Shown here in pieces: positions 1-61,149 of a DNA stretch of 61,149 bases. Where the stretch lies: the NCBI GenBank assembly GCA_038325725.1, contig JBBQJG010000001.1:1-61149 (forward strand), read 5' to 3'. The first letter of the stretch is position 1; every line of letters starts with the position of its first letter. The translations under genes were made by a program, and so were the position numbers. Source of the DNA: Polyangia bacterium (lineage in GTDB: Bacteria > Myxococcota_A > Polyangia > Fen-1088). The notes beneath the pieces are model-generated. The model worked only from the letters and a program-made list of their open reading frames with translations, searched no databases and was not told where the DNA came from.

Positions 1-3000
1 CTCGGCTACAGCAAGCTGAACGTCGACCGCTTCCCCAACGTCGACTTCCCGATCATCTCGATCATCACGGTGCTTCCGGGCGCCGCGCCGGAAGAGGTCG
101 AGTCGGAGCTGAGCGACAAGATCGAGGAGGCCATCAACACGCTGGGCGGCATCGAGGAGCTGCGCTCCGTCTCAACGGAGGGTGTCTCCCAGGTCTATGT
201 CACGTTCACCCTCGACAAGGATGTCAACATCGCCGCGCAGGACGTGCGCGATCACGTCAACCTCATCCTGCCCGAGCTGCCCGCCGGGACGAAGCCGCCT
301 GTGATCGGCAAGCTCGATCCCGACGCGGCGCCCGTCCTCTTCGTCGCCATGGAGTCGCAGCGGTCGGTGCGTGACCTCACCGAGCTGGCCGACCACGAGG
401 TGCGGCAGGCGCTCGAGAGCATCCAGGGCGTCGGCCAGGTCTCGATCATCGGCGGCCGCAAGCGCCAGGTCGAGGTGCTCGCCGATCCCGTGAAGATGCG
501 CGCCGCCGGCATCTCGGCGACCGAACTGCAGCGGGCCATCGTCTCGCAGAACGTCACCGTCCCAGGCGGCGCCATCGAGACGGGACCGCAGCGCCTGACC
601 TTCCGCGTGCGTGGCCGCATCCAGAGCGTCGACGGCGTGGGCGACGTCATCATCCGCAACGTCGACAACCACCCCATCCTCGAGCGCGACGTCGCCACCG
701 TCGTCGACGGCCAGGAGGAGGCCGAGACGGCCGCCCTCGTCAACGGCAAGCAGTCGATCGTCATGTCGATCCGCAAGCAGTCGGGCGAGAACAGCGTCGC
801 CGTCGTCGACGCCCTGCGCGAGCGCATGAAGGAGCTCGAGCCGACCCTGCCCTCAGGCACGAAGCTCAGCGTCATCCGCGACAACACGGAGAGCACGCGC
901 ACGAGCGTCCACGCCGTGAGCGAGCACCTCAAGCTCGGCGCGCTGCTGGCCTCGCTCGTCGTGCTGCTGTTCCTCGGCAACGTGCGCAGCACGATCATCG
1001 CGGCCCTCGCGATCCCGACCTCGATCGTCGGCACGTTCTTGGGCATGTGGATTATGGGCTTCACGCTCAACGTCATCACGCTGCTTGCCCTCGCGCTCGC
1101 GGTCGGCATCGTCATCGACGACGCCATCGTCGTGCTCGAGAACATCGTGCGCTACATCGAGGAGAAGAGGATCCGGCCCATGCCGGCTGCGATCTACGCC
1201 ACGAAGGAGATCGGCCTCGCCGTGCTCGCAACGACGATGTCGCTGCTCGCCGTCTTCCTGCCCGTCGGCTTCATGAACAGCATCCCGGGCCGCTTCCTGC
1301 GCAGCTTCGGCCTCACGATGGGCATCGCCATCGCGATCTCGCTGTTCGTGAGCTTCACGCTGACCCCCATGCTCGCCTCGCGCTGGCTACGGCTCGACAT
1401 CGGTCCCGACGGCGAGCGCCGCAAGAGCCGGCTCGAGAAGCTCGTCAATGTCTTCTACCGGCCCGTCGAGGGCACCTATATGCACATCCTCACGTTCTTG
1501 TTCAACGACCAGGGAGGCCTTCGCCTGCGCATCATGCGCAGCCCCAGGCGCCTCGTGCGGGCTCTGCGCTTCTTCGTCGATCGGCGCTGGATCGTCGGCC
1601 TCGCGGCGCTCGCGGCCCTCGTCTCGATCGGCCCCCTCATCAAGAAGGTGCCCAAGGGCTTCTTGCCCAAGAACGACGAGGCGCAGTTCGAGATCAACGT
1701 GCGCACGCCCGAGGGCACGAGCCTCGCGTCGACGCAGCTCATCGCCGAGCGCATCGCCCGCGAGGTCCGCGACTGGAAGGAGGTCACGACCACGAACGTC
1801 ACGATCGGCGACAACTCGACGAAGACGCCCAACCTCGCGTCCATCTTCGTGCGGCTCGTGCCGCCCGATCAGCGCAAGCTCACGCAGGACCAGCTCCAGG
1901 ACCGCGCGCGCAAGGAGATCGTCTCGAAGCTGCCCCAGACCTACCGAACGACGGTGCAGGTCGTCGCGGCCTTCGGCGGCGGCGCCTTCAGCACGGCCAC
2001 CGTGCAGTACACCCTCGCGGGCCCCGACCTCACGAAGCTCGGCGAGTACGCCGACGAGGCCGCGCGGCGGCTGAGAGAGGTCCCCGGCGCCGTCGACGTC
2101 GACACCTCGATGATCACTGGCAACCCCGAGATCGTCGCCGTCGTGAACCGCCGCAAGGCCGCCGACCTCGGCGTCAACGTCCTCGACGTGGCCGCGGCCG
2201 CGCAGATCCTCGTGGGGGGCCTCGACGTCTCGCGCTACGCCGAGAACGGCCGCGAGTACGACATCCGCGTGCGCGCCCTCGAGCAGTTCCGCTCGAGCCC
2301 CGAGGCGCTCGCGCTGCTCACGGTACCGTCGACGAAGCTCGGTGCCGTGCCGCTGCTCGACGTCGTCGACCTCAAGCGCGGCTCGAGCCCCTCGAAGATC
2401 GACCGCCTCGCGCGCCAGCGCCAGGTGACCTTCTTCGCCAACACGAAGCCCGGCGTCGGCTCGGCCGAGATCGGCACCGCGCTCGAGAAGATCATCGCCT
2501 CGATGAACCTGCCCTCCGATTACCACTTCGCGCCCTTTGGCCAGTCGAAGGAGATCAAGAAGACGGGCGCCGCCTTCCTCATGGCCTTCGGAATGTCGTT
2601 CATCTTCATGTACCTCATCCTCGCGGCTCAGTTCGAGTCGTGGCTGCACCCCATCACGATCTTGCTCGCGCTGCCGCTCACGGTGCCGTTCGCGCTCATC
2701 TCGCTGCTCGTGTTCGGGCAGTCGCTCGACATCTTCACGATGCTCGGCATCCTCGTGCTCTTCGGCGTCGTCAAGAAGAACTCCATCCTCCAGATCGATC
2801 ACATCAACCAGCTGAGACGTGAGGGGATGAACCGGAAAGACGCGATCCTCCAAGGCAACCGCGATCGTCTGCGGCCCATCTTGATGACGACGCTCGCCTT
2901 CGTGGCCGGCATGTTGCCGCTCGTGACGAGCAAGGGCATCGGCGCCGAGTTCAACCGCGCGACGGCCGGTCCCGTCGTCGGCGGCCAGATCCTGTCGCTT

Positions 3001-3219
3001 CTCCTGACGCTGCTCGCGACGCCCGTCGCGTACTCGCTGTTCGATGACCTGGCCGTCAAGGCGTCGGGCCTCGTTGCGCTCATCAAGGCCTCGCTCGGCT
3101 TCAAGGTGCAGACCGACGCCGAGACGGGCGCGAGCGAGGTCATGGGGCCGCCCGAAGTGGCGATCGGAAGCAATGGTCATGATGGACACGGCATTCGTAC
3201 TGCGGAGGTGATTTCTTGA
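1..3219 (+). CDS. RND (AcrB/HAE1-type) efflux transporter permease; 5' end lies outside the window
   Basis: Frame 1 is open from base 1 (LGYSKLNVDRFPNVDFPIISIITVLPGAAPEEVE...). Typical RND blocks are present: VVLLFLGNVRSTIIAALAIPTSIVGTF, AVGIVIDDAIVVLENI, FGVVKKNSILQIDH. GC3 is high in this frame. Stop TGA at 3217-3219. Confidence 0.9.
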   Translation, partial: LGYSKLNVDRFPNVDFPIISIITVLPGAAPEEVESELSDKIEEAINTLGGIEELRSVSTEGVSQVYVTFTLDKDVNIAAQDVRDHVNLILPELPAGTKPPVIGKLDPDAAPVLFVAMESQRSVRDLTELADHEVRQALESIQGVGQVSIIGGRKRQVEVLADPVKMRAAGISATELQRAIVSQNVTVPGGAIETGPQRLTFRVRGRIQSVDGVGDVIIRNVDNHPILERDVATVVDGQEEAETAALVNGKQSIVMSIRKQSGENSVAVVDALRERMKELEPTLPSGTKLSVIRDNTESTRTSVHAVSEHLKLGALLASLVVLLFLGNVRSTIIAALAIPTSIVGTFLGMWIMGFTLNVITLLALALAVGIVIDDAIVVLENIVRYIEEKRIRPMPAAIYATKEIGLAVLATTMSLLAVFLPVGFMNSIPGRFLRSFGLTMGIAIAISLFVSFTLTPMLASRWLRLDIGPDGERRKSRLEKLVNVFYRPVEGTYMHILTFLFNDQGGLRLRIMRSPRRLVRALRFFVDRRWIVGLAALAALVSIGPLIKKVPKGFLPKNDEAQFEINVRTPEGTSLASTQLIAERIAREVRDWKEVTTTNVTIGDNSTKTPNLASIFVRLVPPDQRKLTQDQLQDRARKEIVSKLPQTYRTTVQVVAAFGGGAFSTATVQYTLAGPDLTKLGEYADEAARRLREVPGAVDVDTSMITGNPEIVAVVNRRKAADLGVNVLDVAAAAQILVGGLDVSRYAENGREYDIRVRALEQFRSSPEALALLTVPSTKLGAVPLLDVVDLKRGSSPSKIDRLARQRQVTFFANTKPGVGSAEIGTALEKIIASMNLPSDYHFAPFGQSKEIKKTGAAFLMAFGMSFIFMYLILAAQFESWLHPITILLALPLTVPFALISLLVFGQSLDIFTMLGILVLFGVVKKNSILQIDHINQLRREGMNRKDAILQGNRDRLRPILMTTLAFVAGMLPLVTSKGIGAEFNRATAGPVVGGQILSLLLTLLATPVAYSLFDDLAVKASGLVALIKASLGFKVQTDAETGASEVMGPPEVAIGSNGHDGHGIRTAEVIS

Positions 3220-4529
3220 AGCGCGTATCTTGGTCTTCTGTTTCGTCCTCGGTCGCCCTCGCGACCCTCATCGCCGGAGCGAGCGTGCCGGCCTCAGCCC
3301 AGGAAGAGGCCAACGCTCCCGACCTGACCTTCGAGCAGGCCATCTCGATGGCTCGCAAGAACAACGTCAGCTTGAGGGTCGATCGCGCCAAGCTGTCCCA
3401 AGCGCAGGCCAACGTCGACCAGGCGTGGTCCGCGCTCTTCCCGACCGTCGCGGGCCAGGCCAAGTACACGCACAACTACAAAGAGGTCGCGCTCAACTTC
3501 GGAGGCTCGCCCCTGCTGCTGCAGCCGAGCGAGCAGTTCGACTTCGCGATCTCGGCGACGGCGCCGATCATCGCACCGGCGGCCTATTCGGCCCTCGAGG
3601 CGGTCAAGGCGAGCGTCAAGGCGGCTGAGGCGACGTTCGAGGGACAAGAGGCCAGCGTGCTCGTGAGTGCCGCGCGTGCCTTCTTGGTCGCCGCGGGCGA
3701 CGACGAGCTCGTGACGACACGCCGCTCGAGCCTCGAGGTGGCGAGGGCGACCCGTCGCGACGCGCAGGTGCGACTCGACGCCGGCTCGGTGACCAAGGTC
3801 GACGTCGATCGCGCCGAGCTAGCCGTCGTGCGCGCCGAGCAGCTCGATCGCGAGACTGTGAACTCGCGCGAGTCCGCCTACCGAACGCTCTCGACGCTCA
3901 TCGGCGCCGAGCACCCGTTCAAGGTCAACGCGAACTTTCCCTCGGCGCCCATGCCCGATCCGCGAGACCTCGATCTGGCCCTGCGCCTGCGGCCGGAGTT
4001 CCAGGCGCTCCAGAGCCTCGTCAAAGCGGCGGACGCCGAGACGCGCGCGCACGCCTGGCGCTGGGCGCCCTCGATCTCGGCCTTCGGCAACGCCCGCAAG
4101 TTCAACTACGACAACTTCGCGCGCGACCGTCACGCGTGGGCCGTCGGTGGTCAGCTCGACTGGCTCCTGTTCGATGGCGGTACGCGCGACGCCGACCGTC
4201 ATCGCGCGGCCGCGCGCGGCGAGGAGGCGCTCGCGCAGGCCGAGGTCCTGCGGTTGCGCATCCGCGACGACCTCGCCAACGAGTCGTCGTTCCTCGACAC
4301 GAAGCGAAAGGGCGTCGAGTCGGCCGAGCGCTCGGTGACGCTCGCCCACGAATCCCTCGACCTCATCCGCACGCAATACGAGGCTGGAACGGGCACGCAG
4401 CTCGACCTCCTGACGGCTCAAGACGCCGTCGTCGTCGCGCATCTGCAGCTCGTGCAGGCGCACTTCGACGTCGCGGCGGCCGATCTCGCCCTGCGCTATT
4501 CGGCGGGCACCTTCCCACCGAAGAAGTAG
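3216..4529 (+). CDS. TolC-family outer membrane efflux protein (OMF)
   Basis: The TTG start overlaps the RND stop (TTGA). Signal peptide MKRVSWSSVSSSVALATLIAGASVPASA/QE. Two-repeat coiled OMF pattern (LSQAQANVDQAW..., TQLDLLTAQDAVV...). Position directly after an RND permease fits. Confidence 0.85.
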   Translation: MKRVSWSSVSSSVALATLIAGASVPASAQEEANAPDLTFEQAISMARKNNVSLRVDRAKLSQAQANVDQAWSALFPTVAGQAKYTHNYKEVALNFGGSPLLLQPSEQFDFAISATAPIIAPAAYSALEAVKASVKAAEATFEGQEASVLVSAARAFLVAAGDDELVTTRRSSLEVARATRRDAQVRLDAGSVTKVDVDRAELAVVRAEQLDRETVNSRESAYRTLSTLIGAEHPFKVNANFPSAPMPDPRDLDLALRLRPEFQALQSLVKAADAETRAHAWRWAPSISAFGNARKFNYDNFARDRHAWAVGGQLDWLLFDGGTRDADRHRAAARGEEALAQAEVLRLRIRDDLANESSFLDTKRKGVESAERSVTLAHESLDLIRTQYEAGTGTQLDLLTAQDAVVVAHLQLVQAHFDVAAADLALRYSAGTFPPKK

Positions 4530-4566
4530 CGCCCCTCGCGACGCGAAAGGAAGGCCTCCAAGGCTC

Positions 4567-5397
4567 GTGCTCCCCCCGCCGCTTCCAACAGACCTCGCGC
4601 GCGAGATCTCCGCGAGCCGAGGGCCGATTGTTTTCCTCACGGGCGCCGGGATCTCCGCCGAGAGCGGGATCCCGACGTTCCGTGGGCCCGAGGGGTACTG
4701 GCGCGTCGGCTCGCGCAACTACCAACCGACGGAGCTCGCGACGGCCGAGGCGTTCGCGCGCATGCCCGAGGAGATCTGGCAGTGGTACCTCTATCGGCGC
4801 GGCGTGTGCCACGCCGCCGAGCCGAACGAAGCGCACCTGGCGCTCGCCGAGGCCGAGCGGCGCCTGGGAGACCGCTTCCTGCTCGTCACGCAGAACGTCG
4901 ACGGGCTGCACACGCGCGCCGGGAGCTCGTCGGCGCGCACGTATCAGATTCACGGCAACATCGACTTTTGCCGCTGCAGCGTCGGCTGCGCGCCCACCTT
5001 GCGCCCGTTGCCGGCCGCGCTCCCCGTCGCCTGGGCGCGCGAACGCACGCTCGTGGATGCCGAGCGGGCGGCCCTGCACTGCTCGTGCGGCGCCTGGCTG
5101 CGGCCCCACGTCCTGTGGTTCGACGAATCGTATGACGAGCCGCTGTTCCGTTACGTGAGCGCCCGCCAAGCCGCCGAGACGGCCGCCGTGCTGATCGTCG
5201 TCGGCACGAGCGGCGCGACGACCCTGCCCGCGCAGATGTGCGCGATCGTCGTCGCGCGCGGCGCGCCGCTCGTCGTCGTCGATCCGGAGCCCGGCGCCTA
5301 CACGACCCTCGCGGGCCGCGGCGCGCGCGGCGTCCAGATCGTGGGCACCGCGTGCGCGAACGTGCCGCTGCTCGTCGACGCGCTCGTCGCTACCTGA
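4567..5397 (+). CDS. cobB: Sir2-family NAD-dependent protein deacylase
   Basis: Motifs GAGISAESGIPTFRGPEGYW, QNVDGLH and VVGTSG. Zn-ribbon cysteines at FCRCSVGC ... HCSCG. Confidence 0.85.
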   Translation: MLPPPLPTDLAREISASRGPIVFLTGAGISAESGIPTFRGPEGYWRVGSRNYQPTELATAEAFARMPEEIWQWYLYRRGVCHAAEPNEAHLALAEAERRLGDRFLLVTQNVDGLHTRAGSSSARTYQIHGNIDFCRCSVGCAPTLRPLPAALPVAWARERTLVDAERAALHCSCGAWLRPHVLWFDESYDEPLFRYVSARQAAETAAVLIVVGTSGATTLPAQMCAIVVARGAPLVVVDPEPGAYTTLAGRGARGVQIVGTACANVPLLVDALVAT

Positions 5398-6037
5398 CGA
5401 CGTGCACGTTGAACGTCGGCGACTGGAAGGCGCCGTACAGGCGCACCCAGAGGATCACGAACATCTCTTGCCCGCGCGCGGCCGTGAGATCGCCGAGGTC
5501 GAGGACGTGCTTCCAACCGAACCAGCCCTTGAGGATCTCGGTGACCTGGCCCTTGGCGCCCGCGTCGTTGCCGCTCACGAACATGTCGTGATCGCCGGCG
5601 AGCAGCGCCGGGTTCACCATGAGGTTCGCGTTCGTCGTGTTGAGCGCCTTGACGATCTTCGTCTCGGGGAAGGCGCGCTGGAGCTGCTCGGCGAGCGAGT
5701 CTGTGTTGGCGACGGTGAGCGTCGGCGGCATGCCCTTCGAGAAGTCGAGTGGGTTCGACACGTCGACGAGAACCTTGCCCGCGAGGTTCTTGGCGCCGGC
5801 CGCCTCGAGCGCCGCGAGCGAGCCCGCGCCCAGCGTGCAGTTGAAGACGAGCTCGGCGAACGCCGCGGCGTCGGCGTAGGTGCCCTGCGAGGCCTTCGCG
5901 CCGTTCGCCTTGACCCACTCGGCGGCCTTCGCGTTGTCGGCCGTGCGTGAGCCCATCTTCACGTCGTGTCCCAGCTGCACGAGCTTCGTCGCGATCGCGT
6001 TGCCAACCATGCCCGTTCCGAAAATTGCGGTTTTCAT
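5390..6037 (-). CDS. NAD(P)-binding oxidoreductase, NADPH-dependent F420 reductase-like family
   Basis: Rossmann N-terminus MKTAIFGTGMVGNAIATKLVQLGHDVKMGSR. GGAGG lies 6 nt upstream of the ATG at 6037 (the track start at 6070 is an upstream TTG). The 3' end overlaps the convergent cobB end by 8 nt. Confidence 0.7.
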   Translation of the reverse strand: MKTAIFGTGMVGNAIATKLVQLGHDVKMGSRTADNAKAAEWVKANGAKASQGTYADAAAFAELVFNCTLGAGSLAALEAAGAKNLAGKVLVDVSNPLDFSKGMPPTLTVANTDSLAEQLQRAFPETKIVKALNTTNANLMVNPALLAGDHDMFVSGNDAGAKGQVTEILKGWFGWKHVLDLGDLTAARGQEMFVILWVRLYGAFQSPTFNVHVVR

Positions 6038-6107
6038 GTGACGCCTCCGGGCGGCGACTTTAGCAAGCAATTGGGCGCGCGATGGCGGCGGGCGTTAAGA
6101 TGTTTCC

Positions 6108-6698
6108 ATGACTGGGCTCGCGGCGGTGGGACTGTGGTTGGCGCTCGCTGGGGACGCCGCGCCGACGGCGCCACCCGCCTCGTCGCCGCCCGCGGCGCCC
6201 GCACCAACGGTCGCGGCGAAGGTCGCACCCGGCAAGCTCGCGCCCGCAAAGCTCTCAACGACGACGGCGAAGGAGATGGCGGACGCGATCATCGCCGTCA
6301 ACAAGGCGCTCGGGCTCGAGAGCTGGCCTCAACACGGCGTCAAGCCGTGCGTCGATCGTGGGGGGCAAGGCATCCTCGCGAAGGACATCACGCCGGCGGA
6401 CGCCCAAAAGTGCGCGCTCGCCGCCGTCGAGAAGGGGTTCCCCGAGCTCGGCAAGACCTACGCGCTCGCGATCCTCTTTGGCAGCATCGGCCCCGTCACC
6501 GTGATCGCGCTCGGCGCGGGCGACGCGGCGGGCTGGGGCGCGTACTCGTGCGACCCGACGCGCGCGTGCAAACCGATGAAGATCAACCCCGGCAACAAGT
6601 GGGGCAAGCGCCTCGACGAACGCCGCGCCAAGGCGTGCGACGAAGCAGCGACGCTCTGGCTACCGACGCGCACATGCCCGTCGTCCGCCGCGAAGTAA
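6108..6698 (+). CDS. hypothetical secreted protein (Pro/Ala-rich N-terminal region, 6 Cys)
   Basis: Signal-like N-terminus MTGLAAVGLWLALAG. Strong GC3 bias through the whole frame. No family recognised. Confidence 0.55.
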   Translation: MTGLAAVGLWLALAGDAAPTAPPASSPPAAPAPTVAAKVAPGKLAPAKLSTTTAKEMADAIIAVNKALGLESWPQHGVKPCVDRGGQGILAKDITPADAQKCALAAVEKGFPELGKTYALAILFGSIGPVTVIALGAGDAAGWGAYSCDPTRACKPMKINPGNKWGKRLDERRAKACDEAATLWLPTRTCPSSAAK

Positions 6699-6702
6699 GT
6701 CA

Positions 6703-7194
6703 CTACGACGGACGGGGGGCGGCGTCGAGCGCGGCGACGAGCTTCTGCGGCGCGATCGCGCGATAGCTCTCCTCGATCCACGCCTCGAGCAGATCGAGCG
6801 GCGGCTTGTCCCCAACGGCGAACTGCGCCGTGACCCAGCCGGACTTGCCGAGGCCGTAGCGCGTCGGCGACGCGAAGGGCAGCGTGAGCGCGATGGCGGC
6901 CGAGCGCGGCAGCTTCGTCGACAAACCGAAACCGCCGTCGTTGGTGCCCATGAAGACGAAGACCTTCTTGTTCACCTTCATTACGCGATCGCCCCACGGG
7001 AACTCTTCGACGGCGCCGGGCAGCGACAGCGCGTAGACGCGCAGCTTCGACTCGGTCGCACGGCCCGAAGCGACGGTCTTGCCTCGCGGCTTCGCGGTTT
7101 TCGGCTTCGCGGTTTTCGGCTTCGCGGTTTTCGGCTTGGCCGCCTTCGGCTTCGCGGTTTGCGGCTTGGCCGCCTTCGGCTTCGCGGCTTTCAC
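6703..7194 (-). CDS. MmcQ/YjbR-family putative DNA-binding protein with a Lys-rich (K-x-A-K-P)n N-terminal tail
   Basis: C-terminal 120 aa: [33 protein letters not shown]...[25 protein letters not shown]. This matches my recollection of the YjbR/MmcQ fold family. The first in-frame start not buried in purL is GTG at 7194, which overlaps the purL stop (GTGA). Confidence 0.65.
7087..7191. repeat. 15-bp tandem repeat, about 7 units (cggcttcgcggtttt and variants), coding (K-[PTA]-A-K-P)n on the minus strand
   Basis: Read directly: cggcttcgcggtttt x3, then cggcttggccgcctt / cggcttcgcggtttg / cggcttggccgcctt / cggcttcgcggcttt. Confidence 0.85.
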
Positions 7195-10100
7195 TTCACC
7201 CAGGCGCGCGCGTTGCGGAAGAGGCGCATCCAGGGGCTGTCTTCGCCCCATTGGCGCGGGCGCCACGACAGCTGCACGCTGCGGAAGACGCGCTCGGGGT
7301 GCGGCATGACGATCATGACGCGGCCCTCGGCGGCCGTGAGCGCCGTGATGCCGCCGGGCGAGCCGTTGGGATTTTCCGGGTAGCGCTCGGTGACGCGTCC
7401 GTGGTGGTCGACGAAGCGCGCCGCGATCGCGCCCGCCCGCTCGAGCGCGGCGCGATCGTCTTCGGACGCGAACTCGGCGCGGCCCTCGCCGTGCGCCGTC
7501 GCGACCGGGAGGCGCGAGCCGGCCATGCCCGCGAAGAAGATCGAAGGGCTCTCTTCGATCGCGACGAGCGAAAGGCGCGCCTCGAATTGCTCGCTGCGGT
7601 TGCGCACGAAGCGCGGCCAGCGCGCGGCGCCCGGGATCAGCTCCTTGAGGTTCGACACCATCTGGCAACCGTTGCAGACGCCGAGCGTGAACGAATCCGT
7701 GCGCGCGAAGAACTTCGAGAAGGCGTCGCGCGCGCGCGCGTTGAACAGGATCGACTTCGCCCAGCCCTCGCCCGCGCCGAGCACGTCGCCGTACGAGAAA
7801 CCACCGCACGCGGCGAGCCCGCGAAAGGTCGCCAGATCGGCGGCGCCCGAGAGCACGTCGGTCATGTGCACGTCGACGGCCTCGAAGCCGGCGCGATCGA
7901 AGGCCGCGGCCATCTCGACCTGACCGTTGACGCCTTGCTCGCGCAGGATCGCGACGCGCGGACGCGACGTGACGCTGAAACGCCCGGGCGCCTCGTCGAG
8001 CGCGAACGTCAGGTGGGCCGAGCGGCCCGGATCGTTGGCGTCGTGACGGCTCGCGTGCTCTTCGTCTGCGGACGTCTGATCGTCGCGCAGGCGCTGCATC
8101 GCGTGCGTCGTCTCCGACCAGACGGCGCGCAAGAACGTCCGCTCCTCGTCGAGGAGGACGCGTTGCCCGGCGCGCACCTGGATGCGGCCGCCCGACACGG
8201 GACGACCCACGCGCGAGACGAGGTCGCCCAGGCCGTGGCGCGCGAACGTCGCCGTAACGCGCGCGACGTCGTCCTGCCGCACCTGGACGACGGCGCCGAG
8301 CTCCTCGGAGAACAGCGCGGCCGTGGTGTTGCCGTCATCGGGGAGCTCGATCTCGAGACCCGTGCCGCCCGCAAAGGCCATCTCGACGAGCGTCACGAAC
8401 AGCCCACCGTCGCTGCGATCGTGATAGGCGAGCAGCGCGCCCGCGACGTTGAGCTCCTGCACGGCCGCGAAGAAGCTCGCGAGGCGCGCCGGATCGTCGA
8501 CGTCGGGCGGGACGTCGCCGAGCTGTTCGTACACCTGCGCGAGGCACGAGCCGCCGAGGCGGTTCTTCCCCGCGCCGAGATCAATCAGCAGGAGCTCCGT
8601 GTCGGTGACGTCGACGTCGCCGTCGGCGCGCAGCTCGGGCGTGAGCGCGCGCCGCACGTCGGTCACGGGCGCGAAGGCGCTCACGATGAGCGACAGCGGC
8701 GCCGTCACGCTGCGCTTCTCGCCGCGCTCTTCCCACACGGTGCGCATCGACATCGAGTCCTTGCCGACGGGGATCGCGATGCCCAGAGCGGGACACAGCT
8801 CGACGCCGACGGCGCGGACGGCGTCGTACAGGCGCGCGTCTTCGCCCGGGTGGCCCGCGGGCGCCATCCAGTTCGCCGAGAGCTTGACGTCGGAGAGCTT
8901 CGCGATGGGCGCCGACGCGAGGTTCGTGAGCGCCTCGGCGACGGCGAGGCGCGCCGAGGCCGTCGCGTCGAGTAGCGCGACGGGCGTGCGCTCGTTCATG
9001 GCCATCGCCTCGCCCACGTAGACGTCGAAGGCGGTCGTCGTGAGCGCGGCGTCGGCGACCGGCACCTGCCACGGCCCGACCATCTGGTCGCGCGCGATGA
9101 GCCCGCCGACGGTGCGATCGCCGATCGTGATGAGGAACGTCTTGTCGGCGATCGTCGGCAGCCGCAACAGCCGCAGCGCCGCTTCGCGGATGTCGATAGA
9201 AAGCACGTCGAACGGCGTCGCCGGCGCGCGGCCGTGCTCCGCCTTGCGGGTCATCTTGGGCGGCTTGCCCAGCAGCACGCCGAGCGGCATGTCGATCGGG
9301 CGCCGCTTCAGCAGGTCGTCGTCGACGCGCAGCTGGCCATCGTCCGTCGCGTGGCCCACGACCGCGTGCGGGCAGCGCTCGCGCGCGCACAGCGCCTGGA
9401 ACTCCGCGAGGCGCTCGGGCGCGAGCGCGACCACGTAGCGCTCCTGCGCCTCGTTGCACCACAGCTCGAGCGGCGACAGCCCCGGCTCGTCGCTGGGCAC
9501 GGCGCGCAGCGCGAACACGGCGCCGCGGTTGCTGTCGTTGACGAGCTCGGGCAGCGCGTTCGACAGGCCGCCCGCGCCCACGTCGTGGATGGAGACGATC
9601 GGGTTCGCGTCGCCCAGCGCCCAGCAGCGATCGATGACCTCCTGACAGCGCCGCTCCATCTCGGCGTTGTCGCGCTGCACGGACGCGAAATCGAGATCCT
9701 CCTCGGACGCGCCCGACGCGACCGACGACGCCGCGCCGCCGCCCAGGCCGATGAGCATCGCCGGTCCGCCCAGAACGATGATGGGCGCGCCGGCCGGGAT
9801 CTCGTTTTTTTGGACGTGGCCGGGCCGCACGTTGCCGAGACCGCCGGCGAGCATGATGGGCTTGTGGTAACCGCGCACCTCGCGGCCCGCGGGGCCGTCG
9901 GTGAGCAATTCGAACGTCCGGAAGTAGCCGGCGATGTTCGGACGCCCGAACTCGTTGTTGAACGCCGCACCGCCGAGCGGCCCCTCGAGCATGATGTCGA
10001 GCGCGCTCGCGATGCGAGCGGGCTTGCCGTGCTCGCGCTCCCATTCGCGCACGGCGCCCGGCAGCTTCAGGTTCGAGACCGAAAAGCCGGTGAGCCCCGC

Positions 10101-11084
10101 CTTTGGTTTGCCGCCGCGGCCCGTCGCGCCCTCGTCGCGGATCTCGCCGCCCGAGCCCGTCGCCGCGCCGGGGAACGGCGAGATCGCCGTCGGGTGGTTG
10201 TGCGTCTCGACCTTCATCAAGATGTCGACGCGCTCGCTGTGCGCCCCGTAGACGCGCGTCGTCGGATCCGGAAAGAAGCGCCCACCGACGGAGCCGGCGA
10301 TAACGGCCGCGTTGTCCTTGTACGCGGACAGCACGCCGCCCGGGCTCGCCTCGGTGCTGCGGCGGATCATTTTGAACAGCGACTGCGTCTGCGGCACGCC
10401 GTCGACGACGAAGTCGGCGTTGAAGATCTTGTGGCGGCAGTGCTCGCTGTTCGCCTGCGCGAACATCATGAGCTCGACGTCCGTCGGGTCGCGCCCCATC
10501 TTGCCGTAGGCCTCGACGAGGTAATCGATCTCGTCGGGCGCGAGCGCGAGGCCGAGCGCCGCGTTGGCGCGCGCGAGCGCGGCGTGCCCGTCGGCGCCGA
10601 GCGCGACGGTCGCGAGGGGCCGCGGCTCGGCTTTTCCGAAGAGGCCCACCGCCTCGGCCGACGTCGCGAGCACCGATTCGGTCATGCGATCGTGCAGCGC
10701 GCGCCGCAGGGCCGCCTCGTCGGCGACGACGCCCGCAACGGTGTACCAAATGCCGCGCTCGATGCGCCGCACCTTCGCCAGGCCGCAGCCCCGCGCGATG
10801 TCCGTCGCCTTCGACGACCACGGCGAGATCGTGCCGAGGCGCGGCACGACGAGCAGCTGACGCGCGCCGCCCTCTGCCTTCCGCGCCTCGAGCCGGGGCC
10901 CGTAGGTCAGCAGGCGCTCGAGCACGCCGCGGGCGTCGTCGGCGAGCCCGTCATCTCCAACGTCGACGAAGTGCGCGAAGTGGGCGGCGAGGCCCGTGAC
11001 ACCCGGGTTGTGCGCGCGCACCCCCGCGAGCCGTTTTTCCAAGCGAGCCGGCGTGAAAGCAGCGGCGCCAGCGATTTCCAACAT
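7191..11084 (-). CDS. purL: phosphoribosylformylglycinamidine synthase, single-chain large form
   Basis: About 1300 aa with FGAM synthase blocks ([35 protein letters not shown]-terminal glutaminase GVCNGCQM ... PHPER). I prefer the start at [19 protein letters not shown] (11084), which parallels the enterobacterial PurL N-terminus. The track start at 11123 is an alternative. Confidence 0.95.
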
Positions 11085-11144
11085 GCGTCGGGCCAGCCTG
11101 CCAAAGCGGGCCGCCCGATGCAACGACGATGCAACGGCTGCCTT

Positions 11145-12020
11145 CTACAGGCCGTTGCGCGTGCCCTTCGCCAAGATCTTCGCACTGCCCAAGCTCTGCG
11201 CGGGGAGCAGCGTCGTGTGGATCTGGTTCAGCGTCATGGTCCCGATGTCGAGCTTGCCGCTCTTGAGCGCCCACAGCACGATCTCGTAATTGTTGATCCC
11301 GCCGCCGCCCGGACCCTCATAGCCGGGTGTGCCGCCGAAGGCGCTCTTCCACGACGCGCCCGCGGGCGTCGTCGGCATCGCGCCGCGCGGCAGGTTGGCC
11401 ATTAACATGACCTCGGTTGGCTTGATGTCATACAGGACGAAGTGCGTGTTCTGCGCCGTGGAATCGTAAATCGTGAGCGCGAAGCTGAGCGTCGCGGCGG
11501 GCGCGCCCGTCCAGTGGAGCTCGGGCGACTGGTTCATGGGCGCGGACGCGGAGGCCGGAAACACGAGGCCGCCGTCCGCCATCTTGAAGGTGGGCGACGT
11601 GAGCGTGAACGCGCCCGCGTCGGCGTTCGCGCCCGCGTCGCTGCCGCCGTCACTCGTCGAGCCGGCGGCGCCCGTCGATCCGCCGTTGCCCGCGGCGCTC
11701 GAGCCGGCGGCGCCCGTCGCGCCGGCGCTGCCCGCGGCGCCCGTCGCGCCCGCGGCGCCCGTCGCGCCCGCGCTGCCCGCGGCGCCCGTCGAGCCGGCGG
11801 CGCCCGCCGTTCCCGCGGCTCCCGAGGTTCCCGCGGTGGCGGTCGATCCAGCGCTGCCCGCCGCCCCGGTCGAGCCGGCGTTGCCGGCGGTGCCCGCCGT
11901 TCCGGAGCTCCCTGCCGTTCCGCTGCCCGCCGGCGAGCCCCCTGACGAACATCCGTGGATCAGCAGCGCGCCCACAAGCGCTCCGAAAATACCGAGCCCC
12001 CCGCGCGTCGACCTATTCAT
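11145..12020 (-). CDS. YbhB/YbcL (PEBP) family lipoprotein with a G-[STA]-[AT]-G low-complexity tether
   Basis: Lipobox LLIHG/CSSGG. About 100 aa of GTAG-type linker. PEBP-like C-terminal domain (SPELHWTGAP...FALTIYD...HFVLYDI...YEIVLWAL). GGAG lies 7 nt upstream of the ATG at 12020. Confidence 0.8.
   Translation of the reverse strand: MNRSTRGGLGIFGALVGALLIHGCSSGGSPAGSGTAGSSGTAGTAGNAGSTGAAGSAGSTATAGTSGAAGTAGAAGSTGAAGSAGATGAAGATGAAGSAGATGAAGSSAAGNGGSTGAAGSTSDGGSDAGANADAGAFTLTSPTFKMADGGLVFPASASAPMNQSPELHWTGAPAATLSFALTIYDSTAQNTHFVLYDIKPTEVMLMANLPRGAMPTTPAGASWKSAFGGTPGYEGPGGGGINNYEIVLWALKSGKLDIGTMTLNQIHTTLLPAQSLGSAKILAKGTRNGL
11640..11940. repeat. degenerate GC-rich triplet-phase repeat encoding the G-x-x-G tether
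   Basis: Repeated gcggcgcccgtcg(a/c)gcc-type units are visible. The opposite-strand ORF (PAAPVAPA...) is a shadow. Confidence 0.7.
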
Positions 12021-12375
12021 CAGATCTCCTCGTCTCCTCGAAGTTGAGAGTCATGGGCTGCCGAGCGTCCCGCGATGCCGCCGGCCGATGGTGCATCCTT
12101 CGGCGAAGCTCTGCAACGGCGCGCGCGTATCACGCCTGCGCGCTCATGGTAATCACGAGTCGAGTTTTTCCTGAGGCGACGGCGGCGGCGTTCGGGGGAG
12201 CGTCCGCCGCCGGCGCCGCAGGATTTGTCCCGGAACGCAGACCGACGCCGTAGGGTCCGCACCTCTCGCGCAGCGCGCTCGTCGTTTCTACACGCGCCGC
12301 CGTTCGGTCCTGACAGAACGGCACGCCGCGAACGAAATCTGGTCGCGCGGCGGCGAGATCTCACGGCGGCGCACG

Positions 12376-12391
12376 TGGCCCCTTCATTGCA
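12376..12391 (+). promoter_or_regulatory. candidate sigma-54 -24/-12 element TGGCCC-N5-TTGCA
   Basis: TGGCCCCTTCATTGCA has the exact GG-N10-GC spacing of the TGGCAC-N5-TTGCW consensus. It lies 13 nt upstream of the ATG at 12404. An inverted repeat GCCGTTC-N10-GAACGGC sits at 12299-12322, upstream of it. Confidence 0.3.
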
Positions 12392-12403
12392 ATTCCGACG
12401 AGC

Positions 12404-14236
12404 ATGCGGCGAAGCCTGTGTGTGTCGGGAGTGATCGTGTCGTTGAGCGTGCTCGCAACCGCCGAGGCGCGCGCCGACGACGCGGGCACGACCTCGCTCG
12501 CCGCAACGGACTTCACGTTGACGCTCGCGAGCGTCGACGGCGCCGGCCACGCAACGACGCTCACGGCCGACCAGCTCACGACGTACTTCAGCCTGGCGCG
12601 GTGCGCGTGCCCGACGAACGTCCTCGCGACGTTGACCCTCGCCGCGACCGCCGCCGCCAGCCTCGGAACGCACCTCGTCGACGCGCAGCTCGTCGTCGGC
12701 GCCGACTGCGACAACTCGGCGGCGACGGGCTGCACGTCGGTGGGCGCGACGCTGACGCTGTCGGCGAGCAAGACGTCGACGGGCGCGAGTGTCGCGACGT
12801 CGGCGATCTTCAGCGCCGCGGGGCGCGCCTCCTGCGCCGCGACGTCGACGTCGTCGACGCGCCTGTGGGCCATCGCGCGACTCGACGGGACGCGACTCGC
12901 GACCGAGCCGTCGGTCGCGCTCACGCTCGGCGACGCGGGCCCGAAGGCGCCCACGGCCGTGAAGGCGCAGTCCGCCGATTCGGGGTTGCTCGTGTCGTGG
13001 ACGGCGACGGGCGACGCGACGACGCTGCGGGGACACCAGGTGCTCTGCTCACCGGGCCCCACGCCGGCGGCGACGGCGAGCTACGACACCTGCGGCACGG
13101 CGGCGCCCCTAGGAGACGCCGGCGCCGGTCCGTTCGCGACGCTCGACCCTCAGTTCGTCTGCTCGGGCCTCGTCGGTGTCGGGACGAATTCGGTTCGCGT
13201 CCACGGCCTCGAGAACGGCCGCGTCTATCAGCTCGCCGTCGTCGCCGTCGGGGTCGACGGCACGCCGAGCGCGGCGTCGACGCTCGCCGAGGGGACGCCC
13301 GCGCCGACGGTCGGGTTCGACGATCTCTACAAGGCCGGCGGCGGCACGGCGACGGGCGGGTGCGCCGTCGGAGGCGCCACCTCTCCGAACACCGCGGTCA
13401 TCGGCGCGGCGCTCGCCCTCGCGCTTCTTTGGCGACGACGGCGACACTCACTTCGCCGCAACGCGCTTCGCCGCGACAAGCTTCGCCGGGGCGTGACGTC
13501 TCTGCTCGTCCTCGTCGTCGTCACGACCGTCATCGAGCGGCGGGCGCGCGCCGACTTCGACGACGGGCCGTCTCCCCTCACCGTTTCGGACGACGCGCGC
13601 GCGCTCGCCTCGCCGCGCAGCTGGAACCTCGAGCTGCGCTTCGGCCCCTACCGTCCCGACGTCGACAGCGAGTTCACCAACCGAGGACAGAGCGCCCGGC
13701 CCTTCGAGCAGCTCTTCTCTTCGTCGCAGCGGCTCATGATGCAGCTCGAGATCGATCGCCAGCTGCTCCACCGTGCGGGCACGTGGTCCGTCGGTCTCGG
13801 CGTCGGCTACTACAGGGCTTCGGCCGCAGCCTTGACCGCCAATCTGACGACGCCCTCCGGCGACGAGACCGCCCTGCGCCTCGTCCCACTGTCGGCGGCG
13901 CTCGTCTATCGCGCCGACCAGTTGCGCCTCCGCTACGGCTCGCCCGTCGTGCCCTACGCGAAGCTCGGCCTCGACTGCACGCTTTGGCACACGAGCGACA
14001 CGTCGCAGGCGAGCACCGCCGGCCGCACGTTCGGCTGGCACGCGGCGGCGGGCTTTTCTCTCGACCTCGCCAGCCTCGATCCCGAGGCCGCGCGCGCCAT
14101 GGATCGCGAGTCCGGCGTCAATCAAACCGCCTTGTTCTTCGAGGTCGCCCGCTACAGCCTCGACGGCTTCGGATCGGGCTCGGTCCTCCACGTCGGCGAC
14201 ACGACGTGGTTCGGCGGCCTCATGCTCGAGTTCTGA
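12404..14236 (+). CDS. secreted FN3-like protein with an internal MYXO-CTERM-type signal, continuous in frame with a C-terminal beta-barrel-like module (possibly two genes fused or mis-joined)
   Basis: Signal peptide MRRSLCVSGVIVSLSVLATAEARA/DD. At aa ~320-347: GGGTATGGCAVGG...VIGAALALALLWRRRRH (Gly-Cys, TM helix, Arg cluster). There is no in-frame stop. Next comes an LRR-x2-LRR-x2-LRR linker, then VTSLLVLVVVTTVIERRARA/DFDD, then a region of alternating strands ending GGLMLEF. Confidence 0.6.
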   Translation: MRRSLCVSGVIVSLSVLATAEARADDAGTTSLAATDFTLTLASVDGAGHATTLTADQLTTYFSLARCACPTNVLATLTLAATAAASLGTHLVDAQLVVGADCDNSAATGCTSVGATLTLSASKTSTGASVATSAIFSAAGRASCAATSTSSTRLWAIARLDGTRLATEPSVALTLGDAGPKAPTAVKAQSADSGLLVSWTATGDATTLRGHQVLCSPGPTPAATASYDTCGTAAPLGDAGAGPFATLDPQFVCSGLVGVGTNSVRVHGLENGRVYQLAVVAVGVDGTPSAASTLAEGTPAPTVGFDDLYKAGGGTATGGCAVGGATSPNTAVIGAALALALLWRRRRHSLRRNALRRDKLRRGVTSLLVLVVVTTVIERRARADFDDGPSPLTVSDDARALASPRSWNLELRFGPYRPDVDSEFTNRGQSARPFEQLFSSSQRLMMQLEIDRQLLHRAGTWSVGLGVGYYRASAAALTANLTTPSGDETALRLVPLSAALVYRADQLRLRYGSPVVPYAKLGLDCTLWHTSDTSQASTAGRTFGWHAAAGFSLDLASLDPEAARAMDRESGVNQTALFFEVARYSLDGFGSGSVLHVGDTTWFGGLMLEF

Positions 14237-14237
14237 G

Positions 14238-15644
14238 CTACAGCCCCGCGAGCGGACCGTCGGCGTCGCCGACCTTCGCGTTGACGCCCAACGTTCCGAT
14301 GACGCTCGTGAGCAGGTTGCCCACCTTCGTGTGCGTCGCCTGCGGGAACAGGAGGTGCTTGCCGGGCGTGAACGCGCCGCCACCGTGACCCGCGAGGATG
14401 ACGGGCATGTCGTCGTGGTTGTGGCGGTCGCCGTCGGAGATCTCGCTCGAGAAGAAGACCGACGAGTTGTAGAGCATGTTGCTCGTCCCCTCGGTGACGG
14501 ACTTCATCTTCGTGAGCAGGTACGCGAACAGCTGGAGCTCGTAGGTCCCGATCTGCTGCAGCATCATGAGGTTCGGCGCCATCATCCCGTGGTGCGAGAT
14601 GTCGTGGTGGCCGCGCGAGATGCCGAGGTTGTTGTACGTGCGGTTGCTGCCGGCATTCCCAAGCATGAAGCTGATGATGCGCGTGGCGTCGCATTGCATC
14701 GCGAGCACCATGAGGTCGCTCATGGTCTTGACCTGCATGTCGAAGTCCGCATTCATTGCAACAGGCTTGATCGCCGGCTTCGTGCACGCCGCCGTGGGCG
14801 TCGCGACGTCGGCCTGACGCTCGAGCTCGCGCACGCCCGACAGGTACTGGTCCAGCTTCTCGGCGTCGGTCTTGCCGAGCTTGGCGCTCAAGGCCATGGC
14901 GTCGGCGACCGCCGAATCGAGGACGCTCTTCTGGTAGGCGCGGCGCTTGTCGCGATCGGCCACAGATGACGTCGGATCGAAGCCCATGAAGATCTGGTCG
15001 AAGATCTGCGAGTTGCTCGTGAGCTTCGGCAGCGGCGACATCGCGTCGGCCCACGAGATGTTGCGCGCGTAGGCGCAGCCGTAGCCGCTGTCGCAGCCGC
15101 CCGCCGAGCTGCCGCCGTCGATGCCGAGCTGCATGGACGGCAGGCGCGTCGCCTTGCCGACGGCCTGCGCCGCGATCTGGTCGGCCGAGATGCCGTTCAT
15201 GATGACGGACTCGGACTTGAACGGGTGCGCGCACGTGATGAACGCGCCCGTGCCCGAGGCGTGATCTCCGGGGCCGTCGGGCTTCGCGAGGGCGTTCTCG
15301 AGGCCCGTGAGGAACGTGAACTCCGACTTGAGCGCCTCGAGCGGCTTCAACATCGTCGTGATCTCGAAGTTCGTGCCCGTGGTCATCGGCCAAAAATCGC
15401 CGCGTGTGTTGCCGTCGAACCCACAAGGCACGTAGTAGAAGATCACGCGCTTCGGCGCCGTCACCGCTTGCGCGCGCGCCGCGCGCGGCACGAGCGACTC
15501 GAAGAACGGCAACCCGATGGCGACGGCGGCGCCGCCGCCCAGGAACAAGCGACGCGACACGCGCGTCGGCGCTCCGTCACGCAGGGTCGTCGGCGCGAGC
15601 GCGTGGCGGCCGATGGAATCGCGCACGGACTCCGACGATTTCAT
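14238..15644 (-). CDS. DUF1552 domain protein with a Tat signal
   Basis: The N-terminus carries SRRLFLGGGAAVAIGLPFFESLVPRAARA. The start overlaps the upstream stop (ATGA). The sulfatase-like DUF1552 body is as I recall it for partners of DUF1592 proteins. The track ORF extending to 16637 is a shadow extension. Confidence 0.8.
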   Translation of the reverse strand: MKSSESVRDSIGRHALAPTTLRDGAPTRVSRRLFLGGGAAVAIGLPFFESLVPRAARAQAVTAPKRVIFYYVPCGFDGNTRGDFWPMTTGTNFEITTMLKPLEALKSEFTFLTGLENALAKPDGPGDHASGTGAFITCAHPFKSESVIMNGISADQIAAQAVGKATRLPSMQLGIDGGSSAGGCDSGYGCAYARNISWADAMSPLPKLTSNSQIFDQIFMGFDPTSSVADRDKRRAYQKSVLDSAVADAMALSAKLGKTDAEKLDQYLSGVRELERQADVATPTAACTKPAIKPVAMNADFDMQVKTMSDLMVLAMQCDATRIISFMLGNAGSNRTYNNLGISRGHHDISHHGMMAPNLMMLQQIGTYELQLFAYLLTKMKSVTEGTSNMLYNSSVFFSSEISDGDRHNHDDMPVILAGHGGGAFTPGKHLLFPQATHTKVGNLLTSVIGTLGVNAKVGDADGPLAGL

Positions 15645-17398
15645 GGCGTCCCTCCCACGGGCTCGCCGCGGCGTTTGGTGAACGTGTCTCCCGTGACGAT
15701 CGCCGCGATGAGATCCGCGAACTGGTAACCGCCCGTGCGGAAGGTGTTCGCGTAGCCGTACAGCAGCGCCGGGTCCATGTGGTTCGGCGTCGTCTCGGGC
15801 CCGCGGCCGAGCGCGTACGTGTACAGCTTCTGCGTGACGCACGACGCGAAGCCGGGGTCCTTCGTGACGAGCCCGGCCAGCTCGCCCGCGCCGTCGAACG
15901 TGCGCCCGTCGGGGAGCTTGCCCGACGAGTCGACGGGGAACGTGCCGTCCATTGTCCGGTACGCGCCGATCGGATCGTAGTTCTCGAGGCCGAAGCCCAT
16001 CGGATCCATGACGACGTGGCAAACCGCGCACGGGTTCATGTGGTGCTTCTCGAGCCGCTGGCGGAGCGACTGCATGCCCGCCGTCGACATGTCGAGCTTC
16101 GCGGCGGCCGCGTTGGGCGGCGGCGAGATCGTCTGACACATGAGCTGCTCGAGGATCCACTTGCCGCGCAGGACGGGCGACGTGCTCGTCGGGTGCGACG
16201 TCACCGTGAGGAACGAGCCGTGCGTGAGGAAGCCCGCCCTGTGCGTCGTATCGGTGAGCGGCACCTTCTGCATGGCCGCGCCCGTGATCGGCGGCAGGCC
16301 GTAGTGCTTCGCGAGGCGAGCGTTCGCGTACGTGTAGTCCGAGAGCAGCAGCTTCTCCGCTGACAAGCCCCCGAACAGGACGTCCTTGAGCATGAGGTAC
16401 GTCTCCTGCTTCATGGCATCGCGCAGGGGCGCGTCGAAGCCTGGGAACACCTTCGGGTCGGGCTGCACCTCGTCGACGATGCGCGTGTAGAGCCACTGGC
16501 CGCCGAAGTTGTCGACGAGCGCGCTGGCCTTTCCGTCGGCGAGCATGCGCGTGACCTGCGCGCGCAGCTGCGTCGGGTCGGTGAGCTTGCCGGCGTCGGC
16601 CGCGGTGAAGAGCGCGTCGTCGGGCATCGTGCTCCACAGGAAGTACGACAGGCGCGAGGCGAACTCGTGGTTCGTGAGAGCGTGCGGCGTCGTCGACGTC
16701 GGCGTGGGATCGAGCTCGATGCGGTAAAGAAAGTTCGGCGACATGAGCGTCGCCTGCAGCGCGAGGCCGACGCCCACCTCGAAGCTATCGCCGTTCGTGC
16801 GCGCGAGCGTCACGGGCACCATGAGGTGGTCGACCTCGGCGTCAGTGAGCGGGCGGCGCCAGGCGCGGCGGCCGAAGGCGCGCAGGATCGTCCGCGCGCA
16901 CGTCTCGCCCGCGGTCGTCAGATCGCACGTGAGGATCTTCGCGCGCTGCGCGCCCGCGAGCGCCGTCGTCACGAGCGCCTCGGTCGTCGACTGATAGAGC
17001 TGCGTGTGCACGGGCGACACGGTGAGCACGTCGGCGATGTTGTCGAAGCCGTAGCCGCGATCGTCCTGCGGAAACGCGTCGGCCGGGTGGTTCGTTGCGC
17101 CCAAAAGATCGCGGACGGTGTTGTTGTACTCGGCGCGGTTGAGGCGGTGGACGGTGACGCGGCCCGGATCGGTGCCGACCGCCGGCGCCGTCGCGCCCGC
17201 CGTGCCGGTGGCCGGGCCCGCGCCTGCCGTGCCGACGGAACCGGTATTGCCGCCATTCCCCGGGCCCGGGGGCCCGACGTTGCCGCCGCCGCCCGAGGGG
17301 CCGACGCCCGAGATCTGGCCCGTGCACGCCGCGCAGCACAGCCACGTGAACGACAGCAATGCGGCGGCGAATCTCGAGGGGCTCGGAGACTTGGTCAT
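15641..17398 (-). CDS. DUF1592/DUF1588/DUF1585-type multidomain lipoprotein with a CXXCH motif
   Basis: Start at MTKSPSPSRFAAALLSFTWLCCAAC, with GGAGG just upstream. Contains NPCAVCHVVMDPMGFGLENYD. Paired with the downstream DUF1552 gene. Confidence 0.8.
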   Translation of the reverse strand: MTKSPSPSRFAAALLSFTWLCCAACTGQISGVGPSGGGGNVGPPGPGNGGNTGSVGTAGAGPATGTAGATAPAVGTDPGRVTVHRLNRAEYNNTVRDLLGATNHPADAFPQDDRGYGFDNIADVLTVSPVHTQLYQSTTEALVTTALAGAQRAKILTCDLTTAGETCARTILRAFGRRAWRRPLTDAEVDHLMVPVTLARTNGDSFEVGVGLALQATLMSPNFLYRIELDPTPTSTTPHALTNHEFASRLSYFLWSTMPDDALFTAADAGKLTDPTQLRAQVTRMLADGKASALVDNFGGQWLYTRIVDEVQPDPKVFPGFDAPLRDAMKQETYLMLKDVLFGGLSAEKLLLSDYTYANARLAKHYGLPPITGAAMQKVPLTDTTHRAGFLTHGSFLTVTSHPTSTSPVLRGKWILEQLMCQTISPPPNAAAAKLDMSTAGMQSLRQRLEKHHMNPCAVCHVVMDPMGFGLENYDPIGAYRTMDGTFPVDSSGKLPDGRTFDGAGELAGLVTKDPGFASCVTQKLYTYALGRGPETTPNHMDPALLYGYANTFRTGGYQFADLIAAIVTGDTFTKRRGEPVGGTP

Positions 17399-17601
17399 TG
17401 ACCTCCGTGGGGGATAGACGGGGTGGCTCGACGAGCCAGGCACCGTGAACCTCGACTGAGCTTCCATGGTCCCATGGATAGACCGCGCGCGAGCGGAAAA
17501 AAGCTCATTTTCACGGTGTGCGACATCAAATTGGCGTCGCACGCGTTGCGCCGCGCGCATTTTCGGCGTTGCGCAACCGCCGCCGAGAGCGGGCGCGAGG
17601 C

Positions 17602-18255
17602 CTACGGACGCGAGAGCGCGCGCTGCAAGCGGCCCACGATGACGTCGAGCGCGGGCGCGTTCTCGCCCCCCTCGGGGATGATGAGATCGGCGAAGCGCTT
17701 CGACGGCTCGACGAACGCGAGGTGCATCGGACGCACCGTCGTCGTGTACTGCTCGCGCACCTGCGCGAACGTACGTCCGCGCTCTTCCATGTCGCGGCGC
17801 ATGCGACGCATGAGACGCACGTCGGCGTCGGTGTCGACGAAGATCTTGAGGTCGATGAGCGCGCGCAGCCGCGGATCGGACAGGACGAGGATGCCCTCGA
17901 GCACGACGACGGCCGCGGGCTCCACCCGGCGCGTCTCGCGCCGGCGCGCGTGCTCGCGAAAATCGTATTGGGGCATGTCGACGCCGCGGCCCGCGCGCAG
18001 CGCGAGCAGGTGCGTCTCGAGCAGCTCGGTCTCGACCGCGTCGGGGTGATCGAAGTTCACGTGCGCGCGCGCCTCGGGCGGCATCGCGGAGCGATCGCGG
18101 TAGTACGCGTCCTGCTCGATGAGCACGGCGGCGCCCGCGGGCAGACGTTCGAACAGGTTGCGCGCGACGGTCGTCTTGCCCGACCCCGTGCCGCCCGCGA
18201 CGCCCAACACGAAGACATCAAAAGCGCGGACGTCGAATCCTCGGTCGTCGCTCAT
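17602..18255 (-). CDS. udk: uridine kinase
   Basis: P-loop VLGVAGGTGSGKTTVARNL. Also VLVLEGILVL...KIFVDTDADVRLMRRMRRD..ERGR. The ATG at 18255 overlaps the upstream stop (ATGA). Confidence 0.9.
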   Translation of the reverse strand: MSDDRGFDVRAFDVFVLGVAGGTGSGKTTVARNLFERLPAGAAVLIEQDAYYRDRSAMPPEARAHVNFDHPDAVETELLETHLLALRAGRGVDMPQYDFREHARRRETRRVEPAAVVVLEGILVLSDPRLRALIDLKIFVDTDADVRLMRRMRRDMEERGRTFAQVREQYTTTVRPMHLAFVEPSKRFADLIIPEGGENAPALDVIVGRLQRALSRP

Positions 18256-18941
18256 GTGACCTTGCCCGGCAGCGCCTTGCGCTCGGCGCGGCGCTCGTCC
18301 TTGAGGCGTCGGTGCGCGGCGGGCTCGCTCTCGCCCGGCAGGCGCATCTTGATCTCGACGCTGCCCATGAAGACGAGCCCGTTCACGCGCAGGAGCGGCG
18401 CGTCCGGATCGGGGTGCGCGGGCGCGCGGTCGGCGTGCTCGAAGCTGCCCATGATGGCGACGCCGCTCGCGTCGACGGCGAGGCCGGGCGGCACGAGGAT
18501 CTCGACGCTGCTCATGACGGCGCGGATCTGGACGTCGAAGGGTCCGGCCGGCAGACGCGCGTCGCGGAAATCGAGCACGATAGAGCTCATCGTGCCGCGC
18601 ACGCGCATTCGGCGCGGCACGACCCAGGCGCCGCGCCGCTCCGTGCTGCTCATGAGTCCGAAGACGGTTTGCGCCGGGCGCACGTCGGCCGCGGGCACGA
18701 GCGCGGCGCGCGCCGCGGGCGCGGGCGCGTCGGCGAGCACGGGCAGATCGGCGACGAGCGCCGCGATCTCGCCGAGCGACTCGGCTTGGTGCGCGAGCGT
18801 CACGCGCCGCTCGAACTCGTCGACGTCGAGCGCGTCCTGCGCGAAGTGCTCCGAGAGCGTCGCGATGGCGCGCTCGCGCGCCTCGTGCACCCGCGTGAGC
18901 GCGAGGCGGGTTTCGGGCGAGGACGACGAAGAAGACGACAC
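18252..18941 (-). CDS. DUF1707 / LiaF-C-terminal-like domain protein
   Basis: N-terminus RERAIATLSEHFAQDALDVDEFERRVTLAHQA (DUF1707-like). The C-terminus has repeated beta-strand blocks MSSIVLDFRDARLP...MSSVEILVPPG...MGSVEIK, typical of the LiaF C-domain. No TM segment is evident. Confidence 0.65.
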   Translation of the reverse strand: MSSSSSSSPETRLALTRVHEARERAIATLSEHFAQDALDVDEFERRVTLAHQAESLGEIAALVADLPVLADAPAPAARAALVPAADVRPAQTVFGLMSSTERRGAWVVPRRMRVRGTMSSIVLDFRDARLPAGPFDVQIRAVMSSVEILVPPGLAVDASGVAIMGSFEHADRAPAHPDPDAPLLRVNGLVFMGSVEIKMRLPGESEPAAHRRLKDERRAERKALPGKVT

Positions 18942-19003
18942 GCGCGCAGCATAACGCGACCGGCGCTTGCCGCGTCGACGACGTTCGTTGTAGAGCCGAT
19001 CCC

Positions 19004-20296
19004 GTGGACGGGGAACGGCCGCTCGGGGTCAGGCACGCGATGGCGCTCGTCGTGTCGAGCATGATCGGCACGGGCATCTTCACGACGACGGGCTTCATGG
19101 TGGGCGATCTCGGCGCGCCCTGGCAGGTGCTGACCGTGTGGGCGCTCGCGGGCGCGCTCGCATTGGCCGGCGCGGCCGTCTACGCCGAGCTCGGCGCCAT
19201 GATGCCGCGCGCGGGCGGCGAGTACGTCTACCTGACGCGCGCGTATCACCCCGCCGTGGGCTTCCTCGCCGGGTGGATCGCGGTCTTCGTCGGCTTCTCG
19301 GCGCCCATCGCCGCGAGCGCGCTGGCCTTCGGGCGCTACTTGCACGCGATCGCGCCCGCCGTGAACGTGCGCGGCGCCGCCTTCGCGCTCGTCGCGCTCA
19401 CGGCGGTGGTGCACGCGCGCGACGTGCGGCGCGCGGGCGCGGCGCAGACCGCGCTCACGGCGGCGATCATCTCCGTCGTCGTCGTGTTCTCCGTGGCGGC
19501 GCTCGCGTCGGGGCGGCTCGAAGCGTCGCGGCTCGCGTCGTCATGGGACGTTCCTTTCAAGGGCGGCGCGGGCGCGTGGGCGGTCTCGCTCGTCTACGCG
19601 ACGTACGCCTACTTCGGGTGGAACGCCGCCGCCTACGTCGCGGGCGAAGTGCGCGCCCCCGATCGGACGTTGCCCCGCGCGCTCGTCGGTGGCGTCGCCC
19701 TCGTCGCGGCGCTGTACCTCGGCCTCAACGCCGTCTTCCTCGCGGCAGCGCCGCGCGCAGCCCTCGCTGGTCAGGTCGAGGTGGGCGACGTCGCGGCGCG
19801 CGCGCTCTTCGGAGCGCGTGGCGGCGCCGCGATGTCGGCGGCGATCGCGCTCGCCCTCGCGGGCTCGGTGAGCGCGCTCGTCATGACGGGCGCGCGCGTC
19901 GTGCAGGCCATGGCCGACGACGGCGTGCTCTTCGGCGCGCTCGGCCGCGTGAACGGGCGCGGCGCGCCCACGGCCGCCGTGCTGCTGCTCGGCGCGCTCG
20001 CGGGCGTCGGCGTCGCGACGTCCGCCGTCGAGCCGCTGCTCGTCTACGCGGGTTTCACGCTCACGCTCAGCTCCGCGGCCACCGTCGCGAGCGCCTTCGT
20101 GCTGCGGCGCCGCGAGCCGGCCGCGACGCGCCCGCACCGCGCCCTCGCCTGGCCGTGGAGCGGCGTCGCCTACCTGGCGCTGTCCGCCTTCATGCTCGCC
20201 TTCGGCGCGCGCGAACGACCGCTCGAGACCCTCGCGGGCGCCGCGACGCTCGCCGGAGGGGGCGTCGCGTGGGCGCTCTGGCGCCGCCGCCGCTGA
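19004..20296 (+). CDS. APC-superfamily amino acid permease
   Basis: ALVVSSMIGTGIFTTTGF signature and about 12 hydrophobic segments. GTG start. Confidence 0.8.
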   Translation: MDGERPLGVRHAMALVVSSMIGTGIFTTTGFMVGDLGAPWQVLTVWALAGALALAGAAVYAELGAMMPRAGGEYVYLTRAYHPAVGFLAGWIAVFVGFSAPIAASALAFGRYLHAIAPAVNVRGAAFALVALTAVVHARDVRRAGAAQTALTAAIISVVVVFSVAALASGRLEASRLASSWDVPFKGGAGAWAVSLVYATYAYFGWNAAAYVAGEVRAPDRTLPRALVGGVALVAALYLGLNAVFLAAAPRAALAGQVEVGDVAARALFGARGGAAMSAAIALALAGSVSALVMTGARVVQAMADDGVLFGALGRVNGRGAPTAAVLLLGALAGVGVATSAVEPLLVYAGFTLTLSSAATVASAFVLRRREPAATRPHRALAWPWSGVAYLALSAFMLAFGARERPLETLAGAATLAGGGVAWALWRRRR

Positions 20297-20300
20297 TCGC

Positions 20301-21365
20301 TCAGGCGAGCGCGCGCTCGAGGATCTCGGCGCGCGCGTCGCGCGTCGCGACGAGCTGCTCGTGCAGCGACCACTGCCCGCGCGCGCGCAAGAGGTTGTGC
20401 TCGCCGCGGCCCGGGAAGCGCGTCGCGTCCCACCCGAAGTACGTCTCGAGGAGCGCGTCGGCCGCGAAGCGCGACGCGAGCTCGAGGCTGACCCACTCGA
20501 CGCCCAACAACAGCCCGCGGCGCGTCTCGGCGTCGAGCGGCGCGCCCCACCCCGCGCGGTACCCATCGACAGACGCGCGCAGCACGTCGAGATCGAGCCG
20601 CGCGACGGCGACGTCCTCGCCCGCGCGGTTGCACCACGACCGCCACGCGTCGCCCAGCTCGTACGACAGCGACAGCGGCCCGACGGTGTCGAGATCGATC
20701 AAGCACACGGCGATCTCCGACGCGGGCGGCTCGTGATCGGCGAACAGGATGTTGCTGAACTTGAGATCGCCGTGACACACGCGCGCCGCCAACACGGGCA
20801 ACGCCGGCAGCGCGGCCGCGCCTGTTGCGATCGCGCGCGCGAGCGCCCCGACATCAACCGCGAGGCGATGTCTCGGGTGCGTCGCGACGGCGTCGGCGAG
20901 GCGCGATAGGTGCGCCGCCGTGTCGTGCACGCTCGCGCGCAGGCCCACGAACGCGTGAGGCAGGCCGTCGAGCGCGCGGTGGAAGCGCGCGATCAACGTC
21001 CCCGCGGCGCGCGCCTGCTTGGCGCCCGCGACGGCGTCGAACGACACGCCCCCGACGTGCGTGAGCAACCGCCAAACACCGTCGTCCCCCGCATCGACGA
21101 ACAGCGCGCCTGCGCGCGTGCGCACGAGGCGCGGCGTCTCGAGCCCCGCGGCCGCGAGCCGGCTCGTCACGGCCTCGATGTTCTCGTGAATGCGCGGCGA
21201 GAAGATCGGGCTCACCCGCTGGAGCACGGCGCGCGCGTCCCCGCGCGCGAGGAGGAACGTGCGGTTGATGAGCCCGCCCGCAAGCGGCGTCGCGCGCGCG
21301 CCCTCCCACCCCGCGTACTGCCCCAACACCTCGCGCTCGATGACCGCCTGCTCTTCCGTCGCCAC
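20301..21365 (-). CDS. aminoglycoside/choline-kinase-like phosphotransferase (APH fold)
   Basis: GLINRTFLL, catalytic HGDLKFSNILF and IDLDTV. The start is set to the GTG at 21365 because longer starts collide with the divergent gene at 21424. The start is uncertain. Confidence 0.7.
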   Translation of the reverse strand: MATEEQAVIEREVLGQYAGWEGARATPLAGGLINRTFLLARGDARAVLQRVSPIFSPRIHENIEAVTSRLAAAGLETPRLVRTRAGALFVDAGDDGVWRLLTHVGGVSFDAVAGAKQARAAGTLIARFHRALDGLPHAFVGLRASVHDTAAHLSRLADAVATHPRHRLAVDVGALARAIATGAAALPALPVLAARVCHGDLKFSNILFADHEPPASEIAVCLIDLDTVGPLSLSYELGDAWRSWCNRAGEDVAVARLDLDVLRASVDGYRAGWGAPLDAETRRGLLLGVEWVSLELASRFAADALLETYFGWDATRFPGRGEHNLLRARGQWSLHEQLVATRDARAEILERALA

Positions 21366-21423
21366 GCCCCGTGACTCTTGCGCGCCCCGCCGCGCGCGGC
21401 AAGCGCTGATAGGATGCAGCCTC

Positions 21424-21843
21424 ATGGAGCCAGCGAGCGACCCCGGCGACAAACGAAAGTTCGAAGGACCGGGCGGTACGACGGGCGGCCTCGGCGAGGC
21501 GCTCGGCGGGCTCGTCATGATCGCCGTCGGCATCTACATCGTTTTCGACCGCGTGACGGTTCACACGTCGTTCTGGAACTTCATCGGCACGCCCGGGCAG
21601 AGCTTCGGCCTGACGCTGCTGCCGCTGCTCGTCGGCATCGGCGCGCTGTTCTTCAACGGCGGCTCGAGGCTCGGGTGGGTGCTGCTCGTCGGGGGCGTGC
21701 TGCTGATCCTCTTCGGGATCCTGCTGAACCTCGACATCTACTTCCGCCCGACCAGCCTGTGGAACACGATCTTCATGTTCGGCCTCATCGGCGGCGGCGT
21801 CGGCCTCTTCGCGAAAGGTCTGCGCCCTCACCGTTCGAAATAG
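21424..21843 (+). CDS. small integral membrane protein (about 4 TM), unknown family
   Basis: MEPASDPGDKRKFEG... followed by four hydrophobic helices. Good GC3. Confidence 0.55.
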   Translation: MEPASDPGDKRKFEGPGGTTGGLGEALGGLVMIAVGIYIVFDRVTVHTSFWNFIGTPGQSFGLTLLPLLVGIGALFFNGGSRLGWVLLVGGVLLILFGILLNLDIYFRPTSLWNTIFMFGLIGGGVGLFAKGLRPHRSK

Positions 21844-21894
21844 AAGCAACGGTTCTTCACGAAAGTTTGTCTGACTTGGGCGTTCTACTGACGC

Positions 21895-23232
21895 ATGAAG
21901 AGCCCCACCATGAAAACTCTCGTCCTCTCCCTCCTCGCCGCCACGACGCTCGTCGCCTGTGGCAAGAACGACCCGACGCCCGCCGCGATGACGGGCGCCG
22001 TCACCTACTGGCAAGACGTCGCGCCGATCTACAACGACAAGTGCGTGAAGTGTCACCAGGCCGGTGGCATCGGGCCGTTCGCCCTCGACGACTACGCCTC
22101 CGCGCTGTCGGAGGCGAATGAAGAAGCTCGGCTCACGGGCCTCGGGACGATGCCGCCGTACCACCTCGTGCATGACGGCACGTGCGGCTCGTTCCACGAC
22201 GAGAACACGCTCACCGACGCGCAGAAGGCGACGATCAAGCGCTGGGCGGACGCCGGCGCGCCCGAGGGCACGAAGGTCACCATCACGCGGCCCGCGACGC
22301 CGAAGCTCGAAGGCGCGCTCGATCTGAAGACGCCCACCTTCATGCCCGTCGCCCAGGGCGGCGTGATCGCGCAGGACGACGAGTATCGCTGCTTCCTCGT
22401 GGACGCGCCCAACCCCACGGACGCCTTCCTCACGGCGTACGACGTCACGCCGGGCGACGCGACGATCATTCACCACGTGCTGACGTTCGTCGTCGACCCT
22501 CAGGCGCTCGGCGACAACGGCAAGACCAACGCCGAGATCATGCAGGCGCTCGACGACGCGTCCCCCGATCGCCTGGGCTGGCCGTGCTTCGGCGCCGCGG
22601 GCGACAACGTCAACGTCGACGCCGTGCCCGTGACGTGGGCGCCCGGCCAAGGCGTCGTGAGCTACCCCGCGGGCATGGGCGTGCCCGTGAAGTCGACGAG
22701 CAAGCTCGTCGTGCAGGTGCACTACAACCTCGCCGACCCGACCTCGCGCGGAAAATCAGACAGCACGACGGTTCACCTGCGCTTCGCCGACAAGGTCGAC
22801 CGTGCCCTGAGCTTCCTGCTGCCCGATTCGTTCCTCGACAGCCTCGGAAAGCCCACGCCCGACGTGCTGCCGCCGGGCATGACGGACGCGACGTACAAAT
22901 GGACGCGCACCGGGAAAGAGCTCGGCATCGCGGCGGGTTCAGTCGATCTCGTCGCCGTCATGCCGCATATGCACGGCCGCGGCGTGCGCCAGTTCCTCAA
23001 GATCGGCCCCGCCGGCAACCTCGCGTGCGCGTCCCACCTCGAGAGCTGGGACTTCCACTGGCAGGAGTTCTATTTCTACAAGACGTTCCCGACGATCACG
23101 CCCGACACGAACGTCGAGGTCACCTGCGAGTACGACACCTCGAGCGACACGACGCCCGTCTTCCCCGGCTGGGGCACGCGCAACGAGATGTGCCTCACCG
23201 TCCTCATGGTCGCGTTGCCGGCGGGCAATTAG
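21895..23232 (+). CDS. lipoprotein: N-terminal CXXCH module fused to a PHM/DBH-like copper type II monooxygenase domain
   Basis: Lipobox LVA/CGK. YWQDVAPIYNDKCVKCHQAGGIGPFAL. Cu-site-like motifs IIHHVLTF, VQVHYN, MPHMHGRG, NEMCLTVL. Confidence 0.7.
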   Translation: MKSPTMKTLVLSLLAATTLVACGKNDPTPAAMTGAVTYWQDVAPIYNDKCVKCHQAGGIGPFALDDYASALSEANEEARLTGLGTMPPYHLVHDGTCGSFHDENTLTDAQKATIKRWADAGAPEGTKVTITRPATPKLEGALDLKTPTFMPVAQGGVIAQDDEYRCFLVDAPNPTDAFLTAYDVTPGDATIIHHVLTFVVDPQALGDNGKTNAEIMQALDDASPDRLGWPCFGAAGDNVNVDAVPVTWAPGQGVVSYPAGMGVPVKSTSKLVVQVHYNLADPTSRGKSDSTTVHLRFADKVDRALSFLLPDSFLDSLGKPTPDVLPPGMTDATYKWTRTGKELGIAAGSVDLVAVMPHMHGRGVRQFLKIGPAGNLACASHLESWDFHWQEFYFYKTFPTITPDTNVEVTCEYDTSSDTTPVFPGWGTRNEMCLTVLMVALPAGN

Positions 23233-23241
23233 CTCGGGCCG

Positions 23242-24126
23242 TCACCAACCGAAGATCGACACCTCGGTGATGTTGAGGATGGCGAGGCTCGGCTCGCTCG
23301 GCGGGCCGCCGGCCAGGTGGCGAATACGAACGTAGCGCGCGTCGACGGCCTTCGGGATCGTGACGATGATGTCGTTGCCGTCGGCCGGGAAGACGCCTGT
23401 GAAGTCGCCCGTCGGAACGAGCGTGCAGCCCGTGCCGGTGGAGGTGCAACTCGACGTGCACGGACTCGACGAGGAAGTTGCCGGTTCGATCGTTGTGGGC
23501 GTCGGCGCGGTTCGTGAGACGGACCAGCTTCACCTTGCGGGTCGACCCGAGATCGACCTGCCACCAGGGCGCCGCGTCGGTGCTCTTGGTGAGCATGTAC
23601 GTCGAGTTGTAGTTGCCGTCGATGGCGAGCTTCGCGACGTGCGTGCCGTCGGCGTTCGTCGATTGCGACGCCGTCGCGAGGCCGTTGTGCGTGAGGTCCG
23701 TCAGGATGCAGAAGCCGCCCGAGGACGTCCCTCTTGGCAGGCGGGCAGGTTCTTGCAGTTGGGGTTGAGGGTCGTGTCGCAGCTCGAACCGATCTGCGTG
23801 CACGGCGCCTCGCCGATGCGTCCGCAGGAGACGCAGGTGCCGAGACCGCCCGATAGACGGCACTCTTGCCGCGCGCCGGGGAACGGAGGCGACGAGATCG
23901 CCGTCTCCGAGCCCGGGCAGTGCGCCGCCGCGTTGCAGCCGTCGCCGCACTGGTTGATGAACGTGGAGTTGACCGCGATGCTCGTCATCCGCCGGCCCGC
24001 GTCGACGCCCGACGTGCTGCTCGACGACGTCAGCGACTGCCCGCACTCCAAGTCCGACGTGGGCACGAGAGGCTTGTAGTCGATGGTCGCCGATCGGCCG
24101 GCGGGCCAGATCCCGAGCTCGCGCAC
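23242..24126 (-). pseudogene. Cys-rich / F5-8 type C (discoidin) domain protein disrupted by two compensating frameshifts, or by sequence errors
   Basis: Frame B (24126 to about 23735) gives a Cys-rich region ...NPNCKNLPACQ. Frame A (about 23730 to 23475) gives GGFCILTDLTHNGLATASQS..AIDGNYNSTYM..PWWQVDLGSTRKVKLVRLTNR...GNF. Frame B resumes (about 23425 to 23242) with CTLVPTGDFTGVFPADGNDIIVTIPKAVDARYVRIRHL...ITEVSIFGW*. There is no signal peptide at the N-terminus. Confidence 0.6.
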
Positions 24127-24174
24127 GAAGCACTCGCCCGGGGCCCCCTTCGGGAGGGAGCGGCCCTCCCCGCG

Positions 24175-26151
24175 TCACGTCTCCGGGACGAACCAGGTCG
24201 CGGACAGCGGCGGCAACGTCAGCCGCACCGAGGCCTCGCGGCCGTGGCAACGGAGGCTCTCGGCTTCCACGGCGCCGAGGTTGCCGAGGCCGCTGCCGCC
24301 GAAGCTCTCAGAGTCGCTGTTGAGAAGCTCGCGCCACTTCCCCCCGAACGGCACGCCGACGCGGTAGTCGCGCCGCGGGATCGGCGTGCAGTTGAAGACG
24401 GCCAGCAGCACATCGCGCGGGCCCGTCCCGCGCCGCAGGAACGAGACCACGCTGTTCTCGGCGTCGTTGGCGTCGACCCACTCGAAGCCCTGCGCGCCGA
24501 CGTCGCGCGTGTGCAGCGTCCCCTCGGTGCGGTACAGGCGGTTGAGCTCGCCGACGAACGTCATGAGCTGCGTGTGGAACGCCGATTCACCCAGCAGGTT
24601 CCAGTCGAGGCTCGCGTCGTGCGCCCACTCTTTGAATTGCCCGAACTCGCCGCCCTGAAACAGCAGCTTCTTTCCCGGCTGCGCCCACATCATTCCGTAC
24701 AGCAGCCGCAGCGTCGCGAAGCGCTGCCACAGATCGCCCGGCATCTTCTCGACGAGCGAGCGCTTGCCGTGCACGACCTCGTCGTGCGACAGCGGCAAGA
24801 CGAAGTTCTCGCTCCAATAGTAGACGCTGCGGAACGTCAGCTTGTGGTGGTGGTAGCGGCGGCCGATGGGATCCTGCTCGAAGTAGTCGAGCGTGTCGTG
24901 CATCCAGCCCATGTCCCACTTCATGCCGAAGCCGAGGCCGCCCGCGTACGCGGGTCGCGACACCATGGGCCACGACGTCGACTCCTCGGCGATCGAGTGC
25001 GTGTCGGGGTGCTCGCGGTAAACCGATTCGTTGAACGTGCGCAGAAACTGAATCGCTTCCAGGTTCTCGCGCCCGCCGTACTGGTTCGGGATCCAGCCGC
25101 CGCCCGGCCGCCCGTAGTCGAGGTACAGCATCGACGCGACGGCGTCGACGCGCAGCCCGTCGAGGTGATACAGGTCCAGCCAGAAGTTCGCGTTCGACAC
25201 GAGGAAGCTGCGGACCTCGTTGCGGCCGTAATTAAAGAGCGCGCTGCCCCATTCGGCGTGAATCCCCTGGCGCGGATCGGCGTGCTCGTACAGGTGCGTG
25301 CCGTCGAAGTAGATGAGCCCGTGCTCGTCCGTCGGGAAGTGCGCCGGCGTCCAGTCGAGAATCACGCCGATGTCCCGCTGGTGCAGGTAGTCGACGAACC
25401 ACATGAAATCCTCGGGTGTCCCGTAGCGCGCCGTCGGCGCGAAGAACCCCGTCACCTGATAGCCCCACGACGGATAGAACGGGTGCTCGGCGATCGGCAG
25501 CAGCTCGACGTGCGTGAAGCCGCACGCGGTGATGTGCGCCGCCAGCTTCGGCGCGAGCTCGCGGTACGTGAGGAAGCGGTTCTCCTCCTCGGGCACGCGC
25601 ATCCACGACCCGAGGTGGACCTCGTAGATCGACATCGGCGCCTCGAGCCCCTGACGCGCGCGCCGCTCTTTCATCCACGCGTCGTCGCTCCAGACGTGGC
25701 GATCGAGCCGACAGACGATCGACGCCGTCGCGGGAGGCAGCTCGCGGTGAAACGCGTACGGGTCGGATTTGTCGACGACGTAGCCGTCGGTCTTCGAGGT
25801 GATGCGGTACTTGTAGTGCGCGCCCTCGACGACGCCGGGCAGGAAGCCCTCCCAGATGCCGGCGCCCGCGCGCAGCACGAGCGGCACGGGCGATTCGCCC
25901 CAGCCCTCGAAGTCGCCGATGACGGCCACCTTCGCGGCGTTGGGCGCCCACACGGCGAAGCGCGTCCCGGCGGCGCCGCCCTCGGTGGTCAGGTGCGCGC
26001 CCAGCTTCTCGTAGATGCGGGCGTGCGTGCCTTCGGCGAACAGGTGGACATCGACGTCGCCCAGGTGGGGACCCGAAGTCGTCGCCGCGAGCATCCCCGA
26101 AGGTGTTTGCGACGGCCTAGGCGGGGCCTCGGTCGGTGAGCGTCCCGCCAT
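24175..26151 (-). CDS. glgB: 1,4-alpha-glucan branching enzyme
   Basis: GH13 GlgB blocks: FAVWAPNA, HVELLPI.EHP...SWGYQ, DGLRVDAV, EES, and the C-terminal beta domain. The start is trimmed to MAGRSPTE (26151). An alternative is MLAATTSG (26094). The upstream 210 aa of the track ORF are Arg-rich shadow. Confidence 0.92.
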   Translation of the reverse strand: MAGRSPTEAPPRPSQTPSGMLAATTSGPHLGDVDVHLFAEGTHARIYEKLGAHLTTEGGAAGTRFAVWAPNAAKVAVIGDFEGWGESPVPLVLRAGAGIWEGFLPGVVEGAHYKYRITSKTDGYVVDKSDPYAFHRELPPATASIVCRLDRHVWSDDAWMKERRARQGLEAPMSIYEVHLGSWMRVPEEENRFLTYRELAPKLAAHITACGFTHVELLPIAEHPFYPSWGYQVTGFFAPTARYGTPEDFMWFVDYLHQRDIGVILDWTPAHFPTDEHGLIYFDGTHLYEHADPRQGIHAEWGSALFNYGRNEVRSFLVSNANFWLDLYHLDGLRVDAVASMLYLDYGRPGGGWIPNQYGGRENLEAIQFLRTFNESVYREHPDTHSIAEESTSWPMVSRPAYAGGLGFGMKWDMGWMHDTLDYFEQDPIGRRYHHHKLTFRSVYYWSENFVLPLSHDEVVHGKRSLVEKMPGDLWQRFATLRLLYGMMWAQPGKKLLFQGGEFGQFKEWAHDASLDWNLLGESAFHTQLMTFVGELNRLYRTEGTLHTRDVGAQGFEWVDANDAENSVVSFLRRGTGPRDVLLAVFNCTPIPRRDYRVGVPFGGKWRELLNSDSESFGGSGLGNLGAVEAESLRCHGREASVRLTLPPLSATWFVPET

Positions 26152-26182
26152 CGGCGGCCAGTGTACCCGAGCCGATGACGCT

Positions 26183-26211
26183 TTGACTCCCCCGACGGAG
26201 AGATTTACTGT
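26183..26211 (+). promoter_or_regulatory. candidate sigma-70-type promoter TTGACT-N17-TACTGT
   Basis: Read directly. The -10 hexamer ends 9 nt before the ATG at 26221, which would imply a near-leaderless transcript. Confidence 0.25.
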
Positions 26212-26220
26212 TTTCCTCCT

Positions 26221-26910
26221 ATGAGACCTATTCGAGCCTTTTCTAAGAGATTCACCATCGTCCTCACGTTGGCGCTTTGTACGGGGTCTCTGTCCGGCTC
26301 GCTCGGTGGCGCGACCGCCGCCGCCGCCGACAAGCAGCTCAACGGGCTCGAGATGAAGGCGCGCGAATCGTTCGCCGCCGGGCGCTACGACGAAGCGCTG
26401 CAGACGTTCGCGAAGCTGTACGCCGAGACGTTGCACCCCGTGTACCTGCGCAACATCGGCCGCTGCCATCAGAAGATGCGCGAGCCGCAGAAGGCCATCG
26501 ACGCGTTCCAGGACTACCTGGCGAAGACGAAGACGGGCAAAGACAAGATCACGCCCGACGAGCACACCGAGATCGAAGGCTACATCAAGGACATGGAGAC
26601 GCTGCGCGACGCGCAGACGGCGGTGCCGCCCGCCCCGGCCGCTCCCGTGCAGCCCTTGAATGGCAATCCGAACGGAACGACCACCGCCGCGCCGATCCTC
26701 GCGCAGCCGGCGCCGCAGCCCGCGAGCGCGTCGAACCCGACGATGCTCGTCTCGACGCCGCCTCCCACCGAGGAATCGCATCCCATCTACACGCGCTGGT
26801 GGTTCTGGACGGGCGTGGGCGCCATCGTCGTGGGCGGCGTCGTCGCCGCCGTCGTGCTGTCTGGGGGCTCGACGCGGGACGCGTGTCCGACGGGAGTGGT
26901 CTGCAAATGA
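26221..26910 (+). CDS. TPR-like secreted protein with a C-terminal TM anchor
   Basis: Signal peptide, one or two TPR-like helices (GRYDEALQTFAKLY...EPQKAIDAFQDYL), a Pro/Ala linker, and the TM segment WWFWTGVGAIVVGGVVAAVVL. Confidence 0.65.
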   Translation: MRPIRAFSKRFTIVLTLALCTGSLSGSLGGATAAAADKQLNGLEMKARESFAAGRYDEALQTFAKLYAETLHPVYLRNIGRCHQKMREPQKAIDAFQDYLAKTKTGKDKITPDEHTEIEGYIKDMETLRDAQTAVPPAPAAPVQPLNGNPNGTTTAAPILAQPAPQPASASNPTMLVSTPPPTEESHPIYTRWWFWTGVGAIVVGGVVAAVVLSGGSTRDACPTGVVCK

Positions 26911-28505
26911 GCGCGCCAGGAGTCCACAGGGGCAAGGCGCTCGTCGGCGTCGTGCTGGCGGGTTTCGCCGCCGCGCAGGGCGGGAGCTGCAGCTCGACGA
27001 AGGACTCGCTCATCGTCGTCGCCGTCATGGCGAGCCCCGCCGACCAGTCGCTCGATTCGCTCCTCGTCGAGGTCGACAGCGTCCAGAAGTCCTTCCCGAT
27101 CACCGGCCTCTCGGACACCACCGCCTTCAAGGTCGGCGTCTACGTGCCGGGCTCGCTCACGGGAACGAAGCTCGTCGTCGCGACCGCGCGGCAGACCGGC
27201 AAGAAGTCCTGCTACGTCGCGACCGGGAACGTCAAGCTGCCTGGCACTGATGGGCCGGTCTCCGTGCCGCTGACGCTCACGATGTCGCTCGACTGCACGG
27301 GCGGCGGCTCGGCCGGCGCGACCGGCACCGCCGGTACGACCGGCACCGCTGGAATCACGGGCAGCGGAGGTACCGGAGGTGCGGCCGCCATGGCGGGTAC
27401 GACCGGCACCGCCGGTACGACCGGCACCGCCGGCACGACCGGCACCGCCGGCACGACCGGCACCGCCGGCGCGACCGGCACCGCCGGCACGACCGGCACC
27501 GCCGGCACGACCGGCACCGCCGGCGCGACCGGCACGATCCCGACGCTCACGAAGTGCGTCGACTACCACCACTCGACGCTGGCCTGTAACGCCCCCACCG
27601 ACCCGGGGAACATCTCGCTGTGGTCGGTCGCGTGGTCTCCCAATGGCAACACGATCGCGACCGCGGGCGACAACGGCGGCGTCCAGATCTGGAAGATGAC
27701 CGGCAAGGTGCCGACGGCCGATCGCCTCCTGCCGAGCACAGGCACGACCTTCCTGGCGTTTTCGCCCGACGGCGCGCTGTTCGTCGCCGGAGCCAACTCG
27801 GGCGAGGTCACGCTCTACAACACGGCGACGTGGACCGTTCGACAGAGCCTGACGGGCCTCTTGAACGACGTGTACGGCGTCGGGTTCTCTCCCGACAGCA
27901 AGCAGGTCGTCGTGGGCGATGGAGATCCGACCTTGGGCGACGGCAAGCTGGCCATCTTCTCGATCGACGCGGCCGCCGCTCAGCACACCTTCACGCTCGA
28001 CCTCCCGACGTGGTCGTTCGGCGTGGTCCCGACGGGCAACGCGAGCGACTACTGGCTCGGCATCGGCTACGACGACGGCACCGCCGAGTTCGACGAGGTC
28101 ACGCCCGCGAAGGTCAACTACACGAGCTTCACGGGCGACTCCTCGTCGGTGTGGGCGTTCGTCTTTTCGCCCAAGGGCGGTCTCGCGGCCACGGGCGGGA
28201 CGGACGGCATCACGAAGTTCTGGGCCGTCCCTCCCGCGGCGACACCCGCGACGACCGGCGCGAACATCACGACGGCTTTGGAGGTGAACACGCTGGCGTT
28301 CTCTCCCTCCGGCAACCACATCGCGATCGGCAGCAGCCGCACCGTCGTCGGCGCGCGCCTCTCGATCTGGGACACGGCGACCCGCGCGATGCGCGCCACG
28401 GGGACGCTCACCTACCCTCCGACCGCCCTCGCGTGGTCGCCCTCGGGGTCGATGGTCCTCATCGGCGAATTCGACTGCGGCACGTTCGCGATCTGCGCCG
28501 ACTGA
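26907..28505 (+). CDS. WD40-repeat beta-propeller lipoprotein with a GTAG tether
   Basis: The ATG overlaps the upstream stop (ATGA). Lipobox-like AAQGGS/CSS. (TTGTAG)n linker. WD-like blades: WSVAWSPNGNTIATAGDNGGVQIWKM, FLAFSPDGALFVAG, VYGVGFSPDSKQVVVGD, VWAFVFSPKGGLAATGGTDGITKFW, LAFSPSGNHIAIGS, LAWSPSGSMVLIGE. Confidence 0.8.
   Translation: MSAPGVHRGKALVGVVLAGFAAAQGGSCSSTKDSLIVVAVMASPADQSLDSLLVEVDSVQKSFPITGLSDTTAFKVGVYVPGSLTGTKLVVATARQTGKKSCYVATGNVKLPGTDGPVSVPLTLTMSLDCTGGGSAGATGTAGTTGTAGITGSGGTGGAAAMAGTTGTAGTTGTAGTTGTAGTTGTAGATGTAGTTGTAGTTGTAGATGTIPTLTKCVDYHHSTLACNAPTDPGNISLWSVAWSPNGNTIATAGDNGGVQIWKMTGKVPTADRLLPSTGTTFLAFSPDGALFVAGANSGEVTLYNTATWTVRQSLTGLLNDVYGVGFSPDSKQVVVGDGDPTLGDGKLAIFSIDAAAAQHTFTLDLPTWSFGVVPTGNASDYWLGIGYDDGTAEFDEVTPAKVNYTSFTGDSSSVWAFVFSPKGGLAATGGTDGITKFWAVPPAATPATTGANITTALEVNTLAFSPSGNHIAIGSSRTVVGARLSIWDTATRAMRATGTLTYPPTALAWSPSGSMVLIGEFDCGTFAICAD
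27310..27535. repeat. 18-bp tandem repeat (acgaccggcaccgccggc) encoding (TTGTAG)n
   Basis: At least 8 near-perfect units were read directly. The opposite-strand PAVPV ORF is a shadow. Confidence 0.85.
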
Positions 28506-28545
28506 GCGCCGCCCACGGCGCCGCGCGCGCTGATACAGTCGGCGC

Positions 28546-30801
28546 ATGGTTCGCAAGAACGATGCGCTCGACTATCACCGCCTAGGACGACCGGGAAAGC
28601 TCGAGGTCGTCCCGACGAAGCCGCTCGTGACGCAGCGGGATCTGTCCCTCGCGTACTCGCCCGGCGTCGCCGAGCCGTGCCTCGAGATCGCCGAGAACCC
28701 AGAGAGGGCCTGGGAGTACACGGCGCGCGGCAACCTCGTCGCCGTCGCCACGAACGGCACGGCCGTGCTGGGCCTCGGCAACATCGGCGCGCTCGCGGGC
28801 AAGCCCGTCATGGAAGGCAAGGCCTGCCTCTTCAAGAAGTTCGCCGACATCGACGTCTTCGATCTCGAGATCAACGCCAAGGACTCGGCGACGTTCATCG
28901 AGACGATCGCCTCGCTCGAACCGACGTTCGGCGGCATCAACCTCGAGGATCTCAAGGCCCCCGAGTGCTTCGAGATCGAGGCCGCGCTCAAGAAGCGCAT
29001 GCAGATCCCCGTCTTCCACGACGACCAGCACGGCACGGCGATCATCTCGGGCGCGGCGCTCCTCAACGCCGCCGAGCTGTTCGGCAAGGAGCTCGCCGCG
29101 CTGAAGGTCGTCGTCTCGGGCGCGGGCGCCTCGGCGATCGCCTGCGCAAATTTTTACGTCTCGCTCGGCGTCACGCTGGGCAACATCACGATGATCGACT
29201 CGATCGGCGTCATCTATGAAGGCCGCAAGGAGGGCATGAACGTCTACAAGGCGCGCTACGCGCGGGCCGACGACGGCGCTCGCACGCGCGCCGACGCCAT
29301 CCGCGGCGCCGACGTGTTCCTGGGCTTGTCGAAAGCGGGCATGTGCACGGGCGAGATGTTGAAGACGATGGCGAAGAACCCGATCGTCTTCGCGCTCGCG
29401 AACCCCGATCCCGAGATCAGCTACCCCGACGCGAAGGCGGCGCGCCCCGACGCGATCGTCGCGACGGGCCGCTCGGACTTCCCCAACCAGGTCAACAACG
29501 TCCTCGGGTTCCCGTACGTGTTTCGCGGCGCGCTCGACGTGCGTGCCAAGGAGATCAACGAGGCGATGAAGATCGCGGCGGCGCGCTCGCTCGCGGCGCT
29601 CGCGCATGAGCCCGTGCCGGACAGCGTTTCGGAGGCCTATGGCGAGCAATCCTTTCGCTTCGGCCCCGACTACGTCATCCCCAAACCCTTCGACACGCGC
29701 GTGCTGTGGTGGTGCGCGCCCGCCGTCGCGCAGGCCGCGATGGACTCGGGCGCGGCGCGCCTCAAGATCGATCTCGACGAGTACCGCGAACGCCTCCAGC
29801 GGCGCATGGGCGGCGCGCAGCAGACCATCATGCGGCGAATCGTCCAGCGCGCGCAGGCAGCGCCCAAGCGCATCGTCTTCCCCGAGGGCGACAACATCAA
29901 GGTGCTGCGCGCCTGCCAGATCGTCCTCGACGAGGGCATCGCGCGGCCCATCCTCCTCGGGCAGGAGAAGCGCATCCGCCAGCGCGCCGCCGAGCTCGAC
30001 CTCGACCTCGAAGGCGTCACGATCGTTCACCCCGCGGACGCCCCGCGCCACCCCGACTACGTGAAGTCGTTCCTCGAGATGCGCTGCCGCAAAGGCGTCA
30101 CGGAAGAAGGCGCGACGCGCTGGGTGAACCGGCGCATCTACTTCGGCATGATGATGGTCCACCACGGCGACGCCGACGGCATCGTGGCGGGCCTCACGGC
30201 GCCCTACCCCGAGACGATCCGCCCGGCGCTGCAGGTGCTCGGCATTCGCCCGGATGTCCGGCGCGCGACGGGCATGTACATGATGCTGCTCAAGAACGAC
30301 GTGAAGTTCTTCGCCGACGCGACGGTCAACATCGAGCCCGACGCCGAGACCCTCGCCGACACCGCGATCCAGGTCGCCGACGCCGTGAAGGCGTTCGAGA
30401 TCGTGCCGCGCGTCGCGATGATCTCGTTCTCGAACTTCGGCTCGGCGCCCCACCCCGAATCGCAGAAGGTCGCCGCCGCCGTCGAGCTCGTGCGCAAGCG
30501 CCGGCCCGACATCGAGATCGACGGCGAGGTGCAGGCCGACATCGCCGTCGACGCCGGCAAGCTGCGCGAGCTGTTTCCGTTTTCGCGCCTCACCGACGCG
30601 GCGAACGTGCTCGTGTTCCCGTCGCTCGCCGCCGGCAACGCCGCCTACAAGGTCCTCGAGTCCCTCGGCGGCGCGACGGCGATCGGCCCCATCCTCCTAG
30701 GCGTCACGAAGCCCGTGACCGTGCTGCCGCGCGACGCGAACGTCGACACGATCGTGAGCATGACGGCCTACACCGTCTCGCGCGTCGCCGCCGCCACTTA
30801 G
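28546..30801 (+). CDS. maeB: NADP-dependent malic enzyme with a C-terminal phosphotransacetylase-like domain
   Basis: [50 protein letters not shown], plus a PTA-like C-terminal half. 751 aa. Confidence 0.93.
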
Positions 30802-30860
30802 ACGACAAGCAGCGTGGCGACTTGATCCGCGCGCGGCAGTGGGCTCCAATCGCGCCCACG

Positions 30861-32000
30861 ATGCGCGCACGCGACCCGATTCTCGTCTTCGCCTTCGTCT
30901 TCGCGCTCGGGTGCGCGGGTCCGGCGGCCCAGCGCGATCCCTCGACGGCGAGCGCCCCCGCGACGACGAACGCGCCCGCGGACGCGACGAACCGAGCGTT
31001 CGTCTACGTCGGCCTCGCCAGCGGCGGGATCGCGCTCTTTCATCTCGACGCCGAGACCGGCGCGCTGGCGCGCCGTGGAACGGTGCCGGCCGGGCGCGCG
31101 CCCACCTCCCTCTGCCGCTCCGTCGAGCGAGAGGCGCTCATCGCCGTCGACGAGACCTCGGGCCAGGCGGCCTCGTTTTCGATCAACGCGAAAAACGGCG
31201 CGCTGACGTCCGTGGGTCGCGCGTCGATGGGCGGCGCGCTGCCGTCGGGCGCGACGCTCGACGACACGGGCAAGTACCTCATCGCCGCGCTCCCGCGCGC
31301 GGGTCGCGTCTCGGTCGTCGCCATCACGCCCAATGGCGGGCTCGCCCCCATCGACACCTTCGCGGCGGGCGTCGGCGCGCACGCCGTCGCCATTCACCCC
31401 AGCATGCAGGTCGCCTTTGTCTCGAACTTCCGAGCGGGCAGCGTGTCCCAGTACACCTTCAACGTGGGCACGGGCATGCTGACGCCAAAAGCAGGGCCAC
31501 CGCTCGCGCTGCCGACGGGCTCGGGGCCCACGCGCCTCGTCTCTCATCCAAGCGGACACTGGGTGTACTTGCTCGACGAGGGCACCGACTCGATCGCGGT
31601 CCACGCGTTCGACGAAGACGTCAAAGCGCTGTCGCCGATCTCGCTGCAGATCGTGTCGACGCTGCGGCAGGGCGTCGCGCGCGGCAAGAGCCGCCCCGCC
31701 GATCTCGCCGTCTCGCCGACGGGCCGGTTCCTCTACGCCACGAACCGAGGCCCCGACGACGTCGCCGCCTTCGCGATCGAGCCCGGCGGAACCCTCGAGC
31801 TCGTCGGCCGCGAATCGAGCGGGGGCCGCGCGCCCGGCGCGCTCGCCGTCGATCCGAGCGGGCGCATCCTCATCGTCGCCAACGAAGGCGGCAAGAGCCT
31901 CGGCGTCTTCCACATTGATCCGACGACCGGCGCGCTCGGCGGGCGACGCATCGTGCAACTCGACGCGGCGCCGCTCTCGGTGCTCGCGCTTCGACCCTGA
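30861..32000 (+). CDS. lactonase-family 7-bladed beta-propeller lipoprotein (6-phosphogluconolactonase-like)
   Basis: Lipobox FALG/CAG. Repeated blades of the form ...GALT.VG....G..P..AT.D..GKYL..A... The body resembles the YbhE/Pgl-type lactonase family. Confidence 0.75.
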   Translation: MRARDPILVFAFVFALGCAGPAAQRDPSTASAPATTNAPADATNRAFVYVGLASGGIALFHLDAETGALARRGTVPAGRAPTSLCRSVEREALIAVDETSGQAASFSINAKNGALTSVGRASMGGALPSGATLDDTGKYLIAALPRAGRVSVVAITPNGGLAPIDTFAAGVGAHAVAIHPSMQVAFVSNFRAGSVSQYTFNVGTGMLTPKAGPPLALPTGSGPTRLVSHPSGHWVYLLDEGTDSIAVHAFDEDVKALSPISLQIVSTLRQGVARGKSRPADLAVSPTGRFLYATNRGPDDVAAFAIEPGGTLELVGRESSGGRAPGALAVDPSGRILIVANEGGKSLGVFHIDPTTGALGGRRIVQLDAAPLSVLALRP

Positions 32001-32004
32001 GCCG

Positions 32005-32616
32005 CTACTTGAGCAGCTTGTCGGTGTCGAGGGGGCCGGCGCCCGGGCCCTTGCGCGTCGTCGAGCTCGAGAACGAGATCGTCGAGCTGTCGAGCGCGAG
32101 GTAGGCGCGCTTCGCGTCGGCCGGCGCGACGTCGGGCAGCGAGACCTCGAACGTCTGCGCGATCGCGGGCGGCACCTTCGCCAACAGGAACTCGCCCTTG
32201 TGCTCGCCGAAGCGGATCGAGAAGTGCGCGCCCTCGTGGGTGACCGTCGTCGGGTTGATGATCTTCCCGGCGATCTTGACGCCCTTGCCGACGGACATGA
32301 CATCGAGATCGATCACGTAGAAGCCGCCTGTGATGGGCTGCCACCCCGTGCCCGGAAGCTCGATCTCCTGATACACGACGCCCTTCATCTCGCGGCCCAT
32401 GTCGCGCACGGCGCCCTTGAACGCTTCGAGCTTGGGGTCGAACGCCGCCACGCGCCGCTCGAGCGTCTGGCGCGCGTCCTGCTCCTGCCGCAGCAGCGTG
32501 AACGTATACGCGGCGATCGCGGCGCCGCCCGCGGCGAGCACGAACACGAGGAACCCCCACACGGCGCGAAAGAACGAAGACCCCTTGGGGGCCGAGGTCG
32601 ATGGTGGGCCGCTCAT
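32005..32616 (-). CDS. hypothetical membrane-anchored protein
   Basis: Start at MSGPPSTSAPKGSSFFRAVWGFLVFVLAAGGAAIAAYTF (single TM), a coiled region, then a beta-rich C-terminal domain. No family recognised. Confidence 0.55.
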   Translation of the reverse strand: MSGPPSTSAPKGSSFFRAVWGFLVFVLAAGGAAIAAYTFTLLRQEQDARQTLERRVAAFDPKLEAFKGAVRDMGREMKGVVYQEIELPGTGWQPITGGFYVIDLDVMSVGKGVKIAGKIINPTTVTHEGAHFSIRFGEHKGEFLLAKVPPAIAQTFEVSLPDVAPADAKRAYLALDSSTISFSSSTTRKGPGAGPLDTDKLLK

Positions 32617-32699
32617 GCGTCGTTCATACCGCGCGCGAGCGTCGCTGTCTCGCGCCGTCGCGGGACGACCTTCAACACGGGTATCATCGACGGCGGCCG

Positions 32700-34139
32700 A
32701 TGACGCGCGTGCCTGCCCTCCACCGCCCCCTGACCATCGCGGCGCTCGCGCTCGCCCTGAGCGCCGGCTGCGACAAGCCGGTCGTCTTTTCACCGGCCGA
32801 GATCGCCGCGCACCGCATGCTCGCGGGCGCGCCGGCCGGCTTCTTCTTGGGCGTCGCGACGTCGGCGCACCAGATCGAAGGCGGCACGCGCAACGATTGG
32901 ACGGTCTGGGAGACCGGGCGCTATCCCGACGGGCGGCCTCACGTCAAAGACGGCGCGACGACGGCGCGCGCCGCCGATTCGTGGAACCTGTGGCCGCAGG
33001 ACGTCGCGGCGCTCCGACACCTCGGCGCGAACATGTACCGCGTCGGCGTCGAGTGGAGCCGCCTTCAGCCCACCGAGGGCGCGTGGGACGAAGCGGCCGC
33101 CGCGCGCTACCGGGCGCAGTTCACGGCGCTGCGCGACGCGGGCATCACGCCCATGGTGAACCTGTGGCACTTCACGTTTCCGCCGTGGGTCGCCGCGCGC
33201 GGCGGGCTCGAGTGGCCGGGCGCGCCCGCGGCGCTCGCGGCCTTCGCGAGCCGCGCGGGCGCGGCGTTCGGCGCGCAGGTTGACTGGTGGTGCACGCTCA
33301 ACGAGCCCAACGTCTACGTCGCGAAGGGCTATCTCGCGGCGCAGTGGCCACCCGGCGTCGCCGATCCGACGCGCGCCGTGCGCGCCATGGCCGCCCTCGA
33401 GCGCGCACACGGCCTCATGGCGCAGGCCTTGCGCGCCGCCGATCGCGTCGACGCCGACGGTGATGGTCACGCGACGCGCATCGGGATCGCGCACAACGTC
33501 CGCGTCTTCGACCCGCGCTCATGGAGCCCGATCGATCACGTCGTCGCGCGCGCCGCTGAAGATTTCTACAACGAACAGTTCCTCGACGCGGTCGCCACGG
33601 GGCGCGTGCACGCCAAGATCCCGCGCGTCCTCGAGATCGACGAGCCGTTCCCCGCGCTCGCAGGCAGCTTCGATTTCCTCGGCCTGAACTACTACACGCG
33701 CGAGCTCACCGTGGGCCACCTCTTGGGCGGCAAGGTCTACGAGCCGACGACCGCGCCCGGTCGGCCGCGCAACGACATGGGCTGGGAGATCTACCCCGAG
33801 GGCCTCTACCGCCTGCTGAAGCATTTCTCGGCGCGCCCGTGGCCGCTCTTCGTGACGGAAAACGGCGTCGCCGACGCACGCGGCACGCTCCGCCCGGACT
33901 TCCTGCGCGGGCATCTCTACGCGCTCGACCGCGCGCGCGCGGAGGGCGTGAACGTCATCGGGTACCTGCACTGGTCACTCATCGACAACTTCGAGTGGTC
34001 GGAGGGCTACGGCGGCCGCTTCGGCCTGTACACCATCGACTTCGCGAACGACCCCACACTCGCCCGCCGCCCCACCCCCGCCGTCGAGACCTTCCGCGAG
34101 GCCGCGCGGAACCTGGGGACACTCCGCGAAAAACCCTGA
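32700..34139 (+). CDS. GH1-family beta-glucosidase-like lipoprotein
   Basis: Lipobox LSAG/CDK. GVATSAHQIEGG. Acid/base motif TLNEPNVY. Nucleophile motif FVTENGVAD. Also HWSLIDNFEW. Confidence 0.88.
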   Translation: MTRVPALHRPLTIAALALALSAGCDKPVVFSPAEIAAHRMLAGAPAGFFLGVATSAHQIEGGTRNDWTVWETGRYPDGRPHVKDGATTARAADSWNLWPQDVAALRHLGANMYRVGVEWSRLQPTEGAWDEAAAARYRAQFTALRDAGITPMVNLWHFTFPPWVAARGGLEWPGAPAALAAFASRAGAAFGAQVDWWCTLNEPNVYVAKGYLAAQWPPGVADPTRAVRAMAALERAHGLMAQALRAADRVDADGDGHATRIGIAHNVRVFDPRSWSPIDHVVARAAEDFYNEQFLDAVATGRVHAKIPRVLEIDEPFPALAGSFDFLGLNYYTRELTVGHLLGGKVYEPTTAPGRPRNDMGWEIYPEGLYRLLKHFSARPWPLFVTENGVADARGTLRPDFLRGHLYALDRARAEGVNVIGYLHWSLIDNFEWSEGYGGRFGLYTIDFANDPTLARRPTPAVETFREAARNLGTLREKP

Positions 34140-34153
34140 CCCCGCCGGAGCGC

Positions 34154-34780
34154 TCAGACGCCGGGCAGCCCCTCGAAGAAATCGACGACGCCCGTCTCGA
34201 GCGAATACTCGGCGCCCACGATCGTGAGGCGGCCCTCTTGAATGAGCTGCTCGAGGATCTCGGAGCCCTTGCGCAGGTTCGCGACCGAGGCGCGGATGTT
34301 GGCGCGCACGGCTTCGTTGACGACGGCGTCGAAGTCCTGGTGCGGGTTGGCCGTCAGCAGGCCTTCGACCGACGGCCGCACGCGGTCCACGATGGAACGC
34401 AGATTGGGTGACTGATTCTCCGTGGGCCGGCGCAGCTCCTCGAGCGTCGCGAGGATGGCGCCGCAGCGCGAGTGACCGAGCACGACGACGAGCGGCGTGC
34501 CGAACCGCGCGGCAGCGAACTCGACGCTGCCGATGCCCGACGGCGCCACGATGTTGCCCGCGATGCGGATGACGAACAGGTCGCCGAGGCCTTGGTCGAA
34601 GACGATCTCGGCCGGCACGCGGGAGTCCGCGCAGCCGAGGATGATCGCGAACGGCTCTTGGTTGGTCGTGAGCTCTTGTCGACGCTCTTGCGTCAGGAAC
34701 GCCTCGGCGCCCCGCACGTTCAACGTGAAGCGGATGTTTCCTTCTTGGAGACGCTGCAGGGCTTCGGGCGCGGAGATCAT
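34154..34780 (-). CDS. beta-class carbonic anhydrase
   Basis: CADSRVPAEIVFD, GDLFVIRIAGN, VVVLGHSRCGAI. Confidence 0.9.
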   Translation of the reverse strand: MISAPEALQRLQEGNIRFTLNVRGAEAFLTQERRQELTTNQEPFAIILGCADSRVPAEIVFDQGLGDLFVIRIAGNIVAPSGIGSVEFAAARFGTPLVVVLGHSRCGAILATLEELRRPTENQSPNLRSIVDRVRPSVEGLLTANPHQDFDAVVNEAVRANIRASVANLRKGSEILEQLIQEGRLTIVGAEYSLETGVVDFFEGLPGV

Positions 34781-34865
34781 GTGATGGAGCTCGGCTCAAT
34801 CGAGCGAGCCACCCTACCACGAGCCTCGCGCGCCACGACATGCACAAGACACCAGCCCGTGCTAG

Positions 34866-35621
34866 ATGGACCTCATGGCATGGATCGCGAACAACGGTGA
34901 AAACGTCAACGTCGGATCTGGCTTCCGCCCCGCCGGCGCGCGCGGCGTGTCCGCCGACGCGACGCGAAGCTTCCTGACGCGCGTCTTCCAGACGATGGCG
35001 CTCGGCCTCGGCGTCACGGGCCTCGTCGCGGCGCTCGTCGCGTCGAGCCCGGCGGCGATCGCCTTCTTCCTGGGCAACCGGGCCGTCATGATGGTCCTCG
35101 TCCTCGCGCAGCTCGGCATGGTCTTCGGCTTCTCGGCCGTCGTGACGCGCGCGAGCGCGGGCGCCGCGGCCGCGATGTTCTTCGGCTACGCGGCGCTCAT
35201 GGGCATCACGTTCTCGGCGATCTTGCTGAGCTACACGGGCGCCTCGATCGCGAGCACGTTCTTCATCACGGCCGGCGCGTTCGGCGGCGTCGCCGCCTAC
35301 GGCGCCATCACGAAGCGCGATCTGTCCGGCATGGGCAGCTTCCTCATGATGGGCCTCATCGGCCTCGTCATCGCGTCGATCGTGAACATCTTCCTCGGCA
35401 GCCCGGCGATCTACTGGCTCACGACCTTCATGGGCGTGATCGTCTTCACCGGCCTCGCGGCCTACGACACGGCGAAGCTCAAGCAGCTCGCCGCCAACGT
35501 CGACGTCTCGGGCGAGCAGGGACGCAAGCTCGCGCTCCAGGGCGCGCTCATGCTGTACCTCGACTTCATCAACCTGTTCCTCATGCTGCTCAGGATCTTC
35601 GGCAACCGCCGACGAGACTAG
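34866..35621 (+). CDS. Bax inhibitor-1/YccA family membrane protein
   Basis: FLTRVFQTMALGLGVTGLVA, seven hydrophobic segments, and the C-terminal LMLYLDFINLFLMLLRIFG typical of BI-1/YccA. Confidence 0.88.
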   Translation: MDLMAWIANNGENVNVGSGFRPAGARGVSADATRSFLTRVFQTMALGLGVTGLVAALVASSPAAIAFFLGNRAVMMVLVLAQLGMVFGFSAVVTRASAGAAAAMFFGYAALMGITFSAILLSYTGASIASTFFITAGAFGGVAAYGAITKRDLSGMGSFLMMGLIGLVIASIVNIFLGSPAIYWLTTFMGVIVFTGLAAYDTAKLKQLAANVDVSGEQGRKLALQGALMLYLDFINLFLMLLRIFGNRRRD

Positions 35622-35630
35622 CGCGTCGGA

Positions 35631-36152
35631 CTATTCAGGGCGGGTCATGCGCGCGATGCGCTCCGCGTGTGCGGGGAAGCGCGCGGCGAGCTCGGGGCCG
35701 CGCGCGAGCTCGAAGTCGGCGAAGTCGAAACCGGGCGCGACCGTGCAGCCGATGAGGCAATGGCTCACGTCGGGCGCGAGCTCGGCGGCGAACCAGGTGC
35801 CCGCGGGAATCACGATCTGCGGACGCTCGCCTCGAGCGACGTCGTTGCCGAGGCGCGCGACGTGGCCCGGTTCGCCGTCGCGCAGGAGCAGGACGTCGAG
35901 CGGTCCGCCCTCGTAGAGATGAAAGATCTCGTCGGAGCGCAAGCGGTGCAGGTACGTCGACGGCTGCGCGCGCGTCACGAGGAAATAGATCGCCGTGCTC
36001 GCGGCGCGTGGCGCGCCGTGCGGCAACCCCGCGAGCGCGAGCGGCGCGCGATACGTTTCGGCGAAGTACCCACGCTCGGGATGCGGCGCGAGCCCCAGGA
36101 GCCCAATGAGGTCGCGGGCGCGAGCCGGCTCAGAGTCGTCGTTGCTGGACAC
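35631..36152 (-). CDS. cupin (DUF985-type) protein
   Basis: LIGLLGLAPHPERGYFAETYR ... IYFLV ... FHLYEGG ... WFAAE. GTG start. Confidence 0.8.
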   Translation of the reverse strand: MSSNDDSEPARARDLIGLLGLAPHPERGYFAETYRAPLALAGLPHGAPRAASTAIYFLVTRAQPSTYLHRLRSDEIFHLYEGGPLDVLLLRDGEPGHVARLGNDVARGERPQIVIPAGTWFAAELAPDVSHCLIGCTVAPGFDFADFELARGPELAARFPAHAERIARMTRPE

Positions 36153-36164
36153 TGCTCGATGGCC

Positions 36165-36197
36165 GATTGCTGATGAGTTGATTGCCGACCTGATTGC
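36165..36197. repeat. three direct copies of GATTGC(C/T) in the 45-nt gap between the histidine kinase stop and the cupin start
   Basis: ccGATTGCtgatgagttGATTGCcgacctGATTGCcta was read directly. Spacings are 15 and 12 nt. Confidence 0.7.
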
Positions 36198-38156
36198 CTA
36201 TTTGGGTGGCGGCGGCGGCGGCACGGGCGCGTCGAGGATCTCGCGGACGCGCTTGGCGAGCTCGGCGGGCGTGAACGGTTTGCCGATGAAGGGGATGCCC
36301 GTCCACGCGGGTTTGTCGGTGTAGCCCGACATGATGGCGACCTTCATCGTTGGGCGCAGCGCGATCGCGCGACGCAGGAGCTCGGGCCCGCTCAGCACGG
36401 GCATGACGGCGTCGGTCAGCATGAGGTCGATCGTCGCGTCGACCTGATGGATGATCTCGAGGGCCTCGCCACCGTGACGCGCGAGGAGCACGTTGTAGCC
36501 GCGCTCGTCGAGGATGCGGCGCACGAGCTGGCGCACGGCCTCGTCGTCCTCGACGAGCAGCACCGTCGATTGAACGGGCGCGTCCGGGACGGGGAGGGGC
36601 GTCTCGTCGACGGCGGGCAGGTGAACGTGAATGATCGTGCCTCTGCCCGGCGCCGTCTCGACGCGTACGAAGCCGCCGCTCTGCGCGACGATGCCGTACA
36701 CCGTCGACAACCCGAGGCCCGACGCGCCCGACGACTCCTTCGTCGTGTAGAAGGGCTCGAAGGCGCGCGAGGCGACCTCGTCGCTCATGCCCGCGCCGTT
36801 GTCCTCGACGGAGATGCGCACGTAGGGGCCGGGCTTCGCGCCGAGCCCGGGCGGCAAGCTCGTCGCCGCGAGGATCACGTTCGTCGTCGTGATGCGCAGG
36901 CGGCCGCCGATGCGCATCGCCTCGCGCGCGTTGACGACGAGGTTGACCAACGCCTGCTGGAGCTGCGTCGGGTCGGCGCGCACGCGCGCGATTTCCGGAT
37001 CGAGCACGAGCTGCAACGAGACGCTGTCACCCGTGAGCCCGCGCAAGATGCGCTCGAGCTCGATGATCGCGGCGTTGACCTCGAGCACCTCGGGCGCGAG
37101 CGATTGGCGGCGGCCGAACGCGAGCAACTGGTCAACCAGGCTCACGGCGCGCTCGGTCGCCTTCTTCATTTGTTCGAGGCGGTCGCGCGCGGGCCCCGTG
37201 TGCAGCGCCGAGCCCGCGACGTCGGCGAAGCCCGAGATGGCCGCGAGCAGGTCGCCGAAGTCGTGCGCGACCGAGCCGGCCAGGCGGCCCACGGCTTCCA
37301 TTTTTTGGGCCTGGCGGAACTGGCTCTCGAGGCTGCGGCGCTCTTCGTCGGCGCGCTTGGCGTCCGTGAGGTCGCGGATGAAGCCCGCGTAGAGCGTCCC
37401 GCCGTCGGCGAGGCGCGTGACCGTCAGCTCGAGCGGGAAGCGCGCGCCGTCGGCGCGCAGGCCGACGCGCTCGACGCGAAAATCGACGATGCCGGTCTCG
37501 CTCTTCGCGTAGCGGGCGAGATCGGCGGCGAACGCCCCGCGCGCGTCGGGGGGCATCGCGAAGTCCTGCAAGAGCTGGCTGACGACGTTGTCGGCGCGGT
37601 AGCCGTACATGCGCTCCGCGGCGGCGTTGAAGTCGGCGACGCGCCCGCGCGCATCGAAGGCGATGATGGCGTCCGTCGAGGCCTCGTGGACGGCGGCCCG
37701 GTAGGCCTCGCTCGCGCGCAGCCGCTCCTGCTCCCGCCGCCGCTCGGTGACGTCGCGCGCGATCGAATAGAAGAGACTGTCGTCGTTGTCGTTTCGGTTC
37801 CGGATCGTGCTCCACTCGAGCCACCGGTAGCTGCCGTCGCGGTGGCGGTAGCGGTTCTCGAAGAACATGTGACCTGTCTGATCGGCGCGCTGAAACTGCT
37901 CGACGGTGCGCTTCAGATCGTCGGGGTGGACGAGCTCGGTCCAGGGCTTCGCGTAGAGCTCTTCGCGTGGGGTTCCGAGCACTTGCTCCCACGCGCGGTT
38001 CAACCGCCGGAAGCGGCCGTCGGCGCCGGCGATGCTCAGGAGGTCCGAGGACAGCTCGAAGAACAGCTCGAAGCGGCTGTCTGCGCCCCCGCCGGGCGGC
38101 TTTTCGCCCCCTACGCCCGAAAGTCCCCCTTGGGCCCCCTCTGTCTCGTCCCCCAT
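36198..38156 (-). CDS. hybrid sensor histidine kinase (two PAS domains, HisKA, HATPase, receiver)
   Basis: PAS blocks (...YRHRDGSYRWLEW...). H-box GSVAHDFGDLL. N/G boxes NLVVNAREAM, DNGAGMS, GLGLS. Receiver VLLVEDDEAVR...LMLTDAVMP...AIMSGY. Confidence 0.9.
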   Translation of the reverse strand: MGDETEGAQGGLSGVGGEKPPGGGADSRFELFFELSSDLLSIAGADGRFRRLNRAWEQVLGTPREELYAKPWTELVHPDDLKRTVEQFQRADQTGHMFFENRYRHRDGSYRWLEWSTIRNRNDNDDSLFYSIARDVTERRREQERLRASEAYRAAVHEASTDAIIAFDARGRVADFNAAAERMYGYRADNVVSQLLQDFAMPPDARGAFAADLARYAKSETGIVDFRVERVGLRADGARFPLELTVTRLADGGTLYAGFIRDLTDAKRADEERRSLESQFRQAQKMEAVGRLAGSVAHDFGDLLAAISGFADVAGSALHTGPARDRLEQMKKATERAVSLVDQLLAFGRRQSLAPEVLEVNAAIIELERILRGLTGDSVSLQLVLDPEIARVRADPTQLQQALVNLVVNAREAMRIGGRLRITTTNVILAATSLPPGLGAKPGPYVRISVEDNGAGMSDEVASRAFEPFYTTKESSGASGLGLSTVYGIVAQSGGFVRVETAPGRGTIIHVHLPAVDETPLPVPDAPVQSTVLLVEDDEAVRQLVRRILDERGYNVLLARHGGEALEIIHQVDATIDLMLTDAVMPVLSGPELLRRAIALRPTMKVAIMSGYTDKPAWTGIPFIGKPFTPAELAKRVREILDAPVPPPPPPK

Positions 38157-38184
38157 AGCCTTTCGAGCATAACGCCGAAAGAGG

Positions 38185-39600
38185 CTAGTGAGTGAACAGG
38201 ATCTGGTCCGAGGAAACCTGGGTAAGCAGGTTTGTCAGGTCGTCGAACTTGGCGTCGTCCAACTTCAGGCCCGGCACGACGAGCGCGCTCACGGCGAAGA
38301 GCGACGGGCCGGCGGGCAGCGGATCGGGCGAGACGCCCGGCAGTGTGAACGACGTCGTGCCGTCGAAGATCGTGATCGACCAGGCGCGCTTCCCCGCCAT
38401 CGTCTGCAGCTCGCCCCCCTGCACCGTCGCGCCCGCGACGGGCGAGAACGAATAGGTGCCCCCCGCGGCCTGCAGGCCCGTCGGCAGCGCGAGCCAGCTC
38501 GGCGCCGCCACCGACTTCGTCGCGTCGATCGCGTGCGCCCACGACAACGTCGACGGCTGCGCCTTGTCCTTGGCGTCCTGCACCTTCGCGAGCAGGTCGT
38601 ACTTGCCGTCGGAGAAGGCGCCCGTCAGCTTCGGCACGCGCGTCATGAGGTGCGTGGCGTCGAGCGCGGGCAGCACGATCGCGATGCGCCCCTCGGCGCC
38701 CAGCTGCAGGATCGGGAAGGCCTGCAAAAAGTCGATCCCCGGCGGCGGCGTCGGGAAGGTCACGTTGAAGGGCTGCATGTCGGCGTCGGCGATGAGCGCG
38801 AGCGCTTCGCCGTCGGCGCCCTGGTCCTTCGCGAAGGTGAGCCCGCGCTTGATGGCCCAACCGATCACGGTGAACGTGTCGTCGCTGTCGTCCTTGTCGG
38901 TGCCCTTGGTGTCCTGGTCGATGACGACGGCGTAGTGGGCCTGCGCGCCCGTGCGGGTCTTGAGCCGCCACGAGCAGTCGTTCGCGATGGCGTTGCGAAT
39001 ACAGACGTTCGACGCCACGGGAAATTGCAGCATGGCCCCCGCGATCGTCACCGTGACCATGCGCGTGTCCTGGGGCAGGTTGTTGACCGCGTCGTCGAGG
39101 TTGGGCGTCGACGACGGGCCCACGATGCCCAGCGTGTTGTGGTTCAGGGCGGGCGCGGGCAGCGTGTCCCAGCCCGTGATCGTCCCCGTGACGACGGCCG
39201 AGTCGATGGCCGGCGTCGCCGTCGCGCGGATCGTCATCGTGACGTTCGCCGCGTCGACGCCGATCCAGGTCGTGGGCGTGTAGCCCGCCGCCGAGGACGT
39301 CACGGACTGCTTGCCGGCGAGGATCGTGCACGCGGGCGGCGCGAACACGGCGAGGCCCGTCGAGTCGGTCGTCCCCGTGCAGGCGGCGGGATCGGCGGAG
39401 CCGCCCACGCGCACCGTCGCGCCCGAAATCGGCTTGCGCGTGATGTCGTCGGCGACGAAGACGTTGAGGCCCCCCGTGATGGGACCGTCGCCGACGCCGC
39501 CGCCTTCGATGAAGCGCGGCGCGGGCGGGGTCGAAACCGAGGCGCCGCCACAGGCCACGAGGAAAGCGGCCGACAGGAGCCAGGATACGGGCATACGCAT
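38185..39600 (-). CDS. lipoprotein with an N-terminal carboxypeptidase-regulatory-like (Ig-like) domain
   Basis: MRMPVSWLLSAAFLVA/CGG, then GGLNVFVADDITRKPISGATVRVGG...TDSTGLAVF. The remainder is unassigned. The track ORF extending to 41730 is a shadow extension. Confidence 0.7.
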   Translation of the reverse strand: MRMPVSWLLSAAFLVACGGASVSTPPAPRFIEGGGVGDGPITGGLNVFVADDITRKPISGATVRVGGSADPAACTGTTDSTGLAVFAPPACTILAGKQSVTSSAAGYTPTTWIGVDAANVTMTIRATATPAIDSAVVTGTITGWDTLPAPALNHNTLGIVGPSSTPNLDDAVNNLPQDTRMVTVTIAGAMLQFPVASNVCIRNAIANDCSWRLKTRTGAQAHYAVVIDQDTKGTDKDDSDDTFTVIGWAIKRGLTFAKDQGADGEALALIADADMQPFNVTFPTPPPGIDFLQAFPILQLGAEGRIAIVLPALDATHLMTRVPKLTGAFSDGKYDLLAKVQDAKDKAQPSTLSWAHAIDATKSVAAPSWLALPTGLQAAGGTYSFSPVAGATVQGGELQTMAGKRAWSITIFDGTTSFTLPGVSPDPLPAGPSLFAVSALVVPGLKLDDAKFDDLTNLLTQVSSDQILFTH

Positions 39601-39644
39601 GGTCCGCCTATCGACACCGCGGGCCGAAAAATGAGAAAGCCGGA

Positions 39645-42302
39645 TCAGAATTCCGCGCGCAGGCCCATCGTCGGGATCGTGATGAGCGGCCCCGAGCCGC
39701 GGCGCACGAGCCTGCCTGCGTTGTCGAGGTCGTAGCTGTAGTCCGTGATCTCGCGTTGCAGCGAGATGTTGAGCCAGTCGACGTAGAAGTCGAGGTACCA
39801 GTTGTCGAACGCCTCGCGCTTCTCGATGCGCGCGTCGATGCGCCAATAGCTCGGGAGACGATCGAGGTTGCGGTTCTCTTGCAGCCTCTGAAGCCCCACG
39901 CCTCCGTTCTCGGCGACGAGCACCGGCGGCGTCACGGGACGGCCCGTGTTGTAGTGGAACGTGCCCGCGACGGTCCACGAGCGCCCGAGCGCGTACGACA
40001 CGACGGCGTTGACGAGGTGGGTCTCGTCGAAGTCGGCGACGCGCCAGCCGAACGCGCCGTAGTTGCGCTCGGCGCGCGCGAGCGTGTACGCGACCCACCC
40101 GAACAGTCGATTGCCCAAGCGGCGGCGCGCGATGACCTCGAGGCCGTAGCTGCGCCCCGTGCGCGCCGAGAGATCCATCGTCTGATTGGGCGTGTCGTCG
40201 AAGCGCTCGAACGTGTACTCCGACACGCGGCGGAGCCAGTTGTAGTAGACCTGCGCGTCGATCGAGACGTCGCCCGGCAGCTTCGCCTCGACGCCGGCCG
40301 ACGTCTGAATCGATTCGTTGAGGCCGCTCTCGCGCAGGCCGAAGCCTTCGAGACCCGGCCACGGCAAGATGAAGCGCGGCGGCGAGTGGTAACGCCCGAC
40401 GCCACCTTTGAGAAAGAGATCGGCGCGCAGCCTGCGGCGCAACGAGAGCCGCGGATCCAACGACCACGTCCGCGTGCGATTCGCGAGGAAGCTGTCGTCG
40501 AAGCGATAGTCGAACAGGTCGGCGCGCACGCCGGGCGAGATCAGCCAGCTCGGCGTGGGCTGCCAATCGGCTTGCGTGAACACGCCGTAGGTGAGGCCGA
40601 AGCGCGGGAAGATCGTGTGGGAGAAGTCCTGGCCCTGCAGGTTCGCGCTCCACGTCTGATAGAGCGTGTCGACGCCGGCGCGCAGCTTGAGGCGTTCGCC
40701 CGCCGTGACGTTGACCGTGGCGCGCGGGCGAACGATCCACTCGACGAGGTGGGCGGGGTTGTCGGTCGCGGAGTTCGTCGTGTAGTCGGGGCCGACTTCG
40801 ACGCCGACCTCGCCGTCGACGCGGCCGCGGCGGAACATGCGGTAGCGCAGATCGCCGCGCAGAAAGCCCGTGCGCAGCACGTTCTCGGCGACGGGCGCGC
40901 CGCTGAATTCGTCGGTGTGAGCGGCCTCGCCCGCGGCGTCGCTCGCGCCGAAGATCAGCAGGCGCCACGCGCCGCTGCCGGCGCGCAGATCGCCGCGCGT
41001 CTGAAAGTCCCAGTATGTGAGCACGGCGTTGGGATTGATGGCGCGCGCGAGGAACGCGAACGTGCCGTAGCGAGCGGCCGCCGTGATGGCCGCCTCGTGC
41101 CCGAAGAGCGTGAGCGGCTGCGCGTGGTAGGCCGAGCCCTTGAAGAGGTCGAGCTCGAGCATCGTCGTGCTCGACTCGGGCGCCGCCGTTGTCTTGGCGC
41201 GGATGAGCCCGCCCGTGAAGCGGCCGAACTCGGCGGGGAAGTTGCCGGGATGGAAGTCGAGCGATTCGAGGAACAGCGGGTGGATGACGGCCGGCCCGAA
41301 GCCGAGGTGGTACAGGAGCGGCACCTTGATGTCGTCGATGAACGTGCCGGTCTGGCCGGGCGCCTCGCCGCGGATGATGGGGTAGCCGATGCCCGAGAAC
41401 ACCGACGCGACGCCCGGCAGGAGCATCGCGACGCGGAACGGATCGCCCATCGTGCCGGCGATGCCGTGGATCTCCTCGGCCTGGAGCGAGACGACGCCCG
41501 TCTCGGCGCGCACGGGCGCGGCGTGGATGACCGTCTCGTATTCGTTGAGGCGCTCCTTGAGCACGAAGTACGTGCGCTCGAGGCGCTCGCCCGGGTGGAT
41601 GCGCTCGACGCGCTCGTCCTGCTGGTGGCCGGGCGCGCGCACGACGACGGCGTACGCGCCCGGCGTCAGCGGACGCTCGGCGCGGCCGTCGGCGTCGACG
41701 TGCACGAGCTCGCCGACGTCGACGATCCACAGGCTCGCGCCCGACAGCGTCTTGCCCGTGCCCTTCTCGCGCACCTGCGCGGCCAGCACGCCGTCGGCGC
41801 CGGGGCTGTAGCGCTCGACGTTGGGAGGCAACGGCGCGCCCGGCGTGGGCGTGGTCGGGGCGGCGACGGGCTTGCGCACCTCCGGCAGCGTGAAGTGCAC
41901 GATCCAGCGCACGCGCATCGCGATCGGCACGCCCGCGCGATCGCGCGCCGGCAGGAACTTCGCGGCGCGCGCGGCAGCGACGGCGGATTCGGTGAGGCCC
42001 TCGGGCAGACCGCTCTCGACGGCGACGTCGCGCACGTCCCCGAGCGCGTCGAGCGTGAGCACGAGCGTGACATCGCCCGCGACGCCCGCGCGCGTGGCCT
42101 CGGCCGTGTAGACGGGCTGGATCGGCGTGAGCGCACGCGGGCCCGTGCTCAGATCGAACGCCGCCGCGTCGATGTCTTCGACGACCGCGGCGTCGCTCGC
42201 GCCGGCGTCGACTTCGCCCGCGTCATTCGCGCGCGCCGTGGGCGCGAAGAGCGCGATCGCGAAGGGCGCGACCACGACGAACGCCGCCCCCGCGCCCCGC
42301 AC
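39645..42302 (-). CDS. TonB-dependent receptor with N-terminal TonB-C-like and CarboxypepD_reg-like domains
   Basis: Signal peptide. PIQPVYTAEATRAGVAGDVTLVLTLDALGDVRDVAVES (TonB C-domain-like). A regulatory-like beta-sandwich. Plug (GDPFRVAMLLPGV...IRGEAPGQTG). A 22-strand-type barrel ending MGLRAEF. Confidence 0.85.
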   Translation of the reverse strand: MRGAGAAFVVVAPFAIALFAPTARANDAGEVDAGASDAAVVEDIDAAAFDLSTGPRALTPIQPVYTAEATRAGVAGDVTLVLTLDALGDVRDVAVESGLPEGLTESAVAAARAAKFLPARDRAGVPIAMRVRWIVHFTLPEVRKPVAAPTTPTPGAPLPPNVERYSPGADGVLAAQVREKGTGKTLSGASLWIVDVGELVHVDADGRAERPLTPGAYAVVVRAPGHQQDERVERIHPGERLERTYFVLKERLNEYETVIHAAPVRAETGVVSLQAEEIHGIAGTMGDPFRVAMLLPGVASVFSGIGYPIIRGEAPGQTGTFIDDIKVPLLYHLGFGPAVIHPLFLESLDFHPGNFPAEFGRFTGGLIRAKTTAAPESSTTMLELDLFKGSAYHAQPLTLFGHEAAITAAARYGTFAFLARAINPNAVLTYWDFQTRGDLRAGSGAWRLLIFGASDAAGEAAHTDEFSGAPVAENVLRTGFLRGDLRYRMFRRGRVDGEVGVEVGPDYTTNSATDNPAHLVEWIVRPRATVNVTAGERLKLRAGVDTLYQTWSANLQGQDFSHTIFPRFGLTYGVFTQADWQPTPSWLISPGVRADLFDYRFDDSFLANRTRTWSLDPRLSLRRRLRADLFLKGGVGRYHSPPRFILPWPGLEGFGLRESGLNESIQTSAGVEAKLPGDVSIDAQVYYNWLRRVSEYTFERFDDTPNQTMDLSARTGRSYGLEVIARRRLGNRLFGWVAYTLARAERNYGAFGWRVADFDETHLVNAVVSYALGRSWTVAGTFHYNTGRPVTPPVLVAENGGVGLQRLQENRNLDRLPSYWRIDARIEKREAFDNWYLDFYVDWLNISLQREITDYSYDLDNAGRLVRRGSGPLITIPTMGLRAEF

Positions 42303-42311
42303 GCGCCGCCC

Positions 42312-43115
42312 CTATTCGAACCGAATCTGTAAACCGAGCCCGGCGCCGAACGTGCGCGCCGCCTGGTCGCCGTTGAGGTGCGGGAACAAGAACCACGTGC
42401 GCAGATCGATCGCGTGTCCCATCGTCCACCCCATCCCGAAGCCGAACGGATACTCGTCGTACGAGCCGGGGTTGCTCACGCGCAGCCCGAAGAGAGGGCC
42501 CAGCCAGAACGAAGGCGTCGCCTGGATCCACACATGGATGGGAATGCTGATCGCCGACCGCGTCGGATCGTAAAAGAGCAGCGGCACGTAGAGGCCCGTG
42601 TCGACGCGGACGCGGCCGAGGTGCAGCACGAAGGGCACGGCGAACATGACGCCGAAGCGCGTGCCCGTCTCGAACGGCATGTACACGCGGCCCTCGAGCG
42701 CAATCTGCGCGACGGACCCGCGCGCGACCGACCAGCGAAGCCGCAGCTCCGGATTCGCGACGCGATCGGTGCCCGTGCCGAACGTCTCGGTCTCGTAGGT
42801 ACGGCCGTACTGGTCGGCGCGCGTCACCTGGCCGTCATAGTCGAAGCGGAACCCGGTGCGCAGGCCCAGTTCGAGCTCGTGCGTGAGGCCGCCCGCGATC
42901 TCGAGGTTCATGCCGAAGCCGTTGTAGGAACGGTCAGGATTGATGTGGGCGTGCCCGAACCCGAGGCCCAGATCGAGCGCGACGTCGCCGCGCGGGAGCG
43001 TGATGCCGCGGTAAACGAACTCGGCCGCGGCGCGCGCCGGCCGGGGCACGAGCAGCCCCGCGAGACCCAGAACGACGGAGACGACGAGGAGGCGTCGCGC
43101 GCCCGGGATTCGCAT
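42312..43115 (-). CDS. putative outer-membrane beta-barrel protein
   Basis: Signal MRIPGARRLLVVSVVLGLAGLLVPRPARA/AA. Alternating strands rich in G and aromatics. C-terminus GAGLGLQIRFE. Lies 9 nt upstream of the TBDR gene. The start is uncertain (43136 and 43175 are alternatives). Confidence 0.55.
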   Translation of the reverse strand: MRIPGARRLLVVSVVLGLAGLLVPRPARAAAEFVYRGITLPRGDVALDLGLGFGHAHINPDRSYNGFGMNLEIAGGLTHELELGLRTGFRFDYDGQVTRADQYGRTYETETFGTGTDRVANPELRLRWSVARGSVAQIALEGRVYMPFETGTRFGVMFAVPFVLHLGRVRVDTGLYVPLLFYDPTRSAISIPIHVWIQATPSFWLGPLFGLRVSNPGSYDEYPFGFGMGWTMGHAIDLRTWFLFPHLNGDQAARTFGAGLGLQIRFE

Positions 43116-43210
43116 CGACGCGGGGCGAGGCATGCGGGGATGATCGTCCGATCGCGACGCGGCGGCAACCGCCAAAACCGTCGGGATTCGCGCTATAGAT
43201 CGCCGCTTCG

Positions 43211-44653
43211 ATGAGCCAATTGGTCAAGCTGCGCACGCCGGGCACGACGCCGGCCGTCACAACGGCGGCCGCCACAACGATGCCGACGGACGCTCCCGCC
43301 CCCGCGACCACGGCCCCCACGCGCCTCGCGTACGTCGAGACGTACGGCTGCCAGATGAACGTCGCTGACACAGAGACGTTCCTCGGCCTGCTCCACGGCG
43401 CCGGCTATGCACGCACCGACGATCCGGCGCGCGCCGATCTGATCCTGCTCAACACGTGCGCCGTCCGCGAGAAGGCCGAGGAGCGCGTGTTCGCCCGCGC
43501 GAGCGAGCTCGCGCAGCACAAGCTCAAGGACGACGGCGCGCCGCGCGCCAACCCGCCCGTCCTGGGCATCACGGGCTGCATGGCCGAGCACCTCAAGGGG
43601 ACAATCCGCGAACGCGCGCCGTACGTCGATCTCGTGATCGGCCCCGACGGCTACCGGCGCCTCATCGCCAACGTCGAAGAGGCGCGCGCGGGCCGCGCCG
43701 TCGACGACACGAAGCTCGACAAGTTCGAGACCTACGAGGGCCTCGATCCGTCGCGCGAGATGACCGGGGGCGTGACCGGCCACATCACGATCCAGCGCGG
43801 CTGCGACAAGTTCTGCACGTTCTGCGTCGTTCCCTACACGCGCGGCCGCGAGCGCGGCACGACCCCGCGCGAGGTCTTGCGCCAGGCGCGCGCCATGGCC
43901 GCCGCCGGCTACAAGGAAGTGCAGCTCCTCGGACAGACGGTGAACTCGTACCGCCACGAAGACGTCGGCTTCGGCGATCTGCTGCGCGCCGTCGCGACGA
44001 TCGACGGCCTCGAGCGCATCCGCTTCATGTCGCCCTACCCGCTGGATTTCTCCGCCGACGTCATCGCCGCGATGGCCGAGACGCCCAAGGTCTGCAAGAG
44101 CGTGCACCTACCGCTACAGACGGCCTCCGACGCCGTGCTCGGCCGCATGAAGCGCGGCTACGACTATGCGACCTACCGCGCGCTCGTCGGCGCGCTGCGC
44201 GCGGCGATGCCGCGCATCGCGATCACGACCGACGTCATGGTGGGCTTCTGCGACGAGACCGAGGACGAATTCCGCGAGATCCTGCGCGCGCAGCAAGAGC
44301 TCCGCTTCGACGCCGCCTTCATGTTCGCCTACTCCGAGCGCGAGGGCACCGCGGCCGCGCGCAAGATGCCCGACACGATCTCCGAGGACGTGAAGTCCCG
44401 CCGTCTCGCCGAGGTCATCGCGCTCCAGCAGACGATCACGGGCGAGATCCTCGCCGCCCAGGTCGGCCGCCGCGAGCGCGTGCTCGTCGACCACGTGTCG
44501 AAGCGCTCCGCCTCCGAGTTCCTCGCACGCACCGACGAGTTCCGCCCGGTGATCGTCCCCGCGGGTCCCGGCGTCGAGCCCGGCGCTTTCCTGGACGTCA
44601 CGATCACGCGCGCGACAAAGGCGACGCTGTTCGGCTCGCCAGCAACCCCCTGA
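43211..44653 (+). CDS. miaB: tRNA (N6-isopentenyl-A37) methylthiotransferase
   Basis: YVETYGCQMNVADTE, radical-SAM QRGCDKFCTFCVVP, C-terminal TRAM domain. Confidence 0.93.
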   Translation: MSQLVKLRTPGTTPAVTTAAATTMPTDAPAPATTAPTRLAYVETYGCQMNVADTETFLGLLHGAGYARTDDPARADLILLNTCAVREKAEERVFARASELAQHKLKDDGAPRANPPVLGITGCMAEHLKGTIRERAPYVDLVIGPDGYRRLIANVEEARAGRAVDDTKLDKFETYEGLDPSREMTGGVTGHITIQRGCDKFCTFCVVPYTRGRERGTTPREVLRQARAMAAAGYKEVQLLGQTVNSYRHEDVGFGDLLRAVATIDGLERIRFMSPYPLDFSADVIAAMAETPKVCKSVHLPLQTASDAVLGRMKRGYDYATYRALVGALRAAMPRIAITTDVMVGFCDETEDEFREILRAQQELRFDAAFMFAYSEREGTAAARKMPDTISEDVKSRRLAEVIALQQTITGEILAAQVGRRERVLVDHVSKRSASEFLARTDEFRPVIVPAGPGVEPGAFLDVTITRATKATLFGSPATP

Positions 44654-44865
44654 CTTTCTTCTCGGCCGCCTTGTTGGCAGACCCGTGGAAGAAGGAGCGA
44701 TCTGGCGCGACGGAGATTTCCCAACGTTTTGGAGTCGGTCTCGGGGCAGCTCTCCACAGGGGAGTTGGGAGCGCGTCACCGACGGTGAGACCAACCTTTT
44801 CCACATCCCCACAGGCCTTACAACATCTCCTTTCTACCGACCGCGACGCCGGATAAAAGAGAGAG

Positions 44866-45090
44866 GTGGCGGGATCGCTTCCGACAATCTCAGGGGCTGA
44901 TTGCATCGCGGCGTTGGCGGCCTTCGGATACGAACGGGCGCGGCAGAAGGGAAGTCACGTTCGCCTCGTGGCCTCGGGTCGCAATCCAGTGACGGTTCCT
45001 CTCCACTCGACGCTCAAACGTGGAACGCTCCACGCGATCCTGCGAACGACGGAGATCGACGTCGACGACTTCGTCGCGAAGCTTCGCTAG
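44866..45090 (+). CDS. hicA: HicA-family toxin (YcfA/HicA mRNA interferase-like)
   Basis: ISGADCIAALAAFGYERARQKGSHVRLVASGRNPVTVPLHSTLKRGTLHAILR matches the HicA pattern (..GF...RQ.GSH......V.VP.H..L..GTL..IL). The start is uncertain (GTG at 44866). Confidence 0.7.
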   Translation: MAGSLPTISGADCIAALAAFGYERARQKGSHVRLVASGRNPVTVPLHSTLKRGTLHAILRTTEIDVDDFVAKLR

Positions 45091-45305
45091 ACAGCGACCT
45101 TCGTAATCTCGACGTGCTCGGCGAGGGTCCAGCCCTCGCTCTCCTGATTTTCGAGACAGAGCTCGATCGCCTCGCGAATGTTCGTGAGGGCCTCTTCGCG
45201 CGAGTCCCCTTGACTGATGCACCCGGGGATCACAGGGCACTCCACAACGAAGCCGCCGTCTTCGTCTGGCGTCAGGACGACTGCAAATTCATGGGAGGCC
45301 TGCAT
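45087..45305 (-). CDS. hicB: HicB-family (UPF0150) antitoxin, short form without a DNA-binding tail
   Basis: FAVVLTPDEDGGFVVECPVIPGCISQGDSREEALTNIREAIELCLE is the classic HicB/UPF0150 N-domain. It is convergent with hicA, and the stops overlap within CTAG (45087-45090). Confidence 0.75.
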   Translation of the reverse strand: MQASHEFAVVLTPDEDGGFVVECPVIPGCISQGDSREEALTNIREAIELCLENQESEGWTLAEHVEITKVAV

Positions 45306-45379
45306 CTCATCCCAAGGATATGCCAGGCGGTAATACCGGCGCCATCCCGTCCTGCATTCATACGGAGGGTGTGACCAGA

Positions 45380-46036
45380 TTATCTAATGAAACCCTTGCT
45401 CGTCGCGTCCCGCAGCGCCTCGAGCAGCGCGTCCCCGGCTTCGTCGAGCGGCCCGAGCTTGTCGGGTTCCCCGTCCTTCGCGCCGCCCGAGATGTCGCCC
45501 TCCGCCGTGCGCACACCGCCGTCGGTCAGCACGTAGAAGCGCACGCGGCCCTTCGCGGGTGCTGGATACTCGACCGCGGGGATCAGATCTCCGAGTACGT
45601 CCGCCGCTTGGTCACACAGGCGCACCGCCGCGAGGCGCGCCGGGCCGTAGGCCTTGCCGCCCGTGACGGCGCCGCCGGCGCTGATGTACATGCTGGCCGT
45701 GCCGTCGGTGAGCGCCACGACGGTCGCAACGCCCTTCTTGTAGCCGCGCTCCATGAGCACGCCCCACACGTGGCGCAGCGGCATGACGCCGATCTGCGCC
45801 GCCGTCGCGTGCAAGAGCTCGTCCCGCAGAGACGTCCCTCCGTCGGCGCCTGGCAACGCCCCCGACGCGGCGCCGAGGCTGGGACCCTCGCCGCCTTCAC
45901 GAGGCGATTCGCCCTGCCCTTGGACCTTTTGGAAGGCGTAGACGGCGACGACGAAGAACACCGCCGTGACCGTCGTGATGATCCAGCCACGGACTCGGGG
46001 GGAGAGGCCTGGGCGCGCGTCGTTCGTCGGGATCAT
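45380..46036 (-). CDS. hypothetical membrane-anchored protein
   Basis: Start at MIPTNDARPGLSPRVRGWIITTVTAVFFVVAVYAF (single TM), then a soluble domain. No family recognised. Confidence 0.5.
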   Translation of the reverse strand: MIPTNDARPGLSPRVRGWIITTVTAVFFVVAVYAFQKVQGQGESPREGGEGPSLGAASGALPGADGGTSLRDELLHATAAQIGVMPLRHVWGVLMERGYKKGVATVVALTDGTASMYISAGGAVTGGKAYGPARLAAVRLCDQAADVLGDLIPAVEYPAPAKGRVRFYVLTDGGVRTAEGDISGGAKDGEPDKLGPLDEAGDALLEALRDATSKGFIR

Positions 46037-46164
46037 GAGCCGAGCCGCAGTCTGCACCGGTTCCCCGCGTCGGGAAAAAAAGCGGCGACAACAACCTGAC
46101 GCGCCGGCGGGCACGCGGCCCCGAAAAGGGGTCATTTTTCGACGAAAACGCCTACAATGCGCCG

Positions 46165-47268
46165 ATGCGAACTATGTCCTCCTCTCTTCGTCTCGTTCCC
46201 ATGGCTCGACTTTCATCGCTCGCGCTCGCCTCTCTCGTCTCTCTCGTCCCGGGCTGTGGCGGAGGCGGCGGCACGACCGGCACGGCGGGCGCCACCGGCA
46301 CCGCCGGATCGACCAACGCAGCCGGCGCCACCGGCACCGCCGGGTCGACCAATGCCGCGGGCGCCACCGGCACCGCCGGGTCGACCAACGCAGCCGGCGC
46401 CACAGGCACCGCGGGCAGCACCGGCACCGCCGGCGCCACCGCCACTGCGGGCGCCACCGGCACTGCGGGAGCCACCGGCGCCGCGGGCGCGATGGGCATG
46501 CCCGTGCCCGCGGGCGGCGACCACTTCTGTCGCATCGACGTCACCGAAGCCGGCGCGTGGCCCTTCGGCGCTCAAATCAAGTGCAGGGTGACGTTCGCCA
46601 AGAAGCCGCCCCTCACGACCGCCGAGAAGGCGGCGCTCGACTACAACTGCGACCCCAAGCCCTACGCGATGCTCGTCACCGAGTGTCCCCGCACAGAGGC
46701 CGTCGGCTACTGCCTCGGCGTCGAAAGCCCGATCGCCACGACCCGGACCTACACCCTCGTCAACAAATCGGCCATCAATCCCGACACGACGTCGCTCTCC
46801 CTCAACGGCCCGGGCATTTGCGGCGGCCAGGCGTACGACCTCGCGGGCAATCCGCTGAACGCGAAGTGCACGGGCACCGTGAAGGCGACGATCGACGGGA
46901 CGCCCCTCGAGTTCCCGAACCTGCTGTGTTGGTACAAGAACGACGGCACGAAGGCCCTTTACTTCGTGCAGGCGCAGACCGCCGCCCGGGACAAGAGCTT
47001 CAACATCAACGTGCAGCAGATGGGCACGACCTACAGCGTGCCGGGCAACGCGCTGTCGCCGGGGTTCGGCTATCTGCAGGGCAACGCGACCTTCGCCTTT
47101 CCGACGAACGCCGACTCGATTCCCCTCGACGTCACGAAGTTCATGGCGTCCGGCGCCGGCCTCGTCGCGACCTTCTCTCCGGGCGATGTCTACAGCCAGC
47201 CCGGCGGCAAGGGCGCGGGCCCACACACCATCACGGCGGGCTCGATCGACATCGTGATGACGCCGTAG
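46165..47268 (+). CDS. lipoprotein with a GTAG-type tether and a Cys-containing C-terminal domain, unknown family
   Basis: Lipobox LVPG/CGGGG (alternative start at M 46201). ([12 protein letters not shown])x3 linker. A globular 230-aa domain with 8 Cys. Confidence 0.65.
46288..46395. repeat. 36-bp tandem repeat x3 encoding [12 protein letters not shown]
   Basis: ggcgccaccggcaccgccgg(a/g)tcgaccaa(c/t)gc(a/c)gc(c/g) was read three times in succession. Confidence 0.8.
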
Positions 47269-47274
47269 CGGCTT

Positions 47275-48030
47275 CTACGCGCGCGCGTGCTGCGCGTAGG
47301 TCGCGAGCACGAGCCCGAGGTTGTAGCTCGCGTGCAACGCGACGGCGGGAATCAGCGAGCCCGTCGCCGCGCGCGCCCGCGCGGCCAGCGTGCTCAACAC
47401 GCCGATCGCGACCCAAGCCGGCCAGTACGCGCCGATCTCCGTGGCGTGCATCGCGACGAAGATCATCGTCGTGACGAACCCCGCGCGCGACGACGTCCAC
47501 CTCGCGGCGAGCCCCGAATAGAGCACGCCGCGAAACACGAGCTCCTCGACGGGCGGCGCGATCGCGACGGCGAGCACGGCCCACCCGACGCGCAGCCACC
47601 CGCCCGCCGCGGCGATGCGCCCGAGCGGCCCGAGCTCGTGGGGCGGCGTGGGCAAGACCCGCCCGGCGAGCGCGAACGCGAGGACGAGGCCGAGGCCCGT
47701 GAGCGCGGCGCGAGCCGCCTGCCGCGCGGACACCCGCGTCCAGCCGATCGCCGTCATCGCCGCCGCTTCGGGCGTCGCCGGCAACGCCCGCCACGCGAGC
47801 GCGAGGACGACCGCGCCGCCGAGCAGCGTCCCGGCGATGGCCGCCACGAGGGTCACCCGAGGATCTATCTGAATCCCGATCTGAAGCCCGCCGGCCTCGG
47901 GCGCGACGCCCGACCGAAGCGCCGTCCGCGCGACCGAGACCCCCACGCCAATGGCAACGGCGAGCTGGGAACCCAGGAACGCCGCGAAAATCACGAGGGC
48001 TCGCCGGGGCCCGAAGGTCGGAGGTGACAT
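47275..48030 (-). CDS. CPBP-family intramembrane glutamic endopeptidase (CAAX protease-like)
   Basis: Motifs PPVEELVFRGVLY, FVAMHATE, ALHASYNL. About 7 TM. ATG at 48030 (the track TTG at 48039 is an alternative). Confidence 0.8.
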   Translation of the reverse strand: MSPPTFGPRRALVIFAAFLGSQLAVAIGVGVSVARTALRSGVAPEAGGLQIGIQIDPRVTLVAAIAGTLLGGAVVLALAWRALPATPEAAAMTAIGWTRVSARQAARAALTGLGLVLAFALAGRVLPTPPHELGPLGRIAAAGGWLRVGWAVLAVAIAPPVEELVFRGVLYSGLAARWTSSRAGFVTTMIFVAMHATEIGAYWPAWVAIGVLSTLAARARAATGSLIPAVALHASYNLGLVLATYAQHARA

Positions 48031-48047
48031 CGCGATCAACCACCATT

Positions 48048-50477
48048 ATGCTGACCGACCTCGTGGATTCGCAGAACGAATCGCCGCCCGCCGCCGAGGC
48101 CGCCGCCCCCCCCGGGCTGCCCGCGGACGTGGACCCGACCCTGCCGCCCCCTCCACCGATCGTGGCGGAGGAACAGCAGCTCCTGGCGATCGTGCTGCGC
48201 AAGCTCGACGCCGCGGCGCCGAAGAAAGCCCGCGCGCACGTCGACGACGCGGGCTCGATGATCGAGCTGCGCGATCAGCTCGCTGCGGCGAAGCCCGAGG
48301 ACCAGGGCTCGATCCTCGAGCAGATGCACCGCATCGAGGCGCTGTCGCGCCAGCGCGGCAAGGGCGACAGCCCGCCCATCGATCGCAAGTCGCCCTACTT
48401 CGGCCACCTGCGCCTCGATGAGGGCGGCAAGCGCCGCGACGTGCTCGTGGGCGCGCGCAGCTACGTCGAGCCGGGCGGCGGCGTGCAAATCGTTGATTGG
48501 CGCAACGCGCCCGTGTCGCGCCTGTTTTATCGTTACGAAGAAGGCGACGGCTACGAAGAGCGGCTCGGCGATCGGCTCGTCGAGGGCGAGGTGCTCGCGC
48601 GCCGCACCGTCGCGATCGTCGAGTCCGACCTGCGCCGCGTCGCCGCTCCGCAGGGCACCTTCGCGCGCGACTTCAAGACGGGCGAGTGGCGCCAGATCGC
48701 CGCGCAGCAAGCCAAGCTGCAGATCGCGCGCGACGGCAGCGGCGCGACGCTGATCCCCGCGCGCCCCGGCAAGGCGAGCCCGATGGCGACGCTGCCGCCC
48801 GCGATGCGCGGCAAGCTGGGACTCGATGGCGACGGCGAGCGCCGCCCCGACCGTCACCTGCCGGCGATCGCGGCGCTCATCGACCCCAGACAATTCGAGC
48901 TCATCACGCAGCCTTCGTCGGGCCTGATCGCCGTCCAGGGCTCCGCGGGCAGCGGCAAGACGACGATCGGGTTGCACCGCATCGCCTACCTGGCTTTCGC
49001 AGAGCCGCGCCGCTTCCGTCCCGAGCGGATGCTCATCATCGTCTACCAGCGCGCGCTCGCGACGTACGTCTCGCGCGTCTTGCCGGCGCTCGACGTCGAG
49101 GGCGTGCCCGTCATGACCTTCGCCGCCTGGGCCGAGTCGACGCGCCGGGCGACGCTGCCGTTGCTCGACGCGCCCGTCACCGACGAGACGCCGGCGCTCG
49201 TCATGCGCGCGAAGTCACACGGCGGAATGTTGCGCCTGCTCGAGGATCGCCAGGCCGCGATGGTCGCCTGGTGCCGCGCCCAGCTCGCTGGCCTGGCCGA
49301 GGATTCCGCGGCGCGCGCGGCCGCGGCCGACGCCGTCGCGGCGTGGGACGCGACCGCAGCCGCGAAGGGCGCGCCCCTCGTGCCCGTCGACGCGCGCGTG
49401 ACCGCCTTCGCGCACTGGGTGCGCGACGCCAAGCTCGACCCCACGGCGCGCACGGCGCTCGAGCACGCGGGCCGCGCGCTGCGCTCGCGCACGCGCGACG
49501 TCACGTGCGAATGGGCCGCGATGCTCACCGATCGCGAGGCGCTGCGCACGGGCTTCGCGACGCACGCGCCGGGTCTTTTCTCAGACGGCCAGATCGACGA
49601 CATCCACCGCTGGGGCGTCGCGCGCGACCGCCTGCGCACCGGTGGCCGGTTCGAAGACGACGGCGAGGGCTTCGCCTTCGACGCCGAGGACGACGCCCTC
49701 CTCCTGCGCATCTACCAGCTCCAGCGCGGGTCGCTCTCGGGCGGAAAGGGCGCCGCCCCGCTCGCGTACGAGCACCTGATGGTCGACGAGGTGCAGGACT
49801 TCTCGCCCATCGAGCTCGCCGTCCTGCTCGACACGACGAGCAAGCAACGCTCCGTCACGCTCGCGGGCGACACGGCGCAGGCGATCGCGACCGAGCACGG
49901 CTTCTCCGACTGGGCCGAGGTGCTCGACACGCTCGGCATCGCGCACGAGCGCGTCGAGCCGCTGCGCGTGAGCTATCGCTCGACGCGCGAGATCGTCGAG
50001 CTCGCCGAGCACGTCCTCGGCCCGTTGCAGGGCGACGTGCGCCCCGTGGCGCCGCGCGCGGGCGCCCCCGTCGAGGCCTTCGGCTTCGGGTCAGCGGGCG
50101 AGTGCGCCGAGTTCCTCTCGCACGCGCTCAAGGAGCTCGTGCGCGTCGAGCCCGAGGCCTCGGTCGCGCTGCTCGCGCGTCACCCCGAGCAGGCCCAGCT
50201 CTACTACGACGCGCTCTCGCGGGCCGAGGTGCCGGCGTTGCGACTCGTCGCCGACCAGGACTTCCCCTTCACGCCCGGCATCGACGTCACCGACGTGCGC
50301 CAGACGAAGGGTCTCGAGTTCGACATCGTGATCCTCCTCGACGTCAACGAGTCGTCCTACGCCACCTCCGACGAGGCGCGCCGGCTGCTCCACGTCGCCA
50401 TGACCCGCGCCGCCCACCAACTGTGGGTCACCTACACGAGCGCCCCCTCGCCCCTGCTCCCCCCCGGCCTCCGCTAA
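48048..50477 (+). CDS. helD: UvrD-like helicase, HelD (helicase IV) type
   Basis: N-domain SPYFGHLRLDE....VLVGARSYV...IVDWRNAPVSRLFY. Walker A GSAGSGKTTIGLHRIAYL. MVDEVQDFSPIEL. VRQTKGLEFDIVILLD. Alternative start at GTG 48024. Confidence 0.8.
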   Translation: MLTDLVDSQNESPPAAEAAAPPGLPADVDPTLPPPPPIVAEEQQLLAIVLRKLDAAAPKKARAHVDDAGSMIELRDQLAAAKPEDQGSILEQMHRIEALSRQRGKGDSPPIDRKSPYFGHLRLDEGGKRRDVLVGARSYVEPGGGVQIVDWRNAPVSRLFYRYEEGDGYEERLGDRLVEGEVLARRTVAIVESDLRRVAAPQGTFARDFKTGEWRQIAAQQAKLQIARDGSGATLIPARPGKASPMATLPPAMRGKLGLDGDGERRPDRHLPAIAALIDPRQFELITQPSSGLIAVQGSAGSGKTTIGLHRIAYLAFAEPRRFRPERMLIIVYQRALATYVSRVLPALDVEGVPVMTFAAWAESTRRATLPLLDAPVTDETPALVMRAKSHGGMLRLLEDRQAAMVAWCRAQLAGLAEDSAARAAAADAVAAWDATAAAKGAPLVPVDARVTAFAHWVRDAKLDPTARTALEHAGRALRSRTRDVTCEWAAMLTDREALRTGFATHAPGLFSDGQIDDIHRWGVARDRLRTGGRFEDDGEGFAFDAEDDALLLRIYQLQRGSLSGGKGAAPLAYEHLMVDEVQDFSPIELAVLLDTTSKQRSVTLAGDTAQAIATEHGFSDWAEVLDTLGIAHERVEPLRVSYRSTREIVELAEHVLGPLQGDVRPVAPRAGAPVEAFGFGSAGECAEFLSHALKELVRVEPEASVALLARHPEQAQLYYDALSRAEVPALRLVADQDFPFTPGIDVTDVRQTKGLEFDIVILLDVNESSYATSDEARRLLHVAMTRAAHQLWVTYTSAPSPLLPPGLR

Positions 50478-50514
50478 GGCGCCGCTAAGGCGCCGCTAAG
50501 GCGCCGCTAAGGCG
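50471..50514. repeat. 11-bp tandem repeat x4 (ccgctaaggcg) containing the helD stop
   Basis: Read directly. TAA occurs at 50475, 50486, 50497 and 50508, so it falls in all three plus-strand frames. TAG likewise falls in all three minus-strand frames. Confidence 0.9.
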
Positions 50515-50534
50515 AAAACAACCAACCCGAGCGC

Positions 50535-50637
50535 CGCGCGGCTTCGCCGCGCGAAGCGAGCGCCCGGGGGGGCGGGACCCTCTCAGGGTCCCGAAGTAAG
50601 CGAGCGCCCGGGGGTGCGGGACCCTCTCAGGGTCCCG
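50535..50637. terminator. three GC-rich hairpins between the convergent helD and PilZ genes (candidate bidirectional terminators / REP-like elements)
   Basis: Hairpins: cgcgcgg-cttcg-ccgcgcg (50535-50553), cgggaccct-ctc-agggtcccg (50573-50593), and the same hairpin again at 50617-50637. The latter two lie in a 44-bp direct repeat (50554-50597 and 50598-50641). No U-tracts are present. Confidence 0.45.
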
Positions 50638-50968
50638 CAGTAGACGACGCCGACTGGAAGAACTGGTTCAGCGCCCAGACGTCGCGGGCGCGGAGGCCCT
50701 GGAAGCGAATGCCGATGCCGCCCTGGGGGCCGTCCTTCTTGACGACCCAGCGCACGTCACCCGCGACCTCCACCGCCTCCGGCTGCGTCGGCAGTTGAAA
50801 ACGAAGCTGCACGGTCGCGCCGAGCTCGAGATTGATCGCCGAATCCAAGAACACCCCACCCAGCGAGATGTTCACGGTCTTCGACGTGTGCTTCTTGCCG
50901 TCGGAGATGACCTCGACATCCAGCTGGCGTTCGTACCGGGGGTCGATGCGGCGAAAATGCTCGGCCAA
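50627..50968 (-). CDS. PilZ domain protein
   Basis: RIDPRYERQLDVEV...TVNISLGGVFLDS...GIGIRF (RxxxR ... D/NxSxxG pattern). Confidence 0.8.
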   Translation of the reverse strand: MAEHFRRIDPRYERQLDVEVISDGKKHTSKTVNISLGGVFLDSAINLELGATVQLRFQLPTQPEAVEVAGDVRWVVKKDGPQGGIGIRFQGLRARDVWALNQFFQSASSTAGP

Positions 50969-51100
50969 GGGAAGGGTCCTTCTCCGGGGTCGTGGCCACC
51001 GGGTGGTGAGACAACATCATACCCTGGATCCATTTCCCGAATCCATCCGGAATCCGGACTGGAAGTCCGCCGAACGTACCTAGGGATGAGACCGGGTGTC

Positions 51101-52123
51101 CTAAAGGGACGGCGCCGATAGCATCGTGATCATTGGGCAAACTGACGCGTCCCCGCCGACGTTCTCACTCGCCGCGAACGGTTTCACGTTGAACGTCGCC
51201 TTGAACGACCGGTCCCAGCATTCGGTCTGACGCAGACCGACGCCGTCGCCCGAAGCGACCGAGAGGTCCGACCGTCCCTCTCCGGTCGGCAGCCACAGGC
51301 TCGTGATGTTCACGTGCTCGATGGGGGAGGTCGGCAGGCCGATGATGTTGGCGAAGACGTCGAACGCCATTTGGCCCTGGCCGGCGTCCGTCGCCTGGTA
51401 ATCGTACGTCACCGTCGGCGCTGGGTTCATCGGCGAGCTCGGATCGTCGGGCAGGTCCGTGATCATCATCGCGATGTGGATCGGATCCGCCGCCGTCGCC
51501 GGGTACGGCTTCTTGTAGTCGATCTCGAGGTGGTCGAGCGTCTTCCAGTCCGAGACATCGAGCCCCGCGGCGCGCACGGCGGCCAGCACGACCTCGAGGT
51601 GACCCATGCCCTGGCGCGCGGTCTTGCCCGCGTCGAAGCTGCCGCGCACGAAGACGGGCCACGCGAGATCCGACGTCCCGATCTTGTGCACGGCGATCTC
51701 GAAGTCGAAGACGTTTCCGTCGAGCATGTCGCGCCACATGAACATGCGGCGCTGCCAATCGAGGTTCGTCGTGTCCTGCTGCCCGGGACCGAAAGGCCCC
51801 CACATGCGGCTGTCGCGGGTGCGCGACGTCGGCGGGTAGCTGCGGATGAGATCGACGAGACCGACGAGCGTCGCCGTGAGGCCGTTGAAGTCGCGCGTCG
51901 TCTCGTGCGTCTTGCGCGCGAGCTCGGCCTCTTCGAGGATCGTGATGGCTGACGAGCGCGCGGGGATCTCGACGCTGAGATCGGCCCGCTTGGGCAGCGC
52001 GTTCATGAACTCGAGATCTTCGTTCGAGTAGTTGCCGCACGCCGAGGCGACGACGCCAAGCAGGAGGGCGAGGGCGAGCGCGGCAACGGGAACTTTCCGG
52101 GCGCAGTTGGGACTAGAGGTCAT
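51101..52123 (-). CDS. orphan lipoprotein A (paralog of 55194-56228)
   Basis: MTSSPNCARKVPVAALALALLLGVVAS/ACG lipobox. The start overlaps the caspase gene end by 11 nt. Blocks shared with lipoprotein B are described in the findings. Confidence 0.65.
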   Translation of the reverse strand: MTSSPNCARKVPVAALALALLLGVVASACGNYSNEDLEFMNALPKRADLSVEIPARSSAITILEEAELARKTHETTRDFNGLTATLVGLVDLIRSYPPTSRTRDSRMWGPFGPGQQDTTNLDWQRRMFMWRDMLDGNVFDFEIAVHKIGTSDLAWPVFVRGSFDAGKTARQGMGHLEVVLAAVRAAGLDVSDWKTLDHLEIDYKKPYPATAADPIHIAMMITDLPDDPSSPMNPAPTVTYDYQATDAGQGQMAFDVFANIIGLPTSPIEHVNITSLWLPTGEGRSDLSVASGDGVGLRQTECWDRSFKATFNVKPFAASENVGGDASVCPMITMLSAPSL

Positions 52124-53726
52124 ACGACACCGCCGTGGCGAGCTCCCAGAATCCCAGGGAGCGGTTTCCGTCAACGTTGTACAGGAGGTAGTGGAGGCGG
52201 CCGCGCAGCACGACGGCCCAGCTCTGCGAGAGGCGCCAATTGACGCCGCCCACGAGGCCGGGCGAGAGCGTCGAGAAGAACTGTGAGGGGAAAGCGTCGT
52301 CGTCGAACTTGCGCGTCATGACGAGGAGCGCGAGGCGCCCGCCTACAAAAGGTGTGAGCGTGCGGTGCGGCCACTCGACGCCGAGCGACGTCGCGAGCGA
52401 CAGCTCGCTGAAGCGGAACGGCGCCGTCGTCGACGGCAAGGTGACGACGCCGTTGGCGCCGCCGCCCGCGACGTCGACGCCCCAGACCCAGTCGTGGCGG
52501 AAGAAGTTTCGCAGCTGTGCGTCGACGCCGAGGAGGCCCGTCGCGGGGAACAGGCTCTCGCGTGTGGGCGCGTCGAACACTGACTGAAAGCCGCCGCCCA
52601 CGCCGACGGACCAGCGCGTGGTGACGTCGGGACGAGAAAGATAGGCGCCTTTGACGGGATCGTCCGAGAAGGCCGCGTCGCGCAGGCGGCTCTCGTCGAG
52701 CGTGATCATCTGGCCCGACGCGACGTCGATCTCGCCGACGCGCAGGCGATCGGCCAAGCGACGCTTGACGCGGTAGTGGCCCGGGGCCAAGGCGACGCGG
52801 CGGTCTCCATCGGCGTTCTTGACGATCTCGGCGGCGACGAAGCCTTGATGGTCCACGAGGTAATAGACCCCGACGGGGGCCTCGCGCGGAAAGTAGATGC
52901 CCTCGCGGCGCGCGGCGACGTCTGTGAGCACGAGATCGCCGTTGCCGGCGAGGTCGTAGCTGAAGGTCGGGTGCTGCGCGCCCGCGGCGCTCTCGGCCGT
53001 GTCGGCGACGGTGCGATCGTAGGCGTAGGCGTAGGCCTCGAACAGCGTGACGCGGCCGTCGCCCGATTTGTCGGCGCCGCCGAGCAGGCCGCTCGCCAGG
53101 TGGTGCGAGAAGTAGCTGCCGCCCACGAGATCCGATTCTTGCGAATCTTCGTCCGAGGCGCTCGACGTGAGGATGACGAGACCCTTCGCGTCGCGCGGGC
53201 CGTCGGCCTGGACGGCGAAGGCGGGGGCGCGGCGCGCGCCCTTCGTGCGCGTGAGCTCGCCCGAGCGGCACGAGTCGAGGATCGCGATGCGCACGTCGAC
53301 GGGCGACGACGCGAGGCGCGCCTTGAGCGAATCGAGCGGCAGGCTCGTGTCGCCCAAGCGCAGCGCGCCGTCCTTGGCGTGACCCGAGTAGTAGACGAAA
53401 AGAGCAGTGCGCTCGCCGCGCGCCTCGGCGTCGGCGGCGCGGCGCTCGGCCGTCCCGATCGCCGTGAGCAGATCCTGCGCCGTGCCGTCGAGCACGAGCT
53501 GCGCGTCGTCGGCGCGCACGCCGCCGAGGCGCGTGAGGATGTCGACGACCTTGCGCGCGTCGGCCTTTGCGTAGAGCAACGGACGCGTGTCTCGCCCCCC
53601 CGAGTCATTGCCGACGACGACCGCAAAGCGGTGCAGCCCGTCGGCGCGCGCCGACGCCGCGAACGGCGACGCGAACGACGCCGCGACGGCGACGATGCCG
53701 AAAGTGATGCGAATGCGCCTGGTCAT
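52113..53726 (-). CDS. exported caspase-family (peptidase C14) protein with a C-terminal beta-barrel-like domain
   Basis: Signal peptide ...SPFAASARA/DG. Caspase core HRFAVVVGND..., His context FVYYSGHAKDG, Cys context IAILDSCRSGE. The C-terminal ~170 aa have alternating strands and end ATAVSYDL. Confidence 0.85.
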   Translation of the reverse strand: MTRRIRITFGIVAVAASFASPFAASARADGLHRFAVVVGNDSGGRDTRPLLYAKADARKVVDILTRLGGVRADDAQLVLDGTAQDLLTAIGTAERRAADAEARGERTALFVYYSGHAKDGALRLGDTSLPLDSLKARLASSPVDVRIAILDSCRSGELTRTKGARRAPAFAVQADGPRDAKGLVILTSSASDEDSQESDLVGGSYFSHHLASGLLGGADKSGDGRVTLFEAYAYAYDRTVADTAESAAGAQHPTFSYDLAGNGDLVLTDVAARREGIYFPREAPVGVYYLVDHQGFVAAEIVKNADGDRRVALAPGHYRVKRRLADRLRVGEIDVASGQMITLDESRLRDAAFSDDPVKGAYLSRPDVTTRWSVGVGGGFQSVFDAPTRESLFPATGLLGVDAQLRNFFRHDWVWGVDVAGGGANGVVTLPSTTAPFRFSELSLATSLGVEWPHRTLTPFVGGRLALLVMTRKFDDDAFPSQFFSTLSPGLVGGVNWRLSQSWAVVLRGRLHYLLYNVDGNRSLGFWELATAVSYDL

Positions 53727-53750
53727 GAGGCCTGGGACGGCGACGCCCCG

Positions 53751-54560
53751 CTACGGCTTGATGAACGTCCTTTGGAATTGCTCGCCTGGCAGATCGAGCG
53801 CCGGCATGTGCAGGATATCGCCTTTGGCTTTTTCGAACGACGCGCGCGCCGCGGCGCGGGCCGCGTCGACGTCGATGGGCGAATCGCTGAGGATCACGAA
53901 GAGGCGCTCCGTGCCGGCGTCGGTGAACTCGATGCTGTCGGGCAGATAGCGCGGCGCCGCGCCCACGACCTTGCCGACGGACAGGCTGCGCCCCGCCTCG
54001 GGATACAGCGGCGTCACCTGGCCGCGCTGGTCGATAGACACAGACAGCACGTAGCGGTGCGTGCCGGCTTGGTAGCCGATGCGCACGCGCTCGCCCGGCG
54101 CGAGCGCCTCGGGCGCGTCGGGGGACGCCGTGCGCTGCGGGCCCTCGCCCGCGCCCACGCGCACGGTGATTCCCGAGCCTTTGACGCGATTGGGCCCCGT
54201 CGCCTCGCCGCCGGTGAACGACACGAACAGCGCGAGCGCTGCGGCGACGGCGAACGTCGGCACGAAGACGCTAAAGACACGCTTCTCGACCGCCGCCTTG
54301 TCGTTCCGCTCGGGCGCCCGCGACGCGCGGGCGACGCCCGCCGCGAAGCGCTCGAACGAGATCTCGTGCTCGAAGCGGCGCTGCTCGTCGTCGAGCGCCT
54401 TGAGGCGCGCGCGGCAATCACCGCACGTCGTCGCGTGCGCCGCGAGATCGGCGTTGCCGACGTCGTCGACGGCGAACGTCTCGCCCGCGCGGAACCGGCG
54501 CAGCGCCAAATCTCCGAAGTGGCTCCCGGGCGTCTGACCCGACATTTGAGGCCCCGTCAT
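53751..54560 (-). CDS. anti-sigma factor (zf-HC2 type) with one TM and a periplasmic beta-rich domain
   Basis: H-x3-C-x2-C motif (AAHATTCGDCRARL). TM segment VFVPTFAVAAALALFVSF. The ATG overlaps the sigma gene stop (ATGA). Confidence 0.75.
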   Translation of the reverse strand: MTGPQMSGQTPGSHFGDLALRRFRAGETFAVDDVGNADLAAHATTCGDCRARLKALDDEQRRFEHEISFERFAAGVARASRAPERNDKAAVEKRVFSVFVPTFAVAAALALFVSFTGGEATGPNRVKGSGITVRVGAGEGPQRTASPDAPEALAPGERVRIGYQAGTHRYVLSVSIDQRGQVTPLYPEAGRSLSVGKVVGAAPRYLPDSIEFTDAGTERLFVILSDSPIDVDAARAAARASFEKAKGDILHMPALDLPGEQFQRTFIKP

Positions 54561-55102
54561 TGGATCTCCTTCAGGTTCTTGCCGGCGATCGCCGACACGC
54601 TCTCCAGACGTTTGCGAATCGTGGGCACCGAGCGCCCGAGCAGCTTCGCGACCTCATCGAGCGTCATCTCGTCGACGAAGTAGTGAACGGCCGCCTGCTG
54701 CGTCTCGAGGTCGAGCTTGCCGAGCAGCTTGCGGACAGCGTCGCGATCCTCGAGGAGCTGCGGCCCCCCGTGGCCTTCACCGCGGGCTTTCTCCTGGCGC
54801 GCGAACAGCTGGTGCCACGGCGCGCGCTCGGCGCGCTGCACGTTGAGGCAGTGGTGCGTCGCGATGCGGATGAGCCACGTCAGCGGCGACGACTCGTTCC
54901 GAAACTCGCTCCAGTGGAGCATCGCCTTCGCGAACACATCCTGCAGGGCGTCCTCGGCCTTCGCGCGATCCCGCAACAAGTATTGGCAGCGTCCGTAGAC
55001 GCTGCCGCCGTAGGCCGAATAGAGCTCGCGCAGAGCCGCCCGCGTGTCGTCGGCCTTGCCGCCGGCGACGATCTTCAGGTTGGGTCGGCTCGTGTCGGTC
55101 AT
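54557..55102 (-). CDS. ECF-type RNA polymerase sigma factor
   Basis: Region 2 YGGSVYGRCQYLLRDRAKAEDALQDVFAKA ... WLIRIATHHCLN. Region 4 LDEVAKLLGRSVPTIRKRL. Confidence 0.9.
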   Translation of the reverse strand: MTDTSRPNLKIVAGGKADDTRAALRELYSAYGGSVYGRCQYLLRDRAKAEDALQDVFAKAMLHWSEFRNESSPLTWLIRIATHHCLNVQRAERAPWHQLFARQEKARGEGHGGPQLLEDRDAVRKLLGKLDLETQQAAVHYFVDEMTLDEVAKLLGRSVPTIRKRLESVSAIAGKNLKEIQ

Positions 55103-55117
55103 GTTGAAACGCTGCGG

Positions 55118-55144
55118 CCCCTCTCCCCGCCGTGCGGGGAGAGG
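55118..55144. terminator. 11-bp GC-rich hairpin (ccctctccccg-ccgtg-cggggagaggg) between lipoprotein B and the ECF sigma gene
   Basis: Read directly. It ends 15 nt upstream of the sigma ATG on the minus strand. No U-tract. Its role as terminator, attenuator or processing site is unknown. Confidence 0.35.
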
Positions 55145-55193
55145 GAGACGGATTCTCCCACTGATTTCCTACCGGACTTCACAAACCGCTCTG

Positions 55194-56228
55194 TTACAGG
55201 CCTGCGTAGACCGCGGTTGGGAAGGCGGTGGAGCAGGCGGTCTCGGCGCCCCAGCCGGCGCCGGGGGCGTAGGCCTCGGAGAGGTACACGCTCTTGAAGT
55301 TCGTGTCCCAGCACTCGGAGGCCTGACCCGCCGTCGTCGTCAGATCGCCGCCCATGTTGGACAGGTCGCTGCGGCCCGTGCCGTCCTCGAGCCACCGGCT
55401 GTGGAAGGTGAAGTGCTCCTTCTGCGAGCCCGTGTTGCCCGGGTCGGGGAAGTTGTCCTTGTCCTCGGCGTAGCGAAGGTCGCCGCCCATGCCCGGGGTC
55501 GCGACGTAACGGTAGACGGCGTTGAAGAGCTCGGGCGTCGTGCCGCCGCGGAGATTCCGCTCTTGGATGCCCGTGAAATCGATGTCGACGTGCACGACGG
55601 CATCGGCGAGCAGGCGCGAGTACGTGAAGGTGGCCTTGCCGACGTTGTCGTCGTGCTCGGGCAGCTTCGCGGCGTTGTCCCAATCGATCGTGAACGTACC
55701 GCTGCCGAAGCCTTCGACGTGGTCGCCCGCGGCGTCGACGTCCGCCGTGTGCGTGCCCGAGATGATCGTCATGAACGCCGAATCAGCGGGGGTCTTCGGG
55801 CGGGCCTCGAGCAGCCACTGGAACTTGTGCGCCTCGAGGCGGTCGACCGTGAGGCGCCACGTGTTGGGCGACAGCGCATCCGTGTGCGGTCCCCACACCG
55901 CCGACTGGCTCTTCTTGTCGACGGTCGTCGGCGGGAACGCGACGATCGTCCTGACGAGCGTGAGCACGGCCCACGTGCCGCCGTTGGCGATGCCGGTCAC
56001 CGCGCGCGTCGCCGTATACATGTCGGACTGTTGACCGAGCAGCGCGCCCGTCGCGCTCGCGCCCGGGCCCGCGCCGTCCGCGGGCGCGCCCGCGACGTGC
56101 AAGGCGACCGTCTCGCGCGTCGGCACGCCGCCGCGGAATTCATCGCCGTCGTCGGGCTTCCGGCAACCGGTCGCCGCGAGAGTCGTCACGAGGCCCACCA
56201 CCGCGCACATCGAAGTGACTGTCTTCAT
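55194..56228 (-). CDS. orphan lipoprotein B (paralog of 51101-52123)
   Basis: MKTVTSMCAVVGLVTTLAATG/CRK lipobox. The track ORF extending to 56846 is a shadow extension over the kinase gene tail. Confidence 0.65.
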   Translation of the reverse strand: MKTVTSMCAVVGLVTTLAATGCRKPDDGDEFRGGVPTRETVALHVAGAPADGAGPGASATGALLGQQSDMYTATRAVTGIANGGTWAVLTLVRTIVAFPPTTVDKKSQSAVWGPHTDALSPNTWRLTVDRLEAHKFQWLLEARPKTPADSAFMTIISGTHTADVDAAGDHVEGFGSGTFTIDWDNAAKLPEHDDNVGKATFTYSRLLADAVVHVDIDFTGIQERNLRGGTTPELFNAVYRYVATPGMGGDLRYAEDKDNFPDPGNTGSQKEHFTFHSRWLEDGTGRSDLSNMGGDLTTTAGQASECWDTNFKSVYLSEAYAPGAGWGAETACSTAFPTAVYAGL

Positions 56229-56298
56229 GCGCCAACAGACACGGCTGTCGCGCGAAACGGAAAGGCGCCTCGCGCCCGCAAACGCCCCGCGGCGAAGC

Positions 56299-58125
56299 CT
56301 AGGGGTTTTCGGGCGCCGTCGGGGCGGGCGGCGGCGGAGCGGGCGCGGGCTCGAGCGACGGATCGGGGGCCATCTGATTCTTGAGCGCCTCGATGCGGCG
56401 CGCGGACTCGCTCTTTTCGGCCTTCTCGCCCTTCTCCGCACTGCCAACGTGGGCCTTGTGGCCACCCGGTTCACGCGCGGGCTCCCTCTCGTCGATCTTG
56501 TGCGAAGCGCCCTCGGAGGAGGCGGCCGTATCGGCGGCGTTGCGCTTCTCCCCGACCGCGGCCTTCTTGGAGGGCTCGTCGGTCTTGGCTTCGGCAGACT
56601 TCGCTTCGCCGAGGTTTGCGGCGCCGGGATTTGCCGCGCCGGGGTTTGCCGCGCCGGGATTTGCTTCGCCGGGGTTTGCGGCGCCGGTCTTGGCGGCGCC
56701 GCTCTTGGCTTCGCGGGTCTCGGCGGGCGTCTCGGGCGCGGCCGGGGGCGTCGCGGCGGCGGGCGCCGGCTCTCCCTGCAGTTCGCGCAGGAGACCGAAG
56801 TAGCGGCCCGCGAACGCGGCGCCTCCCAAGATGAGCAGGCCGACAAAGACGATCGTCATCCCGCTGCCCCGACGCGCGCGCCGTCTGCCGGGCCGCTCGT
56901 CACCCTCCGAGAGCGTGCCGAACTCGAGCGGCGCGTGCCGTCCCGACAGTGCGGACTCGCCGTCGCTGGACACGGGCAGCGACAGCTCCTCGACCCGTTG
57001 GCGCGTCATGCGCGGGCGCATCTCGCCGCCGGGACCGTCGAGGCTCGCGAGCGAGGTCGCCTCTTCGGCATCGACCTCGCCCTGCATGTCGGTGAGCTCG
57101 ACATCCTTTCCTTCCATCTCCCCGGTGGCGGCGCCGGGGCTGCGCTCGCCCGTCGTGATGCGGCCGGGCGGCGGCGTCATCATCGCCTTCGACATCGGGG
57201 CCTGCCCGTCGCGCGCGCCGAGACCGGCGAGCCACCGCTTGAGCTCGGTCTGGCCCACGGGCCGGAACACCGTGCGCAGCACGTTCTCGATCGCCGCCAG
57301 CATCTCGTCGGCGCTCTGGAACCGCAGGTCGGGATCGAGCTCCATCGAGCGCGCAATGATGGAGCTCACCTCGGCGGGCAGATCGGGCGCGACGACGTGC
57401 GCGGGCTTGAACTCGCCGTGCTGCACGCGCAGCAACACCTCGAGATCCGTCGCCGCCTCGAACGGCCGCACGCGCGTCATGAGCTGGTACAGCACCGTGC
57501 CGACGGCGAAGAGATCCGAGCGCGCGTCGATCGGCTTGCCGAGCGCCTGCTCGGGCGACATGAACGCGACCTTGCCCTTCACGACGCCCGTGCCCGTGTG
57601 CTCGCGCTTGTTCATCGCCTTGGCGATGCCGAAGTCGGTGAGCTTCACTTCGCCCTGCTCGGACAGCAGGATGTTCTGCGGGCTCACGTCGCGGTGGACG
57701 ATGCCGAGGGGCCGCTCGCCCGACGCGTCCATCTTGCCGTGCGCGTACGCGAGCGCGCGGCACACCTCGGCCGCGACGTGCAGGCCGAGGTCTCTCGGGA
57801 ACGGCATGCCGGCCGTCGCCGCGCGGTGGAGCACGCGCCCCAGATCCCACCCGTCGACGGCCTCGAGGACGAGGAAGTAACGGCCGGCGCCCACGCCGAG
57901 ATCGAGGATCTGCACGATGTTGCTGTGCGACAGACCCATCGAGATGTGGGCCTCGTCGAGGAACATGTTGCGGAACTGCGGGTCCGCGTAGATGGAACTG
58001 TGGATCCGCTTGAGGATGACGGGCTTCTGGAAGCCCTCGCGGCCGAGCTGGGTCGCCAGGAAGATCTCCGCCATCCCGCCATCCGCGACCTTCCGGACGA
58101 TCTTGTAACGGCCGTGCTTCGCCAT
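56299..58125 (-). CDS. eukaryotic-like Ser/Thr protein kinase with one TM and a low-complexity extracytoplasmic tail
   Basis: GGMAEIFLA...VILKRI, HRDVSPQNILL, DFGIAK, MSPEQ. TM segment MTIVFVGLLILGGAAFAG. The tail carries (GAANP)n and Lys/Glu/Ala-rich stretches. ATG at 58125 (alternative TTG at 58137). Confidence 0.9.
   Translation of the reverse strand: MAKHGRYKIVRKVADGGMAEIFLATQLGREGFQKPVILKRIHSSIYADPQFRNMFLDEAHISMGLSHSNIVQILDLGVGAGRYFLVLEAVDGWDLGRVLHRAATAGMPFPRDLGLHVAAEVCRALAYAHGKMDASGERPLGIVHRDVSPQNILLSEQGEVKLTDFGIAKAMNKREHTGTGVVKGKVAFMSPEQALGKPIDARSDLFAVGTVLYQLMTRVRPFEAATDLEVLLRVQHGEFKPAHVVAPDLPAEVSSIIARSMELDPDLRFQSADEMLAAIENVLRTVFRPVGQTELKRWLAGLGARDGQAPMSKAMMTPPPGRITTGERSPGAATGEMEGKDVELTDMQGEVDAEEATSLASLDGPGGEMRPRMTRQRVEELSLPVSSDGESALSGRHAPLEFGTLSEGDERPGRRRARRGSGMTIVFVGLLILGGAAFAGRYFGLLRELQGEPAPAAATPPAAPETPAETREAKSGAAKTGAANPGEANPGAANPGAANPGAANLGEAKSAEAKTDEPSKKAAVGEKRNAADTAASSEGASHKIDEREPAREPGGHKAHVGSAEKGEKAEKSESARRIEALKNQMAPDPSLEPAPAPPPPAPTAPENP
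56611..56700. repeat. 15-bp tandem repeat x6 (ggggtttgccgcgcc and variants) encoding G-[AE]-A-N-P pentapeptides on the minus strand
   Basis: Read directly in the kinase 3' region. Confidence 0.8.
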
Positions 58126-58178
58126 CGGCCGGGTCAACTTACCATCAGTCGACCGCTAGCGGTCGCGTCGGATGCACG

Positions 58179-60911
58179 CTAGCGACGACGACGCTTTGGC
58201 CGGACTGTCATGACGAGGCCGAGGGCCGCCAAGGCGAGCGCGAAGCCCGACACAGGATCGCGCCCCGACGTCGCGCAGGCGCAGCCGCCGCCCTTTTCGC
58301 CCGTCGTGACGTGGACGAGCTGGCACGAGGGCCCCGGTTCGAGCTTGCACGTCGCCTCGCCGTTGCTCCTGACCGCGCACACGTAGCAGGGGCCCGGGCA
58401 CTTGACGAAAGTGCACGGGTCGGTCGCGCACTCGCCGGTGGCCTGGATGCAGGCTTGGCCCGCGGGGCACTGCATCGCCTGGCACGAGTCGGACTTGCAG
58501 GTGCCCGTCGTGACGTCGCAGTACTGGGCGTCGCGACACACGACCGTCGCGCACGGATCGGACACGCACTGGCCCGAGACGCACGTCTGTCCCACGGCAC
58601 ACTCGATGTGCGTGCACAGGTCGACGCACGAGCCGTTAGAACAGTACTGGCCGTTCGAGCACGACTTGCCGTAGCACGGATCGGTCATGCACGCGCCGGC
58701 GACGCACGCCTGACCGGTGGCGCATTGTTCACCGGCCGACGCGCAGTCGACGCAGACGCCGGCCTTGCAGTGCGACGGCGCGTTGCACAGCACCTTGTCG
58801 CACAGATCGACGCACAGGCCGCTGTCGTTGTCGCAGCGTTGCGTGCTCGGGCACTTCACGCCCACGCAGCGCTGCGGAATGCAGTACGTGTCGACGCACA
58901 TGTAGCCGGACGGGCACGGGAACTCGCCCGGCTTGCACACGAGCGTGCACGCGCCCGACTTGCACGCGAAGCCGCTGGGGCACGTCGCCTGTTTGTCGGC
59001 CATGCCGTCGCAGTCGTTGTCGCGCCCATCGCAGACCTCGGGACGCGGGAAGGTGCAGCCCTCGCACACGACGCCGAGCTGGCCGCGACAGACCTTCTTG
59101 CCCGCCTTGCAGTCACCGCCCGAATCGACCTGGGCCTGCGTGAGCCCGGCGCAGAGGCACGAGTCGCCGACGCCCGGGAAGTCGCCGTTGTCGACGACGC
59201 CGTCGCAGTCGTCGTCGAGGCCGTTGCACGTCTCGGTCATGGGCATGCTCATCTGTTCGCAGATGAGGTGGCCGCTCACGCACTTCGTGACGCCCGCCAT
59301 GCACACGCCGAGATCGGCGCCGCACTTCTCGCCGACGCCCGGCAGGACGCCGTCGTCCTTGAGGCCGTTGCAGTCGTCGTCGATGTTGTTGCAGACCTCT
59401 ATGCCCGGCGTCACCGTCGGCGCGTCGCAGAAGGTGCCGGTCTTGTCGGGCTTGCAGGCGAGGATGCCGCCGCGGCGGCAAGCGCCCATCTGGCCGTTCG
59501 TGCACGCGGCGCCCACGAAGTAGCCCTCGTCGATGTTGCCGTCGCAGTTGTTGTCGAGGCCGTCGCAGACCTCCGCGGGGACGGCGCAGCCGCACGCGCC
59601 GCCGCAGGCGTTCGTGGGCAAACCCTCGTCGACCTGCCCGTTGCAGTTGTCGTCGAGGCAGTTGCACGTCTCGACGGCGCAGTGGGCGGCCGCCGTGCCG
59701 AGCTTGTTGTCGGCGTTGTTGGGATCATCCGAGCGAGGACACTTGTTGCTCACGCCCTCGTCGATGAGGCCGTTGCAGTTGTCGTCGACGCCGTTGCACA
59801 TCTCGGCGGGTGGCACCGTCGAGGCGATGATGCCGACGAGCGCGGCCTTCACGGCCGCCGTGTCGGTGAGCGAGACCTTGATGGCGTTGCCCGTGCCGCC
59901 CGCGATCGCGATGTTCGAGTTGAGGTTGCCCGAGACGCTCGTGTCGGTGATGACGTACGTCTTCACCTTCGAGTTGCTGCGCAGGAGCTTGCAGGCCTGC
60001 ACCTCGGGGTGGAACGTCGCGAAGCCCGTCTGCGCGCACGTCTGGTAGTTCAGCGCCGAGCCCGAGTTGTAGTCACACGTGTCGTTGCCGTCGGTGACGA
60101 GGATGACGATGTTCTGGCGGCAGGCGCGGCGCGGATCGGCGGCCGTCGTGATGAAGTTGTCGAAGTACAGGCGCGAGTAGAACAGCGAGCGGCCGAGCGG
60201 CGTGCCGCCGTTGGCGTGCAGCTCGGGATCGGTGAGCGCGGCGGCGTTGGCGACGGGGCCCGGGTTCTCGGTGTTGTCGATAAAGCGATAGATGCGCGCG
60301 ATGTTCGCGTCGGACGGATCGAAGTCCGCGGCGACGGGCTTCGCGCCCGGCGCGGCCTTCGTGAGATCGACGCGCAGCGCCTGGCTGATTGCCGAGTCGA
60401 ACCACGCGCCGTAGGCGGGCTCGGCGCCGGCCGCGTTCGTCGTGCTCGAAGGGTCGGTCGACAGACGGCAGCCGAGGCCGACCGTCGAGTCGAGGTAGTA
60501 GTGACCGACGGGACCGACGCCGCACGCCTCAGAGGTGCAGTTGAAGCAGCCGAAGTTCATGGTCCCGCGCGAGGGATCGCCGGCGCCAGGCGGCTGCGTG
60601 AGCCCCGGGTCGAGCAGCTGCGGGAACGTCATGAGGCCGAAGTTCGCCTCGTCCGTACCCACCTGCGCGAGCGCTTCGCGGATGGCCGTCTTGAGCGAAA
60701 AGAGCCGGCTGTTCCCGACCGGGGCGGCGGGACAGCTCCCGGCTGTCTGGTTGACCCGCTCGCCCGCCGACGTCGCCGTCGCGTCGAGCTGCATCGAGCC
60801 CGACGTGTCGAAGACGATGAGGATGTTGGGACGCAGCGACTGCGCGACGGCGGGCGCGGCCGCCGCACCCACGGCGGCGAGGGCGAGCGCGAGAGCGAGG
60901 CCTTTCTTCAT
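58179..60911 (-). CDS. vWA domain / MopE-like putative metal-binding repeats / Cys-rich repeat protein with a MYXO-CTERM signal
   Basis: Signal peptide MKKGLALALALAAVGAAAAPAVA/QS. vWA MIDAS motif ILIVFDTSGSM and ILVTDGNDT. Six C-x-G-x-D-[DN]-[DN]-C-[DN]-G-x-x-D-[EDN]-G repeats. About 15 C-x-x-G-x-C type repeats. C-terminus GGGCACATSG...GFALALAALGLVMTVRPKRRRR. AAGGAGA lies 7 nt upstream of the ATG. Confidence 0.85.
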   Translation of the reverse strand: MKKGLALALALAAVGAAAAPAVAQSLRPNILIVFDTSGSMQLDATATSAGERVNQTAGSCPAAPVGNSRLFSLKTAIREALAQVGTDEANFGLMTFPQLLDPGLTQPPGAGDPSRGTMNFGCFNCTSEACGVGPVGHYYLDSTVGLGCRLSTDPSSTTNAAGAEPAYGAWFDSAISQALRVDLTKAAPGAKPVAADFDPSDANIARIYRFIDNTENPGPVANAAALTDPELHANGGTPLGRSLFYSRLYFDNFITTAADPRRACRQNIVILVTDGNDTCDYNSGSALNYQTCAQTGFATFHPEVQACKLLRSNSKVKTYVITDTSVSGNLNSNIAIAGGTGNAIKVSLTDTAAVKAALVGIIASTVPPAEMCNGVDDNCNGLIDEGVSNKCPRSDDPNNADNKLGTAAAHCAVETCNCLDDNCNGQVDEGLPTNACGGACGCAVPAEVCDGLDNNCDGNIDEGYFVGAACTNGQMGACRRGGILACKPDKTGTFCDAPTVTPGIEVCNNIDDDCNGLKDDGVLPGVGEKCGADLGVCMAGVTKCVSGHLICEQMSMPMTETCNGLDDDCDGVVDNGDFPGVGDSCLCAGLTQAQVDSGGDCKAGKKVCRGQLGVVCEGCTFPRPEVCDGRDNDCDGMADKQATCPSGFACKSGACTLVCKPGEFPCPSGYMCVDTYCIPQRCVGVKCPSTQRCDNDSGLCVDLCDKVLCNAPSHCKAGVCVDCASAGEQCATGQACVAGACMTDPCYGKSCSNGQYCSNGSCVDLCTHIECAVGQTCVSGQCVSDPCATVVCRDAQYCDVTTGTCKSDSCQAMQCPAGQACIQATGECATDPCTFVKCPGPCYVCAVRSNGEATCKLEPGPSCQLVHVTTGEKGGGCACATSGRDPVSGFALALAALGLVMTVRPKRRRR

Positions 60912-61149
60912 CTAACGGTCTCCTTGGCGACGGCCGCGCGGCCCTCGTGTGCGACGGCGTCCCAGCGCCGCCGCGATTCCCAGCAATACAAGCCCCATGC
61001 CGCCACCGCCAGTCGTGCCGACCTCGCAGCCGCAGCCCGTCGAATGTACGACGACCCGGCCTCCGTAGGAATCACCCGAGCTCGTCGAGCCCGCAGCGCC
61101 ACTCCCGGCCGCGCCGGTCCTGCCGGCGGTTCCGTTCGTGCCGCTGGCT
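60912..61149 (-). CDS. 3' end of a second MYXO-CTERM-tagged protein (5' end outside the window)
   Basis: The minus frame gives ...GTAGRTGAAGSGAAGSTSSGDSYGGRVVVHSTGCGCEVGTTGGGGMGLVLLGIAAALGRRRTRG...*. The TAG stop directly abuts the ATG of the vWA gene. The track lists only a different-frame 64-aa ORF here. Confidence 0.6.
   Translation of the reverse strand, partial: ASGTNGTAGRTGAAGSGAAGSTSSGDSYGGRVVVHSTGCGCEVGTTGGGGMGLVLLGIAAALGRRRTRGPRGRRQGDR

Follow-up and report, generated by a model that had tools for sequence, protein, structure and literature searches.

Why should an exported caspase-fold protease be encoded directly behind an ECF sigma factor and its anti-sigma factor? This question is raised by an operon in a stretch of 61,149 nucleotides from a Polyangia bacterium (GenBank assembly GCA_038325725.1, contig JBBQJG010000001.1, positions 1 to 61,149), which we refer to as the window. 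Five genes follow each other on the minus strand in the order lipoB, ECF sigma, anti-sigma, caspase and lipoA:

55194..56228, minus strand: lipoB, first operon gene, 344 aa, lipobox ATGC with Cys22, paralog of lipoA
54557..55102, minus strand: ECF sigma factor, 181 aa, regions 2 and 4 only (Pfam, TIGR02937)
53751..54560, minus strand: single-pass anti-sigma factor, 269 aa, with an N-terminal anti-sigma domain, a transmembrane helix and a periplasmic DUF4384-type domain
52113..53726, minus strand: secreted caspase-fold protease, 537 aa, with a signal peptide, a Peptidase_C14 domain, a beta-sandwich and an 8-stranded outer-membrane barrel
51101..52123, minus strand: lipoA, last operon gene, 340 aa, lipobox SAC with Cys29, paralog of lipoB

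The initial annotation had described these genes as tightly packed, and the coordinates bear this out: the sigma and anti-sigma genes overlap by ATGA, 24 nt separate the anti-sigma gene from the caspase gene, and the caspase stop overlaps the lipoA start by 11 nt. Synteny of the caspase with the sigma/anti-sigma pair was checked in related genomes and is present in approximately 80 of them. From Polyangia to Myxococcus, Corallococcus and Archangium the order and the gene overlaps of 4–11 nt are kept, the caspase/lipoA junction being mostly -11, -4 or +13 nt among orthologs, and the five-gene order was found in essentially every locus with sufficient flanking sequence (80 Myxococcota genome loci). 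This conservation is far beyond chance; the locus is chromosomal, vertically conserved and core-like across Myxococcota. A kinase gene next to the operon is syntenic in the Polyangia clade only. In front of lipoB lies a further conserved element:

56238..56263, minus strand: bipartite ECF-type promoter motif TTTCCGTTT-N12-CCGTGTC, upstream of lipoB (motif conservation)

It is present at fixed spacing in 68 of 70 loci, and in 42 loci the exact pattern was found a single time each, invariably upstream of lipoB at that position. The window contains one exact match, with 0.07 expected by chance when one mismatch is allowed, and away from the operon front the motif was found neither in the 61-kb window nor in approximately 0.9 Mb of related loci. 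It is the probable promoter of the operon itself, under autoregulation; we infer that it depends on the operon's own ECF sigma, and the genes from lipoB to lipoA probably form a single autoregulated operon.

The sigma factor is a minimal ECF factor (Sigma70_r2 E 8e-14; Sigma70_r4_2 E 1e-6; 75.9 bits with TIGR02937 at a cutoff of 42.9). Its partner carries four elements that matter for the argument:

54414..54437, minus strand: zinc-finger-type anti-sigma motif HATTCGDC, H42-x3-C46-x2-C49 (ortholog alignment)
54213..54278, minus strand: transmembrane helix, residues 95-116 (conserved hydrophobic segment in the alignment)
54177..54188, minus strand: juxtamembrane R125-V-K127-G128, proposed site-1 cleavage or docking motif (ortholog and paralog counts)
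53877..54104, minus strand: periplasmic DUF4384-type domain, residues 153-228 (profile search)

All of the 42 aligned orthologs share C46 and C49, and at least 90% of them keep H42. The earlier assignment to zf-HC2 agrees with the HxxxCxxC motif and with zf-HC2 matches in 18 of the 42 orthologs, the window protein itself remaining below threshold. The DUF4384-type domain, proposed from the sequence alone, likewise found backing: the model matches 25/42 orthologs, and while the window protein reaches 22.6 bits, below the GA of 27, the family consensus scores 27.3 bits (E 4e-6) over model positions 2-81 of 81. These profile scores point to a borderline but real DUF4384 domain.

The protease is composed of the following parts:

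53643..53726, minus strand: Sec signal peptide, residues 1-28 (...ASARA|DG; read from the sequence)
52956..53630, minus strand: Peptidase_C14 domain, residues 33-257, with H116, C153 and the S1-pocket residues Asp56 and Asp151
53238..53249, minus strand: R160-T-K162-G163 in the loop that follows the catalytic Cys (caspase L2 position), candidate site of autoprocessing
52674..52901, minus strand: beta-sandwich linker domain, residues 276-351 (AF2 strands, pLDDT ~64-91)
52119..52616, minus strand: 8-stranded outer-membrane beta-barrel anchor, residues 371-536 (AF2 and Foldseek)

Equivalents of the signal peptide occur in orthologs and in most of 150 representatives. The Pfam Peptidase_C14 match (E 8e-11, 42.5 bits, GA 21.4) covers residues 33-257, and 49 homologues show no variation at H116 (within YYSGHAKDG), C153 (within ILDSCRSGE), D56 or D151; the equivalent residues are also invariant in 47 diverse paralogs of approximately 30% identity. 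H116 aligns with the SGH motif of metacaspase-1 and D56 with the Asp of the metacaspase CINDA motif. The claim of an intact caspase dyad was upheld; the enzyme is predicted to be catalytically intact, and its acidic, metacaspase-type S1 residues predict specificity for Arg/Lys. The beta-sandwich has no Pfam match and was found to be unrelated to the periplasmic anti-sigma domain by HHalign (probability 0.7%). For the C-terminus, suspected to be a barrel, the AF2 model contains eight long strands at 371-536 (pLDDT ~80-93), which Foldseek matches to OmpA-TM, NspA, Ail, OmpX and OmpW (E 2e-10 to 1e-6, target TM-scores 0.64-0.78). In 8-stranded OmpA-type barrels both termini face the periplasm, and by the topology of these matching folds the caspase would be periplasmic and tethered to the outer membrane; of the two locations initially considered, surface or periplasmic, only the latter is favoured.

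The flanking lipoproteins were correctly recognized as paralogs: the quoted shared sequence blocks are present in their alignment, they match over their full length (BLASTP E 6e-13), and their ortholog profiles align with an HHalign probability of 100% (E 1.1e-40). Both are orphans in that neither matches a Pfam family or a PDB fold, and lipoB has no NCBIfam match either. The AF2 model of lipoB (pLDDT 79.9, pTM 0.77) consists of one long helix and approximately 13 beta-strands, with no matching fold in the PDB (best E 0.07, TM <0.25); its Cys306 and Cys332 are invariant, which suggests a disulfide between them.

Two observations connect the protease to the anti-sigma factor. The functional tie between sensor and protease, suspected at the outset, gains support from the synteny in approximately 80 genomes together with the repetition of the trio in distant paralogs. 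In metagenome loci whose caspases are approximately 30% identical and whose contigs range in GC from 0.36 to 0.74, the order sigma, DUF4384-like anti-sigma, secreted caspase is identical in 70 of 70 loci with upstream sequence; these loci contain neither lipoA/B nor any further conserved neighbour. The trio was also found in two additional Myxococcota paralog operons. Secondly, the juxtamembrane R-x-K-G of the anti-sigma factor mirrors the R-x-K-G nine residues past the catalytic Cys of the caspase. The L2 loop following this Cys is where caspases autoprocess. On the anti-sigma side the motif is the most conserved element of the periplasmic part, its Lys lying 7–39 aa past the membrane: K is kept in 74/75 orthologs and 53/56 distant paralogs, R in 62/75 and 38/56, and G in 59/75 and 55/56, respectively. 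On the caspase side R160, K162, G163 and R165 are conserved in 81/81 orthologs, with K of T-R-x-K-G at Cys+9 in all 81; among 134 diverse representatives, 115 have R.KG no more than 22 residues past the catalytic Cys, and in 111 of these the K stands at +9. The surrounding caspase region 154-204 has a pLDDT <50 (AF2). In one sub-clade both proteins contain the same hexamer, TRLKGG, and motif position -3 covaries between them (of 56 pairs, 22 are T/T and 10 are I/I; p 1e-4 by Fisher's test, uncorrected for phylogeny and confounded by shared ancestry). The shared motif suggests that the protease cuts its anti-sigma factor, while R-x-K-G could also be a structural element in both proteins.

From gene linkage and the shared motif we derive, with the caution due to a reading that falls slightly short of an even chance, that the caspase is the Arg/Lys-specific, dedicated site-1 protease of the anti-sigma factor in a self-contained envelope signalling operon. 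The enzyme would cleave at, or dock on, the juxtamembrane R-x-K-G, which copies the motif of its own post-Cys L2 loop; once the DUF4384 domain is cut off, what remains would be a short stub on which a site-2 protease can act. This would free the sigma factor, and the lipoB promoter would then drive more transcription of the operon. The geometry stands against such cleavage by the assembled enzyme: with a site approximately 10–40 residues from the inner membrane and an outer-membrane linker of approximately 20 residues, the mature protease probably cannot reach its target. As the barrel keeps it far from the inner membrane, the trigger might, more speculatively, be failed or delayed outer-membrane insertion or, alternatively, release or re-positioning mediated by lipoA and lipoB, which would act as clade-specific sensors or modulators.

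A shared operon is equally expected if the protease belongs to the regulon, and this leads to the first alternative, which we consider possible though rather doubtful: the DUF4384 anti-sigma factor senses an envelope cue alone, is cut by a generic DegS- or Prc-type site-1 protease, and the freed sigma factor raises the levels of the tethered caspase and the two lipoproteins, whose task would be to process or clear away envelope proteins that are damaged or foreign. The restriction of the promoter motif to the operon front fits this, as the regulon may consist of what the operon itself encodes, and so do the distance between the mature caspase and the anti-sigma factor expected from the fold topology, the presence of DUF4384 on kinases and other sensors, and the occurrence of orphan caspase-barrel paralogs. 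One of these, L161, lies beside neither a sigma nor an anti-sigma gene, so this family of proteases can do without such partners. However, this explanation accounts neither for the trio staying linked in very distant paralogs while all other neighbours change, nor for the match between the best-conserved periplasmic motif of the anti-sigma factor and the L2 loop of the caspase.

The same mimicry could be turned around, although we regard this as improbable: R-x-K-G and DUF4384 might serve as a pseudo-substrate or docking inhibitor, keeping the protease switched off at the inner membrane after its export and before its transfer to the outer membrane, with sigma release reporting protease occupancy. 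The CDD database describes DUF4384 as a frequent cis fusion partner of caspase and other protease domains, and the Haliangium ochraceum system discussed below has a dedicated caspase inhibitor, PCi. However, sequence does not tell an inhibitor from a substrate, and the simpler reading of a Lys-Gly bond in an exposed linker, beside an active site specific for Arg/Lys, is that it gets cut. Least probable is an executioner of cell death, abortive infection or developmental lysis that is activated by envelope breach and degrades essential envelope proteins, since, although caspase-fold proteases are death or defence effectors in other systems and a link to the developmental lysis of myxobacteria was speculated on in 2012 (PMC3501461), the cell-death, developmental or contact-triggered role proposed initially found no support, PADLOC returning only a weak generic caspase match and no defence-system signature, the neighbourhoods compared across loci lacking CRISPR, CBASS and NTPase partners within the conserved module, the locus being core-like as described, and the multiple paralogs per genome (PMC3501461) fitting signalling diversity better than a suicide switch.

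How does the site-1 protease reading relate to known systems? The initial annotation knew of no characterized system with such wiring, and this holds in part: experimental characterization of a sigma/anti-sigma/exported-caspase operon was sought in the literature and none was found. However, the gene linkage had been reported bioinformatically in 2012 as sigma-factor/metacaspase operons, which include four of the five metacaspases of Myxococcus xanthus DK1622 (with sigma-70-family factors) and occur also in Anaeromyxobacter, Haliangium, Sorangium, Ralstonia and Fibrobacter (Asplund-Samuelsson et al., 2012; PMC3501461). The window locus almost certainly belongs to this set. That survey was operon-database bookkeeping, without the anti-sigma factor and its DUF4384 domain, the outer-membrane barrel, the lipoproteins, the promoter or R-x-K-G, and it viewed the proteases as candidates for a role in autolysis (PMC3501461). 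Moreover, two cytoplasmic systems, Craspase and PCaspase, are characterized that act on ECF sigma/anti-sigma-like partners. In Craspase (type III-E: Cas7-11, TPR-CHAT Csx29, Csx30, Csx31 and the ECF factor RpoE) a caspase-superfamily protease also cuts a sigma-sequestering partner, and some Csx30 C-terminal domains are DUF4384; yet it is cytoplasmic and RNA-guided, its CHAT protease is fused to TPR, signal peptide, membrane anti-sigma factor and barrel are all absent, and none of its Cas components occurs within the conserved module of our operon. The type III-B SAVED-CHAT/PCaspase/PCc-sigma system of H. ochraceum, likewise of the Myxococcota, encodes a Peptidase_C14 caspase with a sigma factor and a Ser/Thr kinase, and PCaspase cleaves PCc-sigma; this enzyme is cytoplasmic, activated by cyclic oligoadenylate via SAVED-CHAT and located in a defence island, whereas the window protease is exported and barrel-anchored. 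Dma also joins an ECF system physically to the outer membrane by a C-terminal beta-barrel, which there is part of the anti-sigma factor itself, while here it sits on a separate protease and the anti-sigma factor is an ordinary single-pass inner-membrane protein. The proposed logic is that of regulated intramembrane proteolysis of anti-sigma factors, as in RseA/DegS/RseP of E. coli, Prc/CtpA with FecR-type proteins and signal peptidase with RsiP: in an autoregulated operon, a periplasmic site-1 cut close to the membrane would strip the sensor from a single-pass anti-sigma factor before a site-2 protease acts. The known site-1 enzymes are serine proteases, in contrast to the cysteine caspase-fold candidate of the window, and if the reading is true, an operon-encoded, outer-membrane-anchored site-1 protease of this fold would constitute a new class.

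The five genes of the operon are arranged head to tail, all on the minus strand of a contig of 70% GC, whose nearest relatives are MAGs of Polyangia (Myxococcota). Together with the predicted promoter, the following features were located in the window:

56238–56263, minus strand, promoter motif, the sole exact match in the window
55194–56228, minus strand, ORF encoding the lipoprotein lipoB
54557–55102, minus strand, ORF encoding the ECF sigma factor
53751–54560, minus strand, ORF encoding the anti-sigma factor
52113–53726, minus strand, ORF encoding the caspase-family protein
51101–52123, minus strand, ORF encoding the lipoprotein lipoA

The ATGA overlap of the sigma and anti-sigma genes, the 24-nt gap 5′ of the caspase gene and the 11-nt overlap of the caspase stop with the lipoA start are present in the sequence as the initial annotation described them. 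One genome per species was scanned for relatives of the caspase, which yielded 217, and the best 80 of these 217 loci were compared. They include Polyangia MAGs with caspase identities of 67–85% as well as Corallococcus, Myxococcus, Archangium, Hyalangium, Vitiosangium, Pyxidicoccus, and Citreicoccus at approximately 60% identity. Synteny of the caspase with the sigma/anti-sigma pair was found in these related genomes, and the order lipoB–sigma–anti-sigma–caspase–lipoA is kept in every one of the best 80 of 217 loci that has enough flanking sequence. The spacing in the ortholog loci is likewise conserved: the sigma/anti-sigma overlap amounts to 4 nt almost everywhere, the anti-sigma gene is mostly followed by the caspase gene at −4 to +30 nt and the caspase gene by lipoA at −11, −4 or +13 nt, and the gap between lipoB and sigma spans 0–90 nt.

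A bipartite motif, cTTTCnGTTT-N12-c(C/T)GTGTC, is found with fixed spacing 5′ of lipoB in 68 of 70 loci, and in the 42 loci in which the exact pattern occurs a single time, this occurrence is always 5′ of lipoB. Its geometry, with about 16 nt from the −35 core to the CGT, is of the ECF type, and with one mismatch allowed only 0.07 matches are expected by chance in the window. The motif is probably the promoter of an autoregulated operon, and we infer that the five genes form a single transcript dependent on the operon's own sigma factor. A one-mismatch site at 23753–23778 on the plus strand was considered as a second promoter copy and judged to be a chance match, because it sits within a minus-strand gene encoding an F5/8-type-C domain (23204–24250) and faces no credible gene, only an ORF without Pfam match that overlaps the real glycogen-branching-enzyme gene (24175–26781, minus strand). 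In the window (56226–56263, minus strand) the −10 element CGTGTC ends 10 nt 5′ of the lipoB ATG, compared with 28–106 nt in nearly all other loci, which implies that the lipoB mRNA may be leaderless or near-leaderless, or that the 5′-UTR may have suffered a deletion in this MAG.

The operon is flanked by genes encoding a Ser/Thr kinase with a C-terminal tail of ANPGA pentapeptide-like repeats (56299–58137, minus strand), a PilZ-domain protein (50627–50968, minus strand) and a UvrD-like helicase (48024–50477, plus strand). Synteny of these three genes with the operon is restricted to the Polyangia clade and was found in none of the Myxococcus, Corallococcus, and Archangium loci. A 910-aa secreted Cys-rich protein with repeated MopE-type putative metal-binding motifs (58179–60911, minus strand; Pfam E 1.5e-23) is syntenic with the operon in few Polyangia loci only.

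The sigma factor of approximately 180 aa contains regions sigma-2 and sigma-4 only, fitting the ECF (group 4) sigma-70 factors, with matches to Sigma70_r2 (E 8e-14), r4_2 (E 1e-6) and the ECF superfamily model TIGR02937 (75.9 bits; cutoff 42.9). The anti-sigma factor has the features of a class I (ZAS-type) transmembrane protein, i.e., an N-terminal anti-sigma domain with an HxxxCxxC motif, one transmembrane helix and the ATGA overlap with the sigma gene. All three residues of H42-x3-C46-x2-C49 are conserved in the ortholog alignment; zf-HC2 matches 18 of 42 orthologs and scores 21.5 bits with the family consensus (GA 22.2), and the Cys pair is absent from most anti-sigma factors of the distant paralogs, a caspase class with approximately 30% identity. 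The resemblance of the periplasmic part to DUF4384, initially noted, proved correct, although the domain is divergent: DUF4384 (PF14326) scores 22.6 bits with the window protein, under the GA of 27, it matches 25 of 42 orthologs (E < 0.01), and the family consensus reaches 27.3 bits across the full model. As judged from these profile scores, the periplasmic domain is a real, if divergent, member of DUF4384.

The caspase carries a Sec signal peptide, in agreement with the proposed export, and matches Peptidase_C14 over residues 33–257 with 42.5 bits (GA 21.4). Its N-terminal half aligns to fungal metacaspase-1 in a profile search of the PDB, where H116 (YYSGHAKDG) falls on the SGH motif and D56 corresponds to the Asp of "CINDA." None of the 49 homologues of 68–100% identity deviates at H116 or C153 (ILDSCRSGE), and the corresponding residues are invariant in 47 representatives which are only approximately 30% identical; the His/Cys dyad is thus intact, as had been suspected. 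D151, two residues N-terminal of C153, is also invariant. Since we take D56 and D151 to be the Asp residues lining the Arg/Lys-selecting S1 pocket of metacaspases, a specificity for Arg/Lys in P1 is predicted. The protein is not a member of the NCBIfam EACC1-associated caspase subfamily, for which it scores 60.3 bits, under the cutoff of 140.

An AlphaFold2 model built from the 49 homologues (mean pLDDT 70.7) consists of a signal-peptide helix, the caspase fold, a small beta-sandwich (residues 276–351) and C-terminal strands. Residues 371–536 are modeled as eight long antiparallel strands (pLDDT ~80–93) with connecting loops that are all short, comprising 3–10 residues. A Foldseek search of the PDB returned the OmpA transmembrane domain first, followed by NspA, Ail, OmpX, OmpW, and OprF-N (E 2e-10 to 1e-6; target TM-scores 0.64–0.78). 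The model therefore agrees with the outer-membrane barrel initially proposed for the C-terminus, as an 8-stranded beta-barrel of the OmpA-TM/OmpX/Ail/NspA/OmpW type, and no Pfam OMP family matches it (Opacity, E 0.1). The window protein ends in ...AVSYDL, the orthologs in ...YDF, ...TYEP or ...TYRL and most paralogs in ...GxxF. In barrels of the OmpA/OmpX type, the N- and the C-terminus both face the periplasm, and there is no pore through which a passenger could be exported; for this reason, caspase and sandwich are most likely periplasmic, suspended on the inner side of the outer membrane. Of the two locations initially considered, the topology of the matched folds thus supports the periplasm and speaks against the cell surface. 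The beta-sandwich was also compared with the anti-sigma domain as a possible DUF4384 relative and rejected (HHalign probability 0.7%).

BLASTP aligns the lipoproteins lipoA and lipoB from end to end (E 6e-13), and profiles of approximately 70 orthologs each match with a probability of 100% (E 1.1e-40), which bears out their suggested paralogy. A lipobox, defined as a signal peptide ending in [LVI][ASTVI][GAS]C, is found in 69 of 74 lipoA and 61 of 71 lipoB sequences, counting the window proteins (lipoA, VASAC/GNY; lipoB, LAATGC/RKP) and their orthologs, and both contain two invariant C-terminal cysteines. The designation as orphans was also appropriate: neither matches Pfam or NCBIfam, even with family consensus sequences, nor the PDB by sequence profile, and a lipoB model (pLDDT 79.9, pTM 0.77) with one long helix and approximately 13 strands returned only noise from a Foldseek search of the PDB (best E 0.07, TM < 0.25). 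They genuinely constitute an orphan family.

Searched with the caspase profile, 1.84 billion cluster representatives yielded 12,456 relatives at E < 1e-3 and 2,585 (50%-identity clusters) at E < 1e-30. Almost none of the distant representatives carries a taxonomic name, relatives that do have a name all belong to Myxococcota, and no plasmid-borne homologs were found. Most of the top 150 representatives contain a signal peptide, caspase domain and sandwich, and most have in addition a C-terminal region ending in OMP-like ...GxxF; they fall into size classes of ~515–550 aa and ~650–795 aa. In the longer class (loci L081–L160; alignment A5) a long C-terminal region with GxQxxGxxN(x)A repeats and the end WPGxxxGxxF stands in place of the 8-strand barrel and could represent a beta-helix or an outer-membrane anchor of another, larger kind. 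With an alignment of 15 long-class caspases approximately 30% identical to that of the window, metagenome contigs were scanned, yielding 80 loci (GC 0.36–0.74). An anti-sigma homologue including the periplasmic domain lies directly 5′ of the caspase in all 70 loci with upstream sequence, and an ECF sigma gene precedes it in the same orientation wherever the contig extends that far. None of the 80 loci contains a lipoA/B homologue or a conserved fourth gene, the biggest neighbor cluster comprising 8 of 80 loci. Because the trio is kept in distant paralogs without lipoA/B or any other conserved neighbor, the comparison of loci identifies sigma factor, DUF4384-type anti-sigma factor and secreted caspase as the ancient unit and the lipoA/lipoB pair as an accessory of this Myxococcota subfamily.

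Two more Myxococcota paralog operons have the order lipoprotein–sigma–anti-sigma–caspase, and neither has lipoA/B homologues beside it. Their lipoproteins, encoded directly 5′ of sigma (3045–3776 in locus L162, 2855–3748 in locus L163), share the N-terminus C-x-x-Q-V-x-P-x-Y-x-G-E-P-L and are not homologous to lipoA/B; an exchangeable lipoprotein in this position may recur in these modules. In a further paralog locus, L161, the caspase-barrel paralog P0389 (5001–6581) has no sigma or anti-sigma neighbor; the protease family therefore has no obligate tie to an ECF pair.

The most conserved periplasmic feature of the anti-sigma factor in the alignment of orthologs and paralogs lies outside the DUF4384 model. 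It is an R-x-K-G motif located 7–39 residues past the membrane (R125-V-K127-G128 in the window), conserved as follows:

K, orthologs 74/75, distant paralogs 53/56 (plus 2 Arg)
R, orthologs 62/75, distant paralogs 38/56
G, orthologs 59/75, distant paralogs 55/56

The caspase itself contains T-R160-x-K162-G163-A-R165, 7–12 residues past the catalytic Cys, of which R160, K162, G163, and R165 are retained by all 81 orthologs. R.KG follows the Cys in 115 of 134 diverse representatives, 111 of which have the Lys at Cys+9. This location corresponds to the position in the L2 loop, i.e., the loop after the catalytic Cys, where animal caspases receive their activation cuts; residues 154–204, including the motif, are not placed by the model (pLDDT < 50). 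Position −3 of the motif covaries between anti-sigma factor and caspase: of 56 pairs, 22 have T in both proteins and 10 have I in both (Fisher p 1e-4, kinship ignored). As this statistic ignores shared ancestry, the covariation is only suggestive of a coupling between the two motifs. In one sub-clade of the long class (L121, L127, L132, L137, L144, and L149) the hexamer TRLKGG is identical in the motif sites of both proteins.

Taken together, the computations establish a conserved and probably autoregulated operon, an intact exported protease of caspase fold with a modeled outer-membrane anchor, and a DUF4384-type transmembrane anti-sigma factor as part of an evolutionarily persistent trio. 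For the function, we tentatively favor, at somewhat less than an even chance, that the caspase is the system's own site-1 protease, the enzyme making the first, periplasmic cut in the anti-sigma factor. R-x-K-G would then be the protease's autoprocessing site and also its target on the anti-sigma factor, and cleavage there would leave a short stub for the site-2 protease. Four points fit this assignment: the trio persists although its other neighbors all change, the motif of the caspase is mimicked in the anti-sigma factor, a basic specificity is predicted for the caspase, and a short stub would be left. Its main difficulty is geometric, since a barrel-anchored enzyme should not reach a site ~10–40 residues from the inner membrane. 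The chief rival, in which protease and lipoproteins are a regulated output only, we consider rather unlikely. That the anti-sigma factor, with its copy of the motif, serves instead as a pseudo-substrate or inhibitor of the protease appears improbable. A cell-death or defense role, of which cell death was part of the initial proposal, is more improbable still; it found no support in this analysis, and membership in a defense system was rejected because PADLOC gives only a weak, generic match. For the site-1 assignment, a speculative way around the geometry is that the anti-sigma factor is cut only by protease before its insertion into the outer membrane or after its loss from it, so that the module would monitor outer-membrane assembly. 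The full proposal, that operon-encoded caspase-fold site-1 proteases serve a large DUF4384 anti-sigma family, that protease missing the outer membrane cuts R-x-K-G between Lys and Gly and that the module, by virtue of the protease's own barrel, reports outer-membrane assembly or integrity, is doubtful as a whole. If true, Craspase would have a counterpart in the periplasm and the envelope-stress sensors would gain a new class, expanded in myxobacterial genomes to several paralogs each.

In bacterial signal transduction, ECF sigma/anti-sigma pairs make up the third major mode; to our knowledge the activating protease or the signal is unknown for most ECF groups. Likewise, bacterial caspase homologues are abundant, and we know of nearly no function assigned to them beyond CRISPR/CBASS defense. 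The locus joins both fields within the cell envelope, and we rate it as a putative case of ECF signaling through regulated proteolysis in which both the protease class and the architecture would be unprecedented. If the protease cuts its anti-sigma factor, the proteases known to act in regulated anti-sigma proteolysis would be joined by a new class, there would be an explanation for the recurrent association of DUF4384 with caspases, and the myxobacterial "metacaspases" would have a role in signaling and not in cell death. Given the size of the family and a concrete, cheap hypothesis that is directly testable at one catalytic Cys, one Lys-Gly bond and one promoter, the interest of the locus is moderate to high. 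The initial statement that no characterized system is known in which ECF signaling is wired to a surface or periplasmic caspase holds in so far as literature searches yielded no experimental study of a caspase/ECF system in the periplasm, and none in which the barrel anchor, the promoter, the motif common to both proteins, the paralogous lipoproteins or the DUF4384 anti-sigma partner is described; the main text of the ECF classification likewise does not mention caspase or DUF4384 contexts (Casas-Pastor 2021). It needs qualifying for the gene association, as the occurrence of sigma factor and metacaspase genes in common operons of M. xanthus and other bacteria was already reported in 2012, from databases (PMC3501461); no paper characterizing this association was found.

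The proposed monitoring of outer-membrane assembly would, if this speculation is right, follow a logic similar to that of sigma-E and RcsF. Cytoplasmic precedents link caspases to sigma factors: Craspase (Csx29) cleaves Csx30, the holder of an ECF sigma factor, some Csx30 C-terminal domains are DUF4384, and the H. ochraceum PCaspase cuts a sigma factor. Membership of the locus among the Craspase or type III CRISPR caspase-sigma systems is ruled out by the Sec signal peptide and the outer-membrane barrel of the protease, and no Cas or SAVED genes were found among the conserved neighbors of the operon. While Craspase-type modules employ a cytoplasmic CHAT or C14 protease tied to Cas/SAVED genes, the protease described here is exported and bears a predicted barrel.
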